This document shows positions 1 through 64,000 of a stretch of DNA of 64,000 nucleotides, piece after piece. The notes under the pieces were generated by a model, which was not told where the DNA came from, searched no databases, and saw nothing but the letters and a program-made list of their open reading frames with translations. Location: positions 248,001-312,000 of IMG/VR virus record IMGVR_UViG_3300011113_000640. The stretch is one strand, 5' to 3'. The translations under genes and the position numbers were made by a program. How positions within the stretch are numbered: position 1 is the first letter of the stretch; each line of letters starts with the position of its first letter.

Positions 1-1
1 C

Positions 2-799
2 GAAGAGTTACAATGGCTCAAACGCGGTGAAGACAAAAAACAAAGCCATCACTATCAAATGTTGCGACAAGGTGCTTGGCCCAGAGAAAATCAGCAGTTT
101 TGGTCAGAGATAGATCAGATAGTGAATCAAATACGATACATAGAATTCACTGGTGGCGAACCTTTCATGATACAAGAACACTTTGACATGTTGCAAGGGT
201 TGATAGATCGTGGCATAGCCCATCAGGTAGAAATACACTACAACACCAATGGAACCCAATGGCCAGAACAAGCCGAAGCGATATGGCGTCATTTCAAAAC
301 TGTTGAGATTGCGTTCAGCATTGATGATGTGGGTGCTAGATTTGAATATCAACGGACCAATGCAGTTTGGGATGAAGTAGTGGCCAACATTGAAAAATTT
401 AAACAGTTGCGTCAACGTCACAGCAACATAAAACTACAAGCGTGCATCACAGTCAATGTTTTCAATGTATATTATTTGGAATCAGTGGCCTTATGGGTTG
501 CACAGCAAGGTTTTAATTTCGTTTATTGGAACATGTTGCATGATGCATATTATTTTAGCATAGCCACACTGCCAGAATCAGCCAAGATTGGAATAGCCAA
601 AAAATTACAACAGGCACAGGTACCAGAATCAATCCGACGAGAGTTTGAAAAAATAATTGAATTTATGAACAACGGTGCTGGTCTTGATGGCAAGTTATTG
701 AAAATTAGAACCACAGATTTTGACTACAAACGCGGTCAAAACTTGGCCGTGGTTGCACCTGAATATGCTGCCCTGATAGATTATGCCGGCCCCAATTAA
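2..799 (+). CDS. Radical SAM protein, C-terminal part (5'-truncated by window edge)
   Basis: Frame is open from base 2; EFTGGEP, YNTNGT and FSIDD motifs; paralogue of 783-2090 and 4662-5912. Confidence 0.85.
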   Translation, partial: EELQWLKRGEDKKQSHHYQMLRQGAWPRENQQFWSEIDQIVNQIRYIEFTGGEPFMIQEHFDMLQGLIDRGIAHQVEIHYNTNGTQWPEQAEAIWRHFKTVEIAFSIDDVGARFEYQRTNAVWDEVVANIEKFKQLRQRHSNIKLQACITVNVFNVYYLESVALWVAQQGFNFVYWNMLHDAYYFSIATLPESAKIGIAKKLQQAQVPESIRREFEKIIEFMNNGAGLDGKLLKIRTTDFDYKRGQNLAVVAPEYAALIDYAGPN

Positions 800-2090
800 T
801 CGTCCTGAAACCCTGTGCATGGCCCCATGGACACACACATATCTCAGTCCACAAACCGAAAGACGCATGTGCTGTGCCAGCCGAGAACCCGCACAAAACT
901 TCGAACAGTATATAGACACAGCTGCAGGTTCTGGAAAATATACACCTGTGAGCCTGGATGAGCACTGGAACAATCCTCACATACGAAGTGTGCGACTGAG
1001 GATGATGCAGGGAGAAATTTTGCCCGAGTGTGAAGTATGTAACAATAAGTTATTGAACACTGACGTATACAGAGACTACTTCAATCGATTATTTGGTCAC
1101 AAATATGAAGAGTGCATGCGTGCCACCGATCGCTATGGGTTCACCAAAGTAAGACCAGTCAGTTGGGATTATAGGTTCAGTAATCTATGTAACTTCAAAT
1201 GTCGCATGTGTGGAGACATGCTGAGCAGTGCCTGGGAAAGTGAACAACGACAGCACAATATGATTGACTGGTCAAATCCAAAAAATACATGGATGCGACC
1301 CGAGGTACGAGAAAAGATTTCAGCTTATCAAGATTCGCAGATTGAGGCCGAATTCGCTTTGGCGGTAGAGCAACATCGTGTGGAAGAAGTATACTGGGTG
1401 GGTGGTGAACCACTCATGTACGAACAACACTGGCGTTATATGCAACGTATTATTGAACTTGGAGATGGACCACGTGTGTATGCCAGATACAACACCAATC
1501 TCAGTAGGGTAGATTATCGCGGAACAAATCTTTATCGTGATATTCTGGCACACATACGTGATTGGCAAATCTGTGCAAGCCTGGATGGCACTGGTGCTAC
1601 GGGCGAATATATAAGGACAGGGTTGGATTATGTTGCATGGTTAGAGAATTTCAAACAAGGGCTAGAAATTACACATCATCGCAGACAGATGCGCATTGAT
1701 TTCACGTTGACATTGCCTGGCCTGTTTGAAGTTGTAAATATCCAGAGACTGGCCGATGAGTTAAATGTAGACATACTGGCCAAAGTAATATTTAGTTTTA
1801 CTCCAGACATTGTAATGAGTCCCTTGGCATTGCCCAGACCTGTTTTAGAGAGAGTGGTTGATGAACTTGCTGACCAAATACCCAACGGAGCACTCCGAGA
1901 TGTGCTAAATCAACTCAAACAACGACCGACCTTTGCCGAACAATGGCCAGATTCTTATCAGGCAGGACTTGCAAAAGGCAAGGCTCGTGTGCTAAAATTA
2001 GAACAGATCCGTGGAGACAGTTACACCATGGCCGACATTTTACAATCTAACAAAGACATATATGACTGGTACCAAGCGATTGCTACTTGA
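783..2090 (+). CDS. Radical SAM protein with N-terminal Cys-rich (twitch/SPASM-like) segment
   Basis: CNFKCRMC (CxxxCxxC), GGEP, YNTN; N-terminal CMAPW...MCC...CEVC. Confidence 0.9.
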   Translation: MPAPINRPETLCMAPWTHTYLSPQTERRMCCASREPAQNFEQYIDTAAGSGKYTPVSLDEHWNNPHIRSVRLRMMQGEILPECEVCNNKLLNTDVYRDYFNRLFGHKYEECMRATDRYGFTKVRPVSWDYRFSNLCNFKCRMCGDMLSSAWESEQRQHNMIDWSNPKNTWMRPEVREKISAYQDSQIEAEFALAVEQHRVEEVYWVGGEPLMYEQHWRYMQRIIELGDGPRVYARYNTNLSRVDYRGTNLYRDILAHIRDWQICASLDGTGATGEYIRTGLDYVAWLENFKQGLEITHHRRQMRIDFTLTLPGLFEVVNIQRLADELNVDILAKVIFSFTPDIVMSPLALPRPVLERVVDELADQIPNGALRDVLNQLKQRPTFAEQWPDSYQAGLAKGKARVLKLEQIRGDSYTMADILQSNKDIYDWYQAIAT

Positions 2091-3117
2091 TGTTGTTGAG
2101 CTAGACCTAGGCACGCCCGAAGATCTGTTGCGTGTGTATGTCAACATCTACGACAATAGTCTCAGCCGCAAATGGCTGATTGCCTTGAACAATTTGCTCG
2201 AGAACAATTATCATCTGGAAAAAAATTACTGTTTTTTTGGATTTGCAGACGGTCCTAGGAATGGGTCATATATCCTGGATCAAATAAATCGTAGTATACA
2301 GTCCATCAATGATAGCGATCTAGGATACCGTATCAATGATCATTTTGACATGAATAACAGTGTTGATGATCGAGGTGCAGTTGCCCGTGAACATTTCAAT
2401 CAGCTGCACAGATACTTTGAAGACCTACAAGGTGGCAGCGGCCACATCAGTGATTACTACTGGCGGGCAGATAATGCCACACGGTGGCATATCAGACAAT
2501 TGAATCTTTTGTGTCACGAATTTGAATCATGGCAACTGAGTTGGCGGAAGAAACACACAGCACCCGAATGGCAACGCCCGAGCCAACTCATGTGTTGGCT
2601 ATCAGCCCCAAGATTTGTATTGGACGAGGAAGACTATGAACTGTTTGGAATTGATACTATCAATCGCAGTCTGGGCGGAGTATATGTAGGAGTTAATAAA
2701 GCAGTTGGCAAACACCATTGGGAAGTATTCCAAGACGAAGGCCGCGACAGCCGGCTAAATGAACTCACAACCACTAGCCTCAAGGCACAGACCGAAGCCG
2801 CTGGCGACTTTGACATAGAGTGGGCCAACAATCCCGGCACATTTCCTTGGCAGATCAAACAGCTAAAGGAGTTTCGTGAATGGTTAACAGTCAACGGAAT
2901 TGATCCCGAAGATAAAAGTCTGACCATTGGTCATCCACAAGTAGGTCAGGTGGATCTGGTCCGCAGTTTTGATTCAGAAGATTACAAGCATATATGGAAC
3001 CAATTAAATACACACCTTAATGTTCATGCCATACGCACCAGCACGGTCAGTGCTGTGTACGAATATTGCTGGAGTGACCCTGATTACATGGAGAAACAAA
3101 TCAAATGTCTTGGATAA
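2080..3117 (+). CDS. Hypothetical protein
   Basis: Long ORF in operon; TTG at 2080 chosen to minimise overlap (track start 2011). Confidence 0.75.
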   Translation: MLLDVVELDLGTPEDLLRVYVNIYDNSLSRKWLIALNNLLENNYHLEKNYCFFGFADGPRNGSYILDQINRSIQSINDSDLGYRINDHFDMNNSVDDRGAVAREHFNQLHRYFEDLQGGSGHISDYYWRADNATRWHIRQLNLLCHEFESWQLSWRKKHTAPEWQRPSQLMCWLSAPRFVLDEEDYELFGIDTINRSLGGVYVGVNKAVGKHHWEVFQDEGRDSRLNELTTTSLKAQTEAAGDFDIEWANNPGTFPWQIKQLKEFREWLTVNGIDPEDKSLTIGHPQVGQVDLVRSFDSEDYKHIWNQLNTHLNVHAIRTSTVSAVYEYCWSDPDYMEKQIKCLG

Positions 3118-3206
3118 AAAACTTAATCAATCGCGTCAAATTAGAAATAAGATACAGAAAAAAGTTAAAAGAACTTCGCAAAAGAGATCCTTTTATCTAT
3201 AAATGA
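3105..3206 (+). CDS. 33-aa basic peptide MSWIKNLINRVKLEIRYRKKLKELRKRDPFIYK (not in ORF track)
   Basis: Hand-translated; GGAG about 12 nt upstream; ATGA overlap with carbamoyltransferase start. Confidence 0.75.
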   Translation: MSWIKNLINRVKLEIRYRKKLKELRKRDPFIYK

Positions 3207-4669
3207 AACATCAGTATATACTGGGACTCAGTGCCGGATTCCATGATGCGGCCGCCGCCGTGATCCGCAACGACGGTGAGATCGTTTTTGCTGGACACAG
3301 CGAACGCTATTCAAAAAAGAAAAATGATGCAGATACCTGTCCAGGTCTGCTGGAAGAATTTTGTAACTATCCTATAGACACCATTGCTTATTATGAACGC
3401 CCTTGGCTTAAACAGTTACGTAATCTTGTGAGTGGGCAAGGCATAGATTGGTCAAACATCACAGTACAACAAGTTCTTAAAAATCAACTGGGTTCATGGT
3501 TGCAACACCCACCCAGGCAAACTAAAACTTACAGTCATCACCTGTGCCATGCGGCTGCAGGTTTCCAAACAAGTCCATATGATCGCGCCACCTGTGTGGT
3601 CATAGATGCCATCGGCGAGTTTGACACCATTAGTATCTGGGGAGCAGAATATGACAAGCAAGATCGTGCGCAGTATAAAAAGTTATGGAGCCAAACTTAT
3701 CCTAGGAGCATCGGGCTCTTTTATAGTGCAATTACTCAGCGCATTGGCCTACACCCGTTAGACGAAGAATACATAACCATGGGCATGGCCGCATATGGCC
3801 AACCTCTGTATGTGGAAGAATGCAGAGCCTTGTTGGAAGACAATCTACACATAGGCATAGATCCTGCCTGGCTGTGGCTGGCCAGCAATGAAGATATTGC
3901 GGCCAGTGCCCAGGTGCTAACAGAAGAATTGATATATAGTATTATGCGCCGTGCCCAAGAATTTGGATGGAGTTCTAATCTAGTCTACCAGGGCGGCGTG
4001 GCTTTGAACTGTCTTGCTAATAGAAAACTCGGTGAATATTTTGAAAACATTTGGATTATGCCTTGTCCTGGTGACGCTGGCAATAGCCTTGGTGCTGCCG
4101 CATTGGCCCATGGAAGACGTTTACGCTGGACAGATGCGTACCTTGGCCACGAGATCCCAGGAGAATATCCTGTTCGCGCCCTCGTTGATCATTTACAAAG
4201 TGATAGAATCGTCGGTGTCGCTAGTGGTCGAGCAGAATTTGGGCCCCGAGCCTTGGGAAACAGAAGTTTGCTCGCAGACCCAAGAGGATCAGATATAAAG
4301 GATCAAGTCAATGAAATCAAACGCCGCCAAAAGTTTAGACCGTTTGCGCCGGTTATCCTGGCAGAGCAAGCTCATGAATTTTTTGATATGCCCCGGGGTT
4401 GGGATCACAGTCCTTATATGCAGTCAATCGCAACTTGCCGCAGTCCTGACTTATACCCTGCTATCTGTCATGTGGATAACACTAGCCGAGTACAGACTGT
4501 GTCAGCTGATGGTTCAGGCATTAGAGCACTGTTAGAAGCCTGGTATGAGCTCACAGGTTGTCCCATGTTGCTGAACACCAGTCTTAACATACGTGGTGAA
4601 CCCATGGTCAATGATCGTGCGGATGCCGACAGATTTGAACAGAAGTATAATGTAAAAGTGTTTAGTTAA
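3203..4669 (+). CDS. O-carbamoyltransferase (NodU/CmcH/TobZ family)
   Basis: GFHDAAAA, ERYS, HHLCHAA, GGVALNC, EFGPRALGNRS, FRPFAP, LLNTSLN motifs. Confidence 0.95.
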   Translation: MKHQYILGLSAGFHDAAAAVIRNDGEIVFAGHSERYSKKKNDADTCPGLLEEFCNYPIDTIAYYERPWLKQLRNLVSGQGIDWSNITVQQVLKNQLGSWLQHPPRQTKTYSHHLCHAAAGFQTSPYDRATCVVIDAIGEFDTISIWGAEYDKQDRAQYKKLWSQTYPRSIGLFYSAITQRIGLHPLDEEYITMGMAAYGQPLYVEECRALLEDNLHIGIDPAWLWLASNEDIAASAQVLTEELIYSIMRRAQEFGWSSNLVYQGGVALNCLANRKLGEYFENIWIMPCPGDAGNSLGAAALAHGRRLRWTDAYLGHEIPGEYPVRALVDHLQSDRIVGVASGRAEFGPRALGNRSLLADPRGSDIKDQVNEIKRRQKFRPFAPVILAEQAHEFFDMPRGWDHSPYMQSIATCRSPDLYPAICHVDNTSRVQTVSADGSGIRALLEAWYELTGCPMLLNTSLNIRGEPMVNDRADADRFEQKYNVKVFS

Positions 4670-5912
4670 CGAACCATGGAGCCCAGTCTGGAACCACTTC
4701 TCGAAGTGGTTTTTTACTGACTGTGTCTTCGAGTTTGATGTGTTGTACGAATTGATCCAATGCTCGAGGATTGAATTCAACATTTTCCACTGTGCTGATC
4801 AAACGATCTATGGTTTGAACGTAGCCGTATTCATAATTAATGTATTCTGGATTTAGGTAGTGTTCGTAGCGTTTTCTACCAGCTCGTAATCGCTCCAAGG
4901 CCAATGACTTTAATTCAGGAGGCAAAGCAGCCATTCCTAAGTGCTCTTGAAACACATGACTTACACTGACAAATTTTAAATCATTGCTGTGACACCAATC
5001 TACAAAATCCATGGCACCCAGTATGTTGACACCTGTTACCACATGATTTATAATTTCATGCACTGGACTTTGATGTATCTTGGCAACATTCTCTTGTATG
5101 TTTGCCCAACGTGCCCCACGGCGTTGATATTCAATCACATCGCCTACGCCGTCGATGCTAACAGTGTACAATACTTTTTTAAACTGTTTGAATTTTTCAA
5201 CTAGGTCATCTGGAAAGTCACTGGCATTGGTCAATACAGTAATAATCATGTTTGATGCCAAGCCTTGAGCTATCACATGATCAATTAATTTGATCACTTC
5301 AGGTTGTAGAATTGTTTCCCCGCCGGTGAATCCTAAAATTTTCACATCTCGGATCACATCAAAAAAATCCACATCCACAGCATTGATTTGATATTTGGAT
5401 TTTGCACCTTGTTTGATATCAAACACATGGCGTTGGCTGCTGGCACCAGCATAGCACATCACGCAGGCATAATTGCAGTAGTTACTGGGCATGTAGTCCA
5501 GGGCATACACGCTGTCAGCCACAAGACCTGTCTCTACAATTCGTTGGACCTCGGCCATGATATCTATGTCAAGATGTTCAAAAAGATATTCGTTGTTGAG
5601 TTGTCGTGGACTGCTGGCACCAACTCTCTCTGCATTTATACAAGTGCCGCACAAATCAGGCATGACACCATCTAAAAAACTTTGACGCATGTTTTTCCAG
5701 ATGTCACTGTTTCTGGTGTCTGTGATATTGTTGTTTTGTATGTTCCAGCGCTCGCCGGCTTGGATGATGCTACACGGTCTTACAAAATTATCAACTGTTT
5801 GATCAAGACCAACCACACCGCAGGTAGAATAAAAACTGTTGACAAAAGGAGCCAAACACATCTTTTCTCCATATTTGTGGTAAAGTTTCTTTACATCTTC
5901 TTTGCAATTCAT
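4662..5912 (-). CDS. Radical SAM protein with N-terminal Cys-rich segment
   Basis: CNYACVMC, FTGGE, SIDG; start at ATGA overlap 5909-5912. Confidence 0.9.
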   Translation of the reverse strand: MNCKEDVKKLYHKYGEKMCLAPFVNSFYSTCGVVGLDQTVDNFVRPCSIIQAGERWNIQNNNITDTRNSDIWKNMRQSFLDGVMPDLCGTCINAERVGASSPRQLNNEYLFEHLDIDIMAEVQRIVETGLVADSVYALDYMPSNYCNYACVMCYAGASSQRHVFDIKQGAKSKYQINAVDVDFFDVIRDVKILGFTGGETILQPEVIKLIDHVIAQGLASNMIITVLTNASDFPDDLVEKFKQFKKVLYTVSIDGVGDVIEYQRRGARWANIQENVAKIHQSPVHEIINHVVTGVNILGAMDFVDWCHSNDLKFVSVSHVFQEHLGMAALPPELKSLALERLRAGRKRYEHYLNPEYINYEYGYVQTIDRLISTVENVEFNPRALDQFVQHIKLEDTVSKKPLREVVPDWAPWFVN

Positions 5913-6928
5913 AGATAAGTTTCTAATCCGCCACGTCGACGTAGATCTTGAGTACAACAACTGATACCGCCGTCCCAAAAATAACTATGCCGTAGTTCCG
6001 AGATGATAGGATTGATTCTGTGCTTCTTACAAAAATTAAATACATCTTTGTTGTAAGCACTGAATATCACATTTTCTTCATCTAACACAAGACAGTTGAC
6101 ATCAAACACTGTTTCGGCCACAAAGCCAGTCCATTTTTTCAGATACGCATCTACAAATTCTGTGAATTCTGGAGTAGGAGTTTGTCCTTGTACATACCAT
6201 GCGCCTGGATTGGCTTCCCATTTGAACTTGCCAACTTCCATGGCAGCCCAGATGCTACTATCCCAGATCTTTAACACTTCCCATCCAGGAAAATCTTTAG
6301 CCAGGTGCAAGTGCATGTCGTGTTTGCTTGACAATATTACACCGGGTTTAAGAATGGCAAACACAGCATCTCCATGACCGTCTGTGACTGCCTCGTGAAT
6401 TCGGTATTCGGATCCCAGCACATTGTCAACAATCCATCGGGTTTGTTCTGGTTTGAGATAATCGCTGTTGTCAAAAAATACATCGCGTCCCACACGAACT
6501 ATACAACTGGCACTGGCTCCGTTTAATATGCAATCAGAATCAAATTCGCCCTGGTGAGGATTTACAATTTGATCTGTAAATTGAGAACAAATATCATCCA
6601 ACTCTTTCATGGGTAACACACGCAGTAATTTTTGACCTAAACTTATTTGCCAATCTCTCGGAGTCAATGGTGGCAAAGGCGCACCATAGCTGTTGATTTG
6701 TGCGTTATAAAAGCTATCTCGATTCATCAAGGTTGGTCGGTGCACTTTCGCACCATATTGCTCTATGGTTTGTTGGAGATTGTTTAAGTCTTCTTCAGTT
6801 TCGGCCAGTATGTGTTGCAATTGATTACGAACCTGTGCATTGTCAATGAAGTCAAAATAGTCAGGTGAGTAAGCTCGACCAACTATGACTTCTTCAAGGG
6901 GTTGCCAACTGGTATAGGAATTGATCAT
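5909..6928 (-). CDS. Amidinotransferase (glycine/inosamine-phosphate amidinotransferase family)
   Basis: WQPLEEVIVG, PRD, GHGD and C-terminal DGGISCCTQDLRR of the pentein fold. Confidence 0.9.
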   Translation of the reverse strand: MINSYTSWQPLEEVIVGRAYSPDYFDFIDNAQVRNQLQHILAETEEDLNNLQQTIEQYGAKVHRPTLMNRDSFYNAQINSYGAPLPPLTPRDWQISLGQKLLRVLPMKELDDICSQFTDQIVNPHQGEFDSDCILNGASASCIVRVGRDVFFDNSDYLKPEQTRWIVDNVLGSEYRIHEAVTDGHGDAVFAILKPGVILSSKHDMHLHLAKDFPGWEVLKIWDSSIWAAMEVGKFKWEANPGAWYVQGQTPTPEFTEFVDAYLKKWTGFVAETVFDVNCLVLDEENVIFSAYNKDVFNFCKKHRINPIISELRHSYFWDGGISCCTQDLRRRGGLETYL

Positions 6929-8037
6929 GATAATTGTTTGTGTAGGTTATTTAACATGTGCGTGAGCTCCTGCCACAAAATGTCAGCAAACCCGCCGCGG
7001 TAAAAATGATTGTAGTTGTGTTCAACCATTGGCAAACAGGCTCGATGTATCTCAGCACGTTCTTGAACACTGAGATTATCTAGATCTTTTAATAATTTTG
7101 TAACTTTTTCCAATCTCAAGATGTCATCGGTTTCGCAGTCATAGCTTTCGTCCAGTATACCGCTGAATGTTTTGAATCCATAACTTCTAAGGTACTCTAG
7201 GCTACCAGCAGGAGCTACCAAAACAAAAGGCATTTCCAAGACAATGGCTTTAAAAGTTTTTTCTGTGAGGTGTGTTCTACGTCCGAAATAAACAGTTTCA
7301 GTTGGTACATATACTAAGCTGTCGGCCGCTTCATTGAAATTGGTCAACCAACAGCTGGTCATGTTTTGTGTTGTTTCACCAGAAAAAAATCTGGGCAAAT
7401 CGGCCTGTTCAAACACTTGGATGATGTCCCGGTATACATTGGTATATTTTTGTGCTATACTAGTGATATCTATATTTTCAATCGGACATATCCTAGGTGC
7501 TGATATATGATTATTTTGCAGTTCTTGCTTGAACACATGATAAAGAAACAACACACGATGATCTCTTCTCCCGCCAACAATGCGGTTTGGACTCATGAAA
7601 GTTCGTGTGGGCTTTCTATCACGTGCCCGATCAATCAAGAAAGTTCGATCATATCCGCGAAACCAGTCAAGACAGGCCCAGCCGTGGAAAAAATAATAGT
7701 GACTGGTCCATTCATAGGTTTGGCACAGTTGTTCGACCTTTTCTCCAAGTTCACTTACTACAACATGTCCAAATGGGTGTGGTTTGTTGGGCCACCATAC
7801 ATCGGTATTTCTACGCAATACGTCTTGAAAAAGTGGATCAAACAATTCAATATCAACGGGTTCTTGATCGTGCATGAAAACATAATTGGTTTCTTTGATG
7901 TCATCTCTGCCAAGATTAAATAAGTGCTCAGGATCTGTGTGTCCAAACGGATCACAAAAAAACAATCTTGTTCCTGGACAGTTTTTATCTAGCCAAGGCC
8001 AAAATGTATTGTTGTAAATCTCATCTATTCTAATCAT
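6925..8037 (-). CDS. Putative glycosyltransferase-like protein of the phage 'ET..TEKT.K' family
   Basis: PTETVY...LTEKTFK...LRSYGFKTF...DESYD; paralogues at 12588 and 25870. Confidence 0.6.
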   Translation of the reverse strand: MIRIDEIYNNTFWPWLDKNCPGTRLFFCDPFGHTDPEHLFNLGRDDIKETNYVFMHDQEPVDIELFDPLFQDVLRRNTDVWWPNKPHPFGHVVVSELGEKVEQLCQTYEWTSHYYFFHGWACLDWFRGYDRTFLIDRARDRKPTRTFMSPNRIVGGRRDHRVLFLYHVFKQELQNNHISAPRICPIENIDITSIAQKYTNVYRDIIQVFEQADLPRFFSGETTQNMTSCWLTNFNEAADSLVYVPTETVYFGRRTHLTEKTFKAIVLEMPFVLVAPAGSLEYLRSYGFKTFSGILDESYDCETDDILRLEKVTKLLKDLDNLSVQERAEIHRACLPMVEHNYNHFYRGGFADILWQELTHMLNNLHKQLS

Positions 8038-9832
8038 GTTTGATATTTTTTATACAGGAACCAAACCAAATTTATTTCCTCATGAACAAGAGGCCGATAG
8101 TATCGAACATGCACAACAGTTGTCAAGGACTAGATATTTTTGGTGGACGAACTATTTAACTGACTACTCAGGTTGGGACTTTCTTTGGGAACCAGTGCCT
8201 TGGCAAAGCCATCAACGACACGCCTGGCCCAGCCAATGGCAAAAAGATTCGGGAACCTATTTGGTTCCCAAATCGGGCTACACAGAAACCCACTATAGAA
8301 CTGAAAAACAATTAACTCGCTATTACGATTTACCCAGCTGGACTATACCCGCAGGATTTGACGTAGAAAGTTTTGATTGGTCATGGCATCCTGATCCCAC
8401 CGATCCACCTTTTATATATCAGTTTGGCACACAACACCAACGCACAGGTGGACCACAGTATCAAGTACCGGGAGCTACTGATTTGAAATTTGTGGATCAA
8501 ATCCGTGGCAGTGTCAAAATAGGTACAACACCAATCATAGAAATTGATCACATGGATGGCAATGCTGGCCAAGCGCCAGGTACGATCAAAACTGTGAGAT
8601 ATTTTGACAATTATCGAGATGTGTTGACTAGGATCGCCAACACAGTAGAACATGAATATGTGTGGATCATCAGCAGTGTGTGTGATTACACCAGATTTGA
8701 TTTTTCGTGGCATCCAGAGTTTTGGCAAAGCACCATGCTCCATGTATTTGCCAGCGATGGTGAAAAGTTCGGCGACACGTTCTACATGCATGTGCCCAGC
8801 TTCCGTCAACGCATAGGTCAATTTGAACTGTTGGATTGGTATGACCTAAATTTTGTTGGCACATCAGTTCCACGCCGGCCTCTGCCAGTGATCGAACATG
8901 ATCATGATACGCATGTTGAAGCTGTCAAAACTATTTCTTGGACTGGTCCGCTAGCGGTGTTTGCCAAAGAACCAGTCTCACAGGTTCCTCCAGTGCCTCT
9001 GTGGCGAGAAAAAACCAAGACTGTTGTGCCACTCAGTACCGGAGCCAGTCAAGTCATTGTTCCCAAGACAGCAGTGCCGTATATCAAAACACAGCTCTAT
9101 GATTATTCCTATATAGATCGAACACAACGACATCTGCACAACGAACAACCTCTAGACATAGTGTTTATAGAAAATGGCGAACCCAATGCCCTAGATAACT
9201 TGCGTGTATTGTCTTTGGCAACAGCCGGCCTAGACAATCGCGTGGTTCGTAGTTCGGGCGTGAATGGACGTGTGGCAGCTTATCATGCCGCGGCAGAACT
9301 TAGCACCACTCCTTGGTTCTTTGCGGTGTTTGCCAAGTTGCGAGTCAATGACGACTTTGATTGGACCTGGCAACCAGATCGCATGCAGGAACCCAAGCAC
9401 TACATCTTTCACGCAAGGAATCCTGTGAATGGTTTGGAGTATGGACATCAGGCCATGATTGCCTATAACAAAAAACTGGTGTTGAACAATCCAGGCCAAG
9501 GATTGGACTTTACCTTGGATTCAGCACACGAAGTAGTGCCCATACTTTCAGGCACAGCAGAATATGCCTACACCCCATGGATGGCTTGGCGCACAGCATT
9601 TCGCGAGTGTGTAAAATTGTGTGACCAAACTGATGTGGAAAGCAAACACAGACTTGACAAATGGCTGAACCGCGGCGCATTGGAACATGGTGAGTGGAGT
9701 ATCCATGGTGCCGAAGATGCTGTGGAATACTACCGTGCAGTCAACGGAGACACGGCAGAACTGCGCAAGAGCTACGACTGGGCCTGGTTGGCCTCGTATG
9801 CTTTGTTGAAAAGAAATCTTGTGGCAGATTAG
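8036..9832 (+). CDS. Multi-repeat protein with C-terminal GT-A-like domain
   Basis: Repeats WDFLWEP / FDWSWHPD / FDFSWHPE / FDWTWQPD; C-terminal DIVFI..GEPNA..GVNGR..AWRTAFRE. Confidence 0.6.
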   Translation: MFDIFYTGTKPNLFPHEQEADSIEHAQQLSRTRYFWWTNYLTDYSGWDFLWEPVPWQSHQRHAWPSQWQKDSGTYLVPKSGYTETHYRTEKQLTRYYDLPSWTIPAGFDVESFDWSWHPDPTDPPFIYQFGTQHQRTGGPQYQVPGATDLKFVDQIRGSVKIGTTPIIEIDHMDGNAGQAPGTIKTVRYFDNYRDVLTRIANTVEHEYVWIISSVCDYTRFDFSWHPEFWQSTMLHVFASDGEKFGDTFYMHVPSFRQRIGQFELLDWYDLNFVGTSVPRRPLPVIEHDHDTHVEAVKTISWTGPLAVFAKEPVSQVPPVPLWREKTKTVVPLSTGASQVIVPKTAVPYIKTQLYDYSYIDRTQRHLHNEQPLDIVFIENGEPNALDNLRVLSLATAGLDNRVVRSSGVNGRVAAYHAAAELSTTPWFFAVFAKLRVNDDFDWTWQPDRMQEPKHYIFHARNPVNGLEYGHQAMIAYNKKLVLNNPGQGLDFTLDSAHEVVPILSGTAEYAYTPWMAWRTAFRECVKLCDQTDVESKHRLDKWLNRGALEHGEWSIHGAEDAVEYYRAVNGDTAELRKSYDWAWLASYALLKRNLVAD

Positions 9833-10908
9833 ATGTTATCCAACACTTGATCCACAATATATTCAACTTCTAAATCAGTTAGTTCGGGATACAAGGGCAA
9901 GGTCAACACTCTACGGGCCATGGCCGATGCCGCACTCAGCACGTCAGGTCCTGCCAAGTGCTGATAGGCCGGTAACTCGTGCAAGGGTTCTCGGTAGTGT
10001 ATCTTTGTTTCTATGCCGTGCAGGGCCAAATTACGTTGCAAGATATCGCGATTTGACACTTCAATCACAAACTTGTGATAGGCATGATGCTTGTGATTGC
10101 TTTCGTCGATAAGACTACGAGCCGCAGTGCCTTTGAGACGTTGCATCCAATAGCCACTGATCTTGGCTCTGCGCTCTTGCCAGGCATCAATATGTTGAGT
10201 TTTAACCAACATCTGAGCACAATCTGTTTCGCTCATACGACTGTTTGATCCGGTGTCCATGTGTGTGGGCTTGCCGTTGTTGCGAGAGCTACGGGCATAC
10301 TCCAAAAGATTAACATCGTCTGTGACAATGGCACCACCGTTGCCATAGTTGTTCAAGTTCTTCATAGGATCGAAGCTGATAGCGGCACTGTTGGCCACAC
10401 GCCTGCATCCATAACCCAACCAGTGCTGTGCAGCATCTTCTATGACCACTGCGGCATTGTTGTTGAGCCACTCATGTTTGTTGAGTGCATGTCCATACAA
10501 GCCCACGGCCACTAAGGCCTGTACACTCATGTTACGATCAATCTTGCGCAGATCCATGATGCCGTAGTAGTCGGTATCAACTATGACCACGTCCCAGCCC
10601 ACACGCATGAAAGCATTGATAGTGGCCGGATAGGTCATGGCCGGGACCAACACTCGGGGAGGATTGGGCCAGAACTTCTGCGACGCATAGTATTCGGCAA
10701 TGATCTCTAAAGCGTGGGTGCCCGAGTGACATGTGGCCGCATACTTGACACCATTTTTCTTGGCCAACCAGGATTCGAACTCAGCGGTGTAGTTTCCATC
10801 CATGAGATGACCAGACCTTAGGACCACATCAGTGACGTCTAAGATTTCATTGCGGAGATTATTATACTGTTTTTTTAGACCAGTAAACGGAATTGTCAAG
10901 CCATTCAT
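9829..10908 (-). CDS. DegT/DnrJ/EryC1/StrS PLP-dependent sugar aminotransferase
   Basis: SGTHAL, EDAAQ, SFDPMKNL (PLP Lys), GNGGA, LTLPLYP. Confidence 0.93.
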   Translation of the reverse strand: MNGLTIPFTGLKKQYNNLRNEILDVTDVVLRSGHLMDGNYTAEFESWLAKKNGVKYAATCHSGTHALEIIAEYYASQKFWPNPPRVLVPAMTYPATINAFMRVGWDVVIVDTDYYGIMDLRKIDRNMSVQALVAVGLYGHALNKHEWLNNNAAVVIEDAAQHWLGYGCRRVANSAAISFDPMKNLNNYGNGGAIVTDDVNLLEYARSSRNNGKPTHMDTGSNSRMSETDCAQMLVKTQHIDAWQERRAKISGYWMQRLKGTAARSLIDESNHKHHAYHKFVIEVSNRDILQRNLALHGIETKIHYREPLHELPAYQHLAGPDVLSAASAMARRVLTLPLYPELTDLEVEYIVDQVLDNI

Positions 10909-11842
10909 AGTATCGTTGGAAGCCTTCTTCAATGTCTACTTTGGGATCATAGCCAAAATCTCTACGAGCCGCATCTATATTTAATGCTCCGCGGCTGGGA
11001 AAATCTGCATCTTTGTCGCGCACTTCAACTGTGCCTTTTCCTACTATCTGCACAGCCAAGTTGGCAGCATCCAGCAGGCTCCATGAATGGCTCTTGGTTA
11101 TGTTATAGATGTTGTTGCCAGAGCAGTCGCTTAATGTCGCTGCAACAATACCAGTGGCAGCATCGTCAACATAGGTAAAATCCAAGGTTTCGCTGGCACC
11201 ATTTACTTTCAGCACACCACCGCGCATGGCTGTGAGCAAGAACTTGCTGATAACTCGATCTTCCACATCCAGTTCACCATACACAGCACTGGGACGTATG
11301 ATCACATGATCAAAGAATCCTCGTCGGCTGTAATCTTGCACCAGCCATTCACCGGCCAGCTTCATGATGCCATACTGTCCTTGCGGCCGGCATTCTGCGT
11401 CTTCACGCACATCGTCGGTAAAATCTCCGTAGACCATGCTTGAACTGATATAAACAAATCTCTTTACGTCATAATTTTTTGAAGCTTCTAACAAGTTGAG
11501 TAGACCCTGACTCATGGTCTGGCTGCCTAGTTGTGGATTTACATTCACAACCTTTTGTCTAGGAAAACTAGCCAGGTGGATGACTGCGTCGGGTTGATGA
11601 GTGCGCATGATCCAATCTATGCCATCTTGATCGGTGATGTCCATGCTGTAGATTCTGTCAGTAGAGATCTTGCGTCTGCGCTCAACCATCAAATAATCTA
11701 ATTCTTCTTGAGGTATTAGCCCATAGGTAGTCTTGGTGTCAACGATGATCACACGGTGACCCTGTTGTTCTAGTCTAGCTGCCACATTGTGCCCAATAAG
11801 TCCTAGGCCACCTGTTACCAGGATTGTTCTTGTTGATTCCAT
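10862..11842 (-). CDS. NAD-dependent nucleotide-sugar epimerase/dehydratase
   Basis: TGGLGLIG, SSSMVYG, YGIMK (YxxxK). Confidence 0.93.
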   Translation of the reverse strand: MESTRTILVTGGLGLIGHNVAARLEQQGHRVIIVDTKTTYGLIPQEELDYLMVERRRKISTDRIYSMDITDQDGIDWIMRTHQPDAVIHLASFPRQKVVNVNPQLGSQTMSQGLLNLLEASKNYDVKRFVYISSSMVYGDFTDDVREDAECRPQGQYGIMKLAGEWLVQDYSRRGFFDHVIIRPSAVYGELDVEDRVISKFLLTAMRGGVLKVNGASETLDFTYVDDAATGIVAATLSDCSGNNIYNITKSHSWSLLDAANLAVQIVGKGTVEVRDKDADFPSRGALNIDAARRDFGYDPKVDIEEGFQRYYEWLDNSVYWSKKTV

Positions 11843-12069
11843 TTTAAGTAATACTCCGTTGCTAATTTGTCCTCTACTTCACCATACACAATAACTCGTG
11901 TTCCAAATGTGTGTGGGTCAGGACGGATAATGTATTGTGGATCTGTACAGTTCGCTCTGATCCATTGTCCTTTTTCAGTCTCCATGAATTCGCCCAAGGG
12001 CAAGGCTGCATATATTTCAGGATCATCAACATCGCCCATGCCAAAACTGTGGAAGGTTATCTTAGGCAA
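11815..12069 (-). CDS. Small hypothetical protein, distant member of the 'F/Y.L.W' C-terminal family
   Basis: Ends DKLATEYYLKW; TTG start abuts upstream stop. Confidence 0.7.
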   Translation of the reverse strand: MPKITFHSFGMGDVDDPEIYAALPLGEFMETEKGQWIRANCTDPQYIIRPDPHTFGTRVIVYGEVEDKLATEYYLKWNQQEQSW

Positions 12070-12543
12070 TTATTGTTTCAATGCCTTGATGGTTTCTGCT
12101 TCTACCACACGTCGACGTAAACTACTACTGGAGAATGAATGATCTCTACCGTTGAATACAATTTCAATGCCACGCTGATAGCATTCTTGTCGCCCACTGT
12201 AGTCCTTGTCCTCATACTCTACACCCAAGATTCGCACGTCCACGGGTAGAATCAACAACAAGTCTACCAGATCCTGTTCAGTCTGATATACCACTACTTC
12301 ATCCACATAACGACATGCGGCCAACTGTATCTGTCGTTCCACAATGCTTTGCACGGGTTTGTTTTTAGTGTCTGGGCGATCTATAGTGGGGTCAGTTTGC
12401 AAGCCACAGATAAGATAATCGCAGTGATTTTTGGCTTCTGATAGCATGGCGATATGCCCGGCGTGTAGCATGTCAAATGTGCTGAATGTGATACCGATCT
12501 TTTTGCCTTCGGCATGCAGTTGTTTGATGTGATTGAATATCAT
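12070..12543 (-). CDS. Cytidylyltransferase (TagD/RfaE-like HxGH family)
   Basis: TFDMLHAGH, ER, R..SFSSSSLR. Confidence 0.9.
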   Translation of the reverse strand: MIFNHIKQLHAEGKKIGITFSTFDMLHAGHIAMLSEAKNHCDYLICGLQTDPTIDRPDTKNKPVQSIVERQIQLAACRYVDEVVVYQTEQDLVDLLLILPVDVRILGVEYEDKDYSGRQECYQRGIEIVFNGRDHSFSSSSLRRRVVEAETIKALKQ

Positions 12544-12587
12544 AGTTGTATAATAACATGTTTAAGTAATAAACACAACCGTTTTGA

Positions 12588-13631
12588 CTAGACCAAATGC
12601 TGATAATTGTTGCACTGGCTAGTCAAATAATTTTCTAACTCCTTGCTGCGAAATCTATCTATATTGGCTAGTCGACGAGGCAAAGTCTCTTTCCAAATTC
12701 GCTCAACGTCCATGGTCATCACTTTATCGATCAAAGAATGAATCATGTCTATCCGGTAATTCAAATTGGTTTCTAGATCGTAACTGTGACCATCAAAAAT
12801 ATCATCAAACAAATCAAACCCACATGATCTAAGATGATCTACCGTTCCAGGATTGCCTAACCAAAGGCCAAACTGACCACTCATAAAAGGTTTCCAGGTC
12901 TTTTCGCTGATAAAAATAGTATCATTGAAGATAGAAGTTTCTGTAACTAAATTTATATAACTATCATTGAACGCAGGCAAATTTATCGAGTGAGGATCAT
13001 CATTCATTGAATCAACGGTTTCTGGTAGCATTGACTCAAATTCTTCAATTATATCTTTGTTGTAAAACGGTCTAGGACATTGATGTTTGACTGTTTTTTT
13101 GTCATACCAGTACCACATATGAAACAACAACTCTGCAAAGTAAGGTTTTTGTCGCAATTTAATAAAATTTTCAATACGATGATATCTTGCTATGTTATTC
13201 ATGCAAGAAATTTTATACTGTCGTGGCCGATCAGAAATTTCTCCAAGGTCATATGTGTACTTTTGCCATAAAAACAAATATGGTAAAAAACACACGTGTT
13301 TTTTTGGCTGTTGCAAATAGTTTATACCACCAGAGAGCACTATGAAATTATCGGTGTGTTGACTCAGTTGTTCAACGATACGATCTTCCCACGTTCTAAA
13401 CGGATCGCACGACATGTTGACAATTATAAAATCATCAACCATGTGCTGTTTTAGTTTTTCTGGGACTATGTTCCAACTGCGTCCTAGATCCACTAGCAAA
13501 TTAATATGCGTGGAATTTCTTAGCAATTTGCTCCAGGAACGATCAAGGTCAACACGGTTACAAATTCTTGCGGTATGGACTCCTAACCAAGGATCGTGTT
13601 TTACTGAGATGTTGTGATTAAAGGTTTCCAA
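12588..13631 (-). CDS. Putative glycosyltransferase-like 'ET..SEKT.KP' family protein
   Basis: LVTETS..FISEKTWKP..GFDLFDD..SYD; start uncertain. Confidence 0.6.
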   Translation of the reverse strand: METFNHNISVKHDPWLGVHTARICNRVDLDRSWSKLLRNSTHINLLVDLGRSWNIVPEKLKQHMVDDFIIVNMSCDPFRTWEDRIVEQLSQHTDNFIVLSGGINYLQQPKKHVCFLPYLFLWQKYTYDLGEISDRPRQYKISCMNNIARYHRIENFIKLRQKPYFAELLFHMWYWYDKKTVKHQCPRPFYNKDIIEEFESMLPETVDSMNDDPHSINLPAFNDSYINLVTETSIFNDTIFISEKTWKPFMSGQFGLWLGNPGTVDHLRSCGFDLFDDIFDGHSYDLETNLNYRIDMIHSLIDKVMTMDVERIWKETLPRRLANIDRFRSKELENYLTSQCNNYQHLV

Positions 13632-13920
13632 GCAGTTTATCTGTTTCGGGTTGGACCAGATTGGCCACAGCAGTGACATCTACCACAAAGTCTACGTCAC
13701 GAATCTGCTCGTTGTTTTCGTTGAAAAAACGGGTAAGCATGCTTTCAACTTCTTCCAATTCAAGACCTTGTTTTAATAAAGTATGAACATTTATGGTCTT
13801 TTGACGGCCACCACTCAGTTTAACAACAACTTTTTTTATGCACTCCAAGGGAACGTCAGTTTTGTTTACTTCGTTGACTATGCGTTCCCAGTGGTCTAAA
13901 AAGTCTTCATTGTGCAGCAT
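13618..13920 (-). CDS. Hypothetical protein
   Basis: 100-aa ORF overlapping both neighbours in operon. Confidence 0.75.
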   Translation of the reverse strand: MLHNEDFLDHWERIVNEVNKTDVPLECIKKVVVKLSGGRQKTINVHTLLKQGLELEEVESMLTRFFNENNEQIRDVDFVVDVTAVANLVQPETDKLLGNL

Positions 13921-14644
13921 CGGCCATCACTGACTTGGGTTTACGACCGCGTGCTTTGGGGGCAGGTGCGGCTTCAGTGACTGGAACTGCGGCCTTGGCA
14001 GAAACTGTGGGATCTAATTTCTCAGCTTCCTTCTTCATACGACCAGCTTCGGCGATCATGGAACGGGCGTTCTGTTCCATGGACTTGGCCTGTGACAGCA
14101 TGTTGGCAGCAATGTCTCTGTCAGATAGTGCACCATCCTGTCCAGCACGCAAGGGAGGAACCATACTGGCCACTGCTTCGCCCTTGGCAACCTGTGAGGC
14201 TTTGAATTCAGCTTCGGCTTTGCGCTTAACTTCGGGAGCAACCAGGCCACGGCTGGCATCATTCTCAGCCATTTTCTTGATAGCAGCTTCGCCGGTTTTC
14301 ATTTCGTTCAACATTTTGTTGAGTTCATCAAGACGAATGGTGGCTGTGGGTGTAGGTGTTACGATCACATCAGCTGTGCGTAGTTTTTTGATCATGCGCT
14401 CTTGATGCAAGGTGGCCAAGACAGCGCGACCATCGGGCAAGAAACTGCGATGCAAGGCATCAGCCAACTCTTCGCTTTGTTGAGCCACTTCGCTTTCCAA
14501 GGCTTTTTGTATAGAATCTTGCCAGTGTGCTGGCATGACTTCGGGATAGATCACCAAACACATGTGGTCTTCGCCAGGAACCTGACGGAACAGGATGCAG
14601 ACCTTGCGGTCTCCGTGTTTGCCTACGTGTTTCATAAATGCCAT
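13907..14644 (-). CDS. Hypothetical protein with Ala/Lys-rich helical C-terminus
   Basis: GGAG SD upstream; 245 aa. Confidence 0.85.
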   Translation of the reverse strand: MAFMKHVGKHGDRKVCILFRQVPGEDHMCLVIYPEVMPAHWQDSIQKALESEVAQQSEELADALHRSFLPDGRAVLATLHQERMIKKLRTADVIVTPTPTATIRLDELNKMLNEMKTGEAAIKKMAENDASRGLVAPEVKRKAEAEFKASQVAKGEAVASMVPPLRAGQDGALSDRDIAANMLSQAKSMEQNARSMIAEAGRMKKEAEKLDPTVSAKAAVPVTEAAPAPKARGRKPKSVMADAAQ

Positions 14645-14645
14645 G

Positions 14646-14849
14646 TTATTCTCCTTGGGATTGGTCTGCTTGAGCCTCTTGTTGCTCTTTGGCCTGTGCT
14701 ATGACCGCTTGTAAAAATGCTGACAGCTTGTCGTAGACCGCGCCTACCTGACTGACTTCTGCGCCGCGGAATGCACCACGTGTGCAGGCCAGGTCAATGA
14801 TGTTCTTGATGGTATCAAGATCTGCTATTGTAATTTGTTTGTCGTCCAT
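14646..14849 (-). CDS. Small hypothetical protein (MDDKQITIADL...)
   Basis: Start 5 nt after TAAATA late-type element at 14855-14860. Confidence 0.75.
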   Translation of the reverse strand: MDDKQITIADLDTIKNIIDLACTRGAFRGAEVSQVGAVYDKLSAFLQAVIAQAKEQQEAQADQSQGE

Positions 14850-14893
14850 GCAGATATTTACGATTGAGAACACACACGACTTTATTTTTGCCG

Positions 14894-14922
14894 CAAAAAA
14901 ACACCCCAAACTGGGGTGTTTT
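14894..14922 (-). terminator. Intrinsic terminator
   Basis: AAAACACCCCA-GTT-TGGGGTGTTTTTT hairpin plus U-tract on minus strand. Confidence 0.85.
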
Positions 14923-14938
14923 GGCTAAACTGACGGAG

Positions 14939-15109
14939 TTATTTGTTACGAAACCAGTAGTTGGCCCCAGCTACAAACCAGCAAAGCACAGCATTTACGT
15001 ACTGCTCCTGACCAAAGTAGATCAAGCCACTCATGATCATGGCACCAATGATGAACCAGGTTATTTCTACTGCGTTGGCCAAATACCAATGTCTAAAACG
15101 TTCAAGCAT
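14939..15109 (-). CDS. Small two-TM membrane protein
   Basis: Two hydrophobic stretches; lies between VWA gene and terminator. Confidence 0.7.
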   Translation of the reverse strand: MLERFRHWYLANAVEITWFIIGAMIMSGLIYFGQEQYVNAVLCWFVAGANYWFRNK

Positions 15110-16394
15110 GTGCTGTTTCCTTTTCATAGTAAGCATACTGACCCCAGGGAGGAACTACCGTCGTGTTACCATGAATAATCCATACCGTGTCGGCATAGTT
15201 TTCATCACCCCAGGATCCAAATGGGTAACCGTCTGTGAACACGACCAGGCGCTTGGGCTCGATCTGTTCTTCTTTCAAGTAGTTGTAGATAGCGTCAAAG
15301 TCTGTGCCACCACCACCCTTGACTTCATAATCGCAGATGCTGTCCAGGTTGTCACTGTTATATTGTGCTGGATTATACACTCCAGTATCAAAGGTAAAGA
15401 TATGGATCTTGTAGCTCTGGAACTGGTCCATGATACCCTGGGTTTCTGCCAAGAAGTCTCGCAACATGCGTTCATCAATCGACCCCGATGCATCAATGCC
15501 TATGGCAATATCGATCAGCTCGTCATTCTTCATACCGGGCATGACAGCGTCCATGTGCCAGCCACGTCGGCTGGCCCGCATCCAGGTAAAGTCACTCTTG
15601 ATGGTACTTTCCAACTGCATACGCAACAACTCACGCCAATTCATCTTGGGTGCAGTCATGTCTTGGATAAGACGTCGGACACCTGCTGGCAAGTTGCCAG
15701 CACCATCACTCGCCGCGGCTGCGGCTAGCACTGCTTCTTTGATTTCATCGCGGATCTTTTGACGCTCTTCGGCGCTCAGCTTGGGCTTCTTGCCTTTGCC
15801 ATCTTTTTCGTCACCGTCATCGTCCGTATCACTGTCACCTTCGCCATCCAGATGATCATCTAGGAGCTTGTCTATGAGATCACTCATGTTAATCTTTTCT
15901 GCATTTTCATACAGATCATCGTAAATCTCTTCACTACTCTTGCCTTCATATTTTGAATCATACAGGCAAGGAACTGATGTGATAAACTCGCCCACACGGT
16001 GTTTTTTCAAGTCGCCGTTGACAGCATAATCATTGGCCACATTGAACAGCATGGGATCACGATCACCTCTACGACCAAAATGATCATACACACAATGCAA
16101 GACCTCGTGACCAAACAAGAATTCGATCTCTTTGGGCTTGAGCATGTCAATGAATCTGCTATTGTAATAGAAATGACGACCATCTGTGGCCGCGGTGCCA
16201 CACCATTCGTCGGCATTGACTAGTTTGAGTCGAGTAGCCAAGTTACCAAAAAAACTGGCACGGAGCAATAATCCCACACGAGCTGTGATCAGTTTTTCAC
16301 GCACTTCACGGTCCAGTTTAGGATCCATGGGTCCAATCAAGTCTTTGAACTTGTCGGCTTCTTTCTTGTTCTGACTTGTAGCGGCTGTGCTCAT
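15102..16394 (-). CDS. DUF2201-type metallopeptidase-VWA protein
   Basis: TAATDG, HEVLH (HExxH), acidic linker, MIDAS DASGS, GGGGTDF, VFTDG. Confidence 0.92.
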   Translation of the reverse strand: MSTAATSQNKKEADKFKDLIGPMDPKLDREVREKLITARVGLLLRASFFGNLATRLKLVNADEWCGTAATDGRHFYYNSRFIDMLKPKEIEFLFGHEVLHCVYDHFGRRGDRDPMLFNVANDYAVNGDLKKHRVGEFITSVPCLYDSKYEGKSSEEIYDDLYENAEKINMSDLIDKLLDDHLDGEGDSDTDDDGDEKDGKGKKPKLSAEERQKIRDEIKEAVLAAAAASDGAGNLPAGVRRLIQDMTAPKMNWRELLRMQLESTIKSDFTWMRASRRGWHMDAVMPGMKNDELIDIAIGIDASGSIDERMLRDFLAETQGIMDQFQSYKIHIFTFDTGVYNPAQYNSDNLDSICDYEVKGGGGTDFDAIYNYLKEEQIEPKRLVVFTDGYPFGSWGDENYADTVWIIHGNTTVVPPWGQYAYYEKETAHA

Positions 16395-16423
16395 ACTGCT
16401 CCTATTATCTGACTGTATATAAT

Positions 16424-16452
16424 ATTATAGCAAAAACGGATTTATTGGTCAA
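16424..16452 (-). promoter_or_regulatory. Sigma70-type early promoter
   Basis: TTGACC-N17-TATAAT with TG extension. Confidence 0.85.
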
Positions 16453-16774
16453 CCGTGCAGTTATTTAGATATTTTAGCACAAACCAAGTTTGTTGGGCTT
16501 GATCATAGAAATCCAGGTGTATTTCCATCTGATGGGTATAACGACCAGACAAATCCCGACCAATGCTGAAAAGAAACTCATTTTCGTCATCGCTGTATTT
16601 TTCACTACAGGGCACCCAGGCCTTGTGTCTGCGCACAGTGAATCCCAACTCTCGCTTGCAAACATAACTGATCAACACACGGGTTCCGTGGTCAATTCCA
16701 AGTCGGTATTGTATGGGTTCCCAATCCTTGGGATCATGGAATATAATAAGGCCAGGTTTGATAGTTACTTTCAT
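16442..16774 (-). CDS. Small paralogue-array protein
   Basis: C-terminal LDFYDQAQQTWFVLKYL. Confidence 0.8.
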   Translation of the reverse strand: MKVTIKPGLIIFHDPKDWEPIQYRLGIDHGTRVLISYVCKRELGFTVRRHKAWVPCSEKYSDDENEFLFSIGRDLSGRYTHQMEIHLDFYDQAQQTWFVLKYLNNCTVDQ

Positions 16775-16980
16775 GGCAATCCTCGCACGGTGTCTATGGC
16801 CCTGCGAGCATACTGTTTAATCCGAGGTTCTTGACTCATGCGTTCTATGTCTTCTAATGCTGTCATCATGATTTCGGCTTCCTCGGCCATCTTGAAGCAA
16901 CGGTTTCGCAAGTTGCTGGCTTCGATCCATGATCCAATAGCACCAACCAATCTAGCGACAATGTAGGCCCAGTTGATCAT
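16771..16980 (-). CDS. Small hypothetical protein
   Basis: ATGA overlaps on both sides. Confidence 0.75.
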   Translation of the reverse strand: MINWAYIVARLVGAIGSWIEASNLRNRCFKMAEEAEIMMTALEDIERMSQEPRIKQYARRAIDTVRGLP

Positions 16981-17300
16981 GTGCCAAACTTCAACAAGAA
17001 CAAGGTATGCCTCTGTTCATCCAATATTTTATAGCGTAAATCCACACCTTCGGGCTGTATGGTCATTTCTATGCCATAAACTTCACGCAGGTATCCCGGA
17101 AAACTCATGTCATGAACACCAGACTTCCAACGCTGATCCCATTCCTGTTTGACTTTCATTAGACGTCGGTAGATATCTTGATTTTCACCCAATATGGTAT
17201 CAATCCTGGCTTCGGGTGTGGCATAGTATTCATCCTTGGCCTTGTCCACCAAGCGTTGGCCAAATTCATACACACGAGTTCGAATATCGTCTTTACTCAT
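16977..17300 (-). CDS. Small paralogue-array protein
   Basis: C-terminal YKILDEQRHTLFLLKF. Confidence 0.8.
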   Translation of the reverse strand: MSKDDIRTRVYEFGQRLVDKAKDEYYATPEARIDTILGENQDIYRRLMKVKQEWDQRWKSGVHDMSFPGYLREVYGIEMTIQPEGVDLRYKILDEQRHTLFLLKFGT

Positions 17301-17574
17301 CTTCCCACCACTTTATGGTCCGGGCACGCAGTTTGATCATGGTAAACTCACGATCATCCACACGACCTCTGTATATACCCCAGTGCGGTTTGACCAGGTA
17401 AACACCATTGGCATTCTCCAACCAAACTCTACGGCTATTGGACATGAAGTCGTCGTGCGTCTTGAAACACATGCGGCCGCCTTCGGCCGGAGAACAGTTG
17501 GGCATGCACCAAAGATGCCACTGTTCCAGGTTGGCTTTTTGAGTGCGTTCATCAAGTTCGTAGTAGTAGTTCAT
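17293..17574 (-). CDS. Small paralogue-array protein (divergent)
   Basis: C-terminal VDDREFTMIKLRA. Confidence 0.75.
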   Translation of the reverse strand: MNYYYELDERTQKANLEQWHLWCMPNCSPAEGGRMCFKTHDDFMSNSRRVWLENANGVYLVKPHWGIYRGRVDDREFTMIKLRARTIKWWEDE

Positions 17575-17801
17575 CGATCCCAGACCAATTTAAATGTAGT
17601 AGCGTCTCGGGCATCCTCAAATCTAAAAGCAAATCCTTCAGTTTTCTTCCAACCATGCAAGTGCCAACGACCATATCCTGGATGATGATCGCACCACTTG
17701 GTTATGGCATTAGGGCTACGGTCAGCGTTGTTTAACATGGTATCCCAGGAAATCACAACTTCAGTCCAGTCAGGTGGCGGCCATGTTTCTAACTGTGTCA
17801 T
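17571..17801 (-). CDS. Small paralogue-array protein
   Basis: KWC..H..GRW; C-terminal FRFEDARDATTFKLVW. Confidence 0.82.
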   Translation of the reverse strand: MTQLETWPPPDWTEVVISWDTMLNNADRSPNAITKWCDHHPGYGRWHLHGWKKTEGFAFRFEDARDATTFKLVWDR

Positions 17802-18010
17802 TCGAACCGCATCCTAAAAAACGTTTCCTGAGCAGGATCACGAAATATGAATCTGACCTCAGGATGTGCATGTGATGAGTCATCATAGCCGTCATAGGGA
17901 TCTGGTCTGTATTCCCAGGTAAAATCTTGATTGATTACCAAGCCAGCGATCAAGACCTGTTCCTTGAGATCCAGGGCCTGTTGTGCGTTTTGAACAAGAA
18001 TTCGTATCAT
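17798..18010 (-). CDS. Small paralogue-array protein
   Basis: C-terminal FIFRDPAQETFFRMRF; start at ATGA overlap. Confidence 0.8.
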   Translation of the reverse strand: MIRILVQNAQQALDLKEQVLIAGLVINQDFTWEYRPDPYDGYDDSSHAHPEVRFIFRDPAQETFFRMRFE

Positions 18011-18177
18011 GCCCACCTTAACATAAAAATCATATAGTCCGAATCCAAATCAAATTCAAATACACCTTCGCTAATGAACCGCCAGGTGCCTTCACAGTGA
18101 TCTCTACACCACTTGATACAAGGTGTCCAACCCACATACTTGGGACTATCAGGAGGCAATATGCTAGCCACTTTCAT
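18007..18177 (-). CDS. 56-aa paralogue-array protein missing from ORF track (MKVASILPPDSPKYVGWTPCIKWCRDHCEGTWRFISEGVFEFDLDSDYMIFMLRWA)
   Basis: Hand-translated; ATGA overlaps at both ends; family C-terminal motif. Confidence 0.85.
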   Translation of the reverse strand: MKVASILPPDSPKYVGWTPCIKWCRDHCEGTWRFISEGVFEFDLDSDYMIFMLRWA

Positions 18178-18392
18178 TCCCACCTCAATTTAAACAACAC
18201 AGCATGTCGCTCATCTCGGAACATGTAGGTGCTCTTGTAGTCTGTATATATGCTTTGAGCTGCTATGTCTTCGCCCAGCTTGTACCACTCCTGATCAAAC
18301 TCACCAATGTTTGCCCGGCACCAGTCGCACACTTCTGGCCAAGGGTGGCTGGTATAGCAGATGTATGGCCATTCAGGATCAGGCAGGCGCAT
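18174..18392 (-). CDS. Small paralogue-array protein
   Basis: DWCRANIG..W; C-terminal YMFRDERHAVLFKLRW. Confidence 0.82.
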   Translation of the reverse strand: MRLPDPEWPYICYTSHPWPEVCDWCRANIGEFDQEWYKLGEDIAAQSIYTDYKSTYMFRDERHAVLFKLRWE

Positions 18393-18723
18393 GCTGTCTC
18401 CACCGGAGTTCAAACATGGTCAGGGCTGGATCGCTGACGTAGATCCTGTATTCTTGATATCTACAACTCCAGGCCCAGTCGGTGTTGAGGTAGCTGAAAT
18501 CGTGGATGTCTATGTTCATACGCACCTTGCTGGCAACCATTTCTCTGCGGGTGTCTACTTCCTGGCTCCACCCGTAGGTTTCGTTGAACCATTTTCTAGC
18601 ACGGTCAAAGTCTAACACTCCTGTGCCCATGCCCCAGTCACGATTTTTATGGAATTCAATCATGTAGTTGAATTCTTCCCAGTAAGCGTATCTACGATCC
18701 AGTCGGGTAACGGTATAGTTCAT
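18379..18723 (-). CDS. Small paralogue-array protein
   Basis: C-terminal YRIYVSDPALTMFELRW. Confidence 0.8.
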   Translation of the reverse strand: MNYTVTRLDRRYAYWEEFNYMIEFHKNRDWGMGTGVLDFDRARKWFNETYGWSQEVDTRREMVASKVRMNIDIHDFSYLNTDWAWSCRYQEYRIYVSDPALTMFELRWRQHAPA

Positions 18724-18792
18724 ATGCAGTTAATCAAAGGCGGAAGGCTGTGAGACACAGCCTTGTTGAACCACAGCCTTCCGGGCCTATTC

Positions 18793-19878
18793 CTAGGCCG
18801 AAGCTTGCAAAATATACTTGCCGAAGCGGTTGTGGAACTCATCAAAGTTCTTGAGCTTGGTAGGCTGGAACGGAAGATTGTAGGTGGTAAGTGCAATACG
18901 GGCACCCATGACCACAAGCTCAGTCTCAAAGTTTTGCATCATGTACTTGAAGAAATGGTCGGCCATTTCATGGAACTGTTTGTCTGGCACTTTCTTCTCG
19001 ATAGCACCTTTGAGCTCGTAGCACATGCTGATAACCAGAGAGTACATGGCACTGACTTCTTTGACATTGAGATCTTTCTCTTTGCCGCTCAGGATGTCTT
19101 CGGGCTTGGGCATGCGTCCAGCAACCTTGCGGTGTGCCATGAATTTCACAGCCAGACCTTCGCCTACTGTACCTGCAATCAAGTTCATGATGGTGTCATC
19201 ATCGCCGTCTTCATCTTCAAGAATCTGGCTTACGAATGTCCATGACCTTGGTGTAGCAAAGGCACGGCTGGCTGATTTGGGATCAAAGTCATACAGGTCC
19301 TGCTTGGCAAAACTCAAATAACCAACCACGTCTTTGTGGATGTTGTTGTTGACTGCCCACTCTTGATATGACGCAAAGTCCACACGCATTTCTTGGTGTA
19401 TGAAACGATTTGCCAAGGGCGTGGGCATGCGATAGGTCACACCCTTGTCGCTTTCGCGATTACCGGCAGCAACCAAGACCACGTTTTCAGGCAAGAAGTA
19501 TTTGCCCACACGACGATTCAGGATCAACTGATAGGCCGCGGCTTGCACCGAAGGAGCGGCACTATTCATCTCATCCAAGAATAGCACCACGATGGGATAC
19601 TGGCTGGCAAATTCCGCAGTTGGCAAATCCACTGGCTCGGCCCAGTCCATTTTGCCCGACTCTTTGTTGTAAAACGGAATACCACGGATATCCGTAGGCT
19701 CCATCTGACCAAGTCGGAGATCGATCATGTAACCACCAAGTTCGGCAGCAATATCGGCCACCAGTTCACTTTTACCGATACCAGGAGGACCCCAGAGGAA
19801 TAAGGGGCGTTTTTTGCTGAATGCTTTGAGCAAGCTCTTACGGGCCTGCACCGATGTTACGGTTCTTGTTTCTGACAT
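18793..19878 (-). CDS. MoxR/dynein-related AAA+ ATPase
   Basis: Walker A GPPGIGKS, Walker B LFLDE, AAGN, LANRF, TPRSW. Confidence 0.95.
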   Translation of the reverse strand: MSETRTVTSVQARKSLLKAFSKKRPLFLWGPPGIGKSELVADIAAELGGYMIDLRLGQMEPTDIRGIPFYNKESGKMDWAEPVDLPTAEFASQYPIVVLFLDEMNSAAPSVQAAAYQLILNRRVGKYFLPENVVLVAAGNRESDKGVTYRMPTPLANRFIHQEMRVDFASYQEWAVNNNIHKDVVGYLSFAKQDLYDFDPKSASRAFATPRSWTFVSQILEDEDGDDDTIMNLIAGTVGEGLAVKFMAHRKVAGRMPKPEDILSGKEKDLNVKEVSAMYSLVISMCYELKGAIEKKVPDKQFHEMADHFFKYMMQNFETELVVMGARIALTTYNLPFQPTKLKNFDEFHNRFGKYILQASA

Positions 19879-19924
19879 GGCTGTGTCCTATAAAAAGTTG
19901 AAGAAATTTTACTACTATAGAACT

Positions 19925-19953
19925 ATTATACAACAAACGGAATTATTGGTCAA
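19925..19953 (-). promoter_or_regulatory. Sigma70-type early promoter
   Basis: TTGACC-N17-TATAAT; near copy of 16424-16452. Confidence 0.85.
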
Positions 19954-21091
19954 CCTGTGTGTAAGTGCCAATTTTATACAAGTGACTTAGATGCCCACGT
20001 AACCCTTCATACACGGTTCCGCTGTTGAACCATTGTTTGCCACAGATTCTTTCTAGTTCGTGTAAACTATTTACCCATTTGGTTTTGGCTTCAAATTCGC
20101 CTTCGATGAACCAGCGGCTTAACTCGTTCCATACAGCTCGCGTGGGCTTTTTGATTTGCCAGGTATCATGTTTCCAGTCTGGATAAATGCTGAAATTCAC
20201 TTCGCGATAATAGTCTTCGTCGTGAAAATTGGCAATGTTGTTGGTGTGCTTGATAAGATGTATCCGATTGGTTGACTTCAGCCAGTTTACCACCACGTGA
20301 CTTTGTTTGACCGCCAACTCGGGCAGATTTGGCGACCAATAAAAGTATTCATCGTTTTCCCAATACTCGCCAAGAATATCATTGGTAGGCAAGGTTCCGG
20401 TGGTCATGATCACATCTAAAAAAGCAAAATAAATGTTTGTATCATCTCTCAACAGTCGGGGTTTGTCTACCCCATAAACAAACCCAACCTTTTTGCCCCG
20501 GTGTAATAATTCATTGTGCTCGCGAAATATCTTGTGAAATCGCGATCGTACCATACAGGTAGGATCAAATCTAACTCCAGCGGTCCAGAACCAATCAGGA
20601 TTGTTGGCTGCTTCTAGTATGTTCTTGGTCCAGTCATATACATTGACCTTGATGTTGTGATCGGCCACCAACCTGCGAAGTTGCGGCAAGGCCTGCTGGA
20701 TTTCTCGGGTGTAGTAGCCTGGTGTAGTATCAGATCCCAAACGTGCATATTCTTGTTCTTCAGCTTCGAATGCTCCAAACATATAAACTTCGTCCAGCTT
20801 GATGTTGTTTTTGATAAAAGTTCGAAGGATATACCAGGAATCAACTCCTCCGGAATAAAACAGCACCAAATGATCATAGGCTTCTCGCAGTTGCAAGGCA
20901 CGTTGACGATACAGCTCTTCCAGAGCTACCGGAGGATCTAGGTCCCAGCGGGCAGTACCAAAGATACTGTCATGATAATCCCATTCTATATGTTGCCCAG
21001 AAGAGTTGGCTTCCAGTATGGCTTCTAGTTTGTTGAAAAAGGGCCGACCATTGCAGGTATAAACCCCTTTGTTGTGATACAAATATGTCAT
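19943..21091 (-). CDS. PP-loop (N-type ATP pyrophosphatase superfamily) protein of unknown function
   Basis: LFYSGGVDS PP-loop; YGVDKP. Confidence 0.7.
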   Translation of the reverse strand: MTYLYHNKGVYTCNGRPFFNKLEAILEANSSGQHIEWDYHDSIFGTARWDLDPPVALEELYRQRALQLREAYDHLVLFYSGGVDSWYILRTFIKNNIKLDEVYMFGAFEAEEQEYARLGSDTTPGYYTREIQQALPQLRRLVADHNIKVNVYDWTKNILEAANNPDWFWTAGVRFDPTCMVRSRFHKIFREHNELLHRGKKVGFVYGVDKPRLLRDDTNIYFAFLDVIMTTGTLPTNDILGEYWENDEYFYWSPNLPELAVKQSHVVVNWLKSTNRIHLIKHTNNIANFHDEDYYREVNFSIYPDWKHDTWQIKKPTRAVWNELSRWFIEGEFEAKTKWVNSLHELERICGKQWFNSGTVYEGLRGHLSHLYKIGTYTQVDQ

Positions 21092-22002
21092 TGGGCGATG
21101 TTGTTTCTATGTCTGTAAAGTAATTGTTCTAACAATCTCACATGTTTGTTATAATACATGGTCACAGGAACATTGTCAAATTGACTGGGTCGCATGTCAC
21201 TGAGACTTTGTATGGTAGCAAGGCCAATTTGACTGGTGGCCTGTGTCAGGATTCGTGCAATCTCATCCTGACGCTGAGATCGCATGGTACGATTGGCAAT
21301 CACAATATTGAACACTGTGGGTGCAGTTATGCCTTGTTCCGCCAGAGTTTTCACTGCCGGCAAGTCTGGATGACGCTTGGGGCAACTCATGGCCAACATT
21401 TGTAGCCGTGGATTTCTGGCTTTCATTTGTTGATAGTTGGCCACTCGTTCCAATACCATGTTCACAGAACCATCACCGGTCATCAGCAACAAGGCATCCA
21501 TGTTGCTTTTGAAAGGCACATACCGCACTGTGAAACCATAGCGTGATGCTAATTGTAAAGCGGTCAAGTGTGCGGCATTGCCTATGCCCACACCGCCCAC
21601 GACCAATTCACGCCGACCTTGTAGGCTGGCCACACCCTGACGTTCATCGCCGACATTGGTTATAACCCCCCAGCAGGCATCGCCCATGCTCCATACAGGA
21701 TCATAGTCCGTGAGATTCAAGCGTCCGGCCACGGTTTGTTCTACAAATTTGGGTGCCACGATGGCTACACGGTTCTGTGGTTGTTCGTCCATGTACCGCA
21801 CGGCCAAGATTTGTTCGCCGCCGGGCCGGAATTCCAATATAAAATTGTATTGTGATTGGTTGCGATTGGCCTGTTCTATAATTCGAAACATAGCCGGCGA
21901 TCCTGAGTGGCTGGCACTGTAAGGACTTACTATGGTTATAGTTTCTGCACTCAATACAAAATTTGACCAAAAGGTCAACATTATTAATGCTAATTTTATC
22001 AT
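21088..22002 (-). CDS. Bug/TctC-family periplasmic substrate-binding protein
   Basis: Signal peptide; ITIVSPY, RPGG, GVGIGNAAHL, YVPFK, RHPDLPAVKTLAEQG. Confidence 0.85.
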   Translation of the reverse strand: MIKLALIMLTFWSNFVLSAETITIVSPYSASHSGSPAMFRIIEQANRNQSQYNFILEFRPGGEQILAVRYMDEQPQNRVAIVAPKFVEQTVAGRLNLTDYDPVWSMGDACWGVITNVGDERQGVASLQGRRELVVGGVGIGNAAHLTALQLASRYGFTVRYVPFKSNMDALLLMTGDGSVNMVLERVANYQQMKARNPRLQMLAMSCPKRHPDLPAVKTLAEQGITAPTVFNIVIANRTMRSQRQDEIARILTQATSQIGLATIQSLSDMRPSQFDNVPVTMYYNKHVRLLEQLLYRHRNNIAQ

Positions 22003-22029
22003 TGTTTCTCCTAAATTTTTAATTTTTAA

Positions 22030-22155
22030 GAGCTTGCAGAAGAACTCTGCTACGGCTCGGCGTTATGTATTATGATACAATAAAGACATCACTATGTCAA
22101 GCGTCGATTTGAATGCCGACGTCGGAGTGATCCGGCGTTGCAGGATTTATTTATA
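22030..22155 (-). promoter_or_regulatory. Palindrome-rich regulatory region with TATAAATA late element (22148-22155) and TTGACA-N17-TATCAT (22072-22100)
   Basis: Motifs and five short inverted repeats read directly. Confidence 0.6.
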
Positions 22156-22158
22156 TGT

Positions 22159-22323
22159 TCAACGGCCTCGGCCGGCACTTCTTGTTGGAGGTTTTTTGCC
22201 TATCACAGGTGCCCGTTGTTTGACGGTTTTCCTTTCCACCTGTGGAGCATCATCATTTTCAGGATGATGGATTCCTTTTTTCTTGTCTGCGGCCTTCTTT
22301 AAGAAATCGCTCATTTTGCTCAT
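22159..22323 (-). CDS. Small basic protein (MSKMSDFLKKAADKKKG...)
   Basis: AAGGA SD; track's longer start lies within a tRNA. Confidence 0.7.
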   Translation of the reverse strand: MSKMSDFLKKAADKKKGIHHPENDDAPQVERKTVKQRAPVIGKKPPTRSAGRGR

Positions 22324-22340
22324 AGTTGTTTCCTTGTTAA

Positions 22341-22424
22341 TGGTGCCCCCGGGGTGAATCGAACACCCTTTGAGTTTCCTCGACGGATTACAAATCCGTT
22401 GCAATCCCACTATGCGACAGGGGC
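22341..22424 (-). tRNA. tRNA-Thr(UGU) with long class II-type variable arm
   Basis: Acceptor GCCCCTG/CGGGGGC-ACCA; anticodon arm ACGGA-TTTGTAA-TCCGT; variable region CGAGGAAACTCAAA; T arm GGGTG-TTCGATT-CACCC. Confidence 0.88.
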
Positions 22425-22437
22425 TTGGTTGTGATCA

Positions 22438-22908
22438 TTAAATGATTTTTCCTGTCGCAGCATCAACTGTCACAGGTGTGTGTTGCGCAAATGTAAATGT
22501 GTATGCAGGATTTTTCTGACTGGCCGTCTGTTTCAATGTGCAGTCAGACCAAACTTCTGTTATGCCGCTTTTGGTCAAAATCTCCACGGCCTGACTGCAA
22601 TTTATCGCAGGCGGATAAGTCCAGGGCTGACAATCCTTTACACGACTGTCATCTGGAAAGGGACCTGTGGCATGACCCGTGTTGCTGATCACAATGGCTG
22701 TAGGCCGATTGTCACGGGCACCCAGCCAGCAAGTGTAACAGTCACCACCATTGACACTGTTGGCCAACAGGAATTTACTTCCGTGTTGTACCAAATCAAT
22801 AACACTTTTGGCGCCCCAGACCTGCTGATCAAAACTCAACGTCGACATCAGTCCAACTTGTCTGACATAACTCAAAATGCGATTCAGTATGTTGTTAAAG
22901 ATTTTCAT
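22438..22908 (-). CDS. Hypothetical protein with PepSY-like C-terminus
   Basis: Ends VTVDAATGKII; start may be 22848. Confidence 0.6.
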   Translation of the reverse strand: MKIFNNILNRILSYVRQVGLMSTLSFDQQVWGAKSVIDLVQHGSKFLLANSVNGGDCYTCWLGARDNRPTAIVISNTGHATGPFPDDSRVKDCQPWTYPPAINCSQAVEILTKSGITEVWSDCTLKQTASQKNPAYTFTFAQHTPVTVDAATGKII

Positions 22909-23126
22909 GATTGCTCCGGGGATATTTGATCAGCCATGTCAATTGCAGGCTCTTTGTAGCCAGCTCTGCGTTTCAACAAGTCGATCCTGCGTTGAATTTT
23001 GGCCTGTTTCTTATTGGCCTGTGTTTTTTCTTTTAATTCGGTGAGTTGCTTTACACTGAGACTGACGATCCGGACCTCACCGTTTTTGGTGTAGCCAGGT
23101 TTTTTGCGATTGAGAGTTTTTGCCAT
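22905..23126 (-). CDS. Small basic hypothetical protein
   Basis: AGGA SD; ATGA overlap downstream. Confidence 0.75.
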   Translation of the reverse strand: MAKTLNRKKPGYTKNGEVRIVSLSVKQLTELKEKTQANKKQAKIQRRIDLLKRRAGYKEPAIDMADQISPEQS

Positions 23127-23181
23127 GATTGTGATCCTGTTTGATAATTTTACTTAGTGTTATCACGGCAAGTTTTTAAAA

Positions 23182-24033
23182 TTATTGACATTCCTGCCAG
23201 GTCCAAAATCCGTTGTAAAATTCCGGCAAACGCCGGGCTGTTGGATCCCACGAAAACAGGAATTTTTTTCCAGCCCGAGGAACTAGTAATTTTTGTGGCG
23301 GAGGCCAATCGGTGGTATAGCTTATGCCTAGACATGGCAATCCTTGATAACTGGTATGATCTTTGACAACCACCGTGGCAGATTTGTATTCTGTGAGATC
23401 CAAAACGAACTCAATTTTTTGATCACAGGTGCCGGGTCCAATCTTGACTATGCCGTCAAATGTTTGACTGGGTTTTATCAAGTTTGTGTTGTTCACAGCA
23501 TCGTAAAAACCTCGGGGCAAGGAATCATAGTTCAGCATGACTCTTGGTTGGCAGTCTGATAAATTGTTATCGAGCTGACCTTCGTAGACCGCAACATCTA
23601 TGGCCCAGACATCAGGCACACTGACGTAAGGTGTTTTGAATATCTGGTTGGCATGACTCCAGATTTTTTTCATGGTTGAGTTGGTTATAAACTGACATCC
23701 TAAGGGTTCGCACAGAAAAATGTCAATATTTTGGGGAACATCGTCGGGAGTCAGTGAGAGAAAATCAGCAGTGCTCACTGAGTGCCTGCCATGGTATCCT
23801 GCGTGATCCAGGATGTCACGGGTCAACGCAGTTCTGGCCGATCTAACGTCAACTCCGTAGTAGTGGCTGGCACCAAATTCAAGACAGTATGCACCCAGCA
23901 AACCAACGCCGGTGCCTACTTCGAATACAGTTCGATCTTTGACAAGATTTTTAAGGATTTCTCGATACCAATTAGATCTAGGTGTATCATTGATGTAGGT
24001 CAAGGCCACATTTACTTCAGGATGTCTTATCAT
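23182..24033 (-). CDS. Class I SAM methyltransferase, PRMT-like
   Basis: INDTPRSNWY, VFEVGTGVGLL, DIFLCEPLG resemble PRMT motifs. Confidence 0.75.
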   Translation of the reverse strand: MIRHPEVNVALTYINDTPRSNWYREILKNLVKDRTVFEVGTGVGLLGAYCLEFGASHYYGVDVRSARTALTRDILDHAGYHGRHSVSTADFLSLTPDDVPQNIDIFLCEPLGCQFITNSTMKKIWSHANQIFKTPYVSVPDVWAIDVAVYEGQLDNNLSDCQPRVMLNYDSLPRGFYDAVNNTNLIKPSQTFDGIVKIGPGTCDQKIEFVLDLTEYKSATVVVKDHTSYQGLPCLGISYTTDWPPPQKLLVPRAGKKFLFSWDPTARRLPEFYNGFWTWQECQ

Positions 24034-24619
24034 GATCTAGGTTGACCCATGTGGTTATTTCTCCTATGCAAGTATTGGATTTAGAATTTATACAAAGTTC
24101 TAGCTGGCTGATAATATCTTGGACATTGACGCCATGGCCAGTCCAAGTAGGTCTGGAACGACCTATGGGAGTATCCAGTCTATCTACTGTTATCAAACTG
24201 GTACGAAAATTTACCTGGCCAATTCGAAAGGCCTGAGTCCATTGTAGACTTGCATGTTTGAGAGCCGCCTTGTTGGAATTGTAGCTTTCCCAACCCGGAA
24301 AAGGTGCAGATGTATCTTCACTGCCCACCCCACCTATGTTTATGATATGTCCACCCTTGCCACGTTCTTGCCACAGCATAGCCACTTCGGTCAGCAGCTG
24401 AGTTTGACCATATAGTGTTTGGCTTTGACCAAACACTCCATCATAGGCGTTGTTGACGAATACATCATAATTCAAACTGAGTTCGGCTATCTTAGCACGC
24501 TGGGTCAAAATATCATGACCGGTTGATCTACTGACACTGGTGGCATCAAACTTTTTAACCAATTCTAAACCCAGACCTTGGTTGCCACCTGTGACTAGAA
24601 AAGTTTTGAGATTGGCCAT
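24017..24619 (-). CDS. Short-chain dehydrogenase/reductase
   Basis: TGGNQGLG, VNNA, YNSNK. Confidence 0.85.
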   Translation of the reverse strand: MANLKTFLVTGGNQGLGLELVKKFDATSVSRSTGHDILTQRAKIAELSLNYDVFVNNAYDGVFGQSQTLYGQTQLLTEVAMLWQERGKGGHIINIGGVGSEDTSAPFPGWESYNSNKAALKHASLQWTQAFRIGQVNFRTSLITVDRLDTPIGRSRPTWTGHGVNVQDIISQLELCINSKSNTCIGEITTWVNLDHDKTS

Positions 24620-24625
24620 TTAATT

Positions 24626-24701
24626 TGGTACACCCAAGGGGATTCGAACCCCTGTTGCAGCCGTGAAAGGGCCGAGTCCTGGGCCTCTAGACGATGGGTG
24701 C
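24626..24701 (-). tRNA. tRNA-Glu(UUC)
   Basis: GCACCCA/TGGGTGT-ACCA; loop CTTTCAC; GTTCGAATC. Confidence 0.95.
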
Positions 24702-24704
24702 ATG

Positions 24705-24863
24705 TTACTTCATTCTCAACTGCTGAGCAAATTTTTTGACAATCAGATTTGCCTTCTTGTTGGATTCTGTGATGCTTCTGCTGGCAGCCGATCGTTTTTC
24801 GGTCTTGGTCCACTGTCCAGCGATAGTTCTGCTTAGTTCACCTGCACTTTGACGCTTTGCCAT
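24705..24863 (-). CDS. 52-aa basic protein (MAKRQSAGELSRTIAGQW...), not in ORF track
   Basis: Hand-translated; fills gap between rpoZ-like gene and tRNA-Glu. Confidence 0.6.
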   Translation of the reverse strand: MAKRQSAGELSRTIAGQWTKTEKRSAASRSITESNKKANLIVKKFAQQLRMK

Positions 24864-24865
24864 GT

Positions 24866-25087
24866 TTATTTTACCTTTATCAAATAATCAGTCATATTAA
24901 AAGTGCCACTCTGTACTTCTTTGAGTGCATCAATGGGCGTGACCCAAGAGTTGGTTTCTCGAGCCCGGCGCTTCATTTCTCTCAGTCGTTGCGCAGCAGC
25001 GATCACAAGATCATATCGGCCGCCGGCATAGGCCACACAGCGTTCGGTATCAATTTCACTGCTACGACTTTCGATTCTGGTGCTCAT
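24866..25087 (-). CDS. rpoZ: RNA polymerase omega subunit-like protein
   Basis: RYDLVIAAAQRLRE and PIDALKEV match omega conserved regions; AAGGAG SD. Confidence 0.8.
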   Translation of the reverse strand: MSTRIESRSSEIDTERCVAYAGGRYDLVIAAAQRLREMKRRARETNSWVTPIDALKEVQSGTFNMTDYLIKVK

Positions 25088-25109
25088 GACTTCTCCTTGT
25101 AAAAAGTTA

Positions 25110-25152
25110 ATTATACACTAAAATATGGCGCTGGTCAAACACTTTATAAATA
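25110..25152. promoter_or_regulatory. Divergent promoters: minus TTGACC-N17-TATAAT (25110-25138) and plus TATAAATA (25145-25152)
   Basis: Consensus matches. Confidence 0.8.
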
Positions 25153-25156
25153 TCCA

Positions 25157-25873
25157 ATGTGCCCGCAACACCTTAGTTCACATTTTGCCAATCAAGAACT
25201 TAATTGGATTCAGACTGACTCATATGAACAATATCAAAAAAATCTCATTGAAAAACAAGATGAACTAGAACAGTTTGGTTGGATCGATCAAACTTTTACC
25301 TATCGATATAACAGTCAAGGATTCAGAAGTGCCGAGTTTGAAGAATCTGTTCCCAGTGCGATGTTTCTTGGATGTAGCCACACGCTGGGAGTAGGATTAC
25401 CTATGGAAGCTACCTTTTCGCACATAGTCAGCACCAGTTTAAATCTTAAAAATTTCAATCTGGGTGTTCCGGGTAGTAGCAATGATACTGCATTCCGTTT
25501 GGCGCATTATTACATTCCTCGATTGAAACCAACCATTGTGGTTTTTCTATCAACTGAACGAACCAGATTTGAATTGTTTACAGAAAACAACGAAAACGAT
25601 ATTTTATCCTATAACAACATGACCAATTCTCTTCAATTTGTCAGAGAAGAGTTGAAGCTATTTTATCGTCATTGGATAATGAATAACAACAACGTTGATA
25701 TGCATTATGCAAAAAATGTTGGAGCCATTCAACAGCTATGTTCTGCAAACAATATCAAATTTTATCACAGAGAATTTTTAAAGTTTCCGTTGATAGACAA
25801 AGCAAGAGATCTAGCGCACTATGGAATTAAATCTAACAATATTGTCGCCAAGAAAATTCTAGCAGATCTTTAA
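25157..25873 (+). CDS. SGNH hydrolase-like protein
   Basis: NSQGFRS, FLGCSHT, NLGVPGSS, DLAHYG. Confidence 0.75.
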   Translation: MCPQHLSSHFANQELNWIQTDSYEQYQKNLIEKQDELEQFGWIDQTFTYRYNSQGFRSAEFEESVPSAMFLGCSHTLGVGLPMEATFSHIVSTSLNLKNFNLGVPGSSNDTAFRLAHYYIPRLKPTIVVFLSTERTRFELFTENNENDILSYNNMTNSLQFVREELKLFYRHWIMNNNNVDMHYAKNVGAIQQLCSANNIKFYHREFLKFPLIDKARDLAHYGIKSNNIVAKKILADL

Positions 25874-26808
25874 CCTATTAGCTTGGCCAGGTGTGATCTA
25901 TTGTAGCGAGCAATAGTTTGTAAATTGTCAATGATGTCAATGGTAGACATTGTTTCTTTCATGGCTTGCCATCTAGCCGGCCCTTCGAGTCGATCGTAGC
26001 TTTCATCCCAACAACTACTATAAGTTTGGAATCCAATATCTTGTAACCTTTTTAAATAATTTCGCGGACCATAAACCAACACAGGCTTGCCAGCCATGAT
26101 AGGCCTTACAGTTTTTTCAGTGGGAAAGAATGTATCACCCAGTGTATATGTTTCGGCAACAATTTCAATTTGGAATTGATTGTAGTAACCTAGTATGCCG
26201 CTGTTGGTCTTTGGCTCTCTGACAAATTGATCTCTAACCCTGTGTCCGTCAATGCTGGTAACTGGACAACAAGTAAGCCACCCAATAATGTCGGTGTTGA
26301 GCCAATCATCGGGTTTTTCTAAATTAATTGGAGCAGTTTCTTTGATCCAAGGCGGCGCCTCGTCTGTGTTCATAACACTTAACAATGTGTTTCCTTGTTG
26401 CCAAAGATCATAGAGTATTCTTGCTCGAGCAAAAGTTCTGCGACCCATAAAGTAGCCAAACAAGCAAGCACCATCGGCAACAGGTGCAACATCGGTCCAG
26501 TACTTGCGGCTCATTTCAAAAAAATGACTAAGGGAGACTTTACCTATGTTTAAATTTGCGTACGGTGTTTGCTCGTGCATGTTAGGATTTCTAGCAATAC
26601 TGATTGTTTTGGGGTCTCTGCCGGTGGCAACACAGTGTTGATTTAACATGTCCACAATGCCCAGTGCTTGCATGCTAGGACCTTCATAACGGAAATCTAT
26701 TTCGACATGGGCAGAAGGATCAATATTGCTGAGACAATTTTTAACCTCCGCTGGGTTGCTCCAAGAATCTCCACACACTCTTAAAGGAATAACAATCGGT
26801 TTATTCAA
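25870..26808 (-). CDS. Putative glycosyltransferase-like 'ET..TEKT.RP' family protein
   Basis: VAETY..FFPTEKTVRP..GFQTY..WDESYD. Confidence 0.6.
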   Translation of the reverse strand: MNKPIVIPLRVCGDSWSNPAEVKNCLSNIDPSAHVEIDFRYEGPSMQALGIVDMLNQHCVATGRDPKTISIARNPNMHEQTPYANLNIGKVSLSHFFEMSRKYWTDVAPVADGACLFGYFMGRRTFARARILYDLWQQGNTLLSVMNTDEAPPWIKETAPINLEKPDDWLNTDIIGWLTCCPVTSIDGHRVRDQFVREPKTNSGILGYYNQFQIEIVAETYTLGDTFFPTEKTVRPIMAGKPVLVYGPRNYLKRLQDIGFQTYSSCWDESYDRLEGPARWQAMKETMSTIDIIDNLQTIARYNRSHLAKLIG

Positions 26809-26855
26809 ACTACTCTTTGCTTTCTTTTTTCAATATTTAATAATTATAGTTAATC

Positions 26856-26932
26856 TGGTGCCCCGGGAAGGATTCGAACCTTCAACAGCTCCCTTCTGAG
26901 GAGAGTGCGTCTACCTGTTGCGCCACCGGGGT
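26856..26932 (-). tRNA. tRNA-Leu(CAG) with short variable loop and A1:C72 mismatch
   Basis: ACCCCGG/CCGGGGC-ACCA; CTCTC-CTCAGAA-GGGAG; variable loop CTGTT. Confidence 0.88.
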
Positions 26933-26938
26933 TGACCT

Positions 26939-27529
26939 TTACGTTACTTGCGTGGTACCGTTGCCGTTTTTAAAACCAATCTCGCCACCTTCTGCTTCAA
27001 TCCTTTTGATCACATCTTCAAACAGGATAGGAGCAAAGTCGGTTTGTTCCACGCACACGCAATGATAACGAACATCAACTATGTCGGTGATCTTGCCATT
27101 GAATCCTGGCAACATCACCCGGTTGGCATGCAAGTGCCCGTGGATGTTGACACCAAAGCGACCAAGGCTTTCTGAGTGAATAGGAATATGGCTGAGTATC
27201 ATGCCATTCATCACATGGTATCCACGCAGGCTACGGAAGTAAGGAGTGTAATCCTCATCCTTAAAGATATCGTGATTACCACGGATAAGAATCTTGTCAC
27301 CATTGAGTCTATTCATAATAGGTAAACTCTTGCGGTTGATCACTACATCACCCAAGTGATATACTTTATCGTTTGGACGCACACGCTCGTTCCAGGCCCG
27401 GACCATGAACTCGTCCATTTCGTTGGGATCTGTCCAAGGGCGAAGTTTTGTAACTCCATCGTTACGTGTGAAGCGACATACACCTGCGTGACCAAAGTGC
27501 GTATCGCTGACTAAAAATACTGCTGGCAT
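26939..27529 (-). CDS. Calcineurin-like metallophosphoesterase
   Basis: SDTHFGH, HLGD, GNHD, HGHLH. Confidence 0.92.
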   Translation of the reverse strand: MPAVFLVSDTHFGHAGVCRFTRNDGVTKLRPWTDPNEMDEFMVRAWNERVRPNDKVYHLGDVVINRKSLPIMNRLNGDKILIRGNHDIFKDEDYTPYFRSLRGYHVMNGMILSHIPIHSESLGRFGVNIHGHLHANRVMLPGFNGKITDIVDVRYHCVCVEQTDFAPILFEDVIKRIEAEGGEIGFKNGNGTTQVT

Positions 27530-27554
27530 AAGTGCCTCCTTTCTTTGTAAAACA

Positions 27555-27628
27555 TGGCGCCGGTCTAAGGAATCGAACCTCAATTAACGGTTTTGGAGAC
27601 CGCTGTAATGCCATTATACCAGACCGAC
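27555..27628 (-). tRNA. tRNA-Trp(CCA)
   Basis: GTCGGTC/GACCGGC-GCCA; GCGGT-CTCCAAA-ACCGT. Confidence 0.93.
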
Positions 27629-27634
27629 CAAACT

Positions 27635-27712
27635 TGGAAGTGAGGGTGAGATTCGAACTCACGGCTTTAGGGATTTGCAGTCCCTTGCATTGGGCCACTC
27701 TGCCACCTCACT
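27635..27712 (-). tRNA. tRNA-Cys(GCA)
   Basis: AGTGAGG/CCTCACT-TCCA (U73); AGGGA-CTGCAAA-TCCCT. Confidence 0.95.
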
Positions 27713-27795
27713 GTAATAAGCTCATAACAAAAATGTATTGGATCCCTGGCAAAATCGCATATCGAATGCGATATATATTACTAGGAGTTATACAC

Positions 27796-27957
27796 ATGGA
27801 ATACATTTTAACCTTATTTGTTTACTTCAACGGAGATCTCATCCGTAAACTGGAACAACCAGTGGCCACTGCGGCCGTATGTCAACAACTCAGTGCAGGT
27901 CTCAACTTCCGTGATCCTGCTGTGACAGCCTTTGCCACTTGTCGTCCCAGATCATAA
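27796..27957 (+). CDS. 53-aa protein antisense within tRNA cluster
   Basis: AGGAG SD before ATG 27796; fills the gap between tRNA-Cys and tRNA-Met. Confidence 0.6.
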   Translation: MEYILTLFVYFNGDLIRKLEQPVATAAVCQQLSAGLNFRDPAVTAFATCRPRS

Positions 27958-27958
27958 T

Positions 27959-28032
27959 TGGTTGCGGGTGACGGAGTTGAACCGCCAACTGGAGCTTATG
28001 AGACTCCCGAGATACCATTTCTCTAACCCGCG
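27959..28032 (-). tRNA. tRNA-Met(CAU), initiator-like
   Basis: CGCGGGT/ACCCGCA-ACCA with C1:A72 mismatch; loop CTCATAA. Confidence 0.9.
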
Positions 28033-28038
28033 TCTGTT

Positions 28039-28212
28039 TCACTGTTCCTGTTCCATTCTACGGAACTGTTCCTGCGCCCGAATCATAGCAGACGCACGAT
28101 CGATCTTGTTCTGAAACAGTTGTTGCTTTTGTGCTTCGGTCAAGAATGCCGAACTCACATCATAAGCCTGTTTCACAATAGCGTCGTTGAGTTTTTTGTA
28201 ATCAATTGACAT
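28039..28212 (-). CDS. 57-aa hypothetical protein (MSIDYKKLNDAIVKQ...)
   Basis: AAGGA SD; start downstream of terminator. Confidence 0.65.
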   Translation of the reverse strand: MSIDYKKLNDAIVKQAYDVSSAFLTEAQKQQLFQNKIDRASAMIRAQEQFRRMEQEQ

Positions 28213-28234
28213 CTTTTTCCTTTCCTCTATAAAA

Positions 28235-28269
28235 TAAAAAACCCCGGAGTGTTTAGTTCCAGGGCTTTT
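28235..28269 (-). terminator. Intrinsic terminator of putative attenuator
   Basis: AAAAGCCCTGGA-ACTAAACAC-TCCGGGGTTTTTT. Confidence 0.85.
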
Positions 28270-28291
28270 GAATATCGTATGATGTTTCGTA

Positions 28292-28393
28292 CTATTCCGT
28301 GCCCTGAATCTCATCCTCGCAAATCTGCCATAGACCAACCACCTCATTGAAGTTGGGTTGTGGTACAAGATAGGTCACTTTGCGATTCAACAT
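28292..28393 (-). CDS. Putative 33-aa leader peptide MLNRKVTYLVPQPNFNEVVGLWQICEDEIQGTE
   Basis: ATG 6 nt after -10 box; carries TTCAGGGC complementary to the terminator 5' arm. Confidence 0.65.
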   Translation of the reverse strand: MLNRKVTYLVPQPNFNEVVGLWQICEDEIQGTE

Positions 28394-28399
28394 AGTAGT

Positions 28400-28428
28400 A
28401 TTATATAGAGTTATTTATATCTTGTCAA
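28400..28428 (-). promoter_or_regulatory. Composite promoter: TTGACA-N17-TATAAT with nested TATAAATA (28412-28419)
   Basis: Exact consensus matches. Confidence 0.9.
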
Positions 28429-28443
28429 CCGGGTTTGGTCAAC

Positions 28444-28474
28444 AAAAAAGCCCCCGGGGGAGCTTTTTTTTTTT
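28444..28474. terminator. Probable bidirectional terminator after porin gene
   Basis: AAAAAAGCCCCCGGGGGAGCTTTTTTTTTT. Confidence 0.6.
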
Positions 28475-28490
28475 GGATCACTTTTAAAAA

Positions 28491-29231
28491 TTAATTAAAA
28501 GTTTTTGTCAAGCCAACTACCACGGCATTCTTGTAGAGCTTTTGACCGCTCACAGTGTTTGCAGTTTCAAAAGTTCTTGTTGTGCCAGAGTTGGTGAAAT
28601 ACTTTACACTGACGTCAAAGTCTTTGGGTAGACTGTAAACAAAACCAGCATTGATGTCATTGTAATCGTAGGCTGTGCTGTTGGCCACATTGGTACGACC
28701 ATAGTGTGCTACAACAGCCAGATTCTTGATCACAGGAACTGGTAACTTGCCATCTGCTTGCACGTAGGTTGTGCCTTGAGCATTGGCTGTACCGAAATAG
28801 CCATCTCCCAAGGTTCTGCTATACTTGGCAGAAATGATGTCTTTGTAACCTAGGCCGACATAGCCTTCATAGGTGTCAAAGTTTGAACCAGTTTTTGCTG
28901 AAGTGGTGGCACGTGGATAGAAATAGTTGTAGCTACCGATGTCGATCGAGATGCCCTTGAAGATTTCTTTCTTGTAACCAGCGTAGAGATCACTCTCTAC
29001 ACCTGCACCATTGGTGTAGACTTGGCTAGAAACACTGCTGTTCCAGTTACCAATGTACAAGCCACTCTTGTGTGCATAGTCGATGCCGCCCTGAACTGCA
29101 GGAGCATTTTGGGTTTGGCTAACACCGCGGAAACGGTAGTCGCTGGTCAAACCTAAATTGCCGGTGAGTTGAGCTTGAGCCGAGGCAACAAAGCCAGCGG
29201 ACAAGGCCAATGCTAATAATAATTTTTTCAT
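28491..29231 (-). CDS. TorF-family putative porin (TIGR02001-like)
   Basis: Signal peptide; SDYRFRGVSQT, PAVQGGIDY, GNWNSSV, DLYAGY; ends KTFN. Confidence 0.9.
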   Translation of the reverse strand: MKKLLLALALSAGFVASAQAQLTGNLGLTSDYRFRGVSQTQNAPAVQGGIDYAHKSGLYIGNWNSSVSSQVYTNGAGVESDLYAGYKKEIFKGISIDIGSYNYFYPRATTSAKTGSNFDTYEGYVGLGYKDIISAKYSRTLGDGYFGTANAQGTTYVQADGKLPVPVIKNLAVVAHYGRTNVANSTAYDYNDINAGFVYSLPKDFDVSVKYFTNSGTTRTFETANTVSGQKLYKNAVVVGLTKTFN

Positions 29232-29307
29232 GCTTGAAGTTTCCTTTTAAAAGAATGCTGGGTGATCACCCAACTCTTTATTTAGTGGTTTTTACTTAGT
29301 GACCAAC

Positions 29308-29335
29308 AAAAAAGCCTGATTTCTCAGGCTTTTTA
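29308..29335. terminator. Bidirectional intrinsic terminator
   Basis: AAAAAAGCCTGA-TTTC-TCAGGCTTTTT. Confidence 0.85.
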
Positions 29336-29355
29336 TTTTGAAACAACAAAAACTA

Positions 29356-29910
29356 TTAGAAATTCCGAGTATAATTAAAATTTATAATTTTTTGATCTAC
29401 ATCACCTTGCACACGATCATATCTTACACCAATTGTATCTTTTTTGGTAACAGCATAACCTACTCCGGCTCTCCAGGTGCGAGTAGTATCGTTCATGGCA
29501 GTGTTAAATGGAGTGCGAAAACGCCAGCCAGCACGAACAGTAAAGCCTGATGAGCCAAATGGAGCGGTAACCCCGGGTTCTACGCTATAGTATCCATAAC
29601 TGCCAGTGCTGATATATCGTTCGCCAACACCTGTGCGAGTGTACAAGGTCGCAAACTTTGTCGGCAACAATCCAGTTACTCCGGCTTCAAGGCGAGTGCT
29701 GGCCAATGCATTGCTACCATTTTGGTTGATTTGTAAAACTCCTACATCACCAAGAAAGTTTTTGTTGATGTTTTCTCTGACTGCCAAGCTCCAACTGTTT
29801 TGATCTGCTGATTTGACATTGTCGACATTGCCATATTCGACCGTGGCGGATCCTGCGTGGACCAAACCTGCGGCAAACACCAAACTTAGAATAGTTAATA
29901 GTTTTTTCAT
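29356..29910 (-). CDS. Small outer-membrane beta-barrel protein
   Basis: Signal peptide; alternating beta pattern; C-terminal FNYTRNF beta-signal. Confidence 0.8.
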   Translation of the reverse strand: MKKLLTILSLVFAAGLVHAGSATVEYGNVDNVKSADQNSWSLAVRENINKNFLGDVGVLQINQNGSNALASTRLEAGVTGLLPTKFATLYTRTGVGERYISTGSYGYYSVEPGVTAPFGSSGFTVRAGWRFRTPFNTAMNDTTRTWRAGVGYAVTKKDTIGVRYDRVQGDVDQKIINFNYTRNF

Positions 29911-29977
29911 AATTGTCCTTAAAGGTAATTTAATGATATCGTATCTAGATTTAGTTATGACTCAAGATTAACGGATC

Positions 29978-30003
29978 AAAAAAAACCCGCCGAAGCGGGT
30001 TTT
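29978..30003 (-). terminator. Intrinsic terminator after tmRNA
   Basis: AAAACCCGC-TTCG-GCGGGTTTTTTTT. Confidence 0.92.
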
Positions 30004-30009
30004 GACATT

Positions 30010-30280
30010 TTTGGTAACAAGGCATGTCTGCCCCGGAGATCATGCCGCTAAGGCAAAGACCTCGTCGTTAGCTGCGTTTGCAGTTATCATTTTGCTTCTA
30101 CGACCAGGCTTTCCCAGTCCTAACGGGTTTCGCATTCCCGTGTTGCCGTCCGCATTGGCTCACCATGTCGATCCTGATTCATCCCCACCCAAGCATACTG
30201 GACAATACACTTGGGTGGAGATGCTGGGATTTGCACCCAGGTCCATAGTGCCTTCACTTGGAAGGGATTACAACAATTCG
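30010..30280 (-). ncRNA. ssrA: Circularly permuted two-piece tmRNA; tag ANAANDEVFALAA* at 30040-30081
   Basis: T arm and 3' acceptor CATCTCCACC precede 5' acceptor GGGGATG (G3:U70); intervening hairpin 30187-30216; ATAACT-GCA resume context; outer ends approximate. Confidence 0.92.
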
Positions 30281-30287
30281 AAAAACG

Positions 30288-30545
30288 TTAACTCAACTTA
30301 CGTGCCATTTGAGGCGCTGGCGTAAACGAATTCACTATAGCCAAATAACCGTCGGCTGACGCTTCAGTGCTGAATAATCTTATAAAATTGTCTGAGTAAG
30401 TGATTCCGTCTGAATTTGTAGTCGTCTGAGTATTAACTGACATGGTAACCGCTGCCACGGCTGGATCAGTGAGATATGCACTTAATTGATTCGTTTCTGC
30501 TTCAGTGCGAGCACGTCCGTAAATAACTTCTGTAAAATATAGCAT
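30288..30545 (-). CDS. Hypothetical protein
   Basis: AAGGA SD; TATAAATA at 30570-30577. Confidence 0.7.
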   Translation of the reverse strand: MLYFTEVIYGRARTEAETNQLSAYLTDPAVAAVTMSVNTQTTTNSDGITYSDNFIRLFSTEASADGYLAIVNSFTPAPQMARKLS

Positions 30546-30573
30546 GGCAATTCCTTATATTAATGTTGTTATT

Positions 30574-30603
30574 TATACGAACTCAAGATATACGAACTCA
30601 AGA
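30574..30603. repeat. Perfect 2 x 15-bp tandem repeat TATACGAACTCAAGA
   Basis: Read directly. Confidence 0.95.
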
Positions 30604-30629
30604 CTTATGTTTGGATTAACAATCAAATC

Positions 30630-30722
30630 CTACTTGCCAAACAAATGAGCCACAATGCCCATGCCCACAAATACTGTCATGGCCGCAACGGCCGCCCAGG
30701 GGATGTTTTTTAATATGTTCAT
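30630..30722 (-). CDS. 30-aa hydrophobic peptide MNILKNIPWAAVAAMTVFVGMGIVAHLFGK
   Basis: Hand-translated; ATGA overlap with upstream peptide. Confidence 0.55.
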   Translation of the reverse strand: MNILKNIPWAAVAAMTVFVGMGIVAHLFGK

Positions 30723-30802
30723 TGCTCGTCCTGATGTTCGTTGATCCACATGATACCATAACAAACTACCACAGCCAACAAGGCAAAAAATATCAACCAC
30801 AT
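30719..30802 (-). CDS. 27-aa hydrophobic peptide MWLIFFALLAVVVCYGIMWINEHQDEQ
   Basis: Hand-translated; 2 nt after previous stop. Confidence 0.55.
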   Translation of the reverse strand: MWLIFFALLAVVVCYGIMWINEHQDEQ

Positions 30803-30804
30803 GA

Positions 30805-30996
30805 TTAATTATAGCCTTTTATGTGATTGTTGTCAATCGGGGGATTTCCTCGGGCCATGACATTTTCTAACTGCCGGGCACGATCACGTTCGGGCGGCAA
30901 CGGACCACAACCCAGTCTTGCCCACTCGTCTTCGGAGTAGTAATAGCGTTCCACGGGCGGTTTCTTTTGCTGTTCCACGGTCATCGTATTTACCAT
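30805..30996 (-). CDS. Small hypothetical protein
   Basis: Follows tRNA-Ile2. Confidence 0.65.
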   Translation of the reverse strand: MVNTMTVEQQKKPPVERYYYSEDEWARLGCGPLPPERDRARQLENVMARGNPPIDNNHIKGYN

Positions 30997-31000
30997 GTTT

Positions 31001-31075
31001 TGGTAGGCCTTGAAAGAATTGAACTTTCACTCCATCGATTATGAGTCGATTGCTTTACCATTAAGCTAAAGGCCC
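31001..31075 (-). tRNA. tRNA with CAU anticodon, Ile2 (lysidine)-type body
   Basis: GGGCCTT/AAGGCCT-ACCA; ATCGA-CTCATAA-TCGAT resembles bacterial tRNA-Ile2. Confidence 0.85.
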
Positions 31076-31084
31076 AATAATTGT

Positions 31085-31113
31085 ATTGTAGCATCATGGC
31101 CCATAGTTGTCAA
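31085..31113 (-). promoter_or_regulatory. Sigma70-type promoter for tRNA-Ile2 unit
   Basis: TTGACA-N17-TACAAT with TG extension. Confidence 0.8.
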
Positions 31114-32050
31114 GCCTGTCACGCAAACCAAGGTAATTTTTGAAATAAAGAAGATCCTTTTGTTGAGCGGTAATGGGCAAAGATTCTACTGTGTTTACAT
31201 CATGCAAGCTGTTGGCACCGCCCATGTCTCGGTCATGTGGCCAGTCTGTGGCAAACAACATGCGATTCCATCCCAATAGTTCGGCATTTTCAATAAAACC
31301 CGGCATTTCTGGTTCGGTGGTAAACCAAAAATTTCTGCGGAGATATAGCATGGGATCTGCAAATCCCAACTCCAGCATGCGGTCCTGCAGTTCATAGATC
31401 CAGTTGGTATCACGTTCGGCAATTACAATTTTGAGATCGGGGTAGCGATCCAGGGTTCCACCAATGATAAGGCTGGCTATGGTTCTTTTCCAAAAATGAT
31501 GTGCTGGCCAGATTTCTTTAAGTAGTTGTAGTTCTTTGGCCCAGATGCTGGTGTCAGATTCAATAACGTCATTGATTTCGGTATGGTGCAGATACACCGG
31601 CATTTTTGTCTTGGCTATTTTCGCAAACAACACATCGTATTCTGGCATGAATCCCCAGGCTGGTGTTTCGCTCAAAAACACAGCCAAAAAATTCTGTTCA
31701 GCACGCAGTTCTAATTCTGCCAGGCTAGCCGTTAGATCCTGCAGGGCCAACCAAATAGTGGCACTGAAACCAGAGTTGTGGCTGACAATTTGATGCAGGT
31801 GTTCATTGTAGATCTGCATGACTTTGCGACCCACGTGTTTGGGTAATCTATAGTTGATGTTCAAACTGATGCCCATGAAGTTCAGCAACTGGTGATCAAT
31901 TTTGAGTGCAGAGAATTCTTTCAGGCGATCATCGATATTGGTATAGCTGTGTCGTTTTTTTTCACAATACTGCTGATACCATTCCTGTATGTCAGGATGA
32001 TCAAACACCGCAGGTGGAGGAGTATAGTGTGCATCAGCGTCAATGATCAT
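31094..32050 (-). CDS. Amidohydrolase_2 family (ACMSD/LigW-like) metal-dependent enzyme
   Basis: IIDADAH, PVYLH, LDRYPDLKIVIAE, LFATDWPH. Confidence 0.88.
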   Translation of the reverse strand: MIIDADAHYTPPPAVFDHPDIQEWYQQYCEKKRHSYTNIDDRLKEFSALKIDHQLLNFMGISLNINYRLPKHVGRKVMQIYNEHLHQIVSHNSGFSATIWLALQDLTASLAELELRAEQNFLAVFLSETPAWGFMPEYDVLFAKIAKTKMPVYLHHTEINDVIESDTSIWAKELQLLKEIWPAHHFWKRTIASLIIGGTLDRYPDLKIVIAERDTNWIYELQDRMLELGFADPMLYLRRNFWFTTEPEMPGFIENAELLGWNRMLFATDWPHDRDMGGANSLHDVNTVESLPITAQQKDLLYFKNYLGLRDRLDNYGP

Positions 32051-32067
32051 ATGATATTTATTGTTGT

Positions 32068-32439
32068 TCAAGGCCCGTAGTTGTCAAGAAATTGTTCCAA
32101 ATTACCGTAGAGATTGACCATGACCGCTTCTCGGCTTCCAAAAAACACTATCTTTTTGGGTATGCCTTTGGTTGCCGAAATATAGTAAGGCATCTGCATT
32201 TTTCTATCCAATTTGAGCATGAGACGCTTGTTGAACGTCAAGGGATCTGTGATGGCATACTCGTAGTGCTCAAGATCCAACCGCCGAGACAATACATCAT
32301 ATCCAATGCCGGTCAAGCGCATGCCACCGGTACGTCTGATGTTGAACCACCAACTTGGCAAAGCTGTGTCCACAGGCACACGATCACTTTCGGGCAAGAG
32401 CTCGATGAGTTGTTGAGTCAGTAGATGTTTGTCACGCAC
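32068..32439 (-). CDS. Hypothetical protein
   Basis: GTG start just after upstream stop; WWFN.R..GGMRLT. Confidence 0.7.
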   Translation of the reverse strand: MRDKHLLTQQLIELLPESDRVPVDTALPSWWFNIRRTGGMRLTGIGYDVLSRRLDLEHYEYAITDPLTFNKRLMLKLDRKMQMPYYISATKGIPKKIVFFGSREAVMVNLYGNLEQFLDNYGP

Positions 32440-32440
32440 A

Positions 32441-32728
32441 TCAAGGATATACCTGATCACCGGCTCGTAGCAACACCACGGTGAATCGGTCGGTCTTGAA
32501 CTGTGTGTTGAGTTTCTTGGCCAAGTTGCGGGCATGTCCAGGATTGCTGAAACTAACCTTTTTGTATTTGGGCCCAGGATACTGCACCAGGAGATTTGAT
32601 GTTTTGAGATTGATGGGTTGATTGTCAAAGAACACAGCCCAGATACCTTCACTGGCCAGGACCTGTTCGGTCTTGTAAGTGGTCTTGTTGGTGTGTTCGA
32701 TCAACACCGTGGGTTTTGGGCGACTCAT
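32441..32728 (-). CDS. Hypothetical protein (MSRPKPTVLIE...)
   Basis: AGGA SD; TAAATA upstream. Confidence 0.8.
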   Translation of the reverse strand: MSRPKPTVLIEHTNKTTYKTEQVLASEGIWAVFFDNQPINLKTSNLLVQYPGPKYKKVSFSNPGHARNLAKKLNTQFKTDRFTVVLLRAGDQVYP

Positions 32729-32773
32729 GTCATTATATTCCTATATTTTATTTATCTAAAAATATGGGTATAT

Positions 32774-32980
32774 TTAGAATGTGCCGCCTCCTATTTTGAC
32801 CTCTACAACAGGCTCTTGACCAATTTTGTTAATTCGATCATGTAAAACATGTAGCTCAGCCAACAGTCTGGTGATATCTGCATGCAGGGCACGGGCATCC
32901 GTCATGCTCATCACAAAGTCTCGATTGCCACGAGCATCATGCCCTTCTACTCGGTCAATGAACTTATTGAGATGAAGCAT
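32774..32980 (-). CDS. Small hypothetical protein
   Basis: Operon position. Confidence 0.7.
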   Translation of the reverse strand: MLHLNKFIDRVEGHDARGNRDFVMSMTDARALHADITRLLAELHVLHDRINKIGQEPVVEVKIGGGTF

Positions 32981-33422
32981 CGCCGGCTTGTTGTTCGGTG
33001 TAGAATGGCCCTTGATAGGGATATCGTTGTAGCACTATGAGTTTGGGAGCCAACACAGTGCGCCAATGACGTCCGCGGCGCACATTGTACCAACCTGCGG
33101 CAAACCACGATTTGCTCTTGGTTGTTTTGGTGTACACCGGCAACTGTTGCGGAACGTCCCACATGGGATTATGCACACGGCCTGCCACGGGATAACCATG
33201 CACATGGTCTAGCACTGCCCGAGGTCGAGTTTTTTTGATTGCAGGTTCAAACTGTATGTTCACCCGCTGTGCTGCCAGGCGTATGGTCTTGAACTGTGCT
33301 ATCTGATTGTTGATCTTGACCTGATAACCGCCGGCACAGGCTTCCACATTGCCAACCTTTTGATCTCCGTCTTGCAAGATCCAAAACTTTTTGTCTATCA
33401 CGGGTTTAGCTATTAGTTTCAT
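32964..33422 (-). CDS. Hypothetical protein
   Basis: AGGAG SD before ATG 33422. Confidence 0.8.
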   Translation of the reverse strand: MKLIAKPVIDKKFWILQDGDQKVGNVEACAGGYQVKINNQIAQFKTIRLAAQRVNIQFEPAIKKTRPRAVLDHVHGYPVAGRVHNPMWDVPQQLPVYTKTTKSKSWFAAGWYNVRRGRHWRTVLAPKLIVLQRYPYQGPFYTEQQAGDASSQ

Positions 33423-34416
33423 TGAGCACTCCTTTGTATGTTTCATTCATCCAACGCCCAAAGCTGTCGGCGCTTTCACTGCATTTGTTTAATTCGTATT
33501 TGCCACAGAACTGCATGAATCTCACGCCCACTTGCCCCACATCCTTGTGACTGACCTGTTCACGTATGGCTGCATCCACTGTGGCCTTGACGTCTGCAGG
33601 TTGTGCTGTCAAATCAATCAAGGTCCTGTTGCGTTCATAGTCATCCAACACACGATGTTCTACACCGTCGGGATCTGACCAGCGTTGCAACATCATGTTG
33701 TTCCAGTTGTAGCCTTTTTTGTCTTTGTCCGCAAACGCTTCCTGGAGTCCAACCTTGTTCTTAGTGCCCTTAGTTCTGACACCGGGATACGCTGAGAAGA
33801 CGTTATCCGAACTATCTCCTCGCATACACTTTTCAAAGAGTAGCCATTCTGGGTTCGGCGTTGACTTAGGTTCTTTAGTTTTCTTATCGATAACCGCTTT
33901 GCCTTTGGCATCAAAGATTCCTTCCGTGGTGATTAGTTCGTCGGTGATTCCATTGTATTGTTTGACGTTGGCGGCTACCAGTTGGACAAAGTCAGTGTCA
34001 CTGCTGATAACAACATGCTCATCTTGGGGATGTAGTGCGATCCAGCGAGCTATGACGTCGTCGCCTTCGGCTGTAGCACAACGAATCACGCTACAGTTGG
34101 TTTTCTCACTCAAGTATTTAGTCAGATTATCATAGGTTTCCCAGAACATCTTGTCTTCTTCGACTTCCGCTTCTGTGAGTGCGGCACGGGCCACAGCACG
34201 GTTGTTTTTGTAGGGTTTGTACATGTCCTTGCGCCAGCTACGGCCCTCCAGGGCAAACACCATATGATCGGCTTCAAAACGCCGGGCCATTTTGTTGGCG
34301 GCCATTAGGGTAACATGCAGGGCGAAACCTACTTTTTCCCAGGTATCGCTGGCACGGAAAGCACCGTGTCGGGCACGGAAGAAAAGATTGGCAGTATCTA
34401 CGAGAACATATTTCAT
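33406..34416 (-). CDS. rnh: T4-like RNase H / 5'-3' flap exonuclease
   Basis: LVDTAN, SWRKD..YK.NR, EGDD, SSDTDF.QL, GDSSDNV. Confidence 0.92.
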   Translation of the reverse strand: MKYVLVDTANLFFRARHGAFRASDTWEKVGFALHVTLMAANKMARRFEADHMVFALEGRSWRKDMYKPYKNNRAVARAALTEAEVEEDKMFWETYDNLTKYLSEKTNCSVIRCATAEGDDVIARWIALHPQDEHVVISSDTDFVQLVAANVKQYNGITDELITTEGIFDAKGKAVIDKKTKEPKSTPNPEWLLFEKCMRGDSSDNVFSAYPGVRTKGTKNKVGLQEAFADKDKKGYNWNNMMLQRWSDPDGVEHRVLDDYERNRTLIDLTAQPADVKATVDAAIREQVSHKDVGQVGVRFMQFCGKYELNKCSESADSFGRWMNETYKGVLNETNS

Positions 34417-34422
34417 GTTAAT

Positions 34423-34452
34423 ATTATAACATGGATCTGGTCAAAAAGTCAA
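34423..34452 (-). promoter_or_regulatory. Sigma70-type promoter giving a leaderless rnh transcript
   Basis: TTGACT-N18-TATAAT with TG; ATG 6 nt downstream. Confidence 0.7.
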
Positions 34453-35153
34453 ACGAATTTTTGTTTGATGATGTAATCTATTATAAATCGGTGGAATGCC
34501 GAATGCCCATCTCGTCCAAAATGCCAACTATTGGGCATGACTGTTTCTATGCCTTGAGACCGTATGATAGCATCGTAGGTCTTTGTGGGATCATAAGGTG
34601 CGATATAATTTTTGCCCCAATTGTAGTGGGTTTTAATTGAAGAAAAATCATTGTTGCCATTGAAAAATATATGACGGATTTTTTGGCGTTCGAGCTCCTG
34701 ATGGAATTGCCAGATTTCTTCATGCGCTTGTTGCACTTTCTGTCGCCAGTCTACATTTACAACAAACTCCTTGTATCTGGATTCCAGACCAGGCGGCACC
34801 CAATCCATGCCACTGGCTCCAATTTGATAGTATTTTCCATCATACAACCACTCTTCGCGTTCCCAGGTGCTCCACTGTATGACAACCAGTTGATCGGGAA
34901 AATCTGCACCTGCTCCAGCCAGCCATTCCAGGGTGGTACGCATGATGCGGCTGTTTGCGCTGGCACTTTCTGCGTCACAGCGAAATGCGGATTTAAGGGT
35001 AGTGGCCAGCAATCGACCCCAGCTGACTGCCAGGTTGTCTGGATGCGGTGCACGGCCTAAGTAAAATAGGGATGAATCATCTTCGGCGAAGGCATGTGGA
35101 TTTACAGCTTCAGCTGCCGCGGTGTGACTGTCACCGTTGACATACAACATCAT
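34449..35153 (-). CDS. SGNH hydrolase-like protein
   Basis: NGDSH, IQWSTWEREEW, WHFG.DGH. Confidence 0.75.
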   Translation of the reverse strand: MMLYVNGDSHTAAAEAVNPHAFAEDDSSLFYLGRAPHPDNLAVSWGRLLATTLKSAFRCDAESASANSRIMRTTLEWLAGAGADFPDQLVVIQWSTWEREEWLYDGKYYQIGASGMDWVPPGLESRYKEFVVNVDWRQKVQQAHEEIWQFHQELERQKIRHIFFNGNNDFSSIKTHYNWGKNYIAPYDPTKTYDAIIRSQGIETVMPNSWHFGRDGHSAFHRFIIDYIIKQKFV

Positions 35154-35800
35154 AACAAGTTTGTCTTGACATAGTTGGCCAGTTCAGTGCCCCAGGCCTG
35201 GTGACCAGCCACACCATAATGGAAAGGATCTCCGGCTATGGCTTGAACATTGTTGGCTTCAAACCACTTGCTCATACACCCATGGGAATCATAAGGTCGA
35301 TAAAATGCACCATGCCAATCTTTGTGATCTGATAAATCTTTGAAATTGTCATAAGTGGTCCAGAACAAATGCGGAACGCCACGTTCATTCAGTTGTTCAT
35401 GCACCTGATAAATTCTTTCATGCCATATCTCTAAACAGGCCTGCATGTAGTCTCTAGTCAAGGTGGTTTTCCATTGCTCGTATCGGGCTTTCATTGCTGC
35501 CGGGACACCAAAATCTGGGCCACCACACACTGAAATATTGTTGTACAACCAGGGCCATTCCTCGCGCTCCCAACTGGTCCAACCGATTAGCAGAAAGGTA
35601 TCTGGACTCCAGGTTTCGTCAGATAGAAAATACTCTACATGAGTTTGTATCCAGTAATTGCTGGCACCATTTTTGCCCCAACAACGAAAAGGTTGGTTCA
35701 ATGAGTCTGCAAACACAGGAACCGTGTTGGTAGAATCTATGGGTTGATCGGATTCAGTGCAGGCAGGATATACGTTGCTGTCACCAATGGCCAGGATCAT
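35150..35800 (-). CDS. SGNH hydrolase-like protein (tandem paralogue)
   Basis: IGDSN, GASN, WTSWEREEW, FHYG..GH. Confidence 0.75.
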   Translation of the reverse strand: MILAIGDSNVYPACTESDQPIDSTNTVPVFADSLNQPFRCWGKNGASNYWIQTHVEYFLSDETWSPDTFLLIGWTSWEREEWPWLYNNISVCGGPDFGVPAAMKARYEQWKTTLTRDYMQACLEIWHERIYQVHEQLNERGVPHLFWTTYDNFKDLSDHKDWHGAFYRPYDSHGCMSKWFEANNVQAIAGDPFHYGVAGHQAWGTELANYVKTNLL

Positions 35801-36186
35801 GATACTTCGCTCCTGCCGTCGCCGATGTTGCGAGTCTTGACCACTCGATCGCGTTCGGGATTCATTGCTTCATACTGCTCAAATGTTTCCAAAACCACGT
35901 TACGGCACACTGCCGTAAACCAACGATCCACGATGTCTGAATCGGTATCCTTGGCATCCATCTGATAACCAGCACGTATGAGATTGGCCACAAATTTGTC
36001 ATTCCAGTCAAGTTCAAATGCACCAGCTTGCATGTTTTCAGGGTCGACTTCCATACTGAGTATGGTCACATAAGGCTCGCCCTTTTCTGTGGCCAATTCT
36101 TTTTCGCTTTTTTCTACTTTCTTGGGTCGTGGTTCTGCTTTGGGTTCGGGTTTTTTCTTTTTAAAGAAACGATCTAGTAGTCCCAT
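35797..36186 (-). CDS. Hypothetical protein
   Basis: AAGGA SD; GAFELDWNDKF. Confidence 0.8.
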   Translation of the reverse strand: MGLLDRFFKKKKPEPKAEPRPKKVEKSEKELATEKGEPYVTILSMEVDPENMQAGAFELDWNDKFVANLIRAGYQMDAKDTDSDIVDRWFTAVCRNVVLETFEQYEAMNPERDRVVKTRNIGDGRSEVS

Positions 36187-36193
36187 GGAATCC

Positions 36194-37429
36194 TTATAGT
36201 CTGGTATTACCGTAATGTACTACAGTTATTCCCGGTGCGTCAACCATTTTGCGCCATGGATCGACCACAACTGATCCTGGCAAAATTGGGCAGTATGGTA
36301 GTGTGTCTGGAGTATTGCCAGTGTATTCGTATGTGATCTTGCGATTGTGTGCCCATAAGAACACCGCAGGATAATCCAAAGCGTCTACCACTTCGTCTCG
36401 GTTGTCTGCAAGCGGATCGACATAGACCACAGGCAAGCCTGCTTCCTTGATATAAAATCCAACCAGGGTTGAGTATGAGCCAATGCAATATTCTACATCT
36501 GGCTTGTAGGCTTTACCGTGTATCACAACAGGCAAATTGTATTTCTTGGCTTGTTCGACCAAAAATAATGCCAAGTTTTTTGCTTGAACTTCTCTGGCAT
36601 GCATCACAGTATCAAACAGGTCGTATCCAATGTTGTATTCTTCGGCCAACCAACGCAGAGCAATGTTGTCGCGGGGATGGCATGCACCTGCATCGCCCAT
36701 GCCGGCGGTCATGTACTTGGGTCCCATGATACGCATGGTGCTACGGGCCAAGGCATTGGTCACAACATCCACATTGATATTGCCAATCTTCAAGGCAAAG
36801 TCCTGGATCATGTTTACCAAGCCAACCTTGGCACTAATAAATGTGTTGTAGAAAATCTTGATAGCTTCGCATTCGTCCCATGTGCCAATTTCATAGCGTG
36901 GATTGTTCTGCATGATGGTTTCATACAAGTCGTGAAGTTCACCGGCAACACCGGTCAAACTACCATCTTCGGTGCCCAACATGATCATTTCTGGGTTGAC
37001 CATGTCCCACTTTACACTGCCCATGGCAATCAAGTAAGGGTTATAAACAAACTCGTGTCGGGCATCTAATAAAGGAACAAACTTCTTGCGAGTAGTTCCT
37101 GGCAATACTGTGCTAATTAGCACCACTTTCTTGGGCGTGGTAGCGTACTGATTTACATTTTTAATAGCATCAACAACAGCATCGTGACCAAAGTCTCGAG
37201 GAGTCATATGGCTTGACGGAACACTGCCATCGTAGCCTTCGGCATGTGGAGTGGGCACTGCAATAAAGATCCACTCGCTTTTGTCGACTAATTCTTCAAT
37301 GCTACATACTTTTACACTATCGCTGGTGCGTGGGTAAATGTCGTAACCGCGTACTTCATGCTTTTCAGCAAATACTTCGGCACAGTCTAGCCCAAGTTTA
37401 CCTATACCAATAAATCCTATTTTAGCCAT
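36194..37429 (-). CDS. ugd: UDP-glucose/GDP-mannose 6-dehydrogenase
   Basis: GIGKLG, IAVPTP, STVLPGTT, EAIKIFYNTF, GACHPRD, KAYKP. Confidence 0.9.
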   Translation of the reverse strand: MAKIGFIGIGKLGLDCAEVFAEKHEVRGYDIYPRTSDSVKVCSIEELVDKSEWIFIAVPTPHAEGYDGSVPSSHMTPRDFGHDAVVDAIKNVNQYATTPKKVVLISTVLPGTTRKKFVPLLDARHEFVYNPYLIAMGSVKWDMVNPEMIMLGTEDGSLTGVAGELHDLYETIMQNNPRYEIGTWDECEAIKIFYNTFISAKVGLVNMIQDFALKIGNINVDVVTNALARSTMRIMGPKYMTAGMGDAGACHPRDNIALRWLAEEYNIGYDLFDTVMHAREVQAKNLALFLVEQAKKYNLPVVIHGKAYKPDVEYCIGSYSTLVGFYIKEAGLPVVYVDPLADNRDEVVDALDYPAVFLWAHNRKITYEYTGNTPDTLPYCPILPGSVVVDPWRKMVDAPGITVVHYGNTRL

Positions 37430-37486
37430 GCGAGTCCTTTATTCTTAGAGTGCTACAGACTAATTTATCTGGTATCTGTGTGGCCT

Positions 37487-38242
37487 TTAGGATTTTTTAA
37501 ACACAGGTATGGGCAACATCTTGTGCAGGCTACGGGCCCGGATCCTGCGATACTGTAACAACAGGTTGCGATCTGCGTCATACGCAGGGTCAACGCCCTG
37601 TTCATCCCAGGACATGGCACGCTCTAACTGTGCATAAGTGAGTCCGCCCAGCTGATCTTGATCAGTGCGACCGTCGGACCAAAGTCCATCTGTGGGTGCT
37701 GCATCAATGATATCTTGTATGATACCCAGTTCTCGTCCTAGATCCCACACTTCGGTTTTCATTAGGTCACCAATGGGACTGATGTCCACGCCACCATCGC
37801 CGTATTTGGTATAAAAGCCCACACCAAAGTCTTCGACACGATTGCCGGTGCCCACCACGATGCCGTGATTGTGCTGTGCTATCTGATACAGTGTGGTCAT
37901 TCTCAATCTGGCTCGACTGTTGGCCATGCCCAACAAGTTGTCGTACGGTCCTAGTGTGGTTTCAAACTGATCAAACACTGGCGTGAGATCCACTGTTTCG
38001 TGTTTGACATTGCTGAAGTTTTCGGTGAGCCAAGCACCGTGTCTCAGGCTGAGATCATGCAGTTCGGGCCGTTGTCGTATGGGCATGGTCACTGCCGTGA
38101 CTGGCATGCCAGTTTTAGCACACAGGGTACTAACCACACTAGAATCTATGCCCCCACTGATACCCACTACCAACCACTCGATGTTGTTGTCGGCAGCGTA
38201 GTCTCGTATCCATGTCGATATGTCGTTTGCAAGTTGTTTCAT
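37487..38242 (-). CDS. nadE: NH3-dependent NAD+ synthetase
   Basis: GISGGIDS, NSRARLRM, GFYTKYGDG, PTDGLW. Confidence 0.93.
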   Translation of the reverse strand: MKQLANDISTWIRDYAADNNIEWLVVGISGGIDSSVVSTLCAKTGMPVTAVTMPIRQRPELHDLSLRHGAWLTENFSNVKHETVDLTPVFDQFETTLGPYDNLLGMANSRARLRMTTLYQIAQHNHGIVVGTGNRVEDFGVGFYTKYGDGGVDISPIGDLMKTEVWDLGRELGIIQDIIDAAPTDGLWSDGRTDQDQLGGLTYAQLERAMSWDEQGVDPAYDADRNLLLQYRRIRARSLHKMLPIPVFKKS

Positions 38243-38246
38243 AATT

Positions 38247-38480
38247 TTATTCCTTTAGTTGCCACATTAAATGCTCCTGACGAGCATGCCATTTGTATTC
38301 AATCACAGGTGTTCCTGGACCGGTCCAGGTAGCAATTCCACGATAGGCCAAGGTTCCGGGCCATAGTCTACGTCCTGTGATCTCGCAGGTTTTGGGCCAT
38401 ACCACCCTGCACAGTTTCCACTCGGCCCGAATATAAAAACTGCCATTGGGGCGATTGATACGTTCTGGTATTGGACTCAT
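38247..38480 (-). CDS. Small hypothetical protein
   Basis: ATGA overlap with queE stop. Confidence 0.7.
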   Translation of the reverse strand: MSPIPERINRPNGSFYIRAEWKLCRVVWPKTCEITGRRLWPGTLAYRGIATWTGPGTPVIEYKWHARQEHLMWQLKE

Positions 38481-39352
38481 TTGCCCCAGCCGTTGCCCCA
38501 CAGGTCCACATGCAATCTAGGACTGTAGTTCCAGCCCTGCGCACAACAGATGTCTGCTATGCGTAGTTTATTTTTATCGTAGGGTTCAACCACGCCACCC
38601 TGTGGCATCAAATAAATTGTGCCCTTAAATCCTGCACGGCGATACGCATCCGTGGCACGTATGGCCTCCGCAATGTGCTCATCGGTTTCAACCACAAACT
38701 TCAAATAAGTGTGTCCGATGTCGGCATAGCTCATCACAACTTCGGGACGTATGGCTTCATCCCAAGACTCGCCAGAAGCCGACAACTTGGCACTGACACT
38801 AAATGTCAACGCTGACGGACCTTTCTTGCCCAATTTAGGATTCAGGGTCCAGTCCAACAAAAAGTGTCGGAAGTCTTTGTGCAACTCTTGAGTACCATTG
38901 GTTTCAAAGGTGATGTTCTTCAAGTCCAACATTCTTGGATGGCTCAACAGTTCGCTGTAGGCACGTTGCCAGCCCAGCAAAGGCTCGCCGCCGGTAATTA
39001 CCAAATGCACATCGTTGCCATTGTTCTGCATCCATGCATTGTTGGGTGTCAGTGCCAACATCTTATCCACAAGTTCTTCTGTGGTGTAGTTAGGACTGAG
39101 ATGTTTGAATGCTGGATGCCACGATGCATAACTGTCACAACCTGTTTCTACCAAGGGCAGATCATTGAATGTGGGATACATGTGAACAACTTCGGCCACA
39201 TCGTCGGCACCTGTTGACTTTTCGCCTGGCTTGCATCCAAAACCTGCACAGGTAAAGTTGCAACCATAGGTTCTCAAGAACACACTGGGCACCCCTACAA
39301 AACGACCTTCGCCTTGTAAGCTATAAAATACTTCAGATACTTTTATTTTCAT
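38477..39352 (-). CDS. queE: 7-carboxy-7-deazaguanine synthase (radical SAM)
   Basis: EVFYSLQGEG..G.PSVFLR..GCNFTC...CDS, TGGEP, ETNGT, SPRLH. Confidence 0.93.
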   Translation of the reverse strand: MKIKVSEVFYSLQGEGRFVGVPSVFLRTYGCNFTCAGFGCKPGEKSTGADDVAEVVHMYPTFNDLPLVETGCDSYASWHPAFKHLSPNYTTEELVDKMLALTPNNAWMQNNGNDVHLVITGGEPLLGWQRAYSELLSHPRMLDLKNITFETNGTQELHKDFRHFLLDWTLNPKLGKKGPSALTFSVSAKLSASGESWDEAIRPEVVMSYADIGHTYLKFVVETDEHIAEAIRATDAYRRAGFKGTIYLMPQGGVVEPYDKNKLRIADICCAQGWNYSPRLHVDLWGNGWGK

Positions 39353-39945
39353 TCACATCCTCTTGTGGCGTAATCTCTGGGGGCATGTTCATGCTTGCTG
39401 TGCATTTTAAATCCATTTTCTAACAACAAAGGAATGGCTGTGGCACACTTGCCACTCAATTGATTAGTGTCATAATTATAATAGGTATCATCCATAATTA
39501 CAACCGATTGTTCATCTAAATAAGGCAAACAATATTCTAATTGCAATCGATGTTCTTCTTGACAATTGGCATTGTTCATTGTTATTCCTCTTAGGGAATA
39601 TTCTCTAATCTGTCGTCGAACCCAGGCAGGAATATCTACTGTATTATAAATCCAATCAAAGTTGTCCAAATATAAAACTTTGATTTTTTTATTTAGACCT
39701 GGCAAAGTGTTCTTGCACCAATCACTGCCGGAACTTGCCACTACCCAATTGATTTCTGGATAATCCTGTTCTCTCTTACCGTGCTCAACATCAACAGAAT
39801 AAAATTCTATATTGCGTTTTTTTGCCCACTCATACAACCATACAGAACTACCGTCACCATTCTCACTGCCAATTTCCAACACAATGTTGTTTTGATCAAC
39901 AGTAAGAGTAGTGTTTTCTAATTTAGTATAAGGTTTGGTGCCCAC
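39349..39945 (-). CDS. Class I SAM methyltransferase (paralogue of 45337 and 45961)
   Basis: LEIGS, LYLDNFDW, IMDDT, GKC. Confidence 0.75.
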   Translation of the reverse strand: MGTKPYTKLENTTLTVDQNNIVLEIGSENGDGSSVWLYEWAKKRNIEFYSVDVEHGKREQDYPEINWVVASSGSDWCKNTLPGLNKKIKVLYLDNFDWIYNTVDIPAWVRRQIREYSLRGITMNNANCQEEHRLQLEYCLPYLDEQSVVIMDDTYYNYDTNQLSGKCATAIPLLLENGFKMHSKHEHAPRDYATRGCE

Positions 39946-40010
39946 TTATTTCCACCTCTCTCGCATTTTCATTTAATGGTTGTTACAACCAGATGCCAAT
40001 AGTCTACCTG

Positions 40011-40559
40011 TTATCTTTGCCACCATGACTCCCAAGGAAATACAATCCAAACGTCTTCTTCGGCTTTGTTTATTGTGATAGCCGAATATGCGACATCTAG
40101 TTTACTTTTACTGCTTTCATTGTCATACAAGCAGGCCACACGCACATTGTTGCCCCAGACTCCAGACCAGCGTTCGTGTTCAGGAAGACACCCACTGATC
40201 CAATCTTGTTGTATCCAGTTGAGTGTGGCACCGGTGTCGTTGATATCATCTACTATCAAGATATTTTTGGCATGCAAGGCAAAATCAAACTCGGCTAATA
40301 AACGTTCTTCTTTGGGCATATAACCAAAAGCATCTTCGGCCATCCACAAGTTGCTTTCTTGTTCGGCACCATCACGTAGACTTACTTTCAGTGTTTCCAT
40401 TCTGCACTCTAGATACTGGCTGATTAAATTTGCTGGAACCAGGCCGCCGCGGGTGAGACCAACCACATAGTCAGGCCTCCATCTGTCCAAGTTAATTTGA
40501 CGCAGGATTTCCTGTGTTTGACGCTCAACGTCCTGCCAAGTATGATAGATTTTTTTCAT
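40011..40559 (-). CDS. Type I purine phosphoribosyltransferase (Gpt-like)
   Basis: RGGLVPA, LIVDDINDTGAT, WIVFPWE. Confidence 0.9.
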   Translation of the reverse strand: MKKIYHTWQDVERQTQEILRQINLDRWRPDYVVGLTRGGLVPANLISQYLECRMETLKVSLRDGAEQESNLWMAEDAFGYMPKEERLLAEFDFALHAKNILIVDDINDTGATLNWIQQDWISGCLPEHERWSGVWGNNVRVACLYDNESSKSKLDVAYSAITINKAEEDVWIVFPWESWWQR

Positions 40560-40564
40560 ACTTT

Positions 40565-40594
40565 ATTATACAATAATCCAAGGTGAGTTGTCAA
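40565..40594 (-). promoter_or_regulatory. Sigma70-type promoter giving a leaderless PRTase transcript
   Basis: TTGACA-N18-TATAAT; ATG 5 nt downstream. Confidence 0.75.
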
Positions 40595-41533
40595 TTAACG
40601 TGTGAGCCATTTGGGATTGTCTTGATACCATTCAACTGTTTCGGTCAGACGTTGTTCAAATGATCTGGGTGCTTGCCATCCTAAACTGTACAATTTTTCC
40701 GGATTCACACTGAAACACAAGTCGTGTCCAGGACGATCAACTGGAACTAAACGATAAGATAATTCGCAACCCATTATCTGGGCAATGTGTTGGGCAAACT
40801 CAAGATTGTTGATAAACTTGTTGCCGGCACTGTTCCATTTTTCACAACGAGCGGACTGTGTTTCTAATATAAATCTAGTATGGCTGGCCACATCGCCGGC
40901 ATAGAACCAACGACGTCCGCCAATCAATTCACTAGGCCCTACGTGTATGTCCAAGGTTTCATTGTTGAGTACTTTGCGTATGATAATCACCGGCAAGCGA
41001 TTGCTTTGACAACGTGGACCAAAGGTATTGTTGATGTGTATGATGCTGGCAGGAACAGCAAACGAGTTGGCATAGGCCAGACACAATTCTTCACCAGCGG
41101 CTTTGCCGGCCGCATAAGGGCTATTGCTGTTGTAGGCATCTGTGAGTTGGCTGTCTTGACCAATGGTCACGGGTCCGTAAACTTCGCCCGAACTGTAATA
41201 CATGAATCGTTGCGTGCCAGTGTGTCGGGCATGTTCCAGCAGATTCAGTGTGCCCAACACATTGTCCATGATGGATGCGGTCGGGTTACTAAGACTGTCA
41301 GCAGCACTGGGATTGGCACCAGCATGCAGTATGATATCAGCGGCCGGCAGACCCGTACAAGGGTTTTTGATATCGTGTTCGATGATTTCGACGCTGTCAA
41401 TCAAGTGTTGTAGCCGATCCATGTTGGTGGTTCCTGGACGCACCACGCATATCACACGATGATCTCTGACAAATTCTTCCGCCAGGTAATGACCGATGAA
41501 TCCATTGGCCCCGGTGATCAATACTGTTTTCAT
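40595..41533 (-). CDS. NAD-dependent epimerase/dehydratase (RmlB-like)
   Basis: TGANGFIG, SSGEVYG, YAAGK, DRPGHD. Confidence 0.9.
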   Translation of the reverse strand: MKTVLITGANGFIGHYLAEEFVRDHRVICVVRPGTTNMDRLQHLIDSVEIIEHDIKNPCTGLPAADIILHAGANPSAADSLSNPTASIMDNVLGTLNLLEHARHTGTQRFMYYSSGEVYGPVTIGQDSQLTDAYNSNSPYAAGKAAGEELCLAYANSFAVPASIIHINNTFGPRCQSNRLPVIIIRKVLNNETLDIHVGPSELIGGRRWFYAGDVASHTRFILETQSARCEKWNSAGNKFINNLEFAQHIAQIMGCELSYRLVPVDRPGHDLCFSVNPEKLYSLGWQAPRSFEQRLTETVEWYQDNPKWLTR

Positions 41534-42213
41534 TGTGTCCACTTGTATATGATATCGGTGTCTTTGACTAGCACTTTTTCGTATTCCAACTCTGCGAAAA
41601 AGACATCCATCATGTCTTGGCTTATGCCATATCTTTTGGCCCAGGGTTCGCACCATTCAATCATGACGACGGGATGGAACTTTTCAATGGTGTTTTTGGC
41701 TCCCATCAAGGCAAAATATTCATAGCCTTCAATATCCAATTGTATAAGATCACAGGCCGGCAAGTTTATTTCATCAATGATCACAGTGGGCACATTGCCG
41801 GCCTGTGTGCCCACATGGATGGCACCTGCATCTTGACCGCGATTTATTTCAACAAACTTGTGTTCGTTGCCCACGCAGGCCTGTGTTTTTATCACATTGG
41901 AGTCGCAATTCAAGGTCAGGCACATGAAATTCATTGGATCCGGTTCAAAAGTGTACACCGTACCAAATCTTTTGCTGAACTGGCGCACAAGTTGGCCACA
42001 GTTACCACCGGCCTGCACCATCACACCAGGAGAATCCACATGGGTCATCAGCAGGTCAAGAAATTCTGGTTCTATGCGGTACTGGTGCATGTAATTCCAA
42101 CAGGCCCGGTCGTAACGAGGCCACCACAGATCTTTTAGTTCGACATGCGGCGAATCGTGTCTGAGCTCGATTAATTCACCCAGATTACCAGGAATGGTTT
42201 TATAATCGTCCAT
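41530..42213 (-). CDS. FkbM-family methyltransferase
   Basis: QAGGNCG, FEP, LDIEGYE. Confidence 0.88.
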   Translation of the reverse strand: MDDYKTIPGNLGELIELRHDSPHVELKDLWWPRYDRACWNYMHQYRIEPEFLDLLMTHVDSPGVMVQAGGNCGQLVRQFSKRFGTVYTFEPDPMNFMCLTLNCDSNVIKTQACVGNEHKFVEINRGQDAGAIHVGTQAGNVPTVIIDEINLPACDLIQLDIEGYEYFALMGAKNTIEKFHPVVMIEWCEPWAKRYGISQDMMDVFFAELEYEKVLVKDTDIIYKWTQ

Positions 42214-42692
42214 CAGGTCCTTCGCACATTCAAATAAGCTGGTTGATTGCTGTACAAAAATTCACTCCAAACAGATTCTAATTCTTCAACAGTGTTAGGC
42301 TGATAAATTTTGATGTTAGGGAACACTTCAACAGCACGAACAGCATCTTCGGCCCAGTGACTGAAACCCAAATGACCATAGTCCTGATCACGGCCGACTC
42401 CTACCAGTTTGACCGGTGCAAGTTCATGATCAAGATAGTTGCGTAGCCACTCATAAGGGCGGAAGATCACAAACGGAGTAATGCTGTAACACACAGGTAT
42501 CTTGCCGCAATGAGTAAGTCCTACAGCAGTTCCCAGCATGAGTTGTTCTGCAGCACCTACATTAAGAGCACGGTCTGGTGCTACTTCTCTTGATCGATTA
42601 AGCACACCAAACCCAAGATCACCTGATAACAACCATACATCGGGATCTTTGGCCAATGAGTCAGCCATGAGTTCACCAAATCTATTTCTCAT
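42213..42692 (-). CDS. Split transketolase, pyrimidine-binding subunit
   Basis: GDLG, NVGAAEQ, RPYE, G.SH; start at ATGA overlap. Confidence 0.9.
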   Translation of the reverse strand: MRNRFGELMADSLAKDPDVWLLSGDLGFGVLNRSREVAPDRALNVGAAEQLMLGTAVGLTHCGKIPVCYSITPFVIFRPYEWLRNYLDHELAPVKLVGVGRDQDYGHLGFSHWAEDAVRAVEVFPNIKIYQPNTVEELESVWSEFLYSNQPAYLNVRRT

Positions 42693-43297
42693 AGTTGCTC
42701 TAGATCCTCGGGTTTGAGCACATAGTAGTGCGTGAGTATGCCCTTGGCAAACGACCAATCCGGTGGCGCAGTTTCACGTATGTTGATTCTTGGCAAAAAT
42801 GCCCGCAACCTACGGATGATATATTCTTTGTCGATAAAGTCATAGGCAATCATGCCATTGACATTGACGTATACTTCTAAATTGTCTAACTTGGCTTCGT
42901 AGATAAAACGTAATGCTTCCCATATACTTCCTTCACCACACTCACCGTCACTGATCAAACAATGCACTCGACGAGTACGATCAGCCAGAGCATATCCACA
43001 AGCCACAGTAAGGCCCATGCCTAAACTACCAGAGCTACAAGGCAGTCCGTCTTCGATGTTTCTGTGTGGATGGACTCCGTGTTTGTGAAATAAGTGTTCA
43101 GCATCTTTGCCAAGATATTTTTCTAAAATCACGTACCAAGCCAGGGCCGCGTGACCAGAACTTAAGATAAACGGTTCGTTGGGTTGTCGATTTTTGTAAA
43201 TTTCTTCAATGATATTGACAGCATTAAGATTGGAACTTAGATGTCCAATCTTTTCTCGATAGCTGATATCAATGATTCTTTGTTCAACGTCGTTCAT
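42689..43297 (-). CDS. Split transketolase, ThDP-binding subunit
   Basis: GH, SSGH, GSLGMGL, SDGECGEGSIWEA. Confidence 0.92.
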   Translation of the reverse strand: MNDVEQRIIDISYREKIGHLSSNLNAVNIIEEIYKNRQPNEPFILSSGHAALAWYVILEKYLGKDAEHLFHKHGVHPHRNIEDGLPCSSGSLGMGLTVACGYALADRTRRVHCLISDGECGEGSIWEALRFIYEAKLDNLEVYVNVNGMIAYDFIDKEYIIRRLRAFLPRINIRETAPPDWSFAKGILTHYYVLKPEDLEQL

Positions 43298-44613
43298 AGA
43301 TATAAACTCATAAATCCATCAACCTTTTCTCCAATGTACTCAATCTGTTCAGGAGTAATAACTGGACTGCATCCATGGAAGTAGGTATTCTTCATTGTGA
43401 ATGTGGCCACAGGATAATTGTCACGTGCTGCCACAGGATCCATCAAATGACTATACGCAGGTTGCAACATGATGTTGCCAGCAAAGTATGGGCGTGTCTG
43501 TATCAAGTTTTCTTCAAGATAATCAACAATGTCCATGCGTGAGAACGGAGCATCCGCACGTATGGTCAATGGGAAAGCAAACCAACTGACATCGGCTTTG
43601 TCTCTGGCACGTGGCAAGTGGAAAAACTGTTCATACTTTTCATAGATGGCAAACAATAGATTGTAGTTGCGTTGACGTAAAGCATGTATCTCTGGCAATT
43701 TTTTAAGTTGCTCAAGTCCCATGGCTGCTTGTAGTTCAATGGGTTTTAAGTTATAACCAATTTCATCATACACATACTTGTGATCAAAAATCTGATCTGG
43801 CATTTCTGGTATCCACTCATTGAATCGCTTGCCACAGGTGCCACATTTTAATTTGTTGGCCTCGGGTCCTACGCAATAGCAACCGCGTCCCCACTCACGC
43901 AGGCTACGCACAATGATTTCTTGTTGTGGATCATTCATGGCCACAAAGCCACCTTCGCCCATGGTCATGTGATGTGCCGGATAAAAACTGCATGACGCCA
44001 TTTCACCAAAGCTACCTAACGGCTTGCCGTCATAGGTTGTGCCTAGTCCATCACAGCAGTCTTCAAGCAGAACAAGATTGTACTTGTTAACTAGTTCCAT
44101 AACCCGGTCCATATTAGGTGGATTGCCTAAAACATGAGCAAAGGTAATAATCTTAATATCTGTATCTGCCGCAAGCAAACGCTCTGCATGGTCCAAATCA
44201 ATGTTTAGTGTATCAATTTCAATATCACAGAACACTGGCGTAAATCCATTTTGCAAGGTTGGATTCAGTGTGGTTGGAAATCCTGCGATTGGCATCAGTA
44301 CTTTGGTGCCGGGTGGAAAATTATGTCCACGCTTGCTTTTCATGGCGGTCATCATCAAGAGATTTGCGCTACTACCACTGTTGGTAAGCACGCCGCGTGT
44401 CTTGCCAAACTCCCTAGGAAATTTTTGTTCAAAGCGCAGGCTTTTGTTGCCCATGACCAGCCACCCATTAAGCAAGGCTTCTGCGGCCGCCACATACTCG
44501 TCGGATGAAAAATGCGGGCCAGCATAATTAACAAAGTCTTTGCCGGCCACCCAGGTTTTGTCTGCCTGTTTGGCGTCAATGTACTGTTTAATCAAGTTTA
44601 AAATTTCATTCAT
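43294..44613 (-). CDS. rfbH: NDP-4-keto-6-deoxyglucose 3-dehydratase (RfbH/DdhC, E1)
   Basis: SGSSAN, EDCCD, SFYPAHHMTMGEGG (His in place of Lys), WGRGCYC..CG.RF, DHKY. Confidence 0.93.
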   Translation of the reverse strand: MNEILNLIKQYIDAKQADKTWVAGKDFVNYAGPHFSSDEYVAAAEALLNGWLVMGNKSLRFEQKFPREFGKTRGVLTNSGSSANLLMMTAMKSKRGHNFPPGTKVLMPIAGFPTTLNPTLQNGFTPVFCDIEIDTLNIDLDHAERLLAADTDIKIITFAHVLGNPPNMDRVMELVNKYNLVLLEDCCDGLGTTYDGKPLGSFGEMASCSFYPAHHMTMGEGGFVAMNDPQQEIIVRSLREWGRGCYCVGPEANKLKCGTCGKRFNEWIPEMPDQIFDHKYVYDEIGYNLKPIELQAAMGLEQLKKLPEIHALRQRNYNLLFAIYEKYEQFFHLPRARDKADVSWFAFPLTIRADAPFSRMDIVDYLEENLIQTRPYFAGNIMLQPAYSHLMDPVAARDNYPVATFTMKNTYFHGCSPVITPEQIEYIGEKVDGFMSLYL

Positions 44614-45340
44614 AGTCGACTCCGAGTTCTTGGCAAAGCACTTTCATGATTTCAATGACTTTCAAGCTACCTCGACTGGCAGCAAAATGCAAAATGTTTG
44701 CATCGGCAATCGGCACTCCGGAATTCCAGAGTCTGGTAGCTTCTAGTTCAGCAGGATGGTCGCTTCTTAAGTTATGACACATGTAATTCATTTCTGGGTG
44801 TAGTCGATCTGTTTCTGGAATATCTTGTGCCCAAAACATTGCGTTGTGTCTTAGTTGGTCAAATCCCCAGTGCCGATCCGGATGTGTTTCCCTTGCTTGA
44901 AAATACTTTTCACCCAGGTCCCAAATTTCTTTTGACATGGTATGCGGATAATATTGCACGTCATCATTGAAATGATGTCGAAATTCTCTATGATTCCGCG
45001 GTTCTGTGTAGTTGAACAATCTGTATTCTTTGTAGCGGTCTCCAAACAAACTGGTGGGTCGTATCATAAAAGTATCAGCACCGGACCAAAAAACGTTGCA
45101 GGGTTCGCTGTCCCATAATGCTTTGATCTCGTTCCAGTTGGCCTCAGTACAGGTGTCGCTGTCGTCGGCAGGATCGGTCCATAACACAGCTTCGAAAGGC
45201 TCCAGACAAAATTTGCGAAATGAAGACAGCCTTATCTTGTACATTTCACCATAGGCCTTGTACAGGTCTTGATTCTTTTCTATGTGCCAGCCATTACGGA
45301 TAGGCCTTACTGAAGAAACCAAATAATTTTTAACTGTCAT
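44606..45340 (-). CDS. Hypothetical protein, possible glycosyltransferase
   Basis: GADT, GFDQ and ILHF..SRG resemble GT8/GT34-like motifs; sugar-cluster context. Confidence 0.5.
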   Translation of the reverse strand: MTVKNYLVSSVRPIRNGWHIEKNQDLYKAYGEMYKIRLSSFRKFCLEPFEAVLWTDPADDSDTCTEANWNEIKALWDSEPCNVFWSGADTFMIRPTSLFGDRYKEYRLFNYTEPRNHREFRHHFNDDVQYYPHTMSKEIWDLGEKYFQARETHPDRHWGFDQLRHNAMFWAQDIPETDRLHPEMNYMCHNLRSDHPAELEATRLWNSGVPIADANILHFAASRGSLKVIEIMKVLCQELGVDYE

Positions 45341-45960
45341 TTCGATCTGCCTAATATAGCACCGCTGTTGTGACGATGCCCTTCACTGTGTAATAGCCGA
45401 TAACCTTCGGATAACAAATAAGGAATAGCCGCTGAACACTTGCCAATAAACACACCTTCATCTGGCTCGTACCAGGTGTCGTCGCATACAATAATACTAT
45501 TATCGCACATCAATGGCATTAACCGAATAGCTTGTTTTAAGTGGGCTTGTTGACTATTTAGATTGGTCATTTCGATTCCCATTTTTTGTAAATAACGTTC
45601 TTTTTGTGCCGGCACAAAAGGTTTGGCTTTTCTATTGACCCAATAGTCCCAATCAAAATTATCTAAGTAAACTAAACTTACTCGAGACTCGGGTTCTAGA
45701 TTTCTAAAATTGTCCAGAAAGTCTTCACCTTTGGCCTGTATGACTCGAACATGATTGGGCATGTTCACAAATCTTTCTTTGAGGCCGTCGATTTGATCTT
45801 GGTCATAGTCTACAGCATAAAATCTTGTGGCACGGTCTTTGGCCAGGTCTGCAAAAAACTTGGTGCTGCCTTCGCCACGATCAACACCAATCTCAATCCA
45901 AACACCTGGATCAATTTGATGTATAAAATTTTCTACATTTCGATAGTATGTGCCCATCAA
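45337..45960 (-). CDS. Class I SAM methyltransferase
   Basis: EIGVDRGEGST, YLDNFDW, CDDTW. Confidence 0.78.
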   Translation of the reverse strand: MMGTYYRNVENFIHQIDPGVWIEIGVDRGEGSTKFFADLAKDRATRFYAVDYDQDQIDGLKERFVNMPNHVRVIQAKGEDFLDNFRNLEPESRVSLVYLDNFDWDYWVNRKAKPFVPAQKERYLQKMGIEMTNLNSQQAHLKQAIRLMPLMCDNSIIVCDDTWYEPDEGVFIGKCSAAIPYLLSEGYRLLHSEGHRHNSGAILGRSK

Positions 45961-46647
45961 TTAACTCGCTTTAGTAAATCTGCCTAATATAGCACCACTG
46001 TTTTGTCTATAGCCTTGATTGTTCAACACTTCATAACCGTGCAACAATAGGTAAGGTATCACAGCCGAACACTTGCCAACGAATACTCCTTCATTGGGAT
46101 GGTACCAGGTATCGTCACACACTATGATACTTTTTTCAGTCATCAACGGCATCAGTCTCATGGCCTGAAGCAAGTGGGCTTTTTGGCTGTTGATATTGGT
46201 CATCTCAGTGCCCATGTAGTCTCTATAGTGTTGCTTTTGTGCAGGTACAAAAGATTCTTCTTGACCGCCAACCCAATAGTCCCAGTCAAAGTTGTCAAGA
46301 TACACCAACGAAAATTTCTCGCCAGGATTGTTGCGTGCGAATTGTTCCAGAAAGTTTTCACCAAAAGCATGTACTAGTTCTACGTGATCTGGCAAAGGCC
46401 CTTCGGCTAATCGAAATTGTCCGTCGGCACCTAATACCGCTTGTCCTTGCGATGACAACACCGCACGAGCCCTTGCGATTTGATTTTCATCTGCGTCAAC
46501 ACCGTAAAACTTAACGCCTTTTGTTTTTGCTATGTCAGCAAAGAATTTAGTACTACCTTCTCCGCGGTCAACGCCAATCTCAACCCACGCACCAGAGGGA
46601 TCGACTGCATCCATAAATCGTTCTACTTCTTTGTAATATGTTCCCAT
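45961..46647 (-). CDS. Class I SAM methyltransferase (tandem duplicate)
   Basis: Same motifs as 45337-45960. Confidence 0.78.
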   Translation of the reverse strand: MGTYYKEVERFMDAVDPSGAWVEIGVDRGEGSTKFFADIAKTKGVKFYGVDADENQIARARAVLSSQGQAVLGADGQFRLAEGPLPDHVELVHAFGENFLEQFARNNPGEKFSLVYLDNFDWDYWVGGQEESFVPAQKQHYRDYMGTEMTNINSQKAHLLQAMRLMPLMTEKSIIVCDDTWYHPNEGVFVGKCSAVIPYLLLHGYEVLNNQGYRQNSGAILGRFTKAS

Positions 46648-46650
46648 AGA

Positions 46651-47601
46651 TCACCAAATAAAATTTAACATGTAATACTCTATAACTCTTTGTAATTCTT
46701 GATCAAAGTTGGCCAGGGGTTGCCACCCCAAGGCCTTGAGTTTAGAGTCATTGATTGCATAACGCACATCTTGGCCTTGTCGGTGGCTGCCAGTGATGTA
46801 ATCTTCCCAACGATCTTCAGCTCCACCACCGGGATAGTAATGCAACAGCTTTTTGATAACTTCCTTGTTGGGCATTTCTGCATTGCCTGAAATGTTATAA
46901 ATTTCGTTGATGCTACCGTGATCGATCACAGTCATTACTGCACGAGCAGTGTCTTCGACATGCAACCAAGTCCTCTGCGGCTCACCACGATCATGCAGGT
47001 CAATTTTCCTGCCTATTTTGAGATACTTGATTGACTTGGGGATTAATTTTTCAACATATTGACCAATACCATAGTTGTTGGTAGGACGCACAATTACATA
47101 TCGGATGCCATAGGTTCTTGCCCAGGCCAGGATCAACATGTCGGCCGCTGCCTTTGAAGCTGAATAAGGATTGCTGGGTTTCAGCAGATCAGTTTCGGCG
47201 TGGGCACCCGAATCGATATCACCATACACTTCGTCGGTTGAAAAATGCAACAATGTTGGTTGCTTTTGAACAGGCTGTTGTCGGATCAGTTCCAACAGAC
47301 GGTGTACTCCGTTGATGTTACTGTGCAGGAATACCTCAGAACTCATGATCGAATTGTCCACATGAGTTTCAGCTGCTGTGTTTATGATATAATCGCAGTC
47401 ATACAGTCGGTCAAGATCATTGATGTCTTTGTGTATGAACTTAAATGTATCGTATTTTTGAAACTCACTTAGAAAATCAAAATTGCTGGCATAGGTACCT
47501 TTGTCCACACCAATCACATGCCATCCACGTGCCAGACATTGTCGTGTGACATGTACTCCTATGAATCCCAAACAACCTGTGACATATACAATTTTTTTCA
47601 T
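46651..47601 (-). CDS. rmlB: dTDP/NDP-glucose 4,6-dehydratase
   Basis: TGCLGFIG, AAETHVDNSI, STDEVYG, PYSASKA, NNYG..Q..EKLIP. Confidence 0.93.
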   Translation of the reverse strand: MKKIVYVTGCLGFIGVHVTRQCLARGWHVIGVDKGTYASNFDFLSEFQKYDTFKFIHKDINDLDRLYDCDYIINTAAETHVDNSIMSSEVFLHSNINGVHRLLELIRQQPVQKQPTLLHFSTDEVYGDIDSGAHAETDLLKPSNPYSASKAAADMLILAWARTYGIRYVIVRPTNNYGIGQYVEKLIPKSIKYLKIGRKIDLHDRGEPQRTWLHVEDTARAVMTVIDHGSINEIYNISGNAEMPNKEVIKKLLHYYPGGGAEDRWEDYITGSHRQGQDVRYAINDSKLKALGWQPLANFDQELQRVIEYYMLNFIW

Positions 47602-48419
47602 TTCATCTTTATTTGGAATTGTCGCATCTGATTGTTTATATCATTTTCTCTGAGTCGTTGCCAGGGATCTTGTTGTTGAGCTTTGACGGCATCCCAGAAA
47701 GTGGGATTCAGCCCCTGAGATTTAAGATAATCGTTGAGCTTGTCGCATTCTTTAAAGCGTTTGGTTGAGGTAGGAGGATAATGGAAGTCTTTGGGATTGC
47801 TGGGATTACCCTCTAATAGTTCTCGCTGTTTGTAGGTGGCATCAAGATTATTGCCGGTAAGATCGGCTCGGTCATGCGTGACATGCACATCGATCCTTTG
47901 GTATATGTCCACACAATAAGCATTTTGACTCAACCAAGCATCATTCATGCTATGCAGGCTGAGATGTCCTATAACATCCAGCCAGGCTCGAGGAACTATG
48001 GGAAATATGCTGTAGGGGTGATCATTGTGGGTATGCACCGCCAACAGTTTGAATTGTCCAGTGTACCGGCAAATTTCCGTATCCCAGGCTTCGCTGTCCA
48101 TTACAGCATCGTCATTCCAGAAAAACACCCAATCTGCCGAACTGGCCCGGGCCAAGGTGTTTACATAATCATGCAGTTGGCTGTAGCCCATGGGCTCAAA
48201 TGTCATGGCAGTATAGTTCACTCCCATGTCATCCAGTCTGGGTTGCAACACAGTTTGGAAATGTTCAATGCCCACAGTGTCATCTGTGTCCAGGCCCAAT
48301 AACACTTGTATGCTATCAAGATCCGCGGCCTTTTCTAACAGGCCAATTAGACTGCGTGTCAAGGCATTGGTGCGGCCTCGTGTGGGAAGTAATATTGCTA
48401 TTTTATAGTCGTTTGCCAT
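47598..48419 (-). CDS. GT2-like glycosyltransferase
   Basis: LLPTRGR, DTDD, FWNDD. Confidence 0.8.
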   Translation of the reverse strand: MANDYKIAILLPTRGRTNALTRSLIGLLEKAADLDSIQVLLGLDTDDTVGIEHFQTVLQPRLDDMGVNYTAMTFEPMGYSQLHDYVNTLARASSADWVFFWNDDAVMDSEAWDTEICRYTGQFKLLAVHTHNDHPYSIFPIVPRAWLDVIGHLSLHSMNDAWLSQNAYCVDIYQRIDVHVTHDRADLTGNNLDATYKQRELLEGNPSNPKDFHYPPTSTKRFKECDKLNDYLKSQGLNPTFWDAVKAQQQDPWQRLRENDINNQMRQFQIKMK

Positions 48420-48461
48420 AGTGCGAATATTTATATACGCCGTTTACGGTGCAAACAAATA

Positions 48462-48911
48462 CTAACCTTCGTAGATGGCACTGTTGGCACCGTGTTCGGC
48501 ACATTCTACACGCACACAGTAACAACGGTCATTGGTCTTTTTGCGGATTAGTTGATCAGCAAAGTTAAAAGCATGTTCGGCAAACTTCTCTGCACCCACT
48601 CCATTGAATATTCTAATCTCTACTAGGTCCAATGCTTGTAATTCTTCAAACTTAGCCAAGTGTGGATCTCGTTTATCCAGGGCCAACTTGTGATCAAAAT
48701 GATCTTCCAACCAGGCTTTTAGTTCTTTGAGTCCGCCAAAGTCCACTGCCCAGTTTTTATCGTCCAGACTGTCACAACCAAAAGTGAATGTGAACGCCAG
48801 ACTGTAACCATGTAGCAAGTGACAGTGACTGTGATCAGCATTGGGCTGTCTAAATACAGCACTCAAGCCAATGTTGTGCCCGTAGTGTTTTGTTGAATAA
48901 TACTTTGCCAT
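48462..48911 (-). CDS. queD: 6-carboxy-5,6,7,8-tetrahydropterin synthase
   Basis: CHLLHGY (CxxxHG), VDFG, FDH, GAE. Confidence 0.9.
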   Translation of the reverse strand: MAKYYSTKHYGHNIGLSAVFRQPNADHSHCHLLHGYSLAFTFTFGCDSLDDKNWAVDFGGLKELKAWLEDHFDHKLALDKRDPHLAKFEELQALDLVEIRIFNGVGAEKFAEHAFNFADQLIRKKTNDRCYCVRVECAEHGANSAIYEG

Positions 48912-48920
48912 TATAATTCT

Positions 48921-48981
48921 CCTATGTTAATTATAGCATAGGCGGCAGAGTTTGTAAAGCGGGAGTGACGCCAAGACCGCT
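48921..48981 (-). promoter_or_regulatory. queD control region: TTTACA-N17-TATAAT promoter inside an SD-sequestering hairpin, plus upstream stem-loop
   Basis: -35 at 48953-48958, -10 at 48930-48935; CCTATG/CATAGG stem covers the AGG of AGGAG. Confidence 0.75.
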
Positions 48982-48986
48982 GGATA

Positions 48987-49211
48987 TTATTTTTTGTTTT
49001 TGGGTGCTACAGATTTTTCCGGTGCTGTTTTTCTTGCAGATTTGGTCTGGGTGGTATCTGTCATGTCAATGAGTTGTTGCACCGTATCAAGAGCTTGTGT
49101 AGTAGCAAACATCTGCCAAAGTTGATTGTTGGCTACCTCAATGCTGGTGAATTCTAGTTCAATGATCTGATCATTTTTTAACTGGAGTTGGAATTTTCTT
49201 TGTTGGCTCAT
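48987..49211 (-). CDS. Small hypothetical protein
   Basis: AAGGA SD. Confidence 0.7.
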   Translation of the reverse strand: MSQQRKFQLQLKNDQIIELEFTSIEVANNQLWQMFATTQALDTVQQLIDMTDTTQTKSARKTAPEKSVAPKNKK

Positions 49212-49219
49212 GTGTGTCC

Positions 49220-49399
49220 TTAATCGTAGTAAACGTATCCTGATTGTTTATTAGTTATGTTTGCACCAGGTCGATCTATTTCTTTTGAGGGCTTGTCCCA
49301 AAGTCTAGCGCGACCTTCTCTCTGCTGTTGTTCGGTGTCGGGGTGCTGTTGTTTATACCGTGTTAACCATTGATCAAATTCGCTGATGTATTTTACCAT
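49220..49399 (-). CDS. 59-aa DUF3460-like protein (MVKYISEFDQWLTRYKQQHPDTEQQQREGRARLWDK...GYVYYD), not in ORF track
   Basis: Hand-translated; Y.S.F..L...K..P..E..Q..GRA.LWDK pattern recalled for the betaproteobacterial DUF3460 family. Confidence 0.75.
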   Translation of the reverse strand: MVKYISEFDQWLTRYKQQHPDTEQQQREGRARLWDKPSKEIDRPGANITNKQSGYVYYD

Positions 49400-49764
49400 T
49401 TTTTGTAATTGCCTTTGCCGGGTATTGTATTACGGACACCGCCCACTGGATCTTCTACATCGCCCTTTTGACGTGGAATAAGATGTATGTGTGGATACAT
49501 CACAGTTTGACCCGCTGCTTCTCCTGAATTATAACCAATGTTGAATGCATCGCATTCTCCTTCTGCAACCATGTGGATGCCGTCGGCTAGGGCATCTTCA
49601 AAGGCCCTGACTATCCAATTAGGATTGTCGTTGTCTTTGGGCACATACAATCTATGACCGGGTGTGCATGGATAGCGATCAAGATACACCATGGTCGTGG
49701 TTTTTTCATCTACCTGTTGGTCCCAGGGTGCTATGCCTGCCTTTTGTGCTTCGATCAATTTCAT
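49393..49764 (-). CDS. HIT-family nucleotide hydrolase
   Basis: DRYP.TPGH.L.VPK, AGQTVMYPHIHLIPR. Confidence 0.9.
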   Translation of the reverse strand: MKLIEAQKAGIAPWDQQVDEKTTTMVYLDRYPCTPGHRLYVPKDNDNPNWIVRAFEDALADGIHMVAEGECDAFNIGYNSGEAAGQTVMYPHIHLIPRQKGDVEDPVGGVRNTIPGKGNYKKW

Positions 49765-49765
49765 T

Positions 49766-52252
49766 TTAGTCAAACCAGTATCTAATTTCGTGCATGACAC
49801 GATAATGATTCAGCCCACTGGTAGCAGTGGTCATCGCGCTGAATCGATATTGTGTGTTTTTGTTTATCATGCTTGTGTATAAACCTCTGACATAAGGTGT
49901 GACCTGATTCTGTACCGACATCTTTTTATGAGTATACTGTATGTTACCTTGATTGTCAATACTGGTCGGCAGTTTTGCTTCTACTGAACCACTTAACACT
50001 ACAGGTTTGACACCACCATACAACCCAAAATGTCCTCCTCTCTTGACATCACCAAATCTATAACCAGTTTCTGCCCAGGCACCGGTCATGTTATTTACAC
50101 GGGTGATCAATCCTGGATTGATGTTGGTAGACACGTGCATCAAGCTGGCCTGCGCACTAAATCCTCTGTGTCGGAAAGTTACCACATTATCCAAGATGCC
50201 AGAACTGTTTATGCTTCCCCAACTGCCACCAAACGCTATCCAAGGGTTGGCGTTGAGATTGGTGTACTGCACCCCATAGGTAAATTTGCCTTTGCTGTAG
50301 ACCTTGGGCAGGCCCACGGTGTATTGCGTGGGTCGGTTCAATCCCATCCCTGTGTTGTCTCTGCCGGCAAAATCGGTGCCAACTCGCATGCCGTTGACCG
50401 TGGTCAAAGCACCGTTGACAAGATATTCTGCATGGCTGGTCAGTTCATATTGATCATTGTGTTCGGTATTGAAACCAAATGCATTCATGCGGTTGACATT
50501 CATTACCGAAATGTTGCTGTTGTAGCCTCGGCCCAGTTGATCCATGACCACAACTGATCCATCACCAAGATTGACTCCTGTCAAATATCCTGTTATGGGC
50601 TTGAGGCCGCTGAGGGTGGCCAAACTCAGTTGCCCTACTGGTTTGAATATGTCTTCTTCGCTGATCACAGCCACACCGTTGAAATAGGTTGCCGCGGTTC
50701 TGGCCAAAACTTCATTGGCCTGAGGCAAGGTCATGTATGGCCATTTTTGCAAAATAAGATTTACTGCACTCTGGGCAGTGGTCACTGTGGATGCGCCAAG
50801 TTCACTCATATACACAGCCAACTGGCGATCAGATCCATTCATAAAGCTCACAGCTGTCAACAAATAAAGTTTGCCGCCTGGACCACGCATCACGTTGACA
50901 GTATTGCCCATGTTGTCGCCGTTTTGCATTTCTGCGGCCTGTTTGACAAAATCAGTCAATAATTTTTGGTGTGCTGCCACGTACTTGCCGTCGGAGCTCT
51001 TTAACAAAAATTGATGGCTGGTGTTATTGCCACTGAAATCGGCTCCGCTGACCAAGATATCTTCTTTGCCGTCGCCGTTGATATCAACAAATTTGGGCTT
51101 GTATGTTGAGTAGGTGTTGGTGTTATAGCCAACTAGCACGTCGTCAGTGACATCAGTGAAATTGCCGCTGCCGTTGTTTTTCAAAAACTGTATTTCACTG
51201 AATTTCGATGCACTGTGATTGGGTCTACTGAAAATCAACACGTCGAGTTTGCTGTCGTCGTTGAAATCATAACTGACAGCTCGCACATTATGACTGCCAC
51301 CAAAATTATTACTGGCCCATTTGGGCAGCTCAAACCTGGGTGTAGGCAAGGTGTGTAATACAGTGAACACCGCTTCGTTGGAAGCATTCAAAGACCAGGA
51401 GAACAGTTTGGTAGCGGCACTGCCCGCGGTCCACTGGTCAGTGGCTATGATTTGTCCTTGTCCATTGCCCAGAAAATCACCAATGGCCACAGCACTGGCT
51501 CCGCGTATAACAGGATTGGTCTGACTTTGAGTATGCACCGAGAAACTGCTGATGCGGTTGTTCAAGGCTATGGTTGTGTTGGTTCCATAGTCAGCAATAA
51601 CAATGTCCTTGTAACCGTCGCCGTTGAGGTCTCCAACCGCACTATCATGGCTCCAGATAGGAACAGTGGTCAGCGTCTGTCGTTCAAAACTTGTACCGTT
51701 ATTACGGAAGAAGTATGCAGGACCATAGTGTTGCATGTCAGTACCAGGAGACACAAACAGATCATGGCGTCCAGTTTTAAAGAAGTCGTCGAGTTTGATG
51801 CTGGGTTCTGTGCCCAGGATCACATTGGTGTCATTGGGGAACCATTGTGCGGTTTTGTCTACCAGTTGACCGTTGTTCCAACTAAACATGCTGAGCCTAA
51901 AACTGCCCCACTCTGGCACTGTGGCCGGCTGTGTCATTCTACCTGCGATGAGCACATCATCTTTACCGGTACCGGTAAGATCTGCTGTAAATGTGTCAGC
52001 CACAGCCCAGGCATGTCCATTGTTGACTCCGGGTGCATTGATCAAGGGATCAATTGTGGCTACCTTGACAGGTGTGGCATAGGGCACTTCAGTTCTGAGA
52101 TAAGGATTTGATGATACCGGAGGAACCATAACTGGCGGAGCCATGTATGCAGTTCCTGGATTGCCAGCGCCTCCACCACCACCACCACCACCGCAACCGG
52201 TAATGACGATAACTGTGCCAAAAAGACAAGTCCAAAGCAGTTTGCGCCGCAT
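49766..52252 (-). CDS. Lipoprotein with FG-GAP/VCBS repeats and C-terminal beta-barrel-like region
   Basis: Lipobox ITGC followed by poly-Gly; DLNGDGYKD, DFNDDSKLD, DINGDGKED; beta-rich C-terminus ending IRYWFD. Confidence 0.8.
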   Translation of the reverse strand: MRRKLLWTCLFGTVIVITGCGGGGGGGGAGNPGTAYMAPPVMVPPVSSNPYLRTEVPYATPVKVATIDPLINAPGVNNGHAWAVADTFTADLTGTGKDDVLIAGRMTQPATVPEWGSFRLSMFSWNNGQLVDKTAQWFPNDTNVILGTEPSIKLDDFFKTGRHDLFVSPGTDMQHYGPAYFFRNNGTSFERQTLTTVPIWSHDSAVGDLNGDGYKDIVIADYGTNTTIALNNRISSFSVHTQSQTNPVIRGASAVAIGDFLGNGQGQIIATDQWTAGSAATKLFSWSLNASNEAVFTVLHTLPTPRFELPKWASNNFGGSHNVRAVSYDFNDDSKLDVLIFSRPNHSASKFSEIQFLKNNGSGNFTDVTDDVLVGYNTNTYSTYKPKFVDINGDGKEDILVSGADFSGNNTSHQFLLKSSDGKYVAAHQKLLTDFVKQAAEMQNGDNMGNTVNVMRGPGGKLYLLTAVSFMNGSDRQLAVYMSELGASTVTTAQSAVNLILQKWPYMTLPQANEVLARTAATYFNGVAVISEEDIFKPVGQLSLATLSGLKPITGYLTGVNLGDGSVVVMDQLGRGYNSNISVMNVNRMNAFGFNTEHNDQYELTSHAEYLVNGALTTVNGMRVGTDFAGRDNTGMGLNRPTQYTVGLPKVYSKGKFTYGVQYTNLNANPWIAFGGSWGSINSSGILDNVVTFRHRGFSAQASLMHVSTNINPGLITRVNNMTGAWAETGYRFGDVKRGGHFGLYGGVKPVVLSGSVEAKLPTSIDNQGNIQYTHKKMSVQNQVTPYVRGLYTSMINKNTQYRFSAMTTATSGLNHYRVMHEIRYWFD

Positions 52253-52283
52253 GCTAACACCTACAAGAGTTTACAATAAAACT

Positions 52284-52312
52284 ATTATAGCACCACGGGT
52301 ATTTTGTGTCAA
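52284..52312 (-). promoter_or_regulatory. Consensus sigma70 promoter
   Basis: TTGACA-N17-TATAAT with TG extension. Confidence 0.9.
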
Positions 52313-52318
52313 ACTAGG

Positions 52319-52747
52319 TTAGTACACGCTAACTTCTTGTTCTAAATAGCGAATCAGCTCTTTGTCTGTGGGTTCTACGGTGTAGTTCTGCTTGAAAAAG
52401 ATTTCGTAGCTGTCCGAACCGTATTTGCCTATGCCGTAGAGCTTGGTGGCATCCACACCATCCCAAGTGGCAAAGTCCAAGGTCATTCGTCGGAGACGTT
52501 CGTAACGCACATTGACCATGCCCAGACTCCAGATCACGTCTTTGACTTCCCGTTCAGTGGCGCCATAAAAAGCTCGGGGCCCGCGCCATTTCGACCAGAA
52601 CACAGGCGCCACGTGTTTAACTGGTTTACGACCAGTTTGGTTCAGCATGATCACGGCCACCATGTGTTGCCAGGCACCATGGGTATACTGAAAACCATCT
52701 GGCAACTGTTGTTGCACCATGAGGTCATCACGGAGAGGCTGGATCAT
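52319..52747 (-). CDS. MBD4-like HhH-GPD DNA glycosylase
   Basis: VQ..L..W..MVAVIMLNQT, LGM...R, LYGIGKYGSDSY.IF, P.D..L..Y match the MBD4 catalytic domain pattern. Confidence 0.85.
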   Translation of the reverse strand: MIQPLRDDLMVQQQLPDGFQYTHGAWQHMVAVIMLNQTGRKPVKHVAPVFWSKWRGPRAFYGATEREVKDVIWSLGMVNVRYERLRRMTLDFATWDGVDATKLYGIGKYGSDSYEIFFKQNYTVEPTDKELIRYLEQEVSVY

Positions 52748-52950
52748 TTGGCTTCGGGTTTAGTTTGCGACTGGATAGGTGTGCATCGCATCTCAGGTGG
52801 CTCGCACAATTCCCATCGGCCATTCCTGGTATCCATCCTGTACATTTGGCCGTTGAGCACTATGGGAGTAAAGGCACCATTGTCCACGCTGGGGTGGACG
52901 AATGTGTATCCTGTGAGAACTACTAGCACGCTTGTGAGTATGATTTCCAT
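52744..52950 (-). CDS. Small protein with N-terminal TM
   Basis: Overlaps both neighbours. Confidence 0.7.
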   Translation of the reverse strand: MEIILTSVLVVLTGYTFVHPSVDNGAFTPIVLNGQMYRMDTRNGRWELCEPPEMRCTPIQSQTKPEAK

Positions 52951-53789
52951 TATCTAGGTGCGAACTCTTGTTGCAGTTTGATATTGTCCATGAACTCTTT
53001 CTTGGTGCCAGGATCAGTCTTAAACGCACCTCGGAGCACCGTGGTCTGTGTCAGGCTCGAATGTGCCATGATGCCGCGATTTTCACAGCAACCATGAGTG
53101 GCTTGGATATAAACACCAATATGTTCAGAATCTGTAGCACGAGCAATCTCTCGGGCAATGTCGTTGGCTAGTTCCTCTTGAAGAGTACCCCGGCGAGCAC
53201 ACCATTGAGCAATCCTAGTATACTTACTAAGACCAATGAGCTTGTTAGCCGCAATGATTCCGATGTAAGCAACTCCAGACACAGGCTGATGATGATGACT
53301 ACACATACTGCGCAATTCACTGCGTACAACCAACATACCTTCATATCTATCCTCACTATCGTTAGGGAAAGCAGTGGCATCAGGGCGGGGTTCATACCTA
53401 CCTGCCATGATTTCGTTGAAATACATCTTGGCCAATCTACGTGCTGTGCCAGCACTGTTGGGATCTGTTTCTCTATCAATCAACAAGGTATCCAGCACTC
53501 GTTCAAATGCTTCTGTGGCTTCATCAATCAACTGTTTGCGTTCTTGCTCTGATTCGATAAACTCACTGACGTTGTCTCCGGCCCAGAATCGTTTACCGCT
53601 GGCCCGCATGCTGTCTCGGATAACCTGGCTCAGTGGGCGACCTTCGTCGGGATCTACTACAGCATCCTCATAACCAGGATGATATGGCGCCTCTGCCACA
53701 ATACGGCTTTGTTGTAAGGCATCGAATGTTTTTTGGCTGGCATTATTTTTCACTGCGTTCTCTCTATCTTCACTGGTAAATGTTGTCAT
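52950..53789 (-). CDS. folE: GTP cyclohydrolase I
   Basis: SMCSHHH.P, GLSK..R, LQE, H.C...RG. Confidence 0.95.
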   Translation of the reverse strand: MTTFTSEDRENAVKNNASQKTFDALQQSRIVAEAPYHPGYEDAVVDPDEGRPLSQVIRDSMRASGKRFWAGDNVSEFIESEQERKQLIDEATEAFERVLDTLLIDRETDPNSAGTARRLAKMYFNEIMAGRYEPRPDATAFPNDSEDRYEGMLVVRSELRSMCSHHHQPVSGVAYIGIIAANKLIGLSKYTRIAQWCARRGTLQEELANDIAREIARATDSEHIGVYIQATHGCCENRGIMAHSSLTQTTVLRGAFKTDPGTKKEFMDNIKLQQEFAPR

Positions 53790-53800
53790 AGTTTTCTTTC

Positions 53801-53828
53801 ATTATACAGGTTATTTAGATTTTTGCAA
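53801..53828 (-). promoter_or_regulatory. Promoter TTGCAA-N16-TATAAT with nested TCTAAATA
   Basis: Near copy of 61768-61796. Confidence 0.65.
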
Positions 53829-54402
53829 GATCAAATGGAATTTTTCTCAAGTCTGGATAAATTCCTGGTTGCGATTTGGGGTCAATAGTTGGTAATAGTT
53901 CCAAGCCCTTGGCACACAATTCCAAAGTAGGGCAATAATGCCACCCTAAAATTAATTCTGTTTCTTCTTGCCAAGGTATGTGTAAGTCTCGCCCATCTGC
54001 TCTTTGTCGACTAAACACTTTGTATGCTTCTGCATCGTCCAGCAATATTGCTCCCGCCTTGCCCAACTGCAAAGGTTTGGTCCAACCAAAGCTCAAACAT
54101 TGAAATTGACCTGCACGATACATGTTGCGTTCCAAGCGTCTGGCACTGTCCCATATACGAGAATTGGCAAATTGATATTCGCCTCGCCAGGTTTGATCAG
54201 TAAGTTTGTAATCAACACCCAGATGAGTCAGCATCATAGGAACACTGAGATAAGTGTATGCTGTAAAACTGGTTTGTTTTACCCGATCATATCTGAAACA
54301 TAGTTCAAGAGCATGTGTACAACCATCTGTGAGTACCACATAAGGTGCGCCAGTGTACTCGGCCAAGGCTGATTCAAAGTCAAACAAGGCTTGAAAACTC
54401 AT
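53815..54402 (-). CDS. Short DegT-family PLP-dependent enzyme (195 aa)
   Basis: DGCTHAL, WDSAR, SFGWTKPL..GKAGAIL. Confidence 0.8.
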   Translation of the reverse strand: MSFQALFDFESALAEYTGAPYVVLTDGCTHALELCFRYDRVKQTSFTAYTYLSVPMMLTHLGVDYKLTDQTWRGEYQFANSRIWDSARRLERNMYRAGQFQCLSFGWTKPLQLGKAGAILLDDAEAYKVFSRQRADGRDLHIPWQEETELILGWHYCPTLELCAKGLELLPTIDPKSQPGIYPDLRKIPFDLAKI

Positions 54403-54761
54403 TCGCTTAGATGATCCTTTTTGATTTCTCGCACCGAACATCCTAGTTGTTCAGCTATGGAATTTTTTAGCTGTATTCTCTGATTATTTAAATTTCTTAT
54501 CATGATAGCTCTACGGCCTAATTCTTCCAACGACAATTCAGATTCTCTGCCTGATTTTAATTCTGCTTCTAAATTCCAAATTTCACTGTGTATGCCATGC
54601 AGTTGAGCTAATTCTTGTTCGACCATGCCAAGATCGTATCCGCTGTCGTTGAGCTGACGATCATAGAAATCAAATTCTTCCTGATTCGCTCCATTGGTCT
54701 TGGCTAATTTTAACTTGGCAATGGCAAATCTGTCTACCAGTTCGATCACAGGAAATATCAT
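54399..54761 (-). CDS. Helical hypothetical protein
   Basis: ELVDR..I..LK, IW.LE, N..R..LKN.I; ATGA overlaps. Confidence 0.75.
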   Translation of the reverse strand: MIFPVIELVDRFAIAKLKLAKTNGANQEEFDFYDRQLNDSGYDLGMVEQELAQLHGIHSEIWNLEAELKSGRESELSLEELGRRAIMIRNLNNQRIQLKNSIAEQLGCSVREIKKDHLSE

Positions 54762-55786
54762 AGATACATGGTCTCAAGTCGTTTAGGATCATCTAAAATC
54801 TTTTGTATTTCAATATTGTTGACATTGGGCCTGCATGGTCGGCATAGGCCAACATTGGTTCGATTGTAAATCTCTTGGTGTCGTTTGCCCAACCACAGGT
54901 CTCGGAAATCGCCGGAATCCCAAGAACCTAGTTCAAACTGTGGATCACCTTTGCCTTCACAACACACATAAATCTTGCCATTGGCACAAAACACTGGAAA
55001 ATGAAACATTTGGTGGCATTTTTTATAAGTTCTTGGCAGGGTCTTGTTGGTGTTAACCCAATATTTTACATTGTGCTTTTGTCCAAGATGTTCTAACATG
55101 GTCAAGGTAGCATCCGTCAACGTATGTGCCTGATTGTTTACTATCACTGGTCTAAAATACAACATTCTGCCGCCCAGGCGTTTGACCAGGGCAAACAAGT
55201 CATCCATGGCTTGATAATTGTCATTGAGCGGATTGATCAAGCATTTGAAATCTACATTGGCTCCGGCTTCGATCAAGGCCCGGGCATTGTCACACACCTT
55301 GTTGAACAAACTCCTGGCTGTAAGACTGCGTCGGATCTGTTCATACAGATCCTCAGTGCCAGCATCTATATCTATGCCAATCCAGGCTATCTTGCGTAGT
55401 TTTTCCACGGACACACTGCTCAACAATTTGTCTAGATTGCTTCCATTGGTAGTGATACTACAAAAAAATCCCAAGTCAATGGTGTGTTCTATCACATGTT
55501 CATAACCAATCAATACCGTGGGTTCGCCGCCGCCTGGATAGGTAATGGTGTGCGTGGTACCATAACTTCGAGGACTGTGCGCTCGCCACCCGGCCAATTT
55601 ATCCAAGAGGTCAATGTATTCAGTGTATTTTTTTTGCACCGGTTCTTGAGCTCTAAATTCTGCCGAGTTGCAATAGTAACAATCTTGATTGCACACATTG
55701 GTCAGATCGATGTCTACCTGCGCAGGCAAGATACCCATGCTGTCTTGATTTTTCATCCAGTGGACGAGTTCGGCAAATTGATACAT
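54758..55786 (-). CDS. Radical SAM/SPASM protein
   Basis: CNQDCYYC, GGGEP, C-terminal C..YVCC..C..CRP. Confidence 0.9.
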   Translation of the reverse strand: MYQFAELVHWMKNQDSMGILPAQVDIDLTNVCNQDCYYCNSAEFRAQEPVQKKYTEYIDLLDKLAGWRAHSPRSYGTTHTITYPGGGEPTVLIGYEHVIEHTIDLGFFCSITTNGSNLDKLLSSVSVEKLRKIAWIGIDIDAGTEDLYEQIRRSLTARSLFNKVCDNARALIEAGANVDFKCLINPLNDNYQAMDDLFALVKRLGGRMLYFRPVIVNNQAHTLTDATLTMLEHLGQKHNVKYWVNTNKTLPRTYKKCHQMFHFPVFCANGKIYVCCEGKGDPQFELGSWDSGDFRDLWLGKRHQEIYNRTNVGLCRPCRPNVNNIEIQKILDDPKRLETMYL

Positions 55787-55789
55787 GTT

Positions 55790-56740
55790 TTACTTAGTGC
55801 TATACCAAGCCCAGGCATGACGAACCATGTCCTCAAGCCCATATTGTGGTTGCCAAGAACTGACCTTTGCAAATTTGGTACTGTCGGCTGTAAGTATGGC
55901 CGGATCTCCTGGCCTTAAAGGTCCTACTCCTAAGTTTACACGTTGACCCGTGATCTGTTCGGCCATGTTGATGATCTCTCGATTGCTGTGGCCGGTGTTG
56001 GTACCAAGATTGTATAGGCCAGTGGGTATTTTCGTGTCGCAGACCAGGATATGTGCATCGGCCAAGTCTTCCACGTGTATGTAATCTCTGATACAGGTAC
56101 CATCCACAGTAGGGTAGTCCGTGCCATTGAGGGTAAAGTGTGTGTTGTCTCTAATGCTTTCTAAGACTCTAGCGACGATGTGTGTGGCTCCAGGTCTTTG
56201 TCCATGTCGTGCCTGGCTGTCTGCTCCGCAGGCGTTGAAATAACGAAAGCTCACATAGTCCAAGTCATAGGCACGATGATAACTCTGCAACATCCAATCC
56301 ACCATGAGCTTGCTTTGACCATAGGGGCTAATGGGCTCTGCAGGATCTATTTCCTGGCAGGGTGTTATTACAGGATTACCATATGTGGCCGCACTTGAAC
56401 TAAAGATCAATCTGGTTTTAATTTGTTTTTGTACCAACCAATCGCAAAGTATCTTGGTCCGAACAAAGTTGTTCTCGTAGTATTCCTCAGGATCCAACAT
56501 GCTAGGACCCACAAGACTGGTGCCGGCACAGTGTATGATGGCATCGGGCTGGAATGTTTCTATGGCACGCAGAGACACTTCACCGGCAAAATCTGCCACC
56601 AGCCACTTGGCACCGCAGTCGATCAAGGGATTGGGATCAAGACTACGATCAATAGCAAACACACTGTGCCCACGATCCAATAAACCAAGAACTGTTTGGC
56701 CACCTATGTAGCCAGCACCACCGGTGACTACTACTCTCAT
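55790..56740 (-). CDS. galE: UDP-glucose 4-epimerase
   Basis: TGGAGYIG, SSSAATYG, YGQSK, RYFN, DGTCIRDYIHV.DLA. Confidence 0.93.
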   Translation of the reverse strand: MRVVVTGGAGYIGGQTVLGLLDRGHSVFAIDRSLDPNPLIDCGAKWLVADFAGEVSLRAIETFQPDAIIHCAGTSLVGPSMLDPEEYYENNFVRTKILCDWLVQKQIKTRLIFSSSAATYGNPVITPCQEIDPAEPISPYGQSKLMVDWMLQSYHRAYDLDYVSFRYFNACGADSQARHGQRPGATHIVARVLESIRDNTHFTLNGTDYPTVDGTCIRDYIHVEDLADAHILVCDTKIPTGLYNLGTNTGHSNREIINMAEQITGQRVNLGVGPLRPGDPAILTADSTKFAKVSSWQPQYGLEDMVRHAWAWYSTK

Positions 56741-57936
56741 ACTTTTCTCACGTGATATTTGGCCTGGCTCACATGGTCTCTGTAGCGATTGCCTGCACGG
56801 TTCCAAGACTCACCCTTGCCCTCCAGGATATCTACGATACGATCCACAGTACCGTCGGTCCAGTCTGAGATAAGACCCTGGTTGTGATGCGGTGCTCCCA
56901 GCAAGTTTTCTAACTTGTGGAAGGCATCATCAATGCTCCAAGGCACATACAGGCGATTAGGATCGTCAGCAAAGGTTTCAGGGAAACTGCGATAAGCAGG
57001 ATACAGCACGTTGCAACCAAGAGTATCGGCTTCTGATACTGTGTTAGATACCCAGTCTTGTAAAGCACAATTAAACAACACACGAGTATCGTTGAGAAGA
57101 TTGTAATAATCATTTTTCTTCAAGTCCTCATAGATTTTGAGTCGGCCTTGTGATTCTAACTCTCTGGCCCGCAGGATATAACGCACATTGTTGCTTCGTA
57201 GTGGTCCGCCTTGAAACACAGCGAACTCGATATCCTTGTGTCGTCCTTGAGCCAGATACATTTCAATCAAGTCCATGTAAAAGTCTGGTTGTTTCTCTTG
57301 ATCAAATCTCGCGGCAAAGCCCACACGCATTTTTCTTTGGTCAAATGGTTTCATATTTTCTGCGCCACCAATGCGTTCCAGCACTTCTTGTTTGCCAAAT
57401 GCTAATCCACTGATGTTGTAGATTGGAGCAGTCCATCCTGCAATACGCATGTGGGCAACCATTTCTTCGTTGGTGGCCAATACCCCTGTCACGAATTGGT
57501 TAACCATCTTTTCATACGTCGACATCCACTCCGCCATGCCCCATACATGAACAAAGTCATCCGGATCAATGGCTTGAGCAAGACAACGTACATAAATGCG
57601 AGGACGCTGAGACTCAGGCACTTGATCCAGAATATAAGGTAAGCTCTCGATACCGGGCTGAAACATGTCTTCAAAGTAGATAATATCTTCACGGGTGACT
57701 TCTCCATTCCTCATCATTTGCACCAGATTCATCATCTGGCTCATGCTAAAGTAACTGCGGCCATGTGCATCCAATACCTGGCCCACGCTGATGCTTTGCG
57801 TGTTGTCAATGGTGGATCCCGGAACATACACAACATCTAGACCGCGGCGTTCAAATACCCTGCGATTCCATTCTGTGAGTTGTAGGGTGTAACGAGCTTC
57901 GTAGCTCTCTAGACCCATGTAGAACAATTTTCTCAT
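56737..57936 (-). CDS. GT-B (GT4-like) glycosyltransferase
   Basis: FAARFDQEKQP, LQDWVSNTVSEA..G, YP..RSFPE. Confidence 0.8.
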   Translation of the reverse strand: MRKLFYMGLESYEARYTLQLTEWNRRVFERRGLDVVYVPGSTIDNTQSISVGQVLDAHGRSYFSMSQMMNLVQMMRNGEVTREDIIYFEDMFQPGIESLPYILDQVPESQRPRIYVRCLAQAIDPDDFVHVWGMAEWMSTYEKMVNQFVTGVLATNEEMVAHMRIAGWTAPIYNISGLAFGKQEVLERIGGAENMKPFDQRKMRVGFAARFDQEKQPDFYMDLIEMYLAQGRHKDIEFAVFQGGPLRSNNVRYILRARELESQGRLKIYEDLKKNDYYNLLNDTRVLFNCALQDWVSNTVSEADTLGCNVLYPAYRSFPETFADDPNRLYVPWSIDDAFHKLENLLGAPHHNQGLISDWTDGTVDRIVDILEGKGESWNRAGNRYRDHVSQAKYHVRKV

Positions 57937-58154
57937 ATGTTGCGACCCAGCCTGCGAGCATCTTCCACCCACATGTTCTTGGCATTTTTGCCCTGGCTGA
58001 ACTTGTTGTACTGTTGCCAGGCATAGGCCTTGAAGTTGTAGAGATCTTCCTCGCGGAATCTGTAGCCATAGTCGCGACAGAACTCCAGGAAGTTGCTCAA
58101 CTCTTCTAGTGTTTGTAATGCACGTGGATTGGGACGGTATTCACGCTTGCCCAT
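57933..58154 (-). CDS. Small hypothetical protein
   Basis: AAGGA SD; ATGA overlap with GT gene. Confidence 0.8.
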   Translation of the reverse strand: MGKREYRPNPRALQTLEELSNFLEFCRDYGYRFREEDLYNFKAYAWQQYNKFSQGKNAKNMWVEDARRLGRNI

Positions 58155-58165
58155 GATGTTTCCTT

Positions 58166-58615
58166 TTAAATTTTGATTGATTGATAAGGGCGAGAAGTTT
58201 CATACTTGATAAGGCAACCGTTCTCGCCATCTTCGGCCACCTCAATCCATACAGCACGCTCGGGATAACGTGCAGCTATCTGTGTATATAGGTCATCTGC
58301 GATCATCTCGCAACTTTTCCAGTCTAGAGCTAGAACGGTATTTTGACCATGATACAACGACTCGAGCCATCGTTTGAACTGGATAAACTCGATGTCCCGG
58401 TCATTGTGCCACACATCGATCCACACCCGGAAATGAAAAATGTGCCTATGAGGACTAGCAAGAAACGATACATCATACTCTCCTGCTGTATTTAACTTGG
58501 GATCAGTGGCAGCTGCCGGATAACAATGGATTCCTTCTCGACGGAACGTGACCCAGATCTTACGCTCTGCATGTTCCTTGATGCGTTCTATATTTTCTCT
58601 TTCGCTTTGAATCAT
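58166..58615 (-). CDS. QueD-paralogue T-fold protein (DpdL-like candidate CDG decarboxylase)
   Basis: EGIHCYP..LASPHRHIF (LxxxHRHxF), RDIEFI, SCEMIA, EDGENG. Confidence 0.7.
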   Translation of the reverse strand: MIQSERENIERIKEHAERKIWVTFRREGIHCYPAAATDPKLNTAGEYDVSFLASPHRHIFHFRVWIDVWHNDRDIEFIQFKRWLESLYHGQNTVLALDWKSCEMIADDLYTQIAARYPERAVWIEVAEDGENGCLIKYETSRPYQSIKI

Positions 58616-58839
58616 AGTGCGTTCCTCATTTCAGTGATCCACTCATCCACACGTGCCTCGGCTTCCTTCTGCGTCATGGCCGGCACAGTAATACGGTATG
58701 GTGTGCCTGGTCTATGACTGATATCATAGCGTATGGTTCCATTGAGTATCATATCGTTTTCATCACGCAACACTGTAAACTCTTGCAAGTTCATAGCACG
58801 ATAAATCAGTTCTTCTGCTTGCTGTTTTACATCATTCAT
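58612..58839 (-). CDS. Small hypothetical protein
   Basis: ATGA overlaps on both sides. Confidence 0.7.
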   Translation of the reverse strand: MNDVKQQAEELIYRAMNLQEFTVLRDENDMILNGTIRYDISHRPGTPYRITVPAMTQKEAEARVDEWITEMRNAL

Positions 58840-59354
58840 TTAAGCACCTCATCTTGGGTATATTTAGACCAGTCAGTGAATACTGACCTCCGTTGTAACG
58901 CATGTAGACTGTGGCACCATACTCCAGGATTGGTTGCCGCAAAATCTCGATCATCCAGTTTGAGTGTGGCATTGTAGCCAAACTGACGTATGTAAGGTAG
59001 TTTGACCGAAATCATGGGAATAAAGTTATGGAACTCTACCAAACTGCTTTCCAGTAAGCCTTCGGCCTGTGCTACATCCAGGTCCAAGGTACAATAGTTG
59101 GGAATCTGTTCTAGACAAACACGGATCATCCATTCCCAATCACGCCAACCATCGCCGTCGTTTTTATCTAACGCTGGAAAACTTTGATTGGCACCAAAGT
59201 AAATGTGTTCACAATCATTGTTGTTGAATTGTTGTAGAACAATCTGTGGATCTTGTATGCCCACCACAAACAAGGTCTTGAGACCATATGCTGGCGAGTG
59301 TTCTACTTCGGTTCCAATAAAGAAACTTACCGCTTCATGTCCTTGTCGGTTCAT
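58836..59354 (-). CDS. Hypothetical protein in deazaguanine operon
   Basis: FFIGTEVEHSPAYGLKTLFV, HIYFGAN, NPGVWCH; ATGA-coupled to the TGT-like gene. Confidence 0.75.
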   Translation of the reverse strand: MNRQGHEAVSFFIGTEVEHSPAYGLKTLFVVGIQDPQIVLQQFNNNDCEHIYFGANQSFPALDKNDGDGWRDWEWMIRVCLEQIPNYCTLDLDVAQAEGLLESSLVEFHNFIPMISVKLPYIRQFGYNATLKLDDRDFAATNPGVWCHSLHALQRRSVFTDWSKYTQDEVLK

Positions 59355-60922
59355 CGTATCTGATCATGTTCGAGTTGATCTAATCGGGCCTGTTGGTCCG
59401 GGCTAAATTGTTCTTCTAATTGTACACTGTCTGACTCGTTGTCGTCAACTGTTTCGAACAGTTGGTTGAACATGGGTCTGCCGCTCTTGGCTTTTTTGCC
59501 TTTGAATCCACGTGTGCCAATAATTTCCATCCAATAGCGATCATACTTTTCAATGATCTTTTCGGCTTCTGCACGATCTGGTGTGGCAAATATCGCATCT
59601 ACAATATCTCGGAAATATTCATGATCACCATCTTCTTTACGCATCATGTAGGGATACCGGCCAGAATCGTATTCTCTATTGGCACGCTGTACCGCTTCGA
59701 TGTGCATCCAAACATTGTGACCCATCAACAATGCGTAACTAAAGCTATCCCACGATGTCTTGCCTTCTTTGCCAATCTTGTTTAAGTCTCCTGGCTTGTA
59801 GATACAGATGTCTTTCATCTGTAGTTGTTTGCTGATAGGACTTTCGTCAAAGTGATCAATGAGTCCATCGGCCAACACAGCCGGTCCAAACTGGCGTGTG
59901 TCTGTGGCATACTTCTTGTCGTCCACAATGGGACTCATTCTGTAACACCATTTGCCTTCGTGTGGAAGATCAATGTGATGATACACTTGACCGTTGGCAG
60001 TTGCCAAGAATGGACTGGCACAATCAAATGATATAGTAAATGCTGGATTAACATATCGGCGAACCGCACGTTGGATGTCGGTAAGCAACACTGCCCATTC
60101 AAGTTTACTTGTGCCCAAGAAGTGCATCCAATCATGTACGCCTTCTTGCAATAGGCCATCATGCCGCAAGGCCACAAGTCTACGCAAAATCAGGTGTACG
60201 TCACACATGTTCTGACCGCCCATGGCCCAGCCATCAAAGTGTGTGTCTGGATACTTTGCAGGATCACAATACTCTTTCATGATTTCATACCAGTCGTCGG
60301 CATTCTTGTGATTGTCGCCTTGTAATACGTTCAGGATCTTGGTACCGCCATTGGCTTTGCCTTTGCGATTGGCCATGAAGTATTCGTTGTTGTACTTGGT
60401 GGCATCAATTGCCTGCTGCAGAGTTTTAATCTGGCAGGCATCGCTTGCCTTTTGATCATGGATTACCCAGGTTGGAATATCCAATGTCATACAATAGTCA
60501 CTGACACTGTCCAACCAAGTTAGCACTGCCTTGCGTTTGGTTTCAGCTTTTTTACAGCCCGAATTGGCCTTCCAGTCACCTTCCCACAGGCCCTTGGCAA
60601 TCTGGAATCCACCTGAATCGCCCAGCATCAAGGTATTAGGATCACGGTTACGCACCATGTCTTCTGACCAGTCCTGTTTGTTCAAATCAAGATTGGCATG
60701 GCCACCCGAATATAGAGACCACCGGTAAGGAAACAGACCTTTTTGGCTGTTGAGCCAGTTCATCTGCTCCATGTCCTGGATACCAGCGGGCATCCTTGCT
60801 GGATCCACATAAGGTCCAGCAGGATCACGTTGCTTGCCTACGAATGTAGCATAGAAACCACTGATAGCCGGCAAGAACACAGCATAATCATTTTGCTTGG
60901 CGGTAAGGTTATCTTGACTCAT
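59351..60922 (-). CDS. TGT-fold guanine transglycosylase (DpdA-like)
   Basis: DSGGFQ, LDIP, NVLQG, GWAMGG, HFLG, SFDCASP, HN; start MSQDN. Confidence 0.85.
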   Translation of the reverse strand: MSQDNLTAKQNDYAVFLPAISGFYATFVGKQRDPAGPYVDPARMPAGIQDMEQMNWLNSQKGLFPYRWSLYSGGHANLDLNKQDWSEDMVRNRDPNTLMLGDSGGFQIAKGLWEGDWKANSGCKKAETKRKAVLTWLDSVSDYCMTLDIPTWVIHDQKASDACQIKTLQQAIDATKYNNEYFMANRKGKANGGTKILNVLQGDNHKNADDWYEIMKEYCDPAKYPDTHFDGWAMGGQNMCDVHLILRRLVALRHDGLLQEGVHDWMHFLGTSKLEWAVLLTDIQRAVRRYVNPAFTISFDCASPFLATANGQVYHHIDLPHEGKWCYRMSPIVDDKKYATDTRQFGPAVLADGLIDHFDESPISKQLQMKDICIYKPGDLNKIGKEGKTSWDSFSYALLMGHNVWMHIEAVQRANREYDSGRYPYMMRKEDGDHEYFRDIVDAIFATPDRAEAEKIIEKYDRYWMEIIGTRGFKGKKAKSGRPMFNQLFETVDDNESDSVQLEEQFSPDQQARLDQLEHDQIR

Positions 60923-61025
60923 TGCGTCCTGAAAGCCATCCAGCAAGTTTTCCAATACCCACGCTTAAAAAAATAAGACCGAATATCAACACTACACTGA
61001 GTCCTAAACCAATCAACAGGTCCAT
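60909..61025 (-). CDS. 38-aa single-TM peptide MDLLIGLGLSVVLIFGLIFLSVGIGKLAGWLSGRNESR
   Basis: Hand-translated; TAATG overlap with clamp gene. Confidence 0.6.
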   Translation of the reverse strand: MDLLIGLGLSVVLIFGLIFLSVGIGKLAGWLSGRNESR

Positions 61026-61747
61026 TATTTGCTCTGTGCTGGCAGGATATAGTTGTAAACAGCAAGACCTGAATCCACAGTGATCATGGCCGCACCATCA
61101 TCACTGATTTTAAATGTCTTGTCGCCGGTCAAATCAAGTATGCTGATTACCAGGCCAATGGGCCATGACCAAGAACGCTTGAGTGTGCCCGTTACACCAG
61201 GATGGAACACAAAGTTACCCGAATGAGTTGAGTGATCGCCAAAGCTAAACTTTAGGTCACCGTTTTCGGTTTTGGCCTGGAAGTTTACTTCTTCAGCATT
61301 GGCTTGTGCCTGCATTTTCAGTCGCTGGATAGCGGCCACAGTCGGAACAAACTCAATGTGCCAATTTACACCTTTAAATTTCACAGTCTTGAGTTTTTCG
61401 TTGATGATTTCACTTGCCATGAATCTGTAGTTGTTTTTGAAGTCGCCAGTGGCGTTTTCAAAGTTGATGCCGTCGGGTGCTCCGGTATCTTTTCTCGTGA
61501 TTGACAGTCTGGCGTTGTCTTTATATTCCGACAGGCCCAGTAAGATGCGCAGTTTGCTCAAGTTGGGCATGCCAAAGTTGCCAATGAATTCGGCCACGGG
61601 TGCGGCAAATGCGCCTTCTACTACCACGCTACGATCCTCGGCTACTGCGCCAATCACTGTGGATTTGTCATCACCGGTGATCTTGATTAGGTCAATGCAA
61701 CCTAATTTCTGTGTGTGTTCTACTAAATCTAATAAATGATCTTTCAT
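61025..61747 (-). CDS. DNA polymerase sliding clamp (gp45/PCNA-like)
   Basis: 240 aa, FGMPNLSKL, C-terminal YNYILPA; close to PolB. Confidence 0.7.
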   Translation of the reverse strand: MKDHLLDLVEHTQKLGCIDLIKITGDDKSTVIGAVAEDRSVVVEGAFAAPVAEFIGNFGMPNLSKLRILLGLSEYKDNARLSITRKDTGAPDGINFENATGDFKNNYRFMASEIINEKLKTVKFKGVNWHIEFVPTVAAIQRLKMQAQANAEEVNFQAKTENGDLKFSFGDHSTHSGNFVFHPGVTGTLKRSWSWPIGLVISILDLTGDKTFKISDDGAAMITVDSGLAVYNYILPAQSK

Positions 61748-61767
61748 GTGTTATTCTCCTTGTGTTG

Positions 61768-61796
61768 ATTATACAGTGTTTATTTAGATTTTGCAA
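61768..61796 (-). promoter_or_regulatory. Promoter TTGCAA-N17-TATAAT with nested TCTAAATA
   Basis: Read directly. Confidence 0.75.
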
Positions 61797-62757
61797 CAGG
61801 TTTGGGTAGGATTTTTGCCAAGGTCTGGCCTCCTTTGAGAGATTTTAATTTTCCTGGTTTTTTTAGCTCCAACCAAACTGATGGGCCCTCGTCTTGGTGT
61901 CTGAATACTTCTTCAAAGCCCAGATAGTCAATCCAACCCATGACCAAACTGGCAGGGGTATAACAGGTTATTTCTTGTTCTACCATTTGAATTGCCTGGT
62001 ATCTATCACAATCGTTGTAGGTTATTATGGCCACACCACCTGGTGTGAGTTTTTCATAAATCTCTGTCAGATATTTTTGTATCATTTCGAAAGGTTTATA
62101 ATTCAAATAATTGTAAACCAAACAGAAAGCTAGTTGGTTGTCTGGCACCGCAGAAAACAGAGACTCGTCAAAACTTTCCTCAATGATGCTGACTCGCAAT
62201 CTGCTCCGGTAGGTTGGATTAAATTTTTCTAAAACTGGATCCAGCAAATACATGTTTTCATCCAGCACATAAAGTATGTCGCTGCCACTCATGTGATCAA
62301 TGAACCCTTCCTGAGTAGGGTGTACGATCATGGCATTGTAGTGCCAATCACAATAGGCAGCCACACGACGGTGTAGCACAGTGCGGCTGTCGTTGTCTAA
62401 AATTAATAACTTGTTTTTGTGTAGGTCAACCGATTCAGGTTGTTGAAACAATTTTGTTTCTAGTTGCTTTTCGTAGTTGCTCAAACTTTTCTGTAGCCAG
62501 AATTTTCCTTCCTGTTCGACTTTTATTTTTACTTCATTTTTAAATTCATTTATGGCTTTTTCAAAGTCTTGGAAGGCATGCTGTAAGGTTTTATTCTTGT
62601 CTGCTAGATTTAGATGACAATTTTTTTCTATTCCAGAGTCACCCAAGTTGGTTTGATGTATGATGTGCTGAAATCTTTGCTGGCTAAGTTCACTGATATC
62701 CTGCATAGACAAAATATCTAGTTGATTTTTAAGACGGACAAGTTCTACGAAATTCAT
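61780..62757 (-). CDS. Protein with coiled N-terminus and class I methyltransferase-like C-terminus
   Basis: VPDNQ..F..YNY..YL..I..KL.PGG. Confidence 0.6.
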   Translation of the reverse strand: MNFVELVRLKNQLDILSMQDISELSQQRFQHIIHQTNLGDSGIEKNCHLNLADKNKTLQHAFQDFEKAINEFKNEVKIKVEQEGKFWLQKSLSNYEKQLETKLFQQPESVDLHKNKLLILDNDSRTVLHRRVAAYCDWHYNAMIVHPTQEGFIDHMSGSDILYVLDENMYLLDPVLEKFNPTYRSRLRVSIIEESFDESLFSAVPDNQLAFCLVYNYLNYKPFEMIQKYLTEIYEKLTPGGVAIITYNDCDRYQAIQMVEQEITCYTPASLVMGWIDYLGFEEVFRHQDEGPSVWLELKKPGKLKSLKGGQTLAKILPKPVAKSK

Positions 62758-62758
62758 G

Positions 62759-64000
62759 TTACCACTCAAATAAAGTTTGGAACGTGTTTTCTGTGTTGGT
62801 GGCACTGGCTAAATCCCATCCCAACACACCCAGCAAGTTGTCAATCTTTTGATCCACCACGGTGGCTTCCATTTCTGTGTCATCAAAGGGAAGTTCCTTG
62901 AACCATGCAGGCAAATGTATTTCGTCTGTGGGATAGCCTATGCTGGTCCAACCCAGGGGATTTGACTTGAGTTTGCACACGATGGTCTTCATGCCATCAA
63001 CAATCTGCATGCTGTACTTGTCTGAGTTCATCCTGCGTAAGTTGTTCCAGTTGATGGCCGCACGCACATGGCCGGGCATGTTAGCCTTGCCCAAGCGTTC
63101 TTCTTCCTTGGCATACTTGGTTAGATTGTTCACACGCTTGGGACTTCCTTTCTCCCAACCTGGACGCTCTTTGAACGCATACTTGAACTCACGTATCTTT
63201 TCAATAATCTCGTCGCGTGTCCGGCCTGTGAGCACATCGTTGAGAATCTCACTGAGGAAGTCCTGGATGACCTTGGGCGTATCTGATCTCTTGAGATCCA
63301 AGCCCATGGCCTTGACTCGACCTGGTTCGCCATGCGTGTCCACACGCTTGTTCTCTTTGTCATAGTACATGACAGCATAACGTTTCTTGGTAATGAACAA
63401 GCCCTTGCTAGCCACAATCTCACGACCGCCACGTATGACTTCGCCCATGGCTCTGGGCACATGAAATGCCTGTTCCATGAATCCAGGAAAACTTTCATTG
63501 ACCTGATCTGCGATTGAATTGTATAGTTGTACCGCAATCTCACGCGACCAGGTCATATTGCCGGCTTCGATCTCAGGTTTTAACACAGGATATGCCGAAA
63601 AGTAGCAGGAGTCTGTGTCACCATAGATGATGGCTTCGCCTACATGGTCGTACACACCTGTGATACACTCGTTGACATAAGCATCCATGTGTCGAGCAAT
63701 GGCACGACCTGTGAGTGTAGTTGATTGACCGATGCGTTTATCAAAGAATCTACAACCAGGATTGAGAATAGCACCATACAATGAATTCAAGTTAATCTTT
63801 TTGACCAACTGACGCTTGTCCCAGTATTCTTCATCCTCGGGATTCTTGCACTCCTTGAGCCGGGCCTGCATTTCTTTGCGTTCAGCATACCAGCGTTTGA
63901 GCAGGCCAGGGATCACTGCCTCTCGCTCATAGGTAAAGATAGTGCCATTGGCTGTGATCATCCAGGGCTGGTTGCTGTCAAAGATCATGCGCCAGACTTC
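62759..64000 (-). CDS. polB: Family B DNA polymerase (T4 gp43-like), C-terminal part; continues beyond window
   Basis: KKINLNSLYG, YGDTDS, KKRYA, MGLD.KRSDTP. Confidence 0.96.
   Translation of the reverse strand, partial: EVWRMIFDSNQPWMITANGTIFTYEREAVIPGLLKRWYAERKEMQARLKECKNPEDEEYWDKRQLVKKINLNSLYGAILNPGCRFFDKRIGQSTTLTGRAIARHMDAYVNECITGVYDHVGEAIIYGDTDSCYFSAYPVLKPEIEAGNMTWSREIAVQLYNSIADQVNESFPGFMEQAFHVPRAMGEVIRGGREIVASKGLFITKKRYAVMYYDKENKRVDTHGEPGRVKAMGLDLKRSDTPKVIQDFLSEILNDVLTGRTRDEIIEKIREFKYAFKERPGWEKGSPKRVNNLTKYAKEEERLGKANMPGHVRAAINWNNLRRMNSDKYSMQIVDGMKTIVCKLKSNPLGWTSIGYPTDEIHLPAWFKELPFDDTEMEATVVDQKIDNLLGVLGWDLASATNTENTFQTLFEW

Follow-up and report, generated by a model that had tools for sequence, protein, structure and literature searches.

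What controls the translation of a QueD-like gene in a freshwater jumbo phage, when its short leader contains at once an RNA pseudoknot, a hairpin over the ribosome-binding site and a promoter within that hairpin? We addressed this question in a window of 64,000 nucleotides (bases 248001-312000 of the 320.5-kb IMG/VR virus record IMGVR_UViG_3300011113_000640, estimated to be 93% complete), near-identical DNA to which occurs in lake and river metagenomes from 12 studies. An earlier note, made from the sequence alone, had described a hairpin hiding the start of the Shine-Dalgarno, a promoter with its -10 box in the hairpin loop, and an upstream stem whose loop could pair with bases overlapping the 5' arm of the hairpin, and had proposed either a timing control like that of phage T4 or a new pterin/deazaguanine-responsive element. 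We confirm here that the observation is real, all of these elements being present on the minus strand. The interpretation given in the note is only partly supported, both of its proposals surviving in modified form.

Elements of the leader

The locus lies in the 75 nt between the stop codon of a 74-aa ORF (48989-48987) and the ATG (48911) of a 149-aa PTPS-family gene. Its features, in window coordinates, are as follows.

48977..48981, minus strand: 5' strand of stem P1 (AGCGG)
48973..48976, minus strand: loop L1 (TCTT), with its second and third bases, C and T, invariant
48969..48972, minus strand: 5' strand of stem P2 (GGCG), inside the P1 loop
48963..48968, minus strand: loop L2 (TCACTC; family consensus TCA-N1-3-C), with an invariant final C
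48958..48962, minus strand: 3' strand of P1 (CCGCT), the last T of which is also the first base of the -35 hexamer
48945..48957, minus strand: loop L3 (TTACAAACTCTGC; family consensus NNANAAAYTCTGC), always 13 nt
48941..48944, minus strand: 3' strand of P2 (CGCC), or P2', shared with the sequestering helices
48943..48947, minus strand: TGCCG (end of L3 plus start of P2'), predicted to pair with TGGCA of the start region (48906-48910)
48937..48942, minus strand: 5' anti-Shine-Dalgarno arm of the hairpin (CCTATG), the TG of which is the extended -10 TG
48921..48926, minus strand: 3' arm of the hairpin (CATAGG), overlapping the Shine-Dalgarno
48930..48958, minus strand: putative internal sigma-70-type promoter, TTTACA (48958-48953)-N17-TGcTATAAT, with the -10 (48935-48930) in the hairpin loop
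48919..48923, minus strand: Shine-Dalgarno AGGAG, 7 nt before the ATG
48462..48911, minus strand: QueD-like T-fold protein of 149 aa

The hairpin has a 10-nt loop (48936-48927), its 3' arm covers AGG of the Shine-Dalgarno, and the last two C of P2' are also the first two bases of its 5' arm. A 6-bp inverted repeat in this geometry around a -10 is not rare, since it was found at about 6% of random positions, and we also found that this phage does not commonly place -10 boxes inside inverted repeats (11% of promoters against 6% of random sites). The hairpin alone would therefore mean little, and it is the promoter statistics and the comparison with relatives that lift the observation above chance.

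The promoter is an 11/12 match to the sigma-70 consensus plus the TG. Matches of 11/12 or better number 55 in the genome, 44 of them on the main coding strand, against 4-8 in first-order Markov simulations (about 9-fold enrichment), and they share a TTGAC(A/C)-N17-TGCTATAAT form upstream of 15 or more genes, a class that the promoter of the leader fits. Read-through transcripts would come from promoters at 49959-49931 and 52312-52284, and no convincing terminator was found between these and the leader. A second promoter-in-hairpin lies at 34414-34433 (minus strand), where the inverted repeat CATGTTA/TAACATG encloses a TATAAT (34428-34423) belonging to a TTGAC-N17 promoter. There, the 3' arm holds the ATG of ORF 34416..33406, only 6 nt after the -10, so that the short transcript would be leaderless and the start codon would be paired on read-through RNA.

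A conserved pseudoknot with interchangeable platforms

To ascertain whether these structures are maintained, we used the protein to retrieve 80 related loci (hereafter designated by L numbers), out of at least 596 in IMG/VR. All 80 carry the element upstream of the gene, two of them cut by contig ends, and a covariance model built for it (R1) found a single copy in the phage genome (63 bits). A degenerate pattern built from the invariant bases retrieved 80 more viral loci and, of 84 further loci tested with R1 (those 80 plus four from the scan of bacterial genomes described below), 77 scored 31-67 bits. The element thus precedes QueD-like genes in more than 150 related phage contigs.

Covariation among relatives, a check proposed beforehand, was found for both pseudoknot stems. 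P1, over 109 distinct sequences, was paired in 99.1% of 545 cells with 53 double changes, four of its five pairs showing compensatory changes (AGCGG/CCGCT, ACCGG/CCGGT, AGAGG/CCTCT, AGTGG/CCACT, TGCGG/CCGCA and ATCGG/CCGAT); none of 500 shuffles scored as high, slid controls were 47-62% paired, and a first analysis of 54 sequences also supported the stem. P2, over 101 distinct sequences and five pairs, was 82% paired against 52% in shuffles and 31-52% when the partner columns were slid, with 172 double-change cells against 72 in shuffles and a covariation of 0.76 against 0.26 (0 of 500 shuffles as high). Examples are GGCG/CGCC, GGTG/CACC, GATG/CATC, GGCT/AGCC, GGCAT/ATGCC, GACGC/GTGTC and ATGACAT/ATGTCAT, and the many G-U pairs in P2 fit the mRNA strand only. 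Because the sequences come from related phages, part of this signal is shared ancestry. The unpaired bases are also strongly conserved: the C and U of L1, UCA-N-C of L2 and, in L3 (NNANAAAY followed by UCUGC), the A at positions 3, 5 and 7 and the TC.GC bases, which are invariant in 101-109 distinct sequences. The element is therefore a genuine H-type pseudoknot RNA. In contrast, the stem of the hairpin showed no compensatory change, only C to U: among the 63 distinct leaders that carry it (type a, the type of the window), the 3' arm is invariant and the 5' arm is CCTATG in 56 and TCTATG in 7.

The aptamer ends 21-42 nt before a start codon. The downstream gene is a QueD-like protein belonging to one of five subfamilies, 33-52% identical to the protein of the window and all with an invariant HC-x3-HGY motif, the exceptions being three loci with an extra copy of the element. 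In L006 (2137-2187) and L009 (2132-2180), a second complete copy of aptamer plus hairpin lies about 800 nt upstream of the QueD-like copy and precedes a 235-aa viral class I SAM-methyltransferase-like gene, whereas in L107 (6-54) a degenerate copy precedes a 309-aa methyltransferase-like gene. In L038, L070 and L075 (aptamer near 2744-2797) the aptamer lies about 200 nt before the conserved QueD-like domain and the gene appears to carry an N-terminal extension, and in L061 the start also lies upstream of the usual MAKYY start.

The hairpin is only one of at least three expression platforms. Type a makes up 63 of 132 distinct leaders, while in the other types P2' and the bases that follow it form a 6-9 bp helix with the start codon. 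This helix covaries with the start region (ATGGCA with TGCCAT or TGTCAT, ATGACA with TGTCAT, ATGACTT with AAGTCAT, CAATG with CATTG, and AGATG with CATCT), so that the loop strand of P2 mimics the start region and both compete for P2'. In partition-function folding of the 132 leaders, forbidding the four P2' bases from pairing, as pseudoknot formation would, lowered the cost of opening the -13 to +6 region by a mean of 3.6 kcal/mol (2.4 for type a and 4.7 for the rest); the drop exceeded 0.5 kcal/mol in 127 leaders and the cost never rose by more than 0.5 kcal/mol. In the window, the minimum-free-energy fold has the hairpin stacked on the TGCCG/TGGCA helix, which hides the AUG. The predicted opening cost is 9.4-10.5 kcal/mol on long RNA (5' ends at 48981 or further upstream), 4.8 with the pseudoknot formed and 2.6 on RNA starting at 48922-48926, although these energies ignore pseudoknot and tertiary terms.

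Only type a carries a consensus phage promoter within its platform. The -10 is TATAAT (41), TAAAAT (14) or another TAnnnT in 61 of its 63 leaders, with spacers of 17-18 nt, and -35-like variants in L3 (TTGATA, TCGACA and TAGACA) were seen only in type-a leaders. A strong promoter 5-9 nt before P1 was found in 26 of 66 non-a leaders but in only 3 of 63 type-a leaders, the two arrangements being complementary.

No Rfam 15 family matched the element in searches at gathering score and at E up to 10 on the window, the 101-nt leader, the relative L040 and 18 other loci. In particular, the preQ1-I model (RF00522, gathering score 39 bits) gave no hit at the leader at E up to 10 in 101-nt, 2-kb or whole-genome searches, nor in L040, nor in the 18 other loci at gathering score. 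BLASTN of the locus against GenBank phages gave no match, and full-text literature searches found no description of this motif. An exact-pattern scan of 185,579 genomes, one per bacterial and archaeal species, gave four hits, one of which looks like chance. The other three are real and lie on contigs in MAG bins (two short, one of 183 kb) before the same QueD-like gene arrangement, so we read them as phage DNA, which is an inference. Motif-bearing contigs (L090, L091 and L093) are binned in three Bacteroidota MAGs (Haliscomenobacter, an uncultured Bacteroidetes bin and Chitinophagales), two of which hold two such contigs each, and this is either a hint of the host or binning contamination. A covariance-model scan of 150 further genomes of one of those orders gave only weak hits, the best of which (26.7 bits) lies in a signal-peptide coding region and lacks the motif.

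A putative translational ON switch and its alternatives

We believe, with reasonable but not high confidence, that the most plausible explanation is a translational ON switch built on a pseudoknot aptamer of about 41 nt (P1, L1, P2, L2, L3 and P2'). In this view, when the pseudoknot is not formed, P2' and its flanks pair with the ribosome-binding region, in the window through CCTATG with CATAGG of the Shine-Dalgarno and TGCCG with TGGCA of the start region, and in other lineages through the helix covering the AUG. When it forms, that strand would be taken away and the ribosome site would open. A small molecule docking among the invariant bases of L1, L2 and L3 would stabilise the pseudoknot, an inference drawn from the invariant loops, the small size, the metabolic target genes and the two competing conserved folds. 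Its most likely nature is a compound with a guanine-like face from the GTP-to-pterin-to-7-deazaguanine route served by the FolE, QueD-like and QueE-like genes of the phage. Transcripts starting at the internal promoter (near 48923) would lack the aptamer and both anti-RBS strands and would be translated constitutively, so that only read-through transcripts from 49959 and 52312 would be under switch control. While the two conserved and mutually exclusive structures, the gene association and the promoter consensus are established by our analysis, binding of a ligand and its effect on expression, the identity of that ligand, the activity of the promoter and the position of the transcript start are inferred from sequence, no RNA-seq run having been found to hold this locus. 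It should also be considered that ON logic is unexpected for a biosynthetic gene if the ligand is an end product.

With regard to the earlier note, its structural reading was right in every detail. Its T4-like proposal fits the sequence, but the upstream promoters are of the same sigma-70 type as the internal one, so that a temporal difference is not shown. The proposal of a new responsive element is the stronger one, as the pseudoknot is conserved, covaries in more than 100 distinct sequences and matches no Rfam family. The note missed that P2' toggles between the pseudoknot and an RBS-sequestering helix, which gives ON rather than OFF logic, that the hairpin is one of at least three platforms, and that the gene, which it called queD, is QueD-like and not a certified QueD.

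Like preQ1-I riboswitches (RF00522, types I-III), the element is an H-type pseudoknot of similar size with a 5-bp P1 (5-6 bp in preQ1-I), a short P2 between the P1 loop and the 3' tail, an A-rich L3 (docking on P1 in preQ1-I) and an L2 ending in C next to P1; both lie beside the RBS, the preQ1-I switches acting on translation and this element being predicted to do so, and both are linked to the GTP-to-7-deazaguanine pathway (PMC10622847; PMC3273816). It differs in the lack of a match to the covariance model, in an L3 fixed at 13 nt with a YUCUGC block, in a longer L1 (4-9 nt), in a P2' that lies 17 nt or more upstream of the Shine-Dalgarno and competes with an anti-RBS helix, in the predicted ON instead of OFF logic, and in having been found only in contigs that are viral or that we read as phage DNA. 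It would work like a preQ1-I-type pseudoknot but is not a member of that family. In T4 genes e, soc, 49 and I-TevI, the Shine-Dalgarno or AUG is likewise sequestered on long transcripts and a promoter in or over the 5' part of the structure gives transcripts without the inhibitory strand (PMC3014915). Here, however, that strand is also part of a conserved pseudoknot, so that long transcripts would be conditionally rather than permanently silent, and no switch of promoter class is evident. In translational ON riboswitches and other small pseudoknot riboswitches (adenine add, guanidine-III, SAM-II and SAM-V), as is proposed for this element, a ligand-stabilised fold withdraws a strand from an anti-RBS helix and the aptamers are compact pseudoknots with loop-helix triples; none of these families matched in Rfam, and the conserved loop sequences differ.

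It remains possible, although on balance we do not consider it more likely than not, that this is a previously undescribed riboswitch class confined to environmental phages, in which a preQ1-I-like pseudoknot was re-tooled to turn translation on in response to a pathway intermediate such as dihydroneopterin triphosphate, CPH4, CDG or preQ0, and which in one lineage yields one regulated and one unregulated mRNA from a single leader. If confirmed, it would be a class found so far only in phages, and an abundant one, since the regulated protein family has more than 2,500 clusters in metagenomes. It would also show a small natural pseudoknot related in shape to preQ1-I but with opposite logic and probably a different ligand, which is useful for understanding how tiny aptamers change specificity, and the ligand would report what these QueD-like enzymes actually make. 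A promoter embedded in an expression platform is an unusual way to combine constitutive and conditional expression.

Among the alternatives, a switch operated by a protein survives best, although we consider it unlikely. The QueD-like protein itself or a dedicated translational regulator could bind the pseudoknot, as T4 gp32 and gp43 bind their own leaders, and the motif is tied almost entirely to one protein family; moreover, phages use RNA operators, including a pseudoknot at T4 gene 32 (PMC3014915). Against this, the element also precedes an unrelated methyltransferase-like gene and is kept unchanged across the five QueD-like subfamilies. The geometry makes stabilisation of the pseudoknot activating, and positive autoregulation by the gene's own product would be unusual, whereas small size and invariant loops are typical of metabolite aptamers. 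Less likely still is a ligand-independent device, in which temperature, Mg2+, co-transcriptional folding or ribosomes terminating on the upstream ORF would set the balance between the two structures. Two competing structures are all that such a device needs, and the stop codon of the upstream ORF is only 5 nt from P1 (48982-48989), so that a terminating ribosome would cover and melt the P1 5' strand on read-through transcripts. However, many relatives have a promoter directly before the aptamer and no upstream ORF, so coupling cannot be general, and about 15 unpaired positions are invariant, more than a simple competing helix requires.

Three other readings are very unlikely. A purely T4-type hairpin with an incidental pseudoknot matches the geometry of the T4 genes and has a second example at 34414-34433, but as the sole explanation it is contradicted by the strong covariation of the pseudoknot and by its presence in lineages lacking the hairpin and internal promoter altogether. 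An ordinary preQ1-I riboswitch repressing queuosine-precursor synthesis would fit the topology, the QueD-like target and an L3 that starts like the B. subtilis tail AUAAAAAACUAA (PMC3273816), but is opposed by the absence of any RF00522 hit at the leader, the 13-nt L3 with its UCUGC block, a P2' that does not include the Shine-Dalgarno, the ON logic and the lack of a detectable QueC, TGT or other preQ1-using gene in the phage. Finally, a DNA operator for a repressor covering the promoter would account for a perfect and conserved 6-bp palindrome centred on the -10, but no second copy occurs at any other promoter in the 320-kb genome, and the constraints imposed by the Shine-Dalgarno on the 3' arm, and by P2 and the TG motif on the 5' arm, already explain its conservation.

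The QueD-like gene and its genomic setting

The gene product matched Pfam PTPS (3.6e-14) and PHROG 2389, 'QueD-like' (2e-39), but scored only 35.4 bits against the QueD equivalog (TIGR03367), below the cut-off of 89.25 bits. A search of the PDB with the single sequence gave no hit, whereas a profile search did hit QueD2 and QueD. The predicted structure (pLDDT 94.8) has the T-fold of QueD/PTPS enzymes (COG0720), its best structural matches being QueD2, QueD and PTPS (3jyg, QueD2 7v0f and E. coli QueD 4ntk). The catalytic Cys, the Asp-His pair and the C-terminal Glu are invariant. However, in the profile alignment to E. coli QueD, the His of AAHRL and the second His of HGH are replaced by F/Y and Y, and these are two of the three zinc ligands of QueD.

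The phage also carries FolE (52950-53789) and a QueE-like radical SAM gene (38477-39352), together with a NadE-like amidating enzyme (37487-38242) and a type I phosphoribosyltransferase (40011-40559). No QueC or TGT/DpdA was detected in the genome, the apparent QueC hit being NadE, so that the end product of the pathway, and with it the ligand, cannot be named from the gene content; a base-exchange-independent route to a 7-deazapurine nucleotide may be speculated. The regions 40595-47601 and 53815-57972 hold a large block of sugar-nucleotide modification genes, with three 4,6-dehydratase/epimerases, DegT aminotransferases, FkbM and other methyltransferases, split transketolase-like genes, glycosyltransferases and a radical SAM/SPASM gene (54758-55786), the best hit of which, below threshold, was to prokaryotic viperins. 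Seven tRNAs and a permuted tmRNA of betaproteobacterial type (29949-30305, tag peptide ANAANDEVFALAA) are encoded at 22341-31075.

Follow-up and report, generated by a model that had tools for sequence, protein, structure and literature searches.

The closest described system is the DpdA3/DpdL system of phage phiST (Hutinet/Cui et al. 2023, PMC10516641), in which FolE, QueD and QueE are combined with DpdL, a QueD-like paralogue carrying LxxxHRHxF in place of the QueD CxxxHGH motif, and a DpdA-superfamily transglycosylase, without QueC, and the DNA is measured as 2'-deoxy-7-deazaguanosine (dDG). FolE, QueD and QueE make 7-carboxy-7-deazaguanine (CDG) from GTP, and DpdL is proposed to decarboxylate CDG to 7-deazaguanine, an activity that has never been reconstituted (PMC10516641). 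Full dDG is also reported for vibriophage VP1 (bioRxiv 10.1101/2025.10.29.685425), whereas ACP17 dpdA plus dpdL alone gave no dDG in E. coli. Other systems join sugars to related or analogous acceptors. In T4, the GT-B enzymes alpha- and beta-GT use a UDP-sugar to decorate a non-canonical base and so evade restriction, but the acceptor is a hydroxymethyl pyrimidine made before replication. In tRNA, GT4-type enzymes of the QTMAN/GTDC1 family add a hexose to a 7-deazaguanine derivative through a cyclopentenediol hydroxyl. In the huimycin/dapiramicin pathways, HuiG transfers a sugar from UDP-GlcNAc directly to a free 7-deazaguanine-type base (bioRxiv 10.64898/2026.04.15.718813), although these are actinomycete secondary metabolites made from preQ0, with no transglycosylase for nucleic-acid insertion. 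DNA glycosylation is not known outside hydroxymethyl pyrimidines, and the 7-deazaguanines reported in DNA so far carry small substituents.

Here we analyzed a 64-kb window of a 320-kb jumbo-phage genome (IMG/VR record IMGVR_UViG_3300011113_000640), in which a first-pass annotation made from the sequence alone had noticed a TGT/DpdA-like protein, a QueD paralogue, a glycosyltransferase (GT) and GalE in one run after a sliding clamp, with folE, queD, queE and ugd further downstream and no queC or queF. This observation is confirmed, as the run is real and tightly coupled (Table 1), with five ATGA start/stop overlaps linking DpdA/p172, p172/p75, p75/DpdL, p73/GT and GT/GalE, although a 75-aa ORF (p75) had been omitted. 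The block is not a chance juxtaposition, being conserved in 66–80 of 80 close relatives. The clamp identity is supported only by homology to a gene annotated as sliding clamp in Sinorhizobium phage Phosso, picked up in a profile search, and by the position after PolB. Pfam scans of the roughly 65 ORFs submitted from across the window (mainly ORFs of 100 aa or more) found no QueC, QueF, thymidylate-synthase-like or TET/JBP protein.

Table 1 Features of the deazaguanine module and downstream genes in the 64-kb window. Relatives are the 80 close relatives of the locus.
Coordinates	Strand	Length (aa)	Feature	Sequence evidence	Relatives with gene
61025–61747	-	240	Clamp-like protein	36% identical to PA5oct EST35_0314 and 34% to Vibrio 2.275.O gp465; no Pfam or PDB hit	
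59351–60955	-	534	Long-form DpdA-like protein (predicted TGT fold)	Start probably the ATG at about 60922	
58836–59354	-	172	p172, unknown fold		
58612–58839	-	75	p75, variable insertion		17
58166–58615	-		DpdL homologue	LASPHRHIF; phrog_17812 1e-34	
57933–58154	-	73	p73, basic protein between DpdL and GT	No homologue found outside the clade	78
56737–57936	-		Putative GT4-type (GT-B) glycosyltransferase	Start probably the ATG at 57936	
55790–56740	-		GalE-like UDP-hexose 4-epimerase	Start probably the ATG at 56740; Pfam Epimerase 1e-49	79
54758–55786	-		Radical-SAM/SPASM protein	Pfam Radical_SAM plus SPASM	6
54399–54761		120	ORF co-occurring with the radical-SAM/SPASM gene		6
53815–54441	-	about 200	Short DegT-like protein	Partial Pfam DegT match, 5.5e-9	70
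52950–53789	-		FolE, GTP cyclohydrolase I	Pfam 2.2e-39	74
48462–48911	-		QueD (CPH4 synthase)	Pfam PTPS 3.6e-14; CxxxHGY motif aligned with phage QueDs	
40011–40559	-		Type I phosphoribosyltransferase (PRT)	Pfam Pribosyltran 2.8e-16; PRPP motif VDDINDTG; homologues next to QueE in BUCT-ZZ01 (annotated XGPRT) and PA5oct	
38477–39352	-		QueE (CDG synthase)	44% identical to annotated QueE of BUCT-ZZ01 (E 1e-80), 34% to X1, 31% to PA5oct; N-terminus FYSLQGEG...GCNFTC (FxSLQGEG)	
37487–38242			NadE-like protein	Strong NAD_synthase hit, weak QueC hit beneath it	
36194–37429	-		Ugd-like UDP-sugar dehydrogenase	Pfam UDPG_MGDP_dh central and N-terminal domains	

The 534-aa protein gave no hit in Pfam (including PF01702), NCBIfam or PHROGs, or by PDB sequence or profile search. 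However, an AF2 model built on a 69-sequence alignment (pLDDT 90.4, pTM 0.90) has a TGT-type TIM-barrel fold, with Foldseek PDB top hits to Z. mobilis TGT (1s38, E 1e-7, probability 1.0), ArcTGT and Cap10, and hits in BFVD to phage TGT/DpdA proteins. Within the alignment, D113-S114-G-G116 (GDSGGFQ), H278 and D311 are invariant, and D159 and Q212-G213 are conserved in 90% or more of sequences. These motifs align with ADSGGLQ and SYDS in the DpdAs of X1, ACP17 and BUCT-ZZ01, and their equivalence to TGT D102/D280 is inferred from the motifs rather than from a superposition. The CxCxxC...H zinc site of canonical TGTs is absent, as we found no conserved Cys cluster and only C384 (57%) and H413 (87%) show conservation. 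By hhalign, the protein matches ACP17 DpdA (96.8%), the X1 'queuine tRNA-ribosyltransferase' (95.7%) and phiST DpdA3 (76%, over 82 columns only). It does not belong with DpdA3, since tblastn gave no hit to phiST CGPG_00065 or the Campylobacter phage DpdA3 (about 260 aa) and the lengths differ greatly (534 versus 259 aa).

The QueD paralogue is a DpdL homologue. We found homologues by tblastn in 28 phage records, including ACP17 and phiST CGPG_00067 (tblastn 5e-8, blastp 1.5e-15). In a 13-sequence alignment (numbered on its first sequence), H21, L43, H47, H49, F51, H61, E67, E92 and E117 are invariant. An hhalign comparison of the DpdL profile with a phage QueD profile gave 80.7%, over only 45 C-terminal columns, while the published HHpred value for phiST DpdL is 99.89%. 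As in phiST, the context within the window is FolE, QueD, QueE and a DpdA without QueC.

The GT of the window itself scores 17.9 bits against Pfam Glycos_transf_1, below the 26.4-bit gathering cutoff, while X1 (45.5 bits) and BUCT-ZZ01 (26.5 and 28.3 bits) pass and all 7 aligned homologues match at E of 1 or less (best 8e-12). The conserved features R210-x3-EKQP and D/E-x7-E are those expected of GT4 enzymes: R210, E214, K215 and the second E (E302) are invariant, and the first position is E in five sequences and D in the window and BUCT-ZZ01. A profile search of the PDB returned GT4 enzymes only, with the same region aligned to GlgM (6tvp), and not T4 alpha- or beta-GT. An Atlas model of the nearest cluster, rather than of the window protein, matches GT4 models at TM 0.67–0.75. 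The Atlas feature search also lists QTMAN clusters at 0.97, but this resemblance is a lead only, as the QTMAN_N domain (PF12038) was not found in any of the 7 homologues at E of 1 or less.

Subsequently, we compared the locus with other phages to estimate whether the GT is a passenger or a part of the deazaguanine module. GT homologues lie in more than 150 viral loci and within DpdA/DpdL clusters of six cultured phage groups, annotated mostly as hypothetical: PA5oct (order DpdA-GT-DpdL), ACP17 (p172-DpdA-GT-DpdL-QueE), Xanthomonas X1/BUDD (in X1, GT-DpdA-DpdL-QueE), Synechococcus BUCT-ZZ01 (DpdA-DpdL-GT), Burkholderia BCSR5 (GT directly upstream of DpdA) and Phosso (clamp-x-DpdL-GT-x-FolE). 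These clusters share the DpdA-DpdL-GT core, often with PRT and p172, at protein identities of 21–66%, and the window clade adds GalE, the short DegT-like protein and p73. Among 80 GT-seeded viral loci (37–44% identical to the ACP17 GT, forming 16 clusters at 70% identity), the genes found within 10 kb of the GT were DpdL in 77, DpdA in 71, FolE in 67, p172 in 56, QueE in 55, PRT in 50 and GalE in 34. Among 78 DpdL-seeded loci, 71 carry the GT and 55 carry p172; of the 7 without the GT, 5 are cut less than 400 bp after DpdL and only 2 lack it with room to spare. DpdL and GT are adjacent in 105 of 155 loci. The sampled loci are the best 80 of more than 570 relatives and many share one phage backbone, so they are not independent. 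The BUCT-ZZ01 GT is 66% identical to the window GT, while its DpdL is 37.5% and its FolE 32.5% identical; the GT therefore seems to have moved between lineages and again landed next to DpdL. By contrast, GT-less DpdL modules use a short DpdA3, and phiST, which is of that type, has no GT, p172, PRT or GalE. There are thus two module types, and the common one, whose DNA has never been chemically analyzed, includes a predicted sugar transferase.

The interpretation offered by the first-pass annotation, that this operon makes a sugar-bearing deazaguanine with the 172-aa protein supplying a missing step, is partly supported. The analyses bear out a TGT/DpdA-fold enzyme, a DpdL homologue and a GT that is a genuine, conserved member of the module, and our literature searches found no report of a glycosylated deazaguanine in DNA. 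The suggested QueE-like N-terminus of p172 is not supported: hhalign probability against the QueE of the window is 0.08%, there is no radical-SAM cysteine motif, and there is no Pfam or PDB hit. The protein is nevertheless co-inherited with the GT, has a homologue directly upstream of the ACP17 DpdA (E 7e-15) and more than 6100 metagenomic homologues, all unnamed, and its invariant residues include E16, E18, K132, D135, N142 and W146, so a role in the pathway stays plausible. The claim that no alternative acceptor source for the GT exists holds only for this 64-kb window.

The above analyses suggest that this is a second type of DpdL module, replacing guanine in phage DNA with a 7-deazaguanine derivative that most likely ends up carrying a sugar (probability of about 0.55). 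In this view, FolE, QueD and QueE, identified here by homology, make CDG; DpdL would decarboxylate it; the long-form DpdA would exchange guanine in DNA for the deaza base; the PRT may salvage the released guanine; and the GT, translationally coupled to a GalE epimerase that would supply a UDP-hexose, would transfer a sugar to the deazaguanine, either as free base before insertion or on DNA afterwards. What the data establish is the gene run, its coupling and the linkage of the GT to DpdL and DpdA, with the DpdA fold resting on a model, whereas CDG decarboxylation, guanine exchange in DNA, guanine salvage, the sugar transfer, its product and the order of reactions are inferred. As 7-deazaguanine has no hydroxyl, the acceptor chemistry is not obvious; candidate atoms are the exocyclic N2, the position used in huimycin and dapiramicin, and C7. 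The 172-aa and 73-aa proteins would be accessories, and the expected benefit is resistance to restriction and other DNA-targeting defences. PA5oct DNA resists G-site restriction enzymes and is hit by nucleases that sense hypermodified DNA, but its base is chemically undetermined (PMC12191111).

Other explanations are each considerably less likely. The module could make plain dDG (or dCDG), as in phiST and VP1, with a merely co-transcribed GT serving virion proteins, the host envelope or a small molecule, and the large nucleotide-sugar island in the window could feed such a non-DNA target. However, the GT is present in nearly every non-truncated long-DpdA module across several phage backbones, is adjacent to DpdL in most loci and is not linked to structural genes, and the phages measured as dDG are of the GT-less type, at least for phiST. 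About as unlikely is that the GT acts on the free base or a nucleotide as a transient or soluble intermediate, such as a glycosyl handle removed later or a huimycin-like metabolite, with the PRT making deazapurine nucleotides, so that virion DNA carries no sugar. The action of HuiG on a free deazapurine, the frequent co-occurrence of a PRT and the CDG phosphoribosylation of tubercidin biosynthesis speak for this, but a DpdA, which needs a free base, accompanies the module, no glycosidase or exporter is conserved in it, and the setting next to replication genes favours a DNA end product.

Modification of host or phage tRNA rather than DNA is improbable. Although the closest solved structures are tRNA-guanine transglycosylases, the gene sits between the polymerase/clamp-like genes and the base-synthesis genes in PA5oct, Vibrio 2.275.O, Phosso and all relatives, PA5oct DNA is restriction-resistant at G sites, the BFVD neighbours are phage DpdA-type proteins, and the TGT zinc motif is lacking. 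Least likely of all is glycosylation of a hydroxymethyl pyrimidine made by genes outside the window, which would fit the known DNA glycosyltransferases acting on hmC or hmU and a genome of which only 64 of 320 kb was inspected; the absence of ThyA-like or TET genes among the scanned ORFs, the tracking of the GT with DpdL rather than pyrimidine genes and the GT4-only PDB hits speak against it.

A sugar on a deazapurine would be a new class of natural DNA base, with consequences for restriction and CRISPR evasion, for modification-sensing defences (END nucleases, Dag glycosylases), for sequencing artefacts in jumbo-phage metagenomics and for enzymatic DNA labelling. The comparison also reframes DpdL, since its commonest context includes a GT, which may explain why ACP17 dpdA plus dpdL alone gave no product. 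A bolder and more doubtful possibility is that long-DpdA/DpdL/GT modules, carried by thousands of environmental jumbo-phage contigs and by cultured phages such as ACP17 and the therapy candidate PA5oct, install the first known glycosylated purine in any DNA, with DpdL and the GT acting together, for example through decarboxylation-coupled C7 glycosylation of CDG or N2 glycosylation of 7-deazaguanine. In this window the sugar would then be further tailored by the surrounding amino-, methyl- and carbamoyl-sugar genes, giving lineage-specific glyco-deazaguanines.

A link of Ugd to the module is only putative. The radical-SAM/SPASM gene directly after GalE is not QueE but a variable accessory gene, and all of its NCBIfam hits are far below their cutoffs, the best being viperin-like (56 bits against a 180-bit cutoff). 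The 75-aa ORF is likewise variable, and in locus L004 it sits elsewhere.

The high-coordinate end of the window is one long minus-strand transcription unit, in which a family-B DNA polymerase fragment is followed by a 341-aa protein, a 240-aa clamp-like protein whose identity as a clamp could not be confirmed, and then the run of genes described in the first-pass annotation. In order, this run comprises a 534-aa protein, a 172-aa protein (p172), a 75-aa ORF that the annotation had not listed, a 149-aa protein with the motif L-ASP-HRH-I-F, a 73-aa protein, a glycosyltransferase (GT) and a GalE-like epimerase, and five ATGA start/stop overlaps join these genes. FolE, QueD, a type I phosphoribosyltransferase (PRT), QueE and Ugd lie downstream. 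Pfam scans of roughly 65 ORFs from across the window (mainly ORFs of 100 aa or more) found no QueC, QueF, thymidylate-synthase-like or TET protein. The radical-SAM/SPASM gene immediately after GalE was considered as QueE and rejected; its best NCBIfam resemblance is viperin-like and far below the cutoff. Together with a 120-aa ORF it forms a cassette inserted between GalE and the short DegT-like gene, which is present in only 6 of 80 close relatives. Similarly, the NadE-type NAD synthetase next to QueE was considered as a QueC substitute and rejected because of its strong NAD_synthase match, as its weak QueC hit reflects the shared PP-loop fold, although an amidation role on CDG was not excluded experimentally. 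With these small corrections the gene arrangement reported by the first-pass annotation was confirmed. Coordinates of the individual features are compiled in the table below.

Features of the window and of comparison loci, with coordinates in each record
Record	Coordinates	Feature
Window	62759-63988	Family-B DNA polymerase fragment
Window		341-aa protein
Window		Clamp-like protein, 240 aa
Window	59351-60955	534-aa protein (long-form DpdA-superfamily transglycosylase, predicted fold)
Window	58836-59354	172-aa protein (p172)
Window	58612-58839	75-aa ORF
Window	58166-58615	149-aa protein (DpdL)
Window	57933-58154	73-aa protein
Window	56737-57936	Glycosyltransferase (GT)
Window	55790-56740	GalE-like epimerase
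Window	54758-55786	Radical-SAM/SPASM protein
Window	54399-55786	Cassette of the radical-SAM/SPASM protein and a 120-aa ORF
Window		FolE
Window	49393-52252	828-aa FG-GAP repeat protein and HIT-family protein
Window		QueD
Window	40011-40559	Type I phosphoribosyltransferase (PRT)
Window	38477-39352	QueE
Window	37487-38242	NadE-type NAD synthetase
Window		Ugd
Window	1-47600	Nucleotide-sugar tailoring island
Window	10862-11842; 40595-41656; 46651-47601	SDR epimerase/dehydratases of the island
Window	9829-10932; 43294-44613	Full DegT aminotransferases of the island
Window	42213-43297	Split transketolase-like pair of the island
Window		FkbM and other methyltransferases of the island
Window	3203-4669	Carbamoyltransferase of the island
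Window	12070-12543	Cytidylyltransferase of the island
Window	59-799; 783-2090; 4662-5978	Radical-SAM proteins of the island
Window	15102-19878; 21088-22002; 28491-29231	MoxR-like AAA ATPase, DUF2201 metallopeptidase/VWA protein, TctC-like receptor domain and Gcw_chp outer-membrane-type protein
L005 (Synechococcus phage BUCT-ZZ01)	4093-4554	Type I phosphoribosyltransferase
L001	12946-13380	Type I phosphoribosyltransferase
L005 (Synechococcus phage BUCT-ZZ01)	6010-7353	Second GT4-like glycosyltransferase, 447 aa
L011 (Vibrio phage Bakedbeans)	7212-8363	Longer protein with DpdL as C-terminal domain
L015 (Chryseobacterium phage MA9V-3)	7395-8276	Longer protein with DpdL as C-terminal domain

A megablast search of the region against phage genomes found no match, and searches of the 534-aa protein against Pfam, NCBIfam, PHROGs and the PDB (both phmmer and profile searches) likewise returned nothing. 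By contrast, a library-wide phmmer search gave 932 relatives, and an alignment of 69 of these shows invariant D113, S114 and G116 inside a GDSGGFQ motif, together with invariant H278 and D311, while D159 and Q212-G213 are conserved in 90% or more of the sequences. AlphaFold2 prediction from the single sequence reached a pLDDT of only 35, whereas prediction based on the 69-sequence alignment gave pLDDT 90.4 and pTM 0.90. Foldseek places this model with Zymomonas tRNA-guanine transglycosylase (TGT; E 1e-7, probability 1.0), archaeosine TGT and Cap10, and among viral models it groups with phage TGT/DpdA proteins. By hhalign, the family is linked to the DpdAs of ACP17 (96.8%), X1 (95.7%), BUCT-ZZ01 (94.6%) and BCSR5 (89.4%), but only weakly to phiST DpdA3 (76%, partial), and it lacks the canonical TGT zinc motif. 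We therefore call it a long-form DpdA-superfamily transglycosylase, not a DpdA3. Its homologues in PA5oct, Vibrio phage 2.275.O and Phosso also follow a clamp-like gene, and two of the three lie beside deazaguanine synthesis genes. In Sinorhizobium phage Phosso (loci L003 and L009) the long DpdA lies about 170 kb away from the DpdL-GT-FolE-QueE cluster and each locus sits next to its own clamp-like gene, so the module can be split.

The 149-aa protein matches phrog_17812 (1e-34) and 28 phage records, including phiST CGPG_00067, the founding DpdL, and the ACP17 copy, and it carries the published signature motif. An hhalign comparison of the DpdL profile with the single QueD of the window gave nothing, while a profile-profile comparison gave a partial match. 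The decarboxylase activity of DpdL is a literature proposal that failed reconstitution. In Vibrio phage Bakedbeans and Chryseobacterium phage MA9V-3, both of which have GT-less modules, DpdL is the C-terminal domain of a longer protein with an unrelated N-terminal extension.

To assess whether the GT belongs to the pathway, we searched 50,697 phage genomes by tblastn and found five records, and in every one the hit lies within about 1.6 kb of the DpdL of that phage. Profile searches added PA5oct, BCSR5 and Phosso. Gene orders are clamp-DpdA-GT-DpdL-...-PRT-QueE in PA5oct, FolE-p172-DpdA-GT-DpdL-QueE in ACP17, GT-DpdA-DpdL-QueE in X1, QueE-PRT-QueD-FolE-GT2-DpdA-DpdL-GT in BUCT-ZZ01, DpdL-...-GT-DpdA-QueE in BCSR5, and clamp-x-DpdL-GT-x-FolE-...-QueE in Phosso. 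These phages include genomes annotated with T4-type replication genes (regA, UvsX-like recombinase), a Kyanoviridae cyanophage and several jumbo phages. The BUCT-ZZ01 GT is 66% identical to that of the window, while its DpdL (37.5%) and FolE (32.5%) are far more distant, which suggests that the GT moved horizontally and was retained next to DpdL. The second GT4-like glycosyltransferase of BUCT-ZZ01, directly upstream of its DpdA, hints at a disaccharide or two alternative sugars.

Co-occurrence of the GT, DpdL and p172 genes, which had been proposed as a check beforehand, was examined in IMG/VR. Eighty loci seeded with distant GT homologues carried, within 10 kb, DpdL in 77, DpdA in 71, FolE in 67, the 172-aa family in 56, QueE in 55, the PRT in 50 and GalE in 34, and those GTs form 16 clusters at 70% identity. 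Seeding with DpdL instead gave 78 loci, of which 71 had the GT; five of the seven without it are truncated just after DpdL, and only two, with phiST-like order and a short DpdA, truly lack it. Across all retrieved loci, GT-bearing modules have a long DpdA (median 513 aa), while GT-less ones have a DpdA of 259-326 aa (422 aa in one). These samples are the best-scoring 80 of more than 570 relatives, many of which share a backbone, and they are not independent draws; the pattern in the cultured phages, which differ in genome size and gene order, is the stronger argument. In Vibrio phage 2.275.O (locus L002), the same long DpdA family is paired with a preQ1-type gene set (QueF, QueC, Gat-QueC-like, a YhhQ-type transporter) without DpdL or GT, and the GT therefore tracks DpdL rather than the DpdA family.

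Judged from its sequence, the GT looks catalytically competent. All seven aligned homologues hit Glycos_transf_1 (best 8e-12), although the window copy is below the cutoff; the R-x3-EKQP and D/E-x7-E motifs are conserved; the profile finds GT4 structures in the PDB; and a GalE epimerase overlaps its stop codon. The 172-aa protein forms a large, unnamed family of more than 6100 homologues, has invariant acidic residues and travels with the GT-type module. The first-pass annotation had suggested a faint QueE resemblance at its N-terminus, which is not supported. Comparisons by hhalign against QueE, the Phosso 'glycosylase' and phiST CGPG_00066 gave no signal above noise, and a PDB profile search, Pfam scans of 22 family members and two Atlas searches also gave nothing, with noise-level GT-A-like Atlas hits and a possible DDxD motif representing a weak lead only.

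The above analyses support, by homology, the identity of the CDG pathway genes, DpdL, the predicted DpdA fold and the GT family, while the activities themselves are inferred: that DpdA exchanges guanine in DNA for the deaza base, that DpdL supplies 7-deazaguanine, that the PRT recycles the released guanine or alternatively makes deazapurine nucleotides, and that the GT puts a hexose on the base. The consistent pairing of the GT with a long DpdA is compatible with glycosylation either before or after insertion. Candidate acceptor atoms are N2 and C7. N2 is the position glycosylated in huimycin and dapiramicin. HuiG glycosylates the free base with UDP-GlcNAc. For C7, decarboxylation of CDG could in principle be coupled to C-C bond formation, which is our speculation by analogy with decarboxylative C-glycoside synthases.

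The closest described system is the phiST DpdA3/DpdL pathway that yields dDG (PMC10516641), with which the present module shares FolE, QueD, QueE, DpdL and the absence of QueC (here among the ORFs scanned), while it differs in its DpdA subfamily and in the fixed GT (with or without p172, PRT and GalE). The DNA of phiST is naturally 100% dDG. PA5oct, which carries the same module, has G-site restriction resistance and is sensed by hypermodification-dependent nucleases, but its base was not identified (PMC12191111). Literature searches found no report of a glycosylated deazaguanine in DNA within the full-text collection searched. The first-pass interpretation, that this operon makes a sugar-bearing deazaguanine, is thus partly supported, being considerably strengthened on the linkage side while the chemistry is unproven. 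We consider it very likely that this is a deazaguanine DNA-modification module and likely that the GT functionally belongs to it, whereas the probability that virion DNA carries a sugar-bearing deazaguanine is about 0.55. The system has a realistic chance of yielding a new class of DNA base.

The surrounding sequence holds a very large nucleotide-sugar tailoring island, with three further SDR epimerase/dehydratases, two full DegT aminotransferases and several radical-SAM proteins among its genes, which could tailor the sugar used by the GT or serve another glycan. The small PRT recurs inside deazaguanine modules and lies next to QueE in BUCT-ZZ01 and PA5oct. The FG-GAP repeat and HIT-family proteins sit between FolE and QueD, and the same pair follows FolE in L004, a 336-kb relative. 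The window corresponds to the IMG/VR contig IMGVR_UViG_3300011113_000640 (320,541 bp), in which the GT locus is 100% identical and all 13 tested proteins are found. Its relatives are contigs of about 320-350 kb, so this is an abundant uncultured jumbo-phage clade. Besides a MoxR-like AAA ATPase and a DUF2201 metallopeptidase/VWA protein, the window also carries genes that look bacterial, namely a TctC-like receptor domain and a Gcw_chp outer-membrane-type protein.
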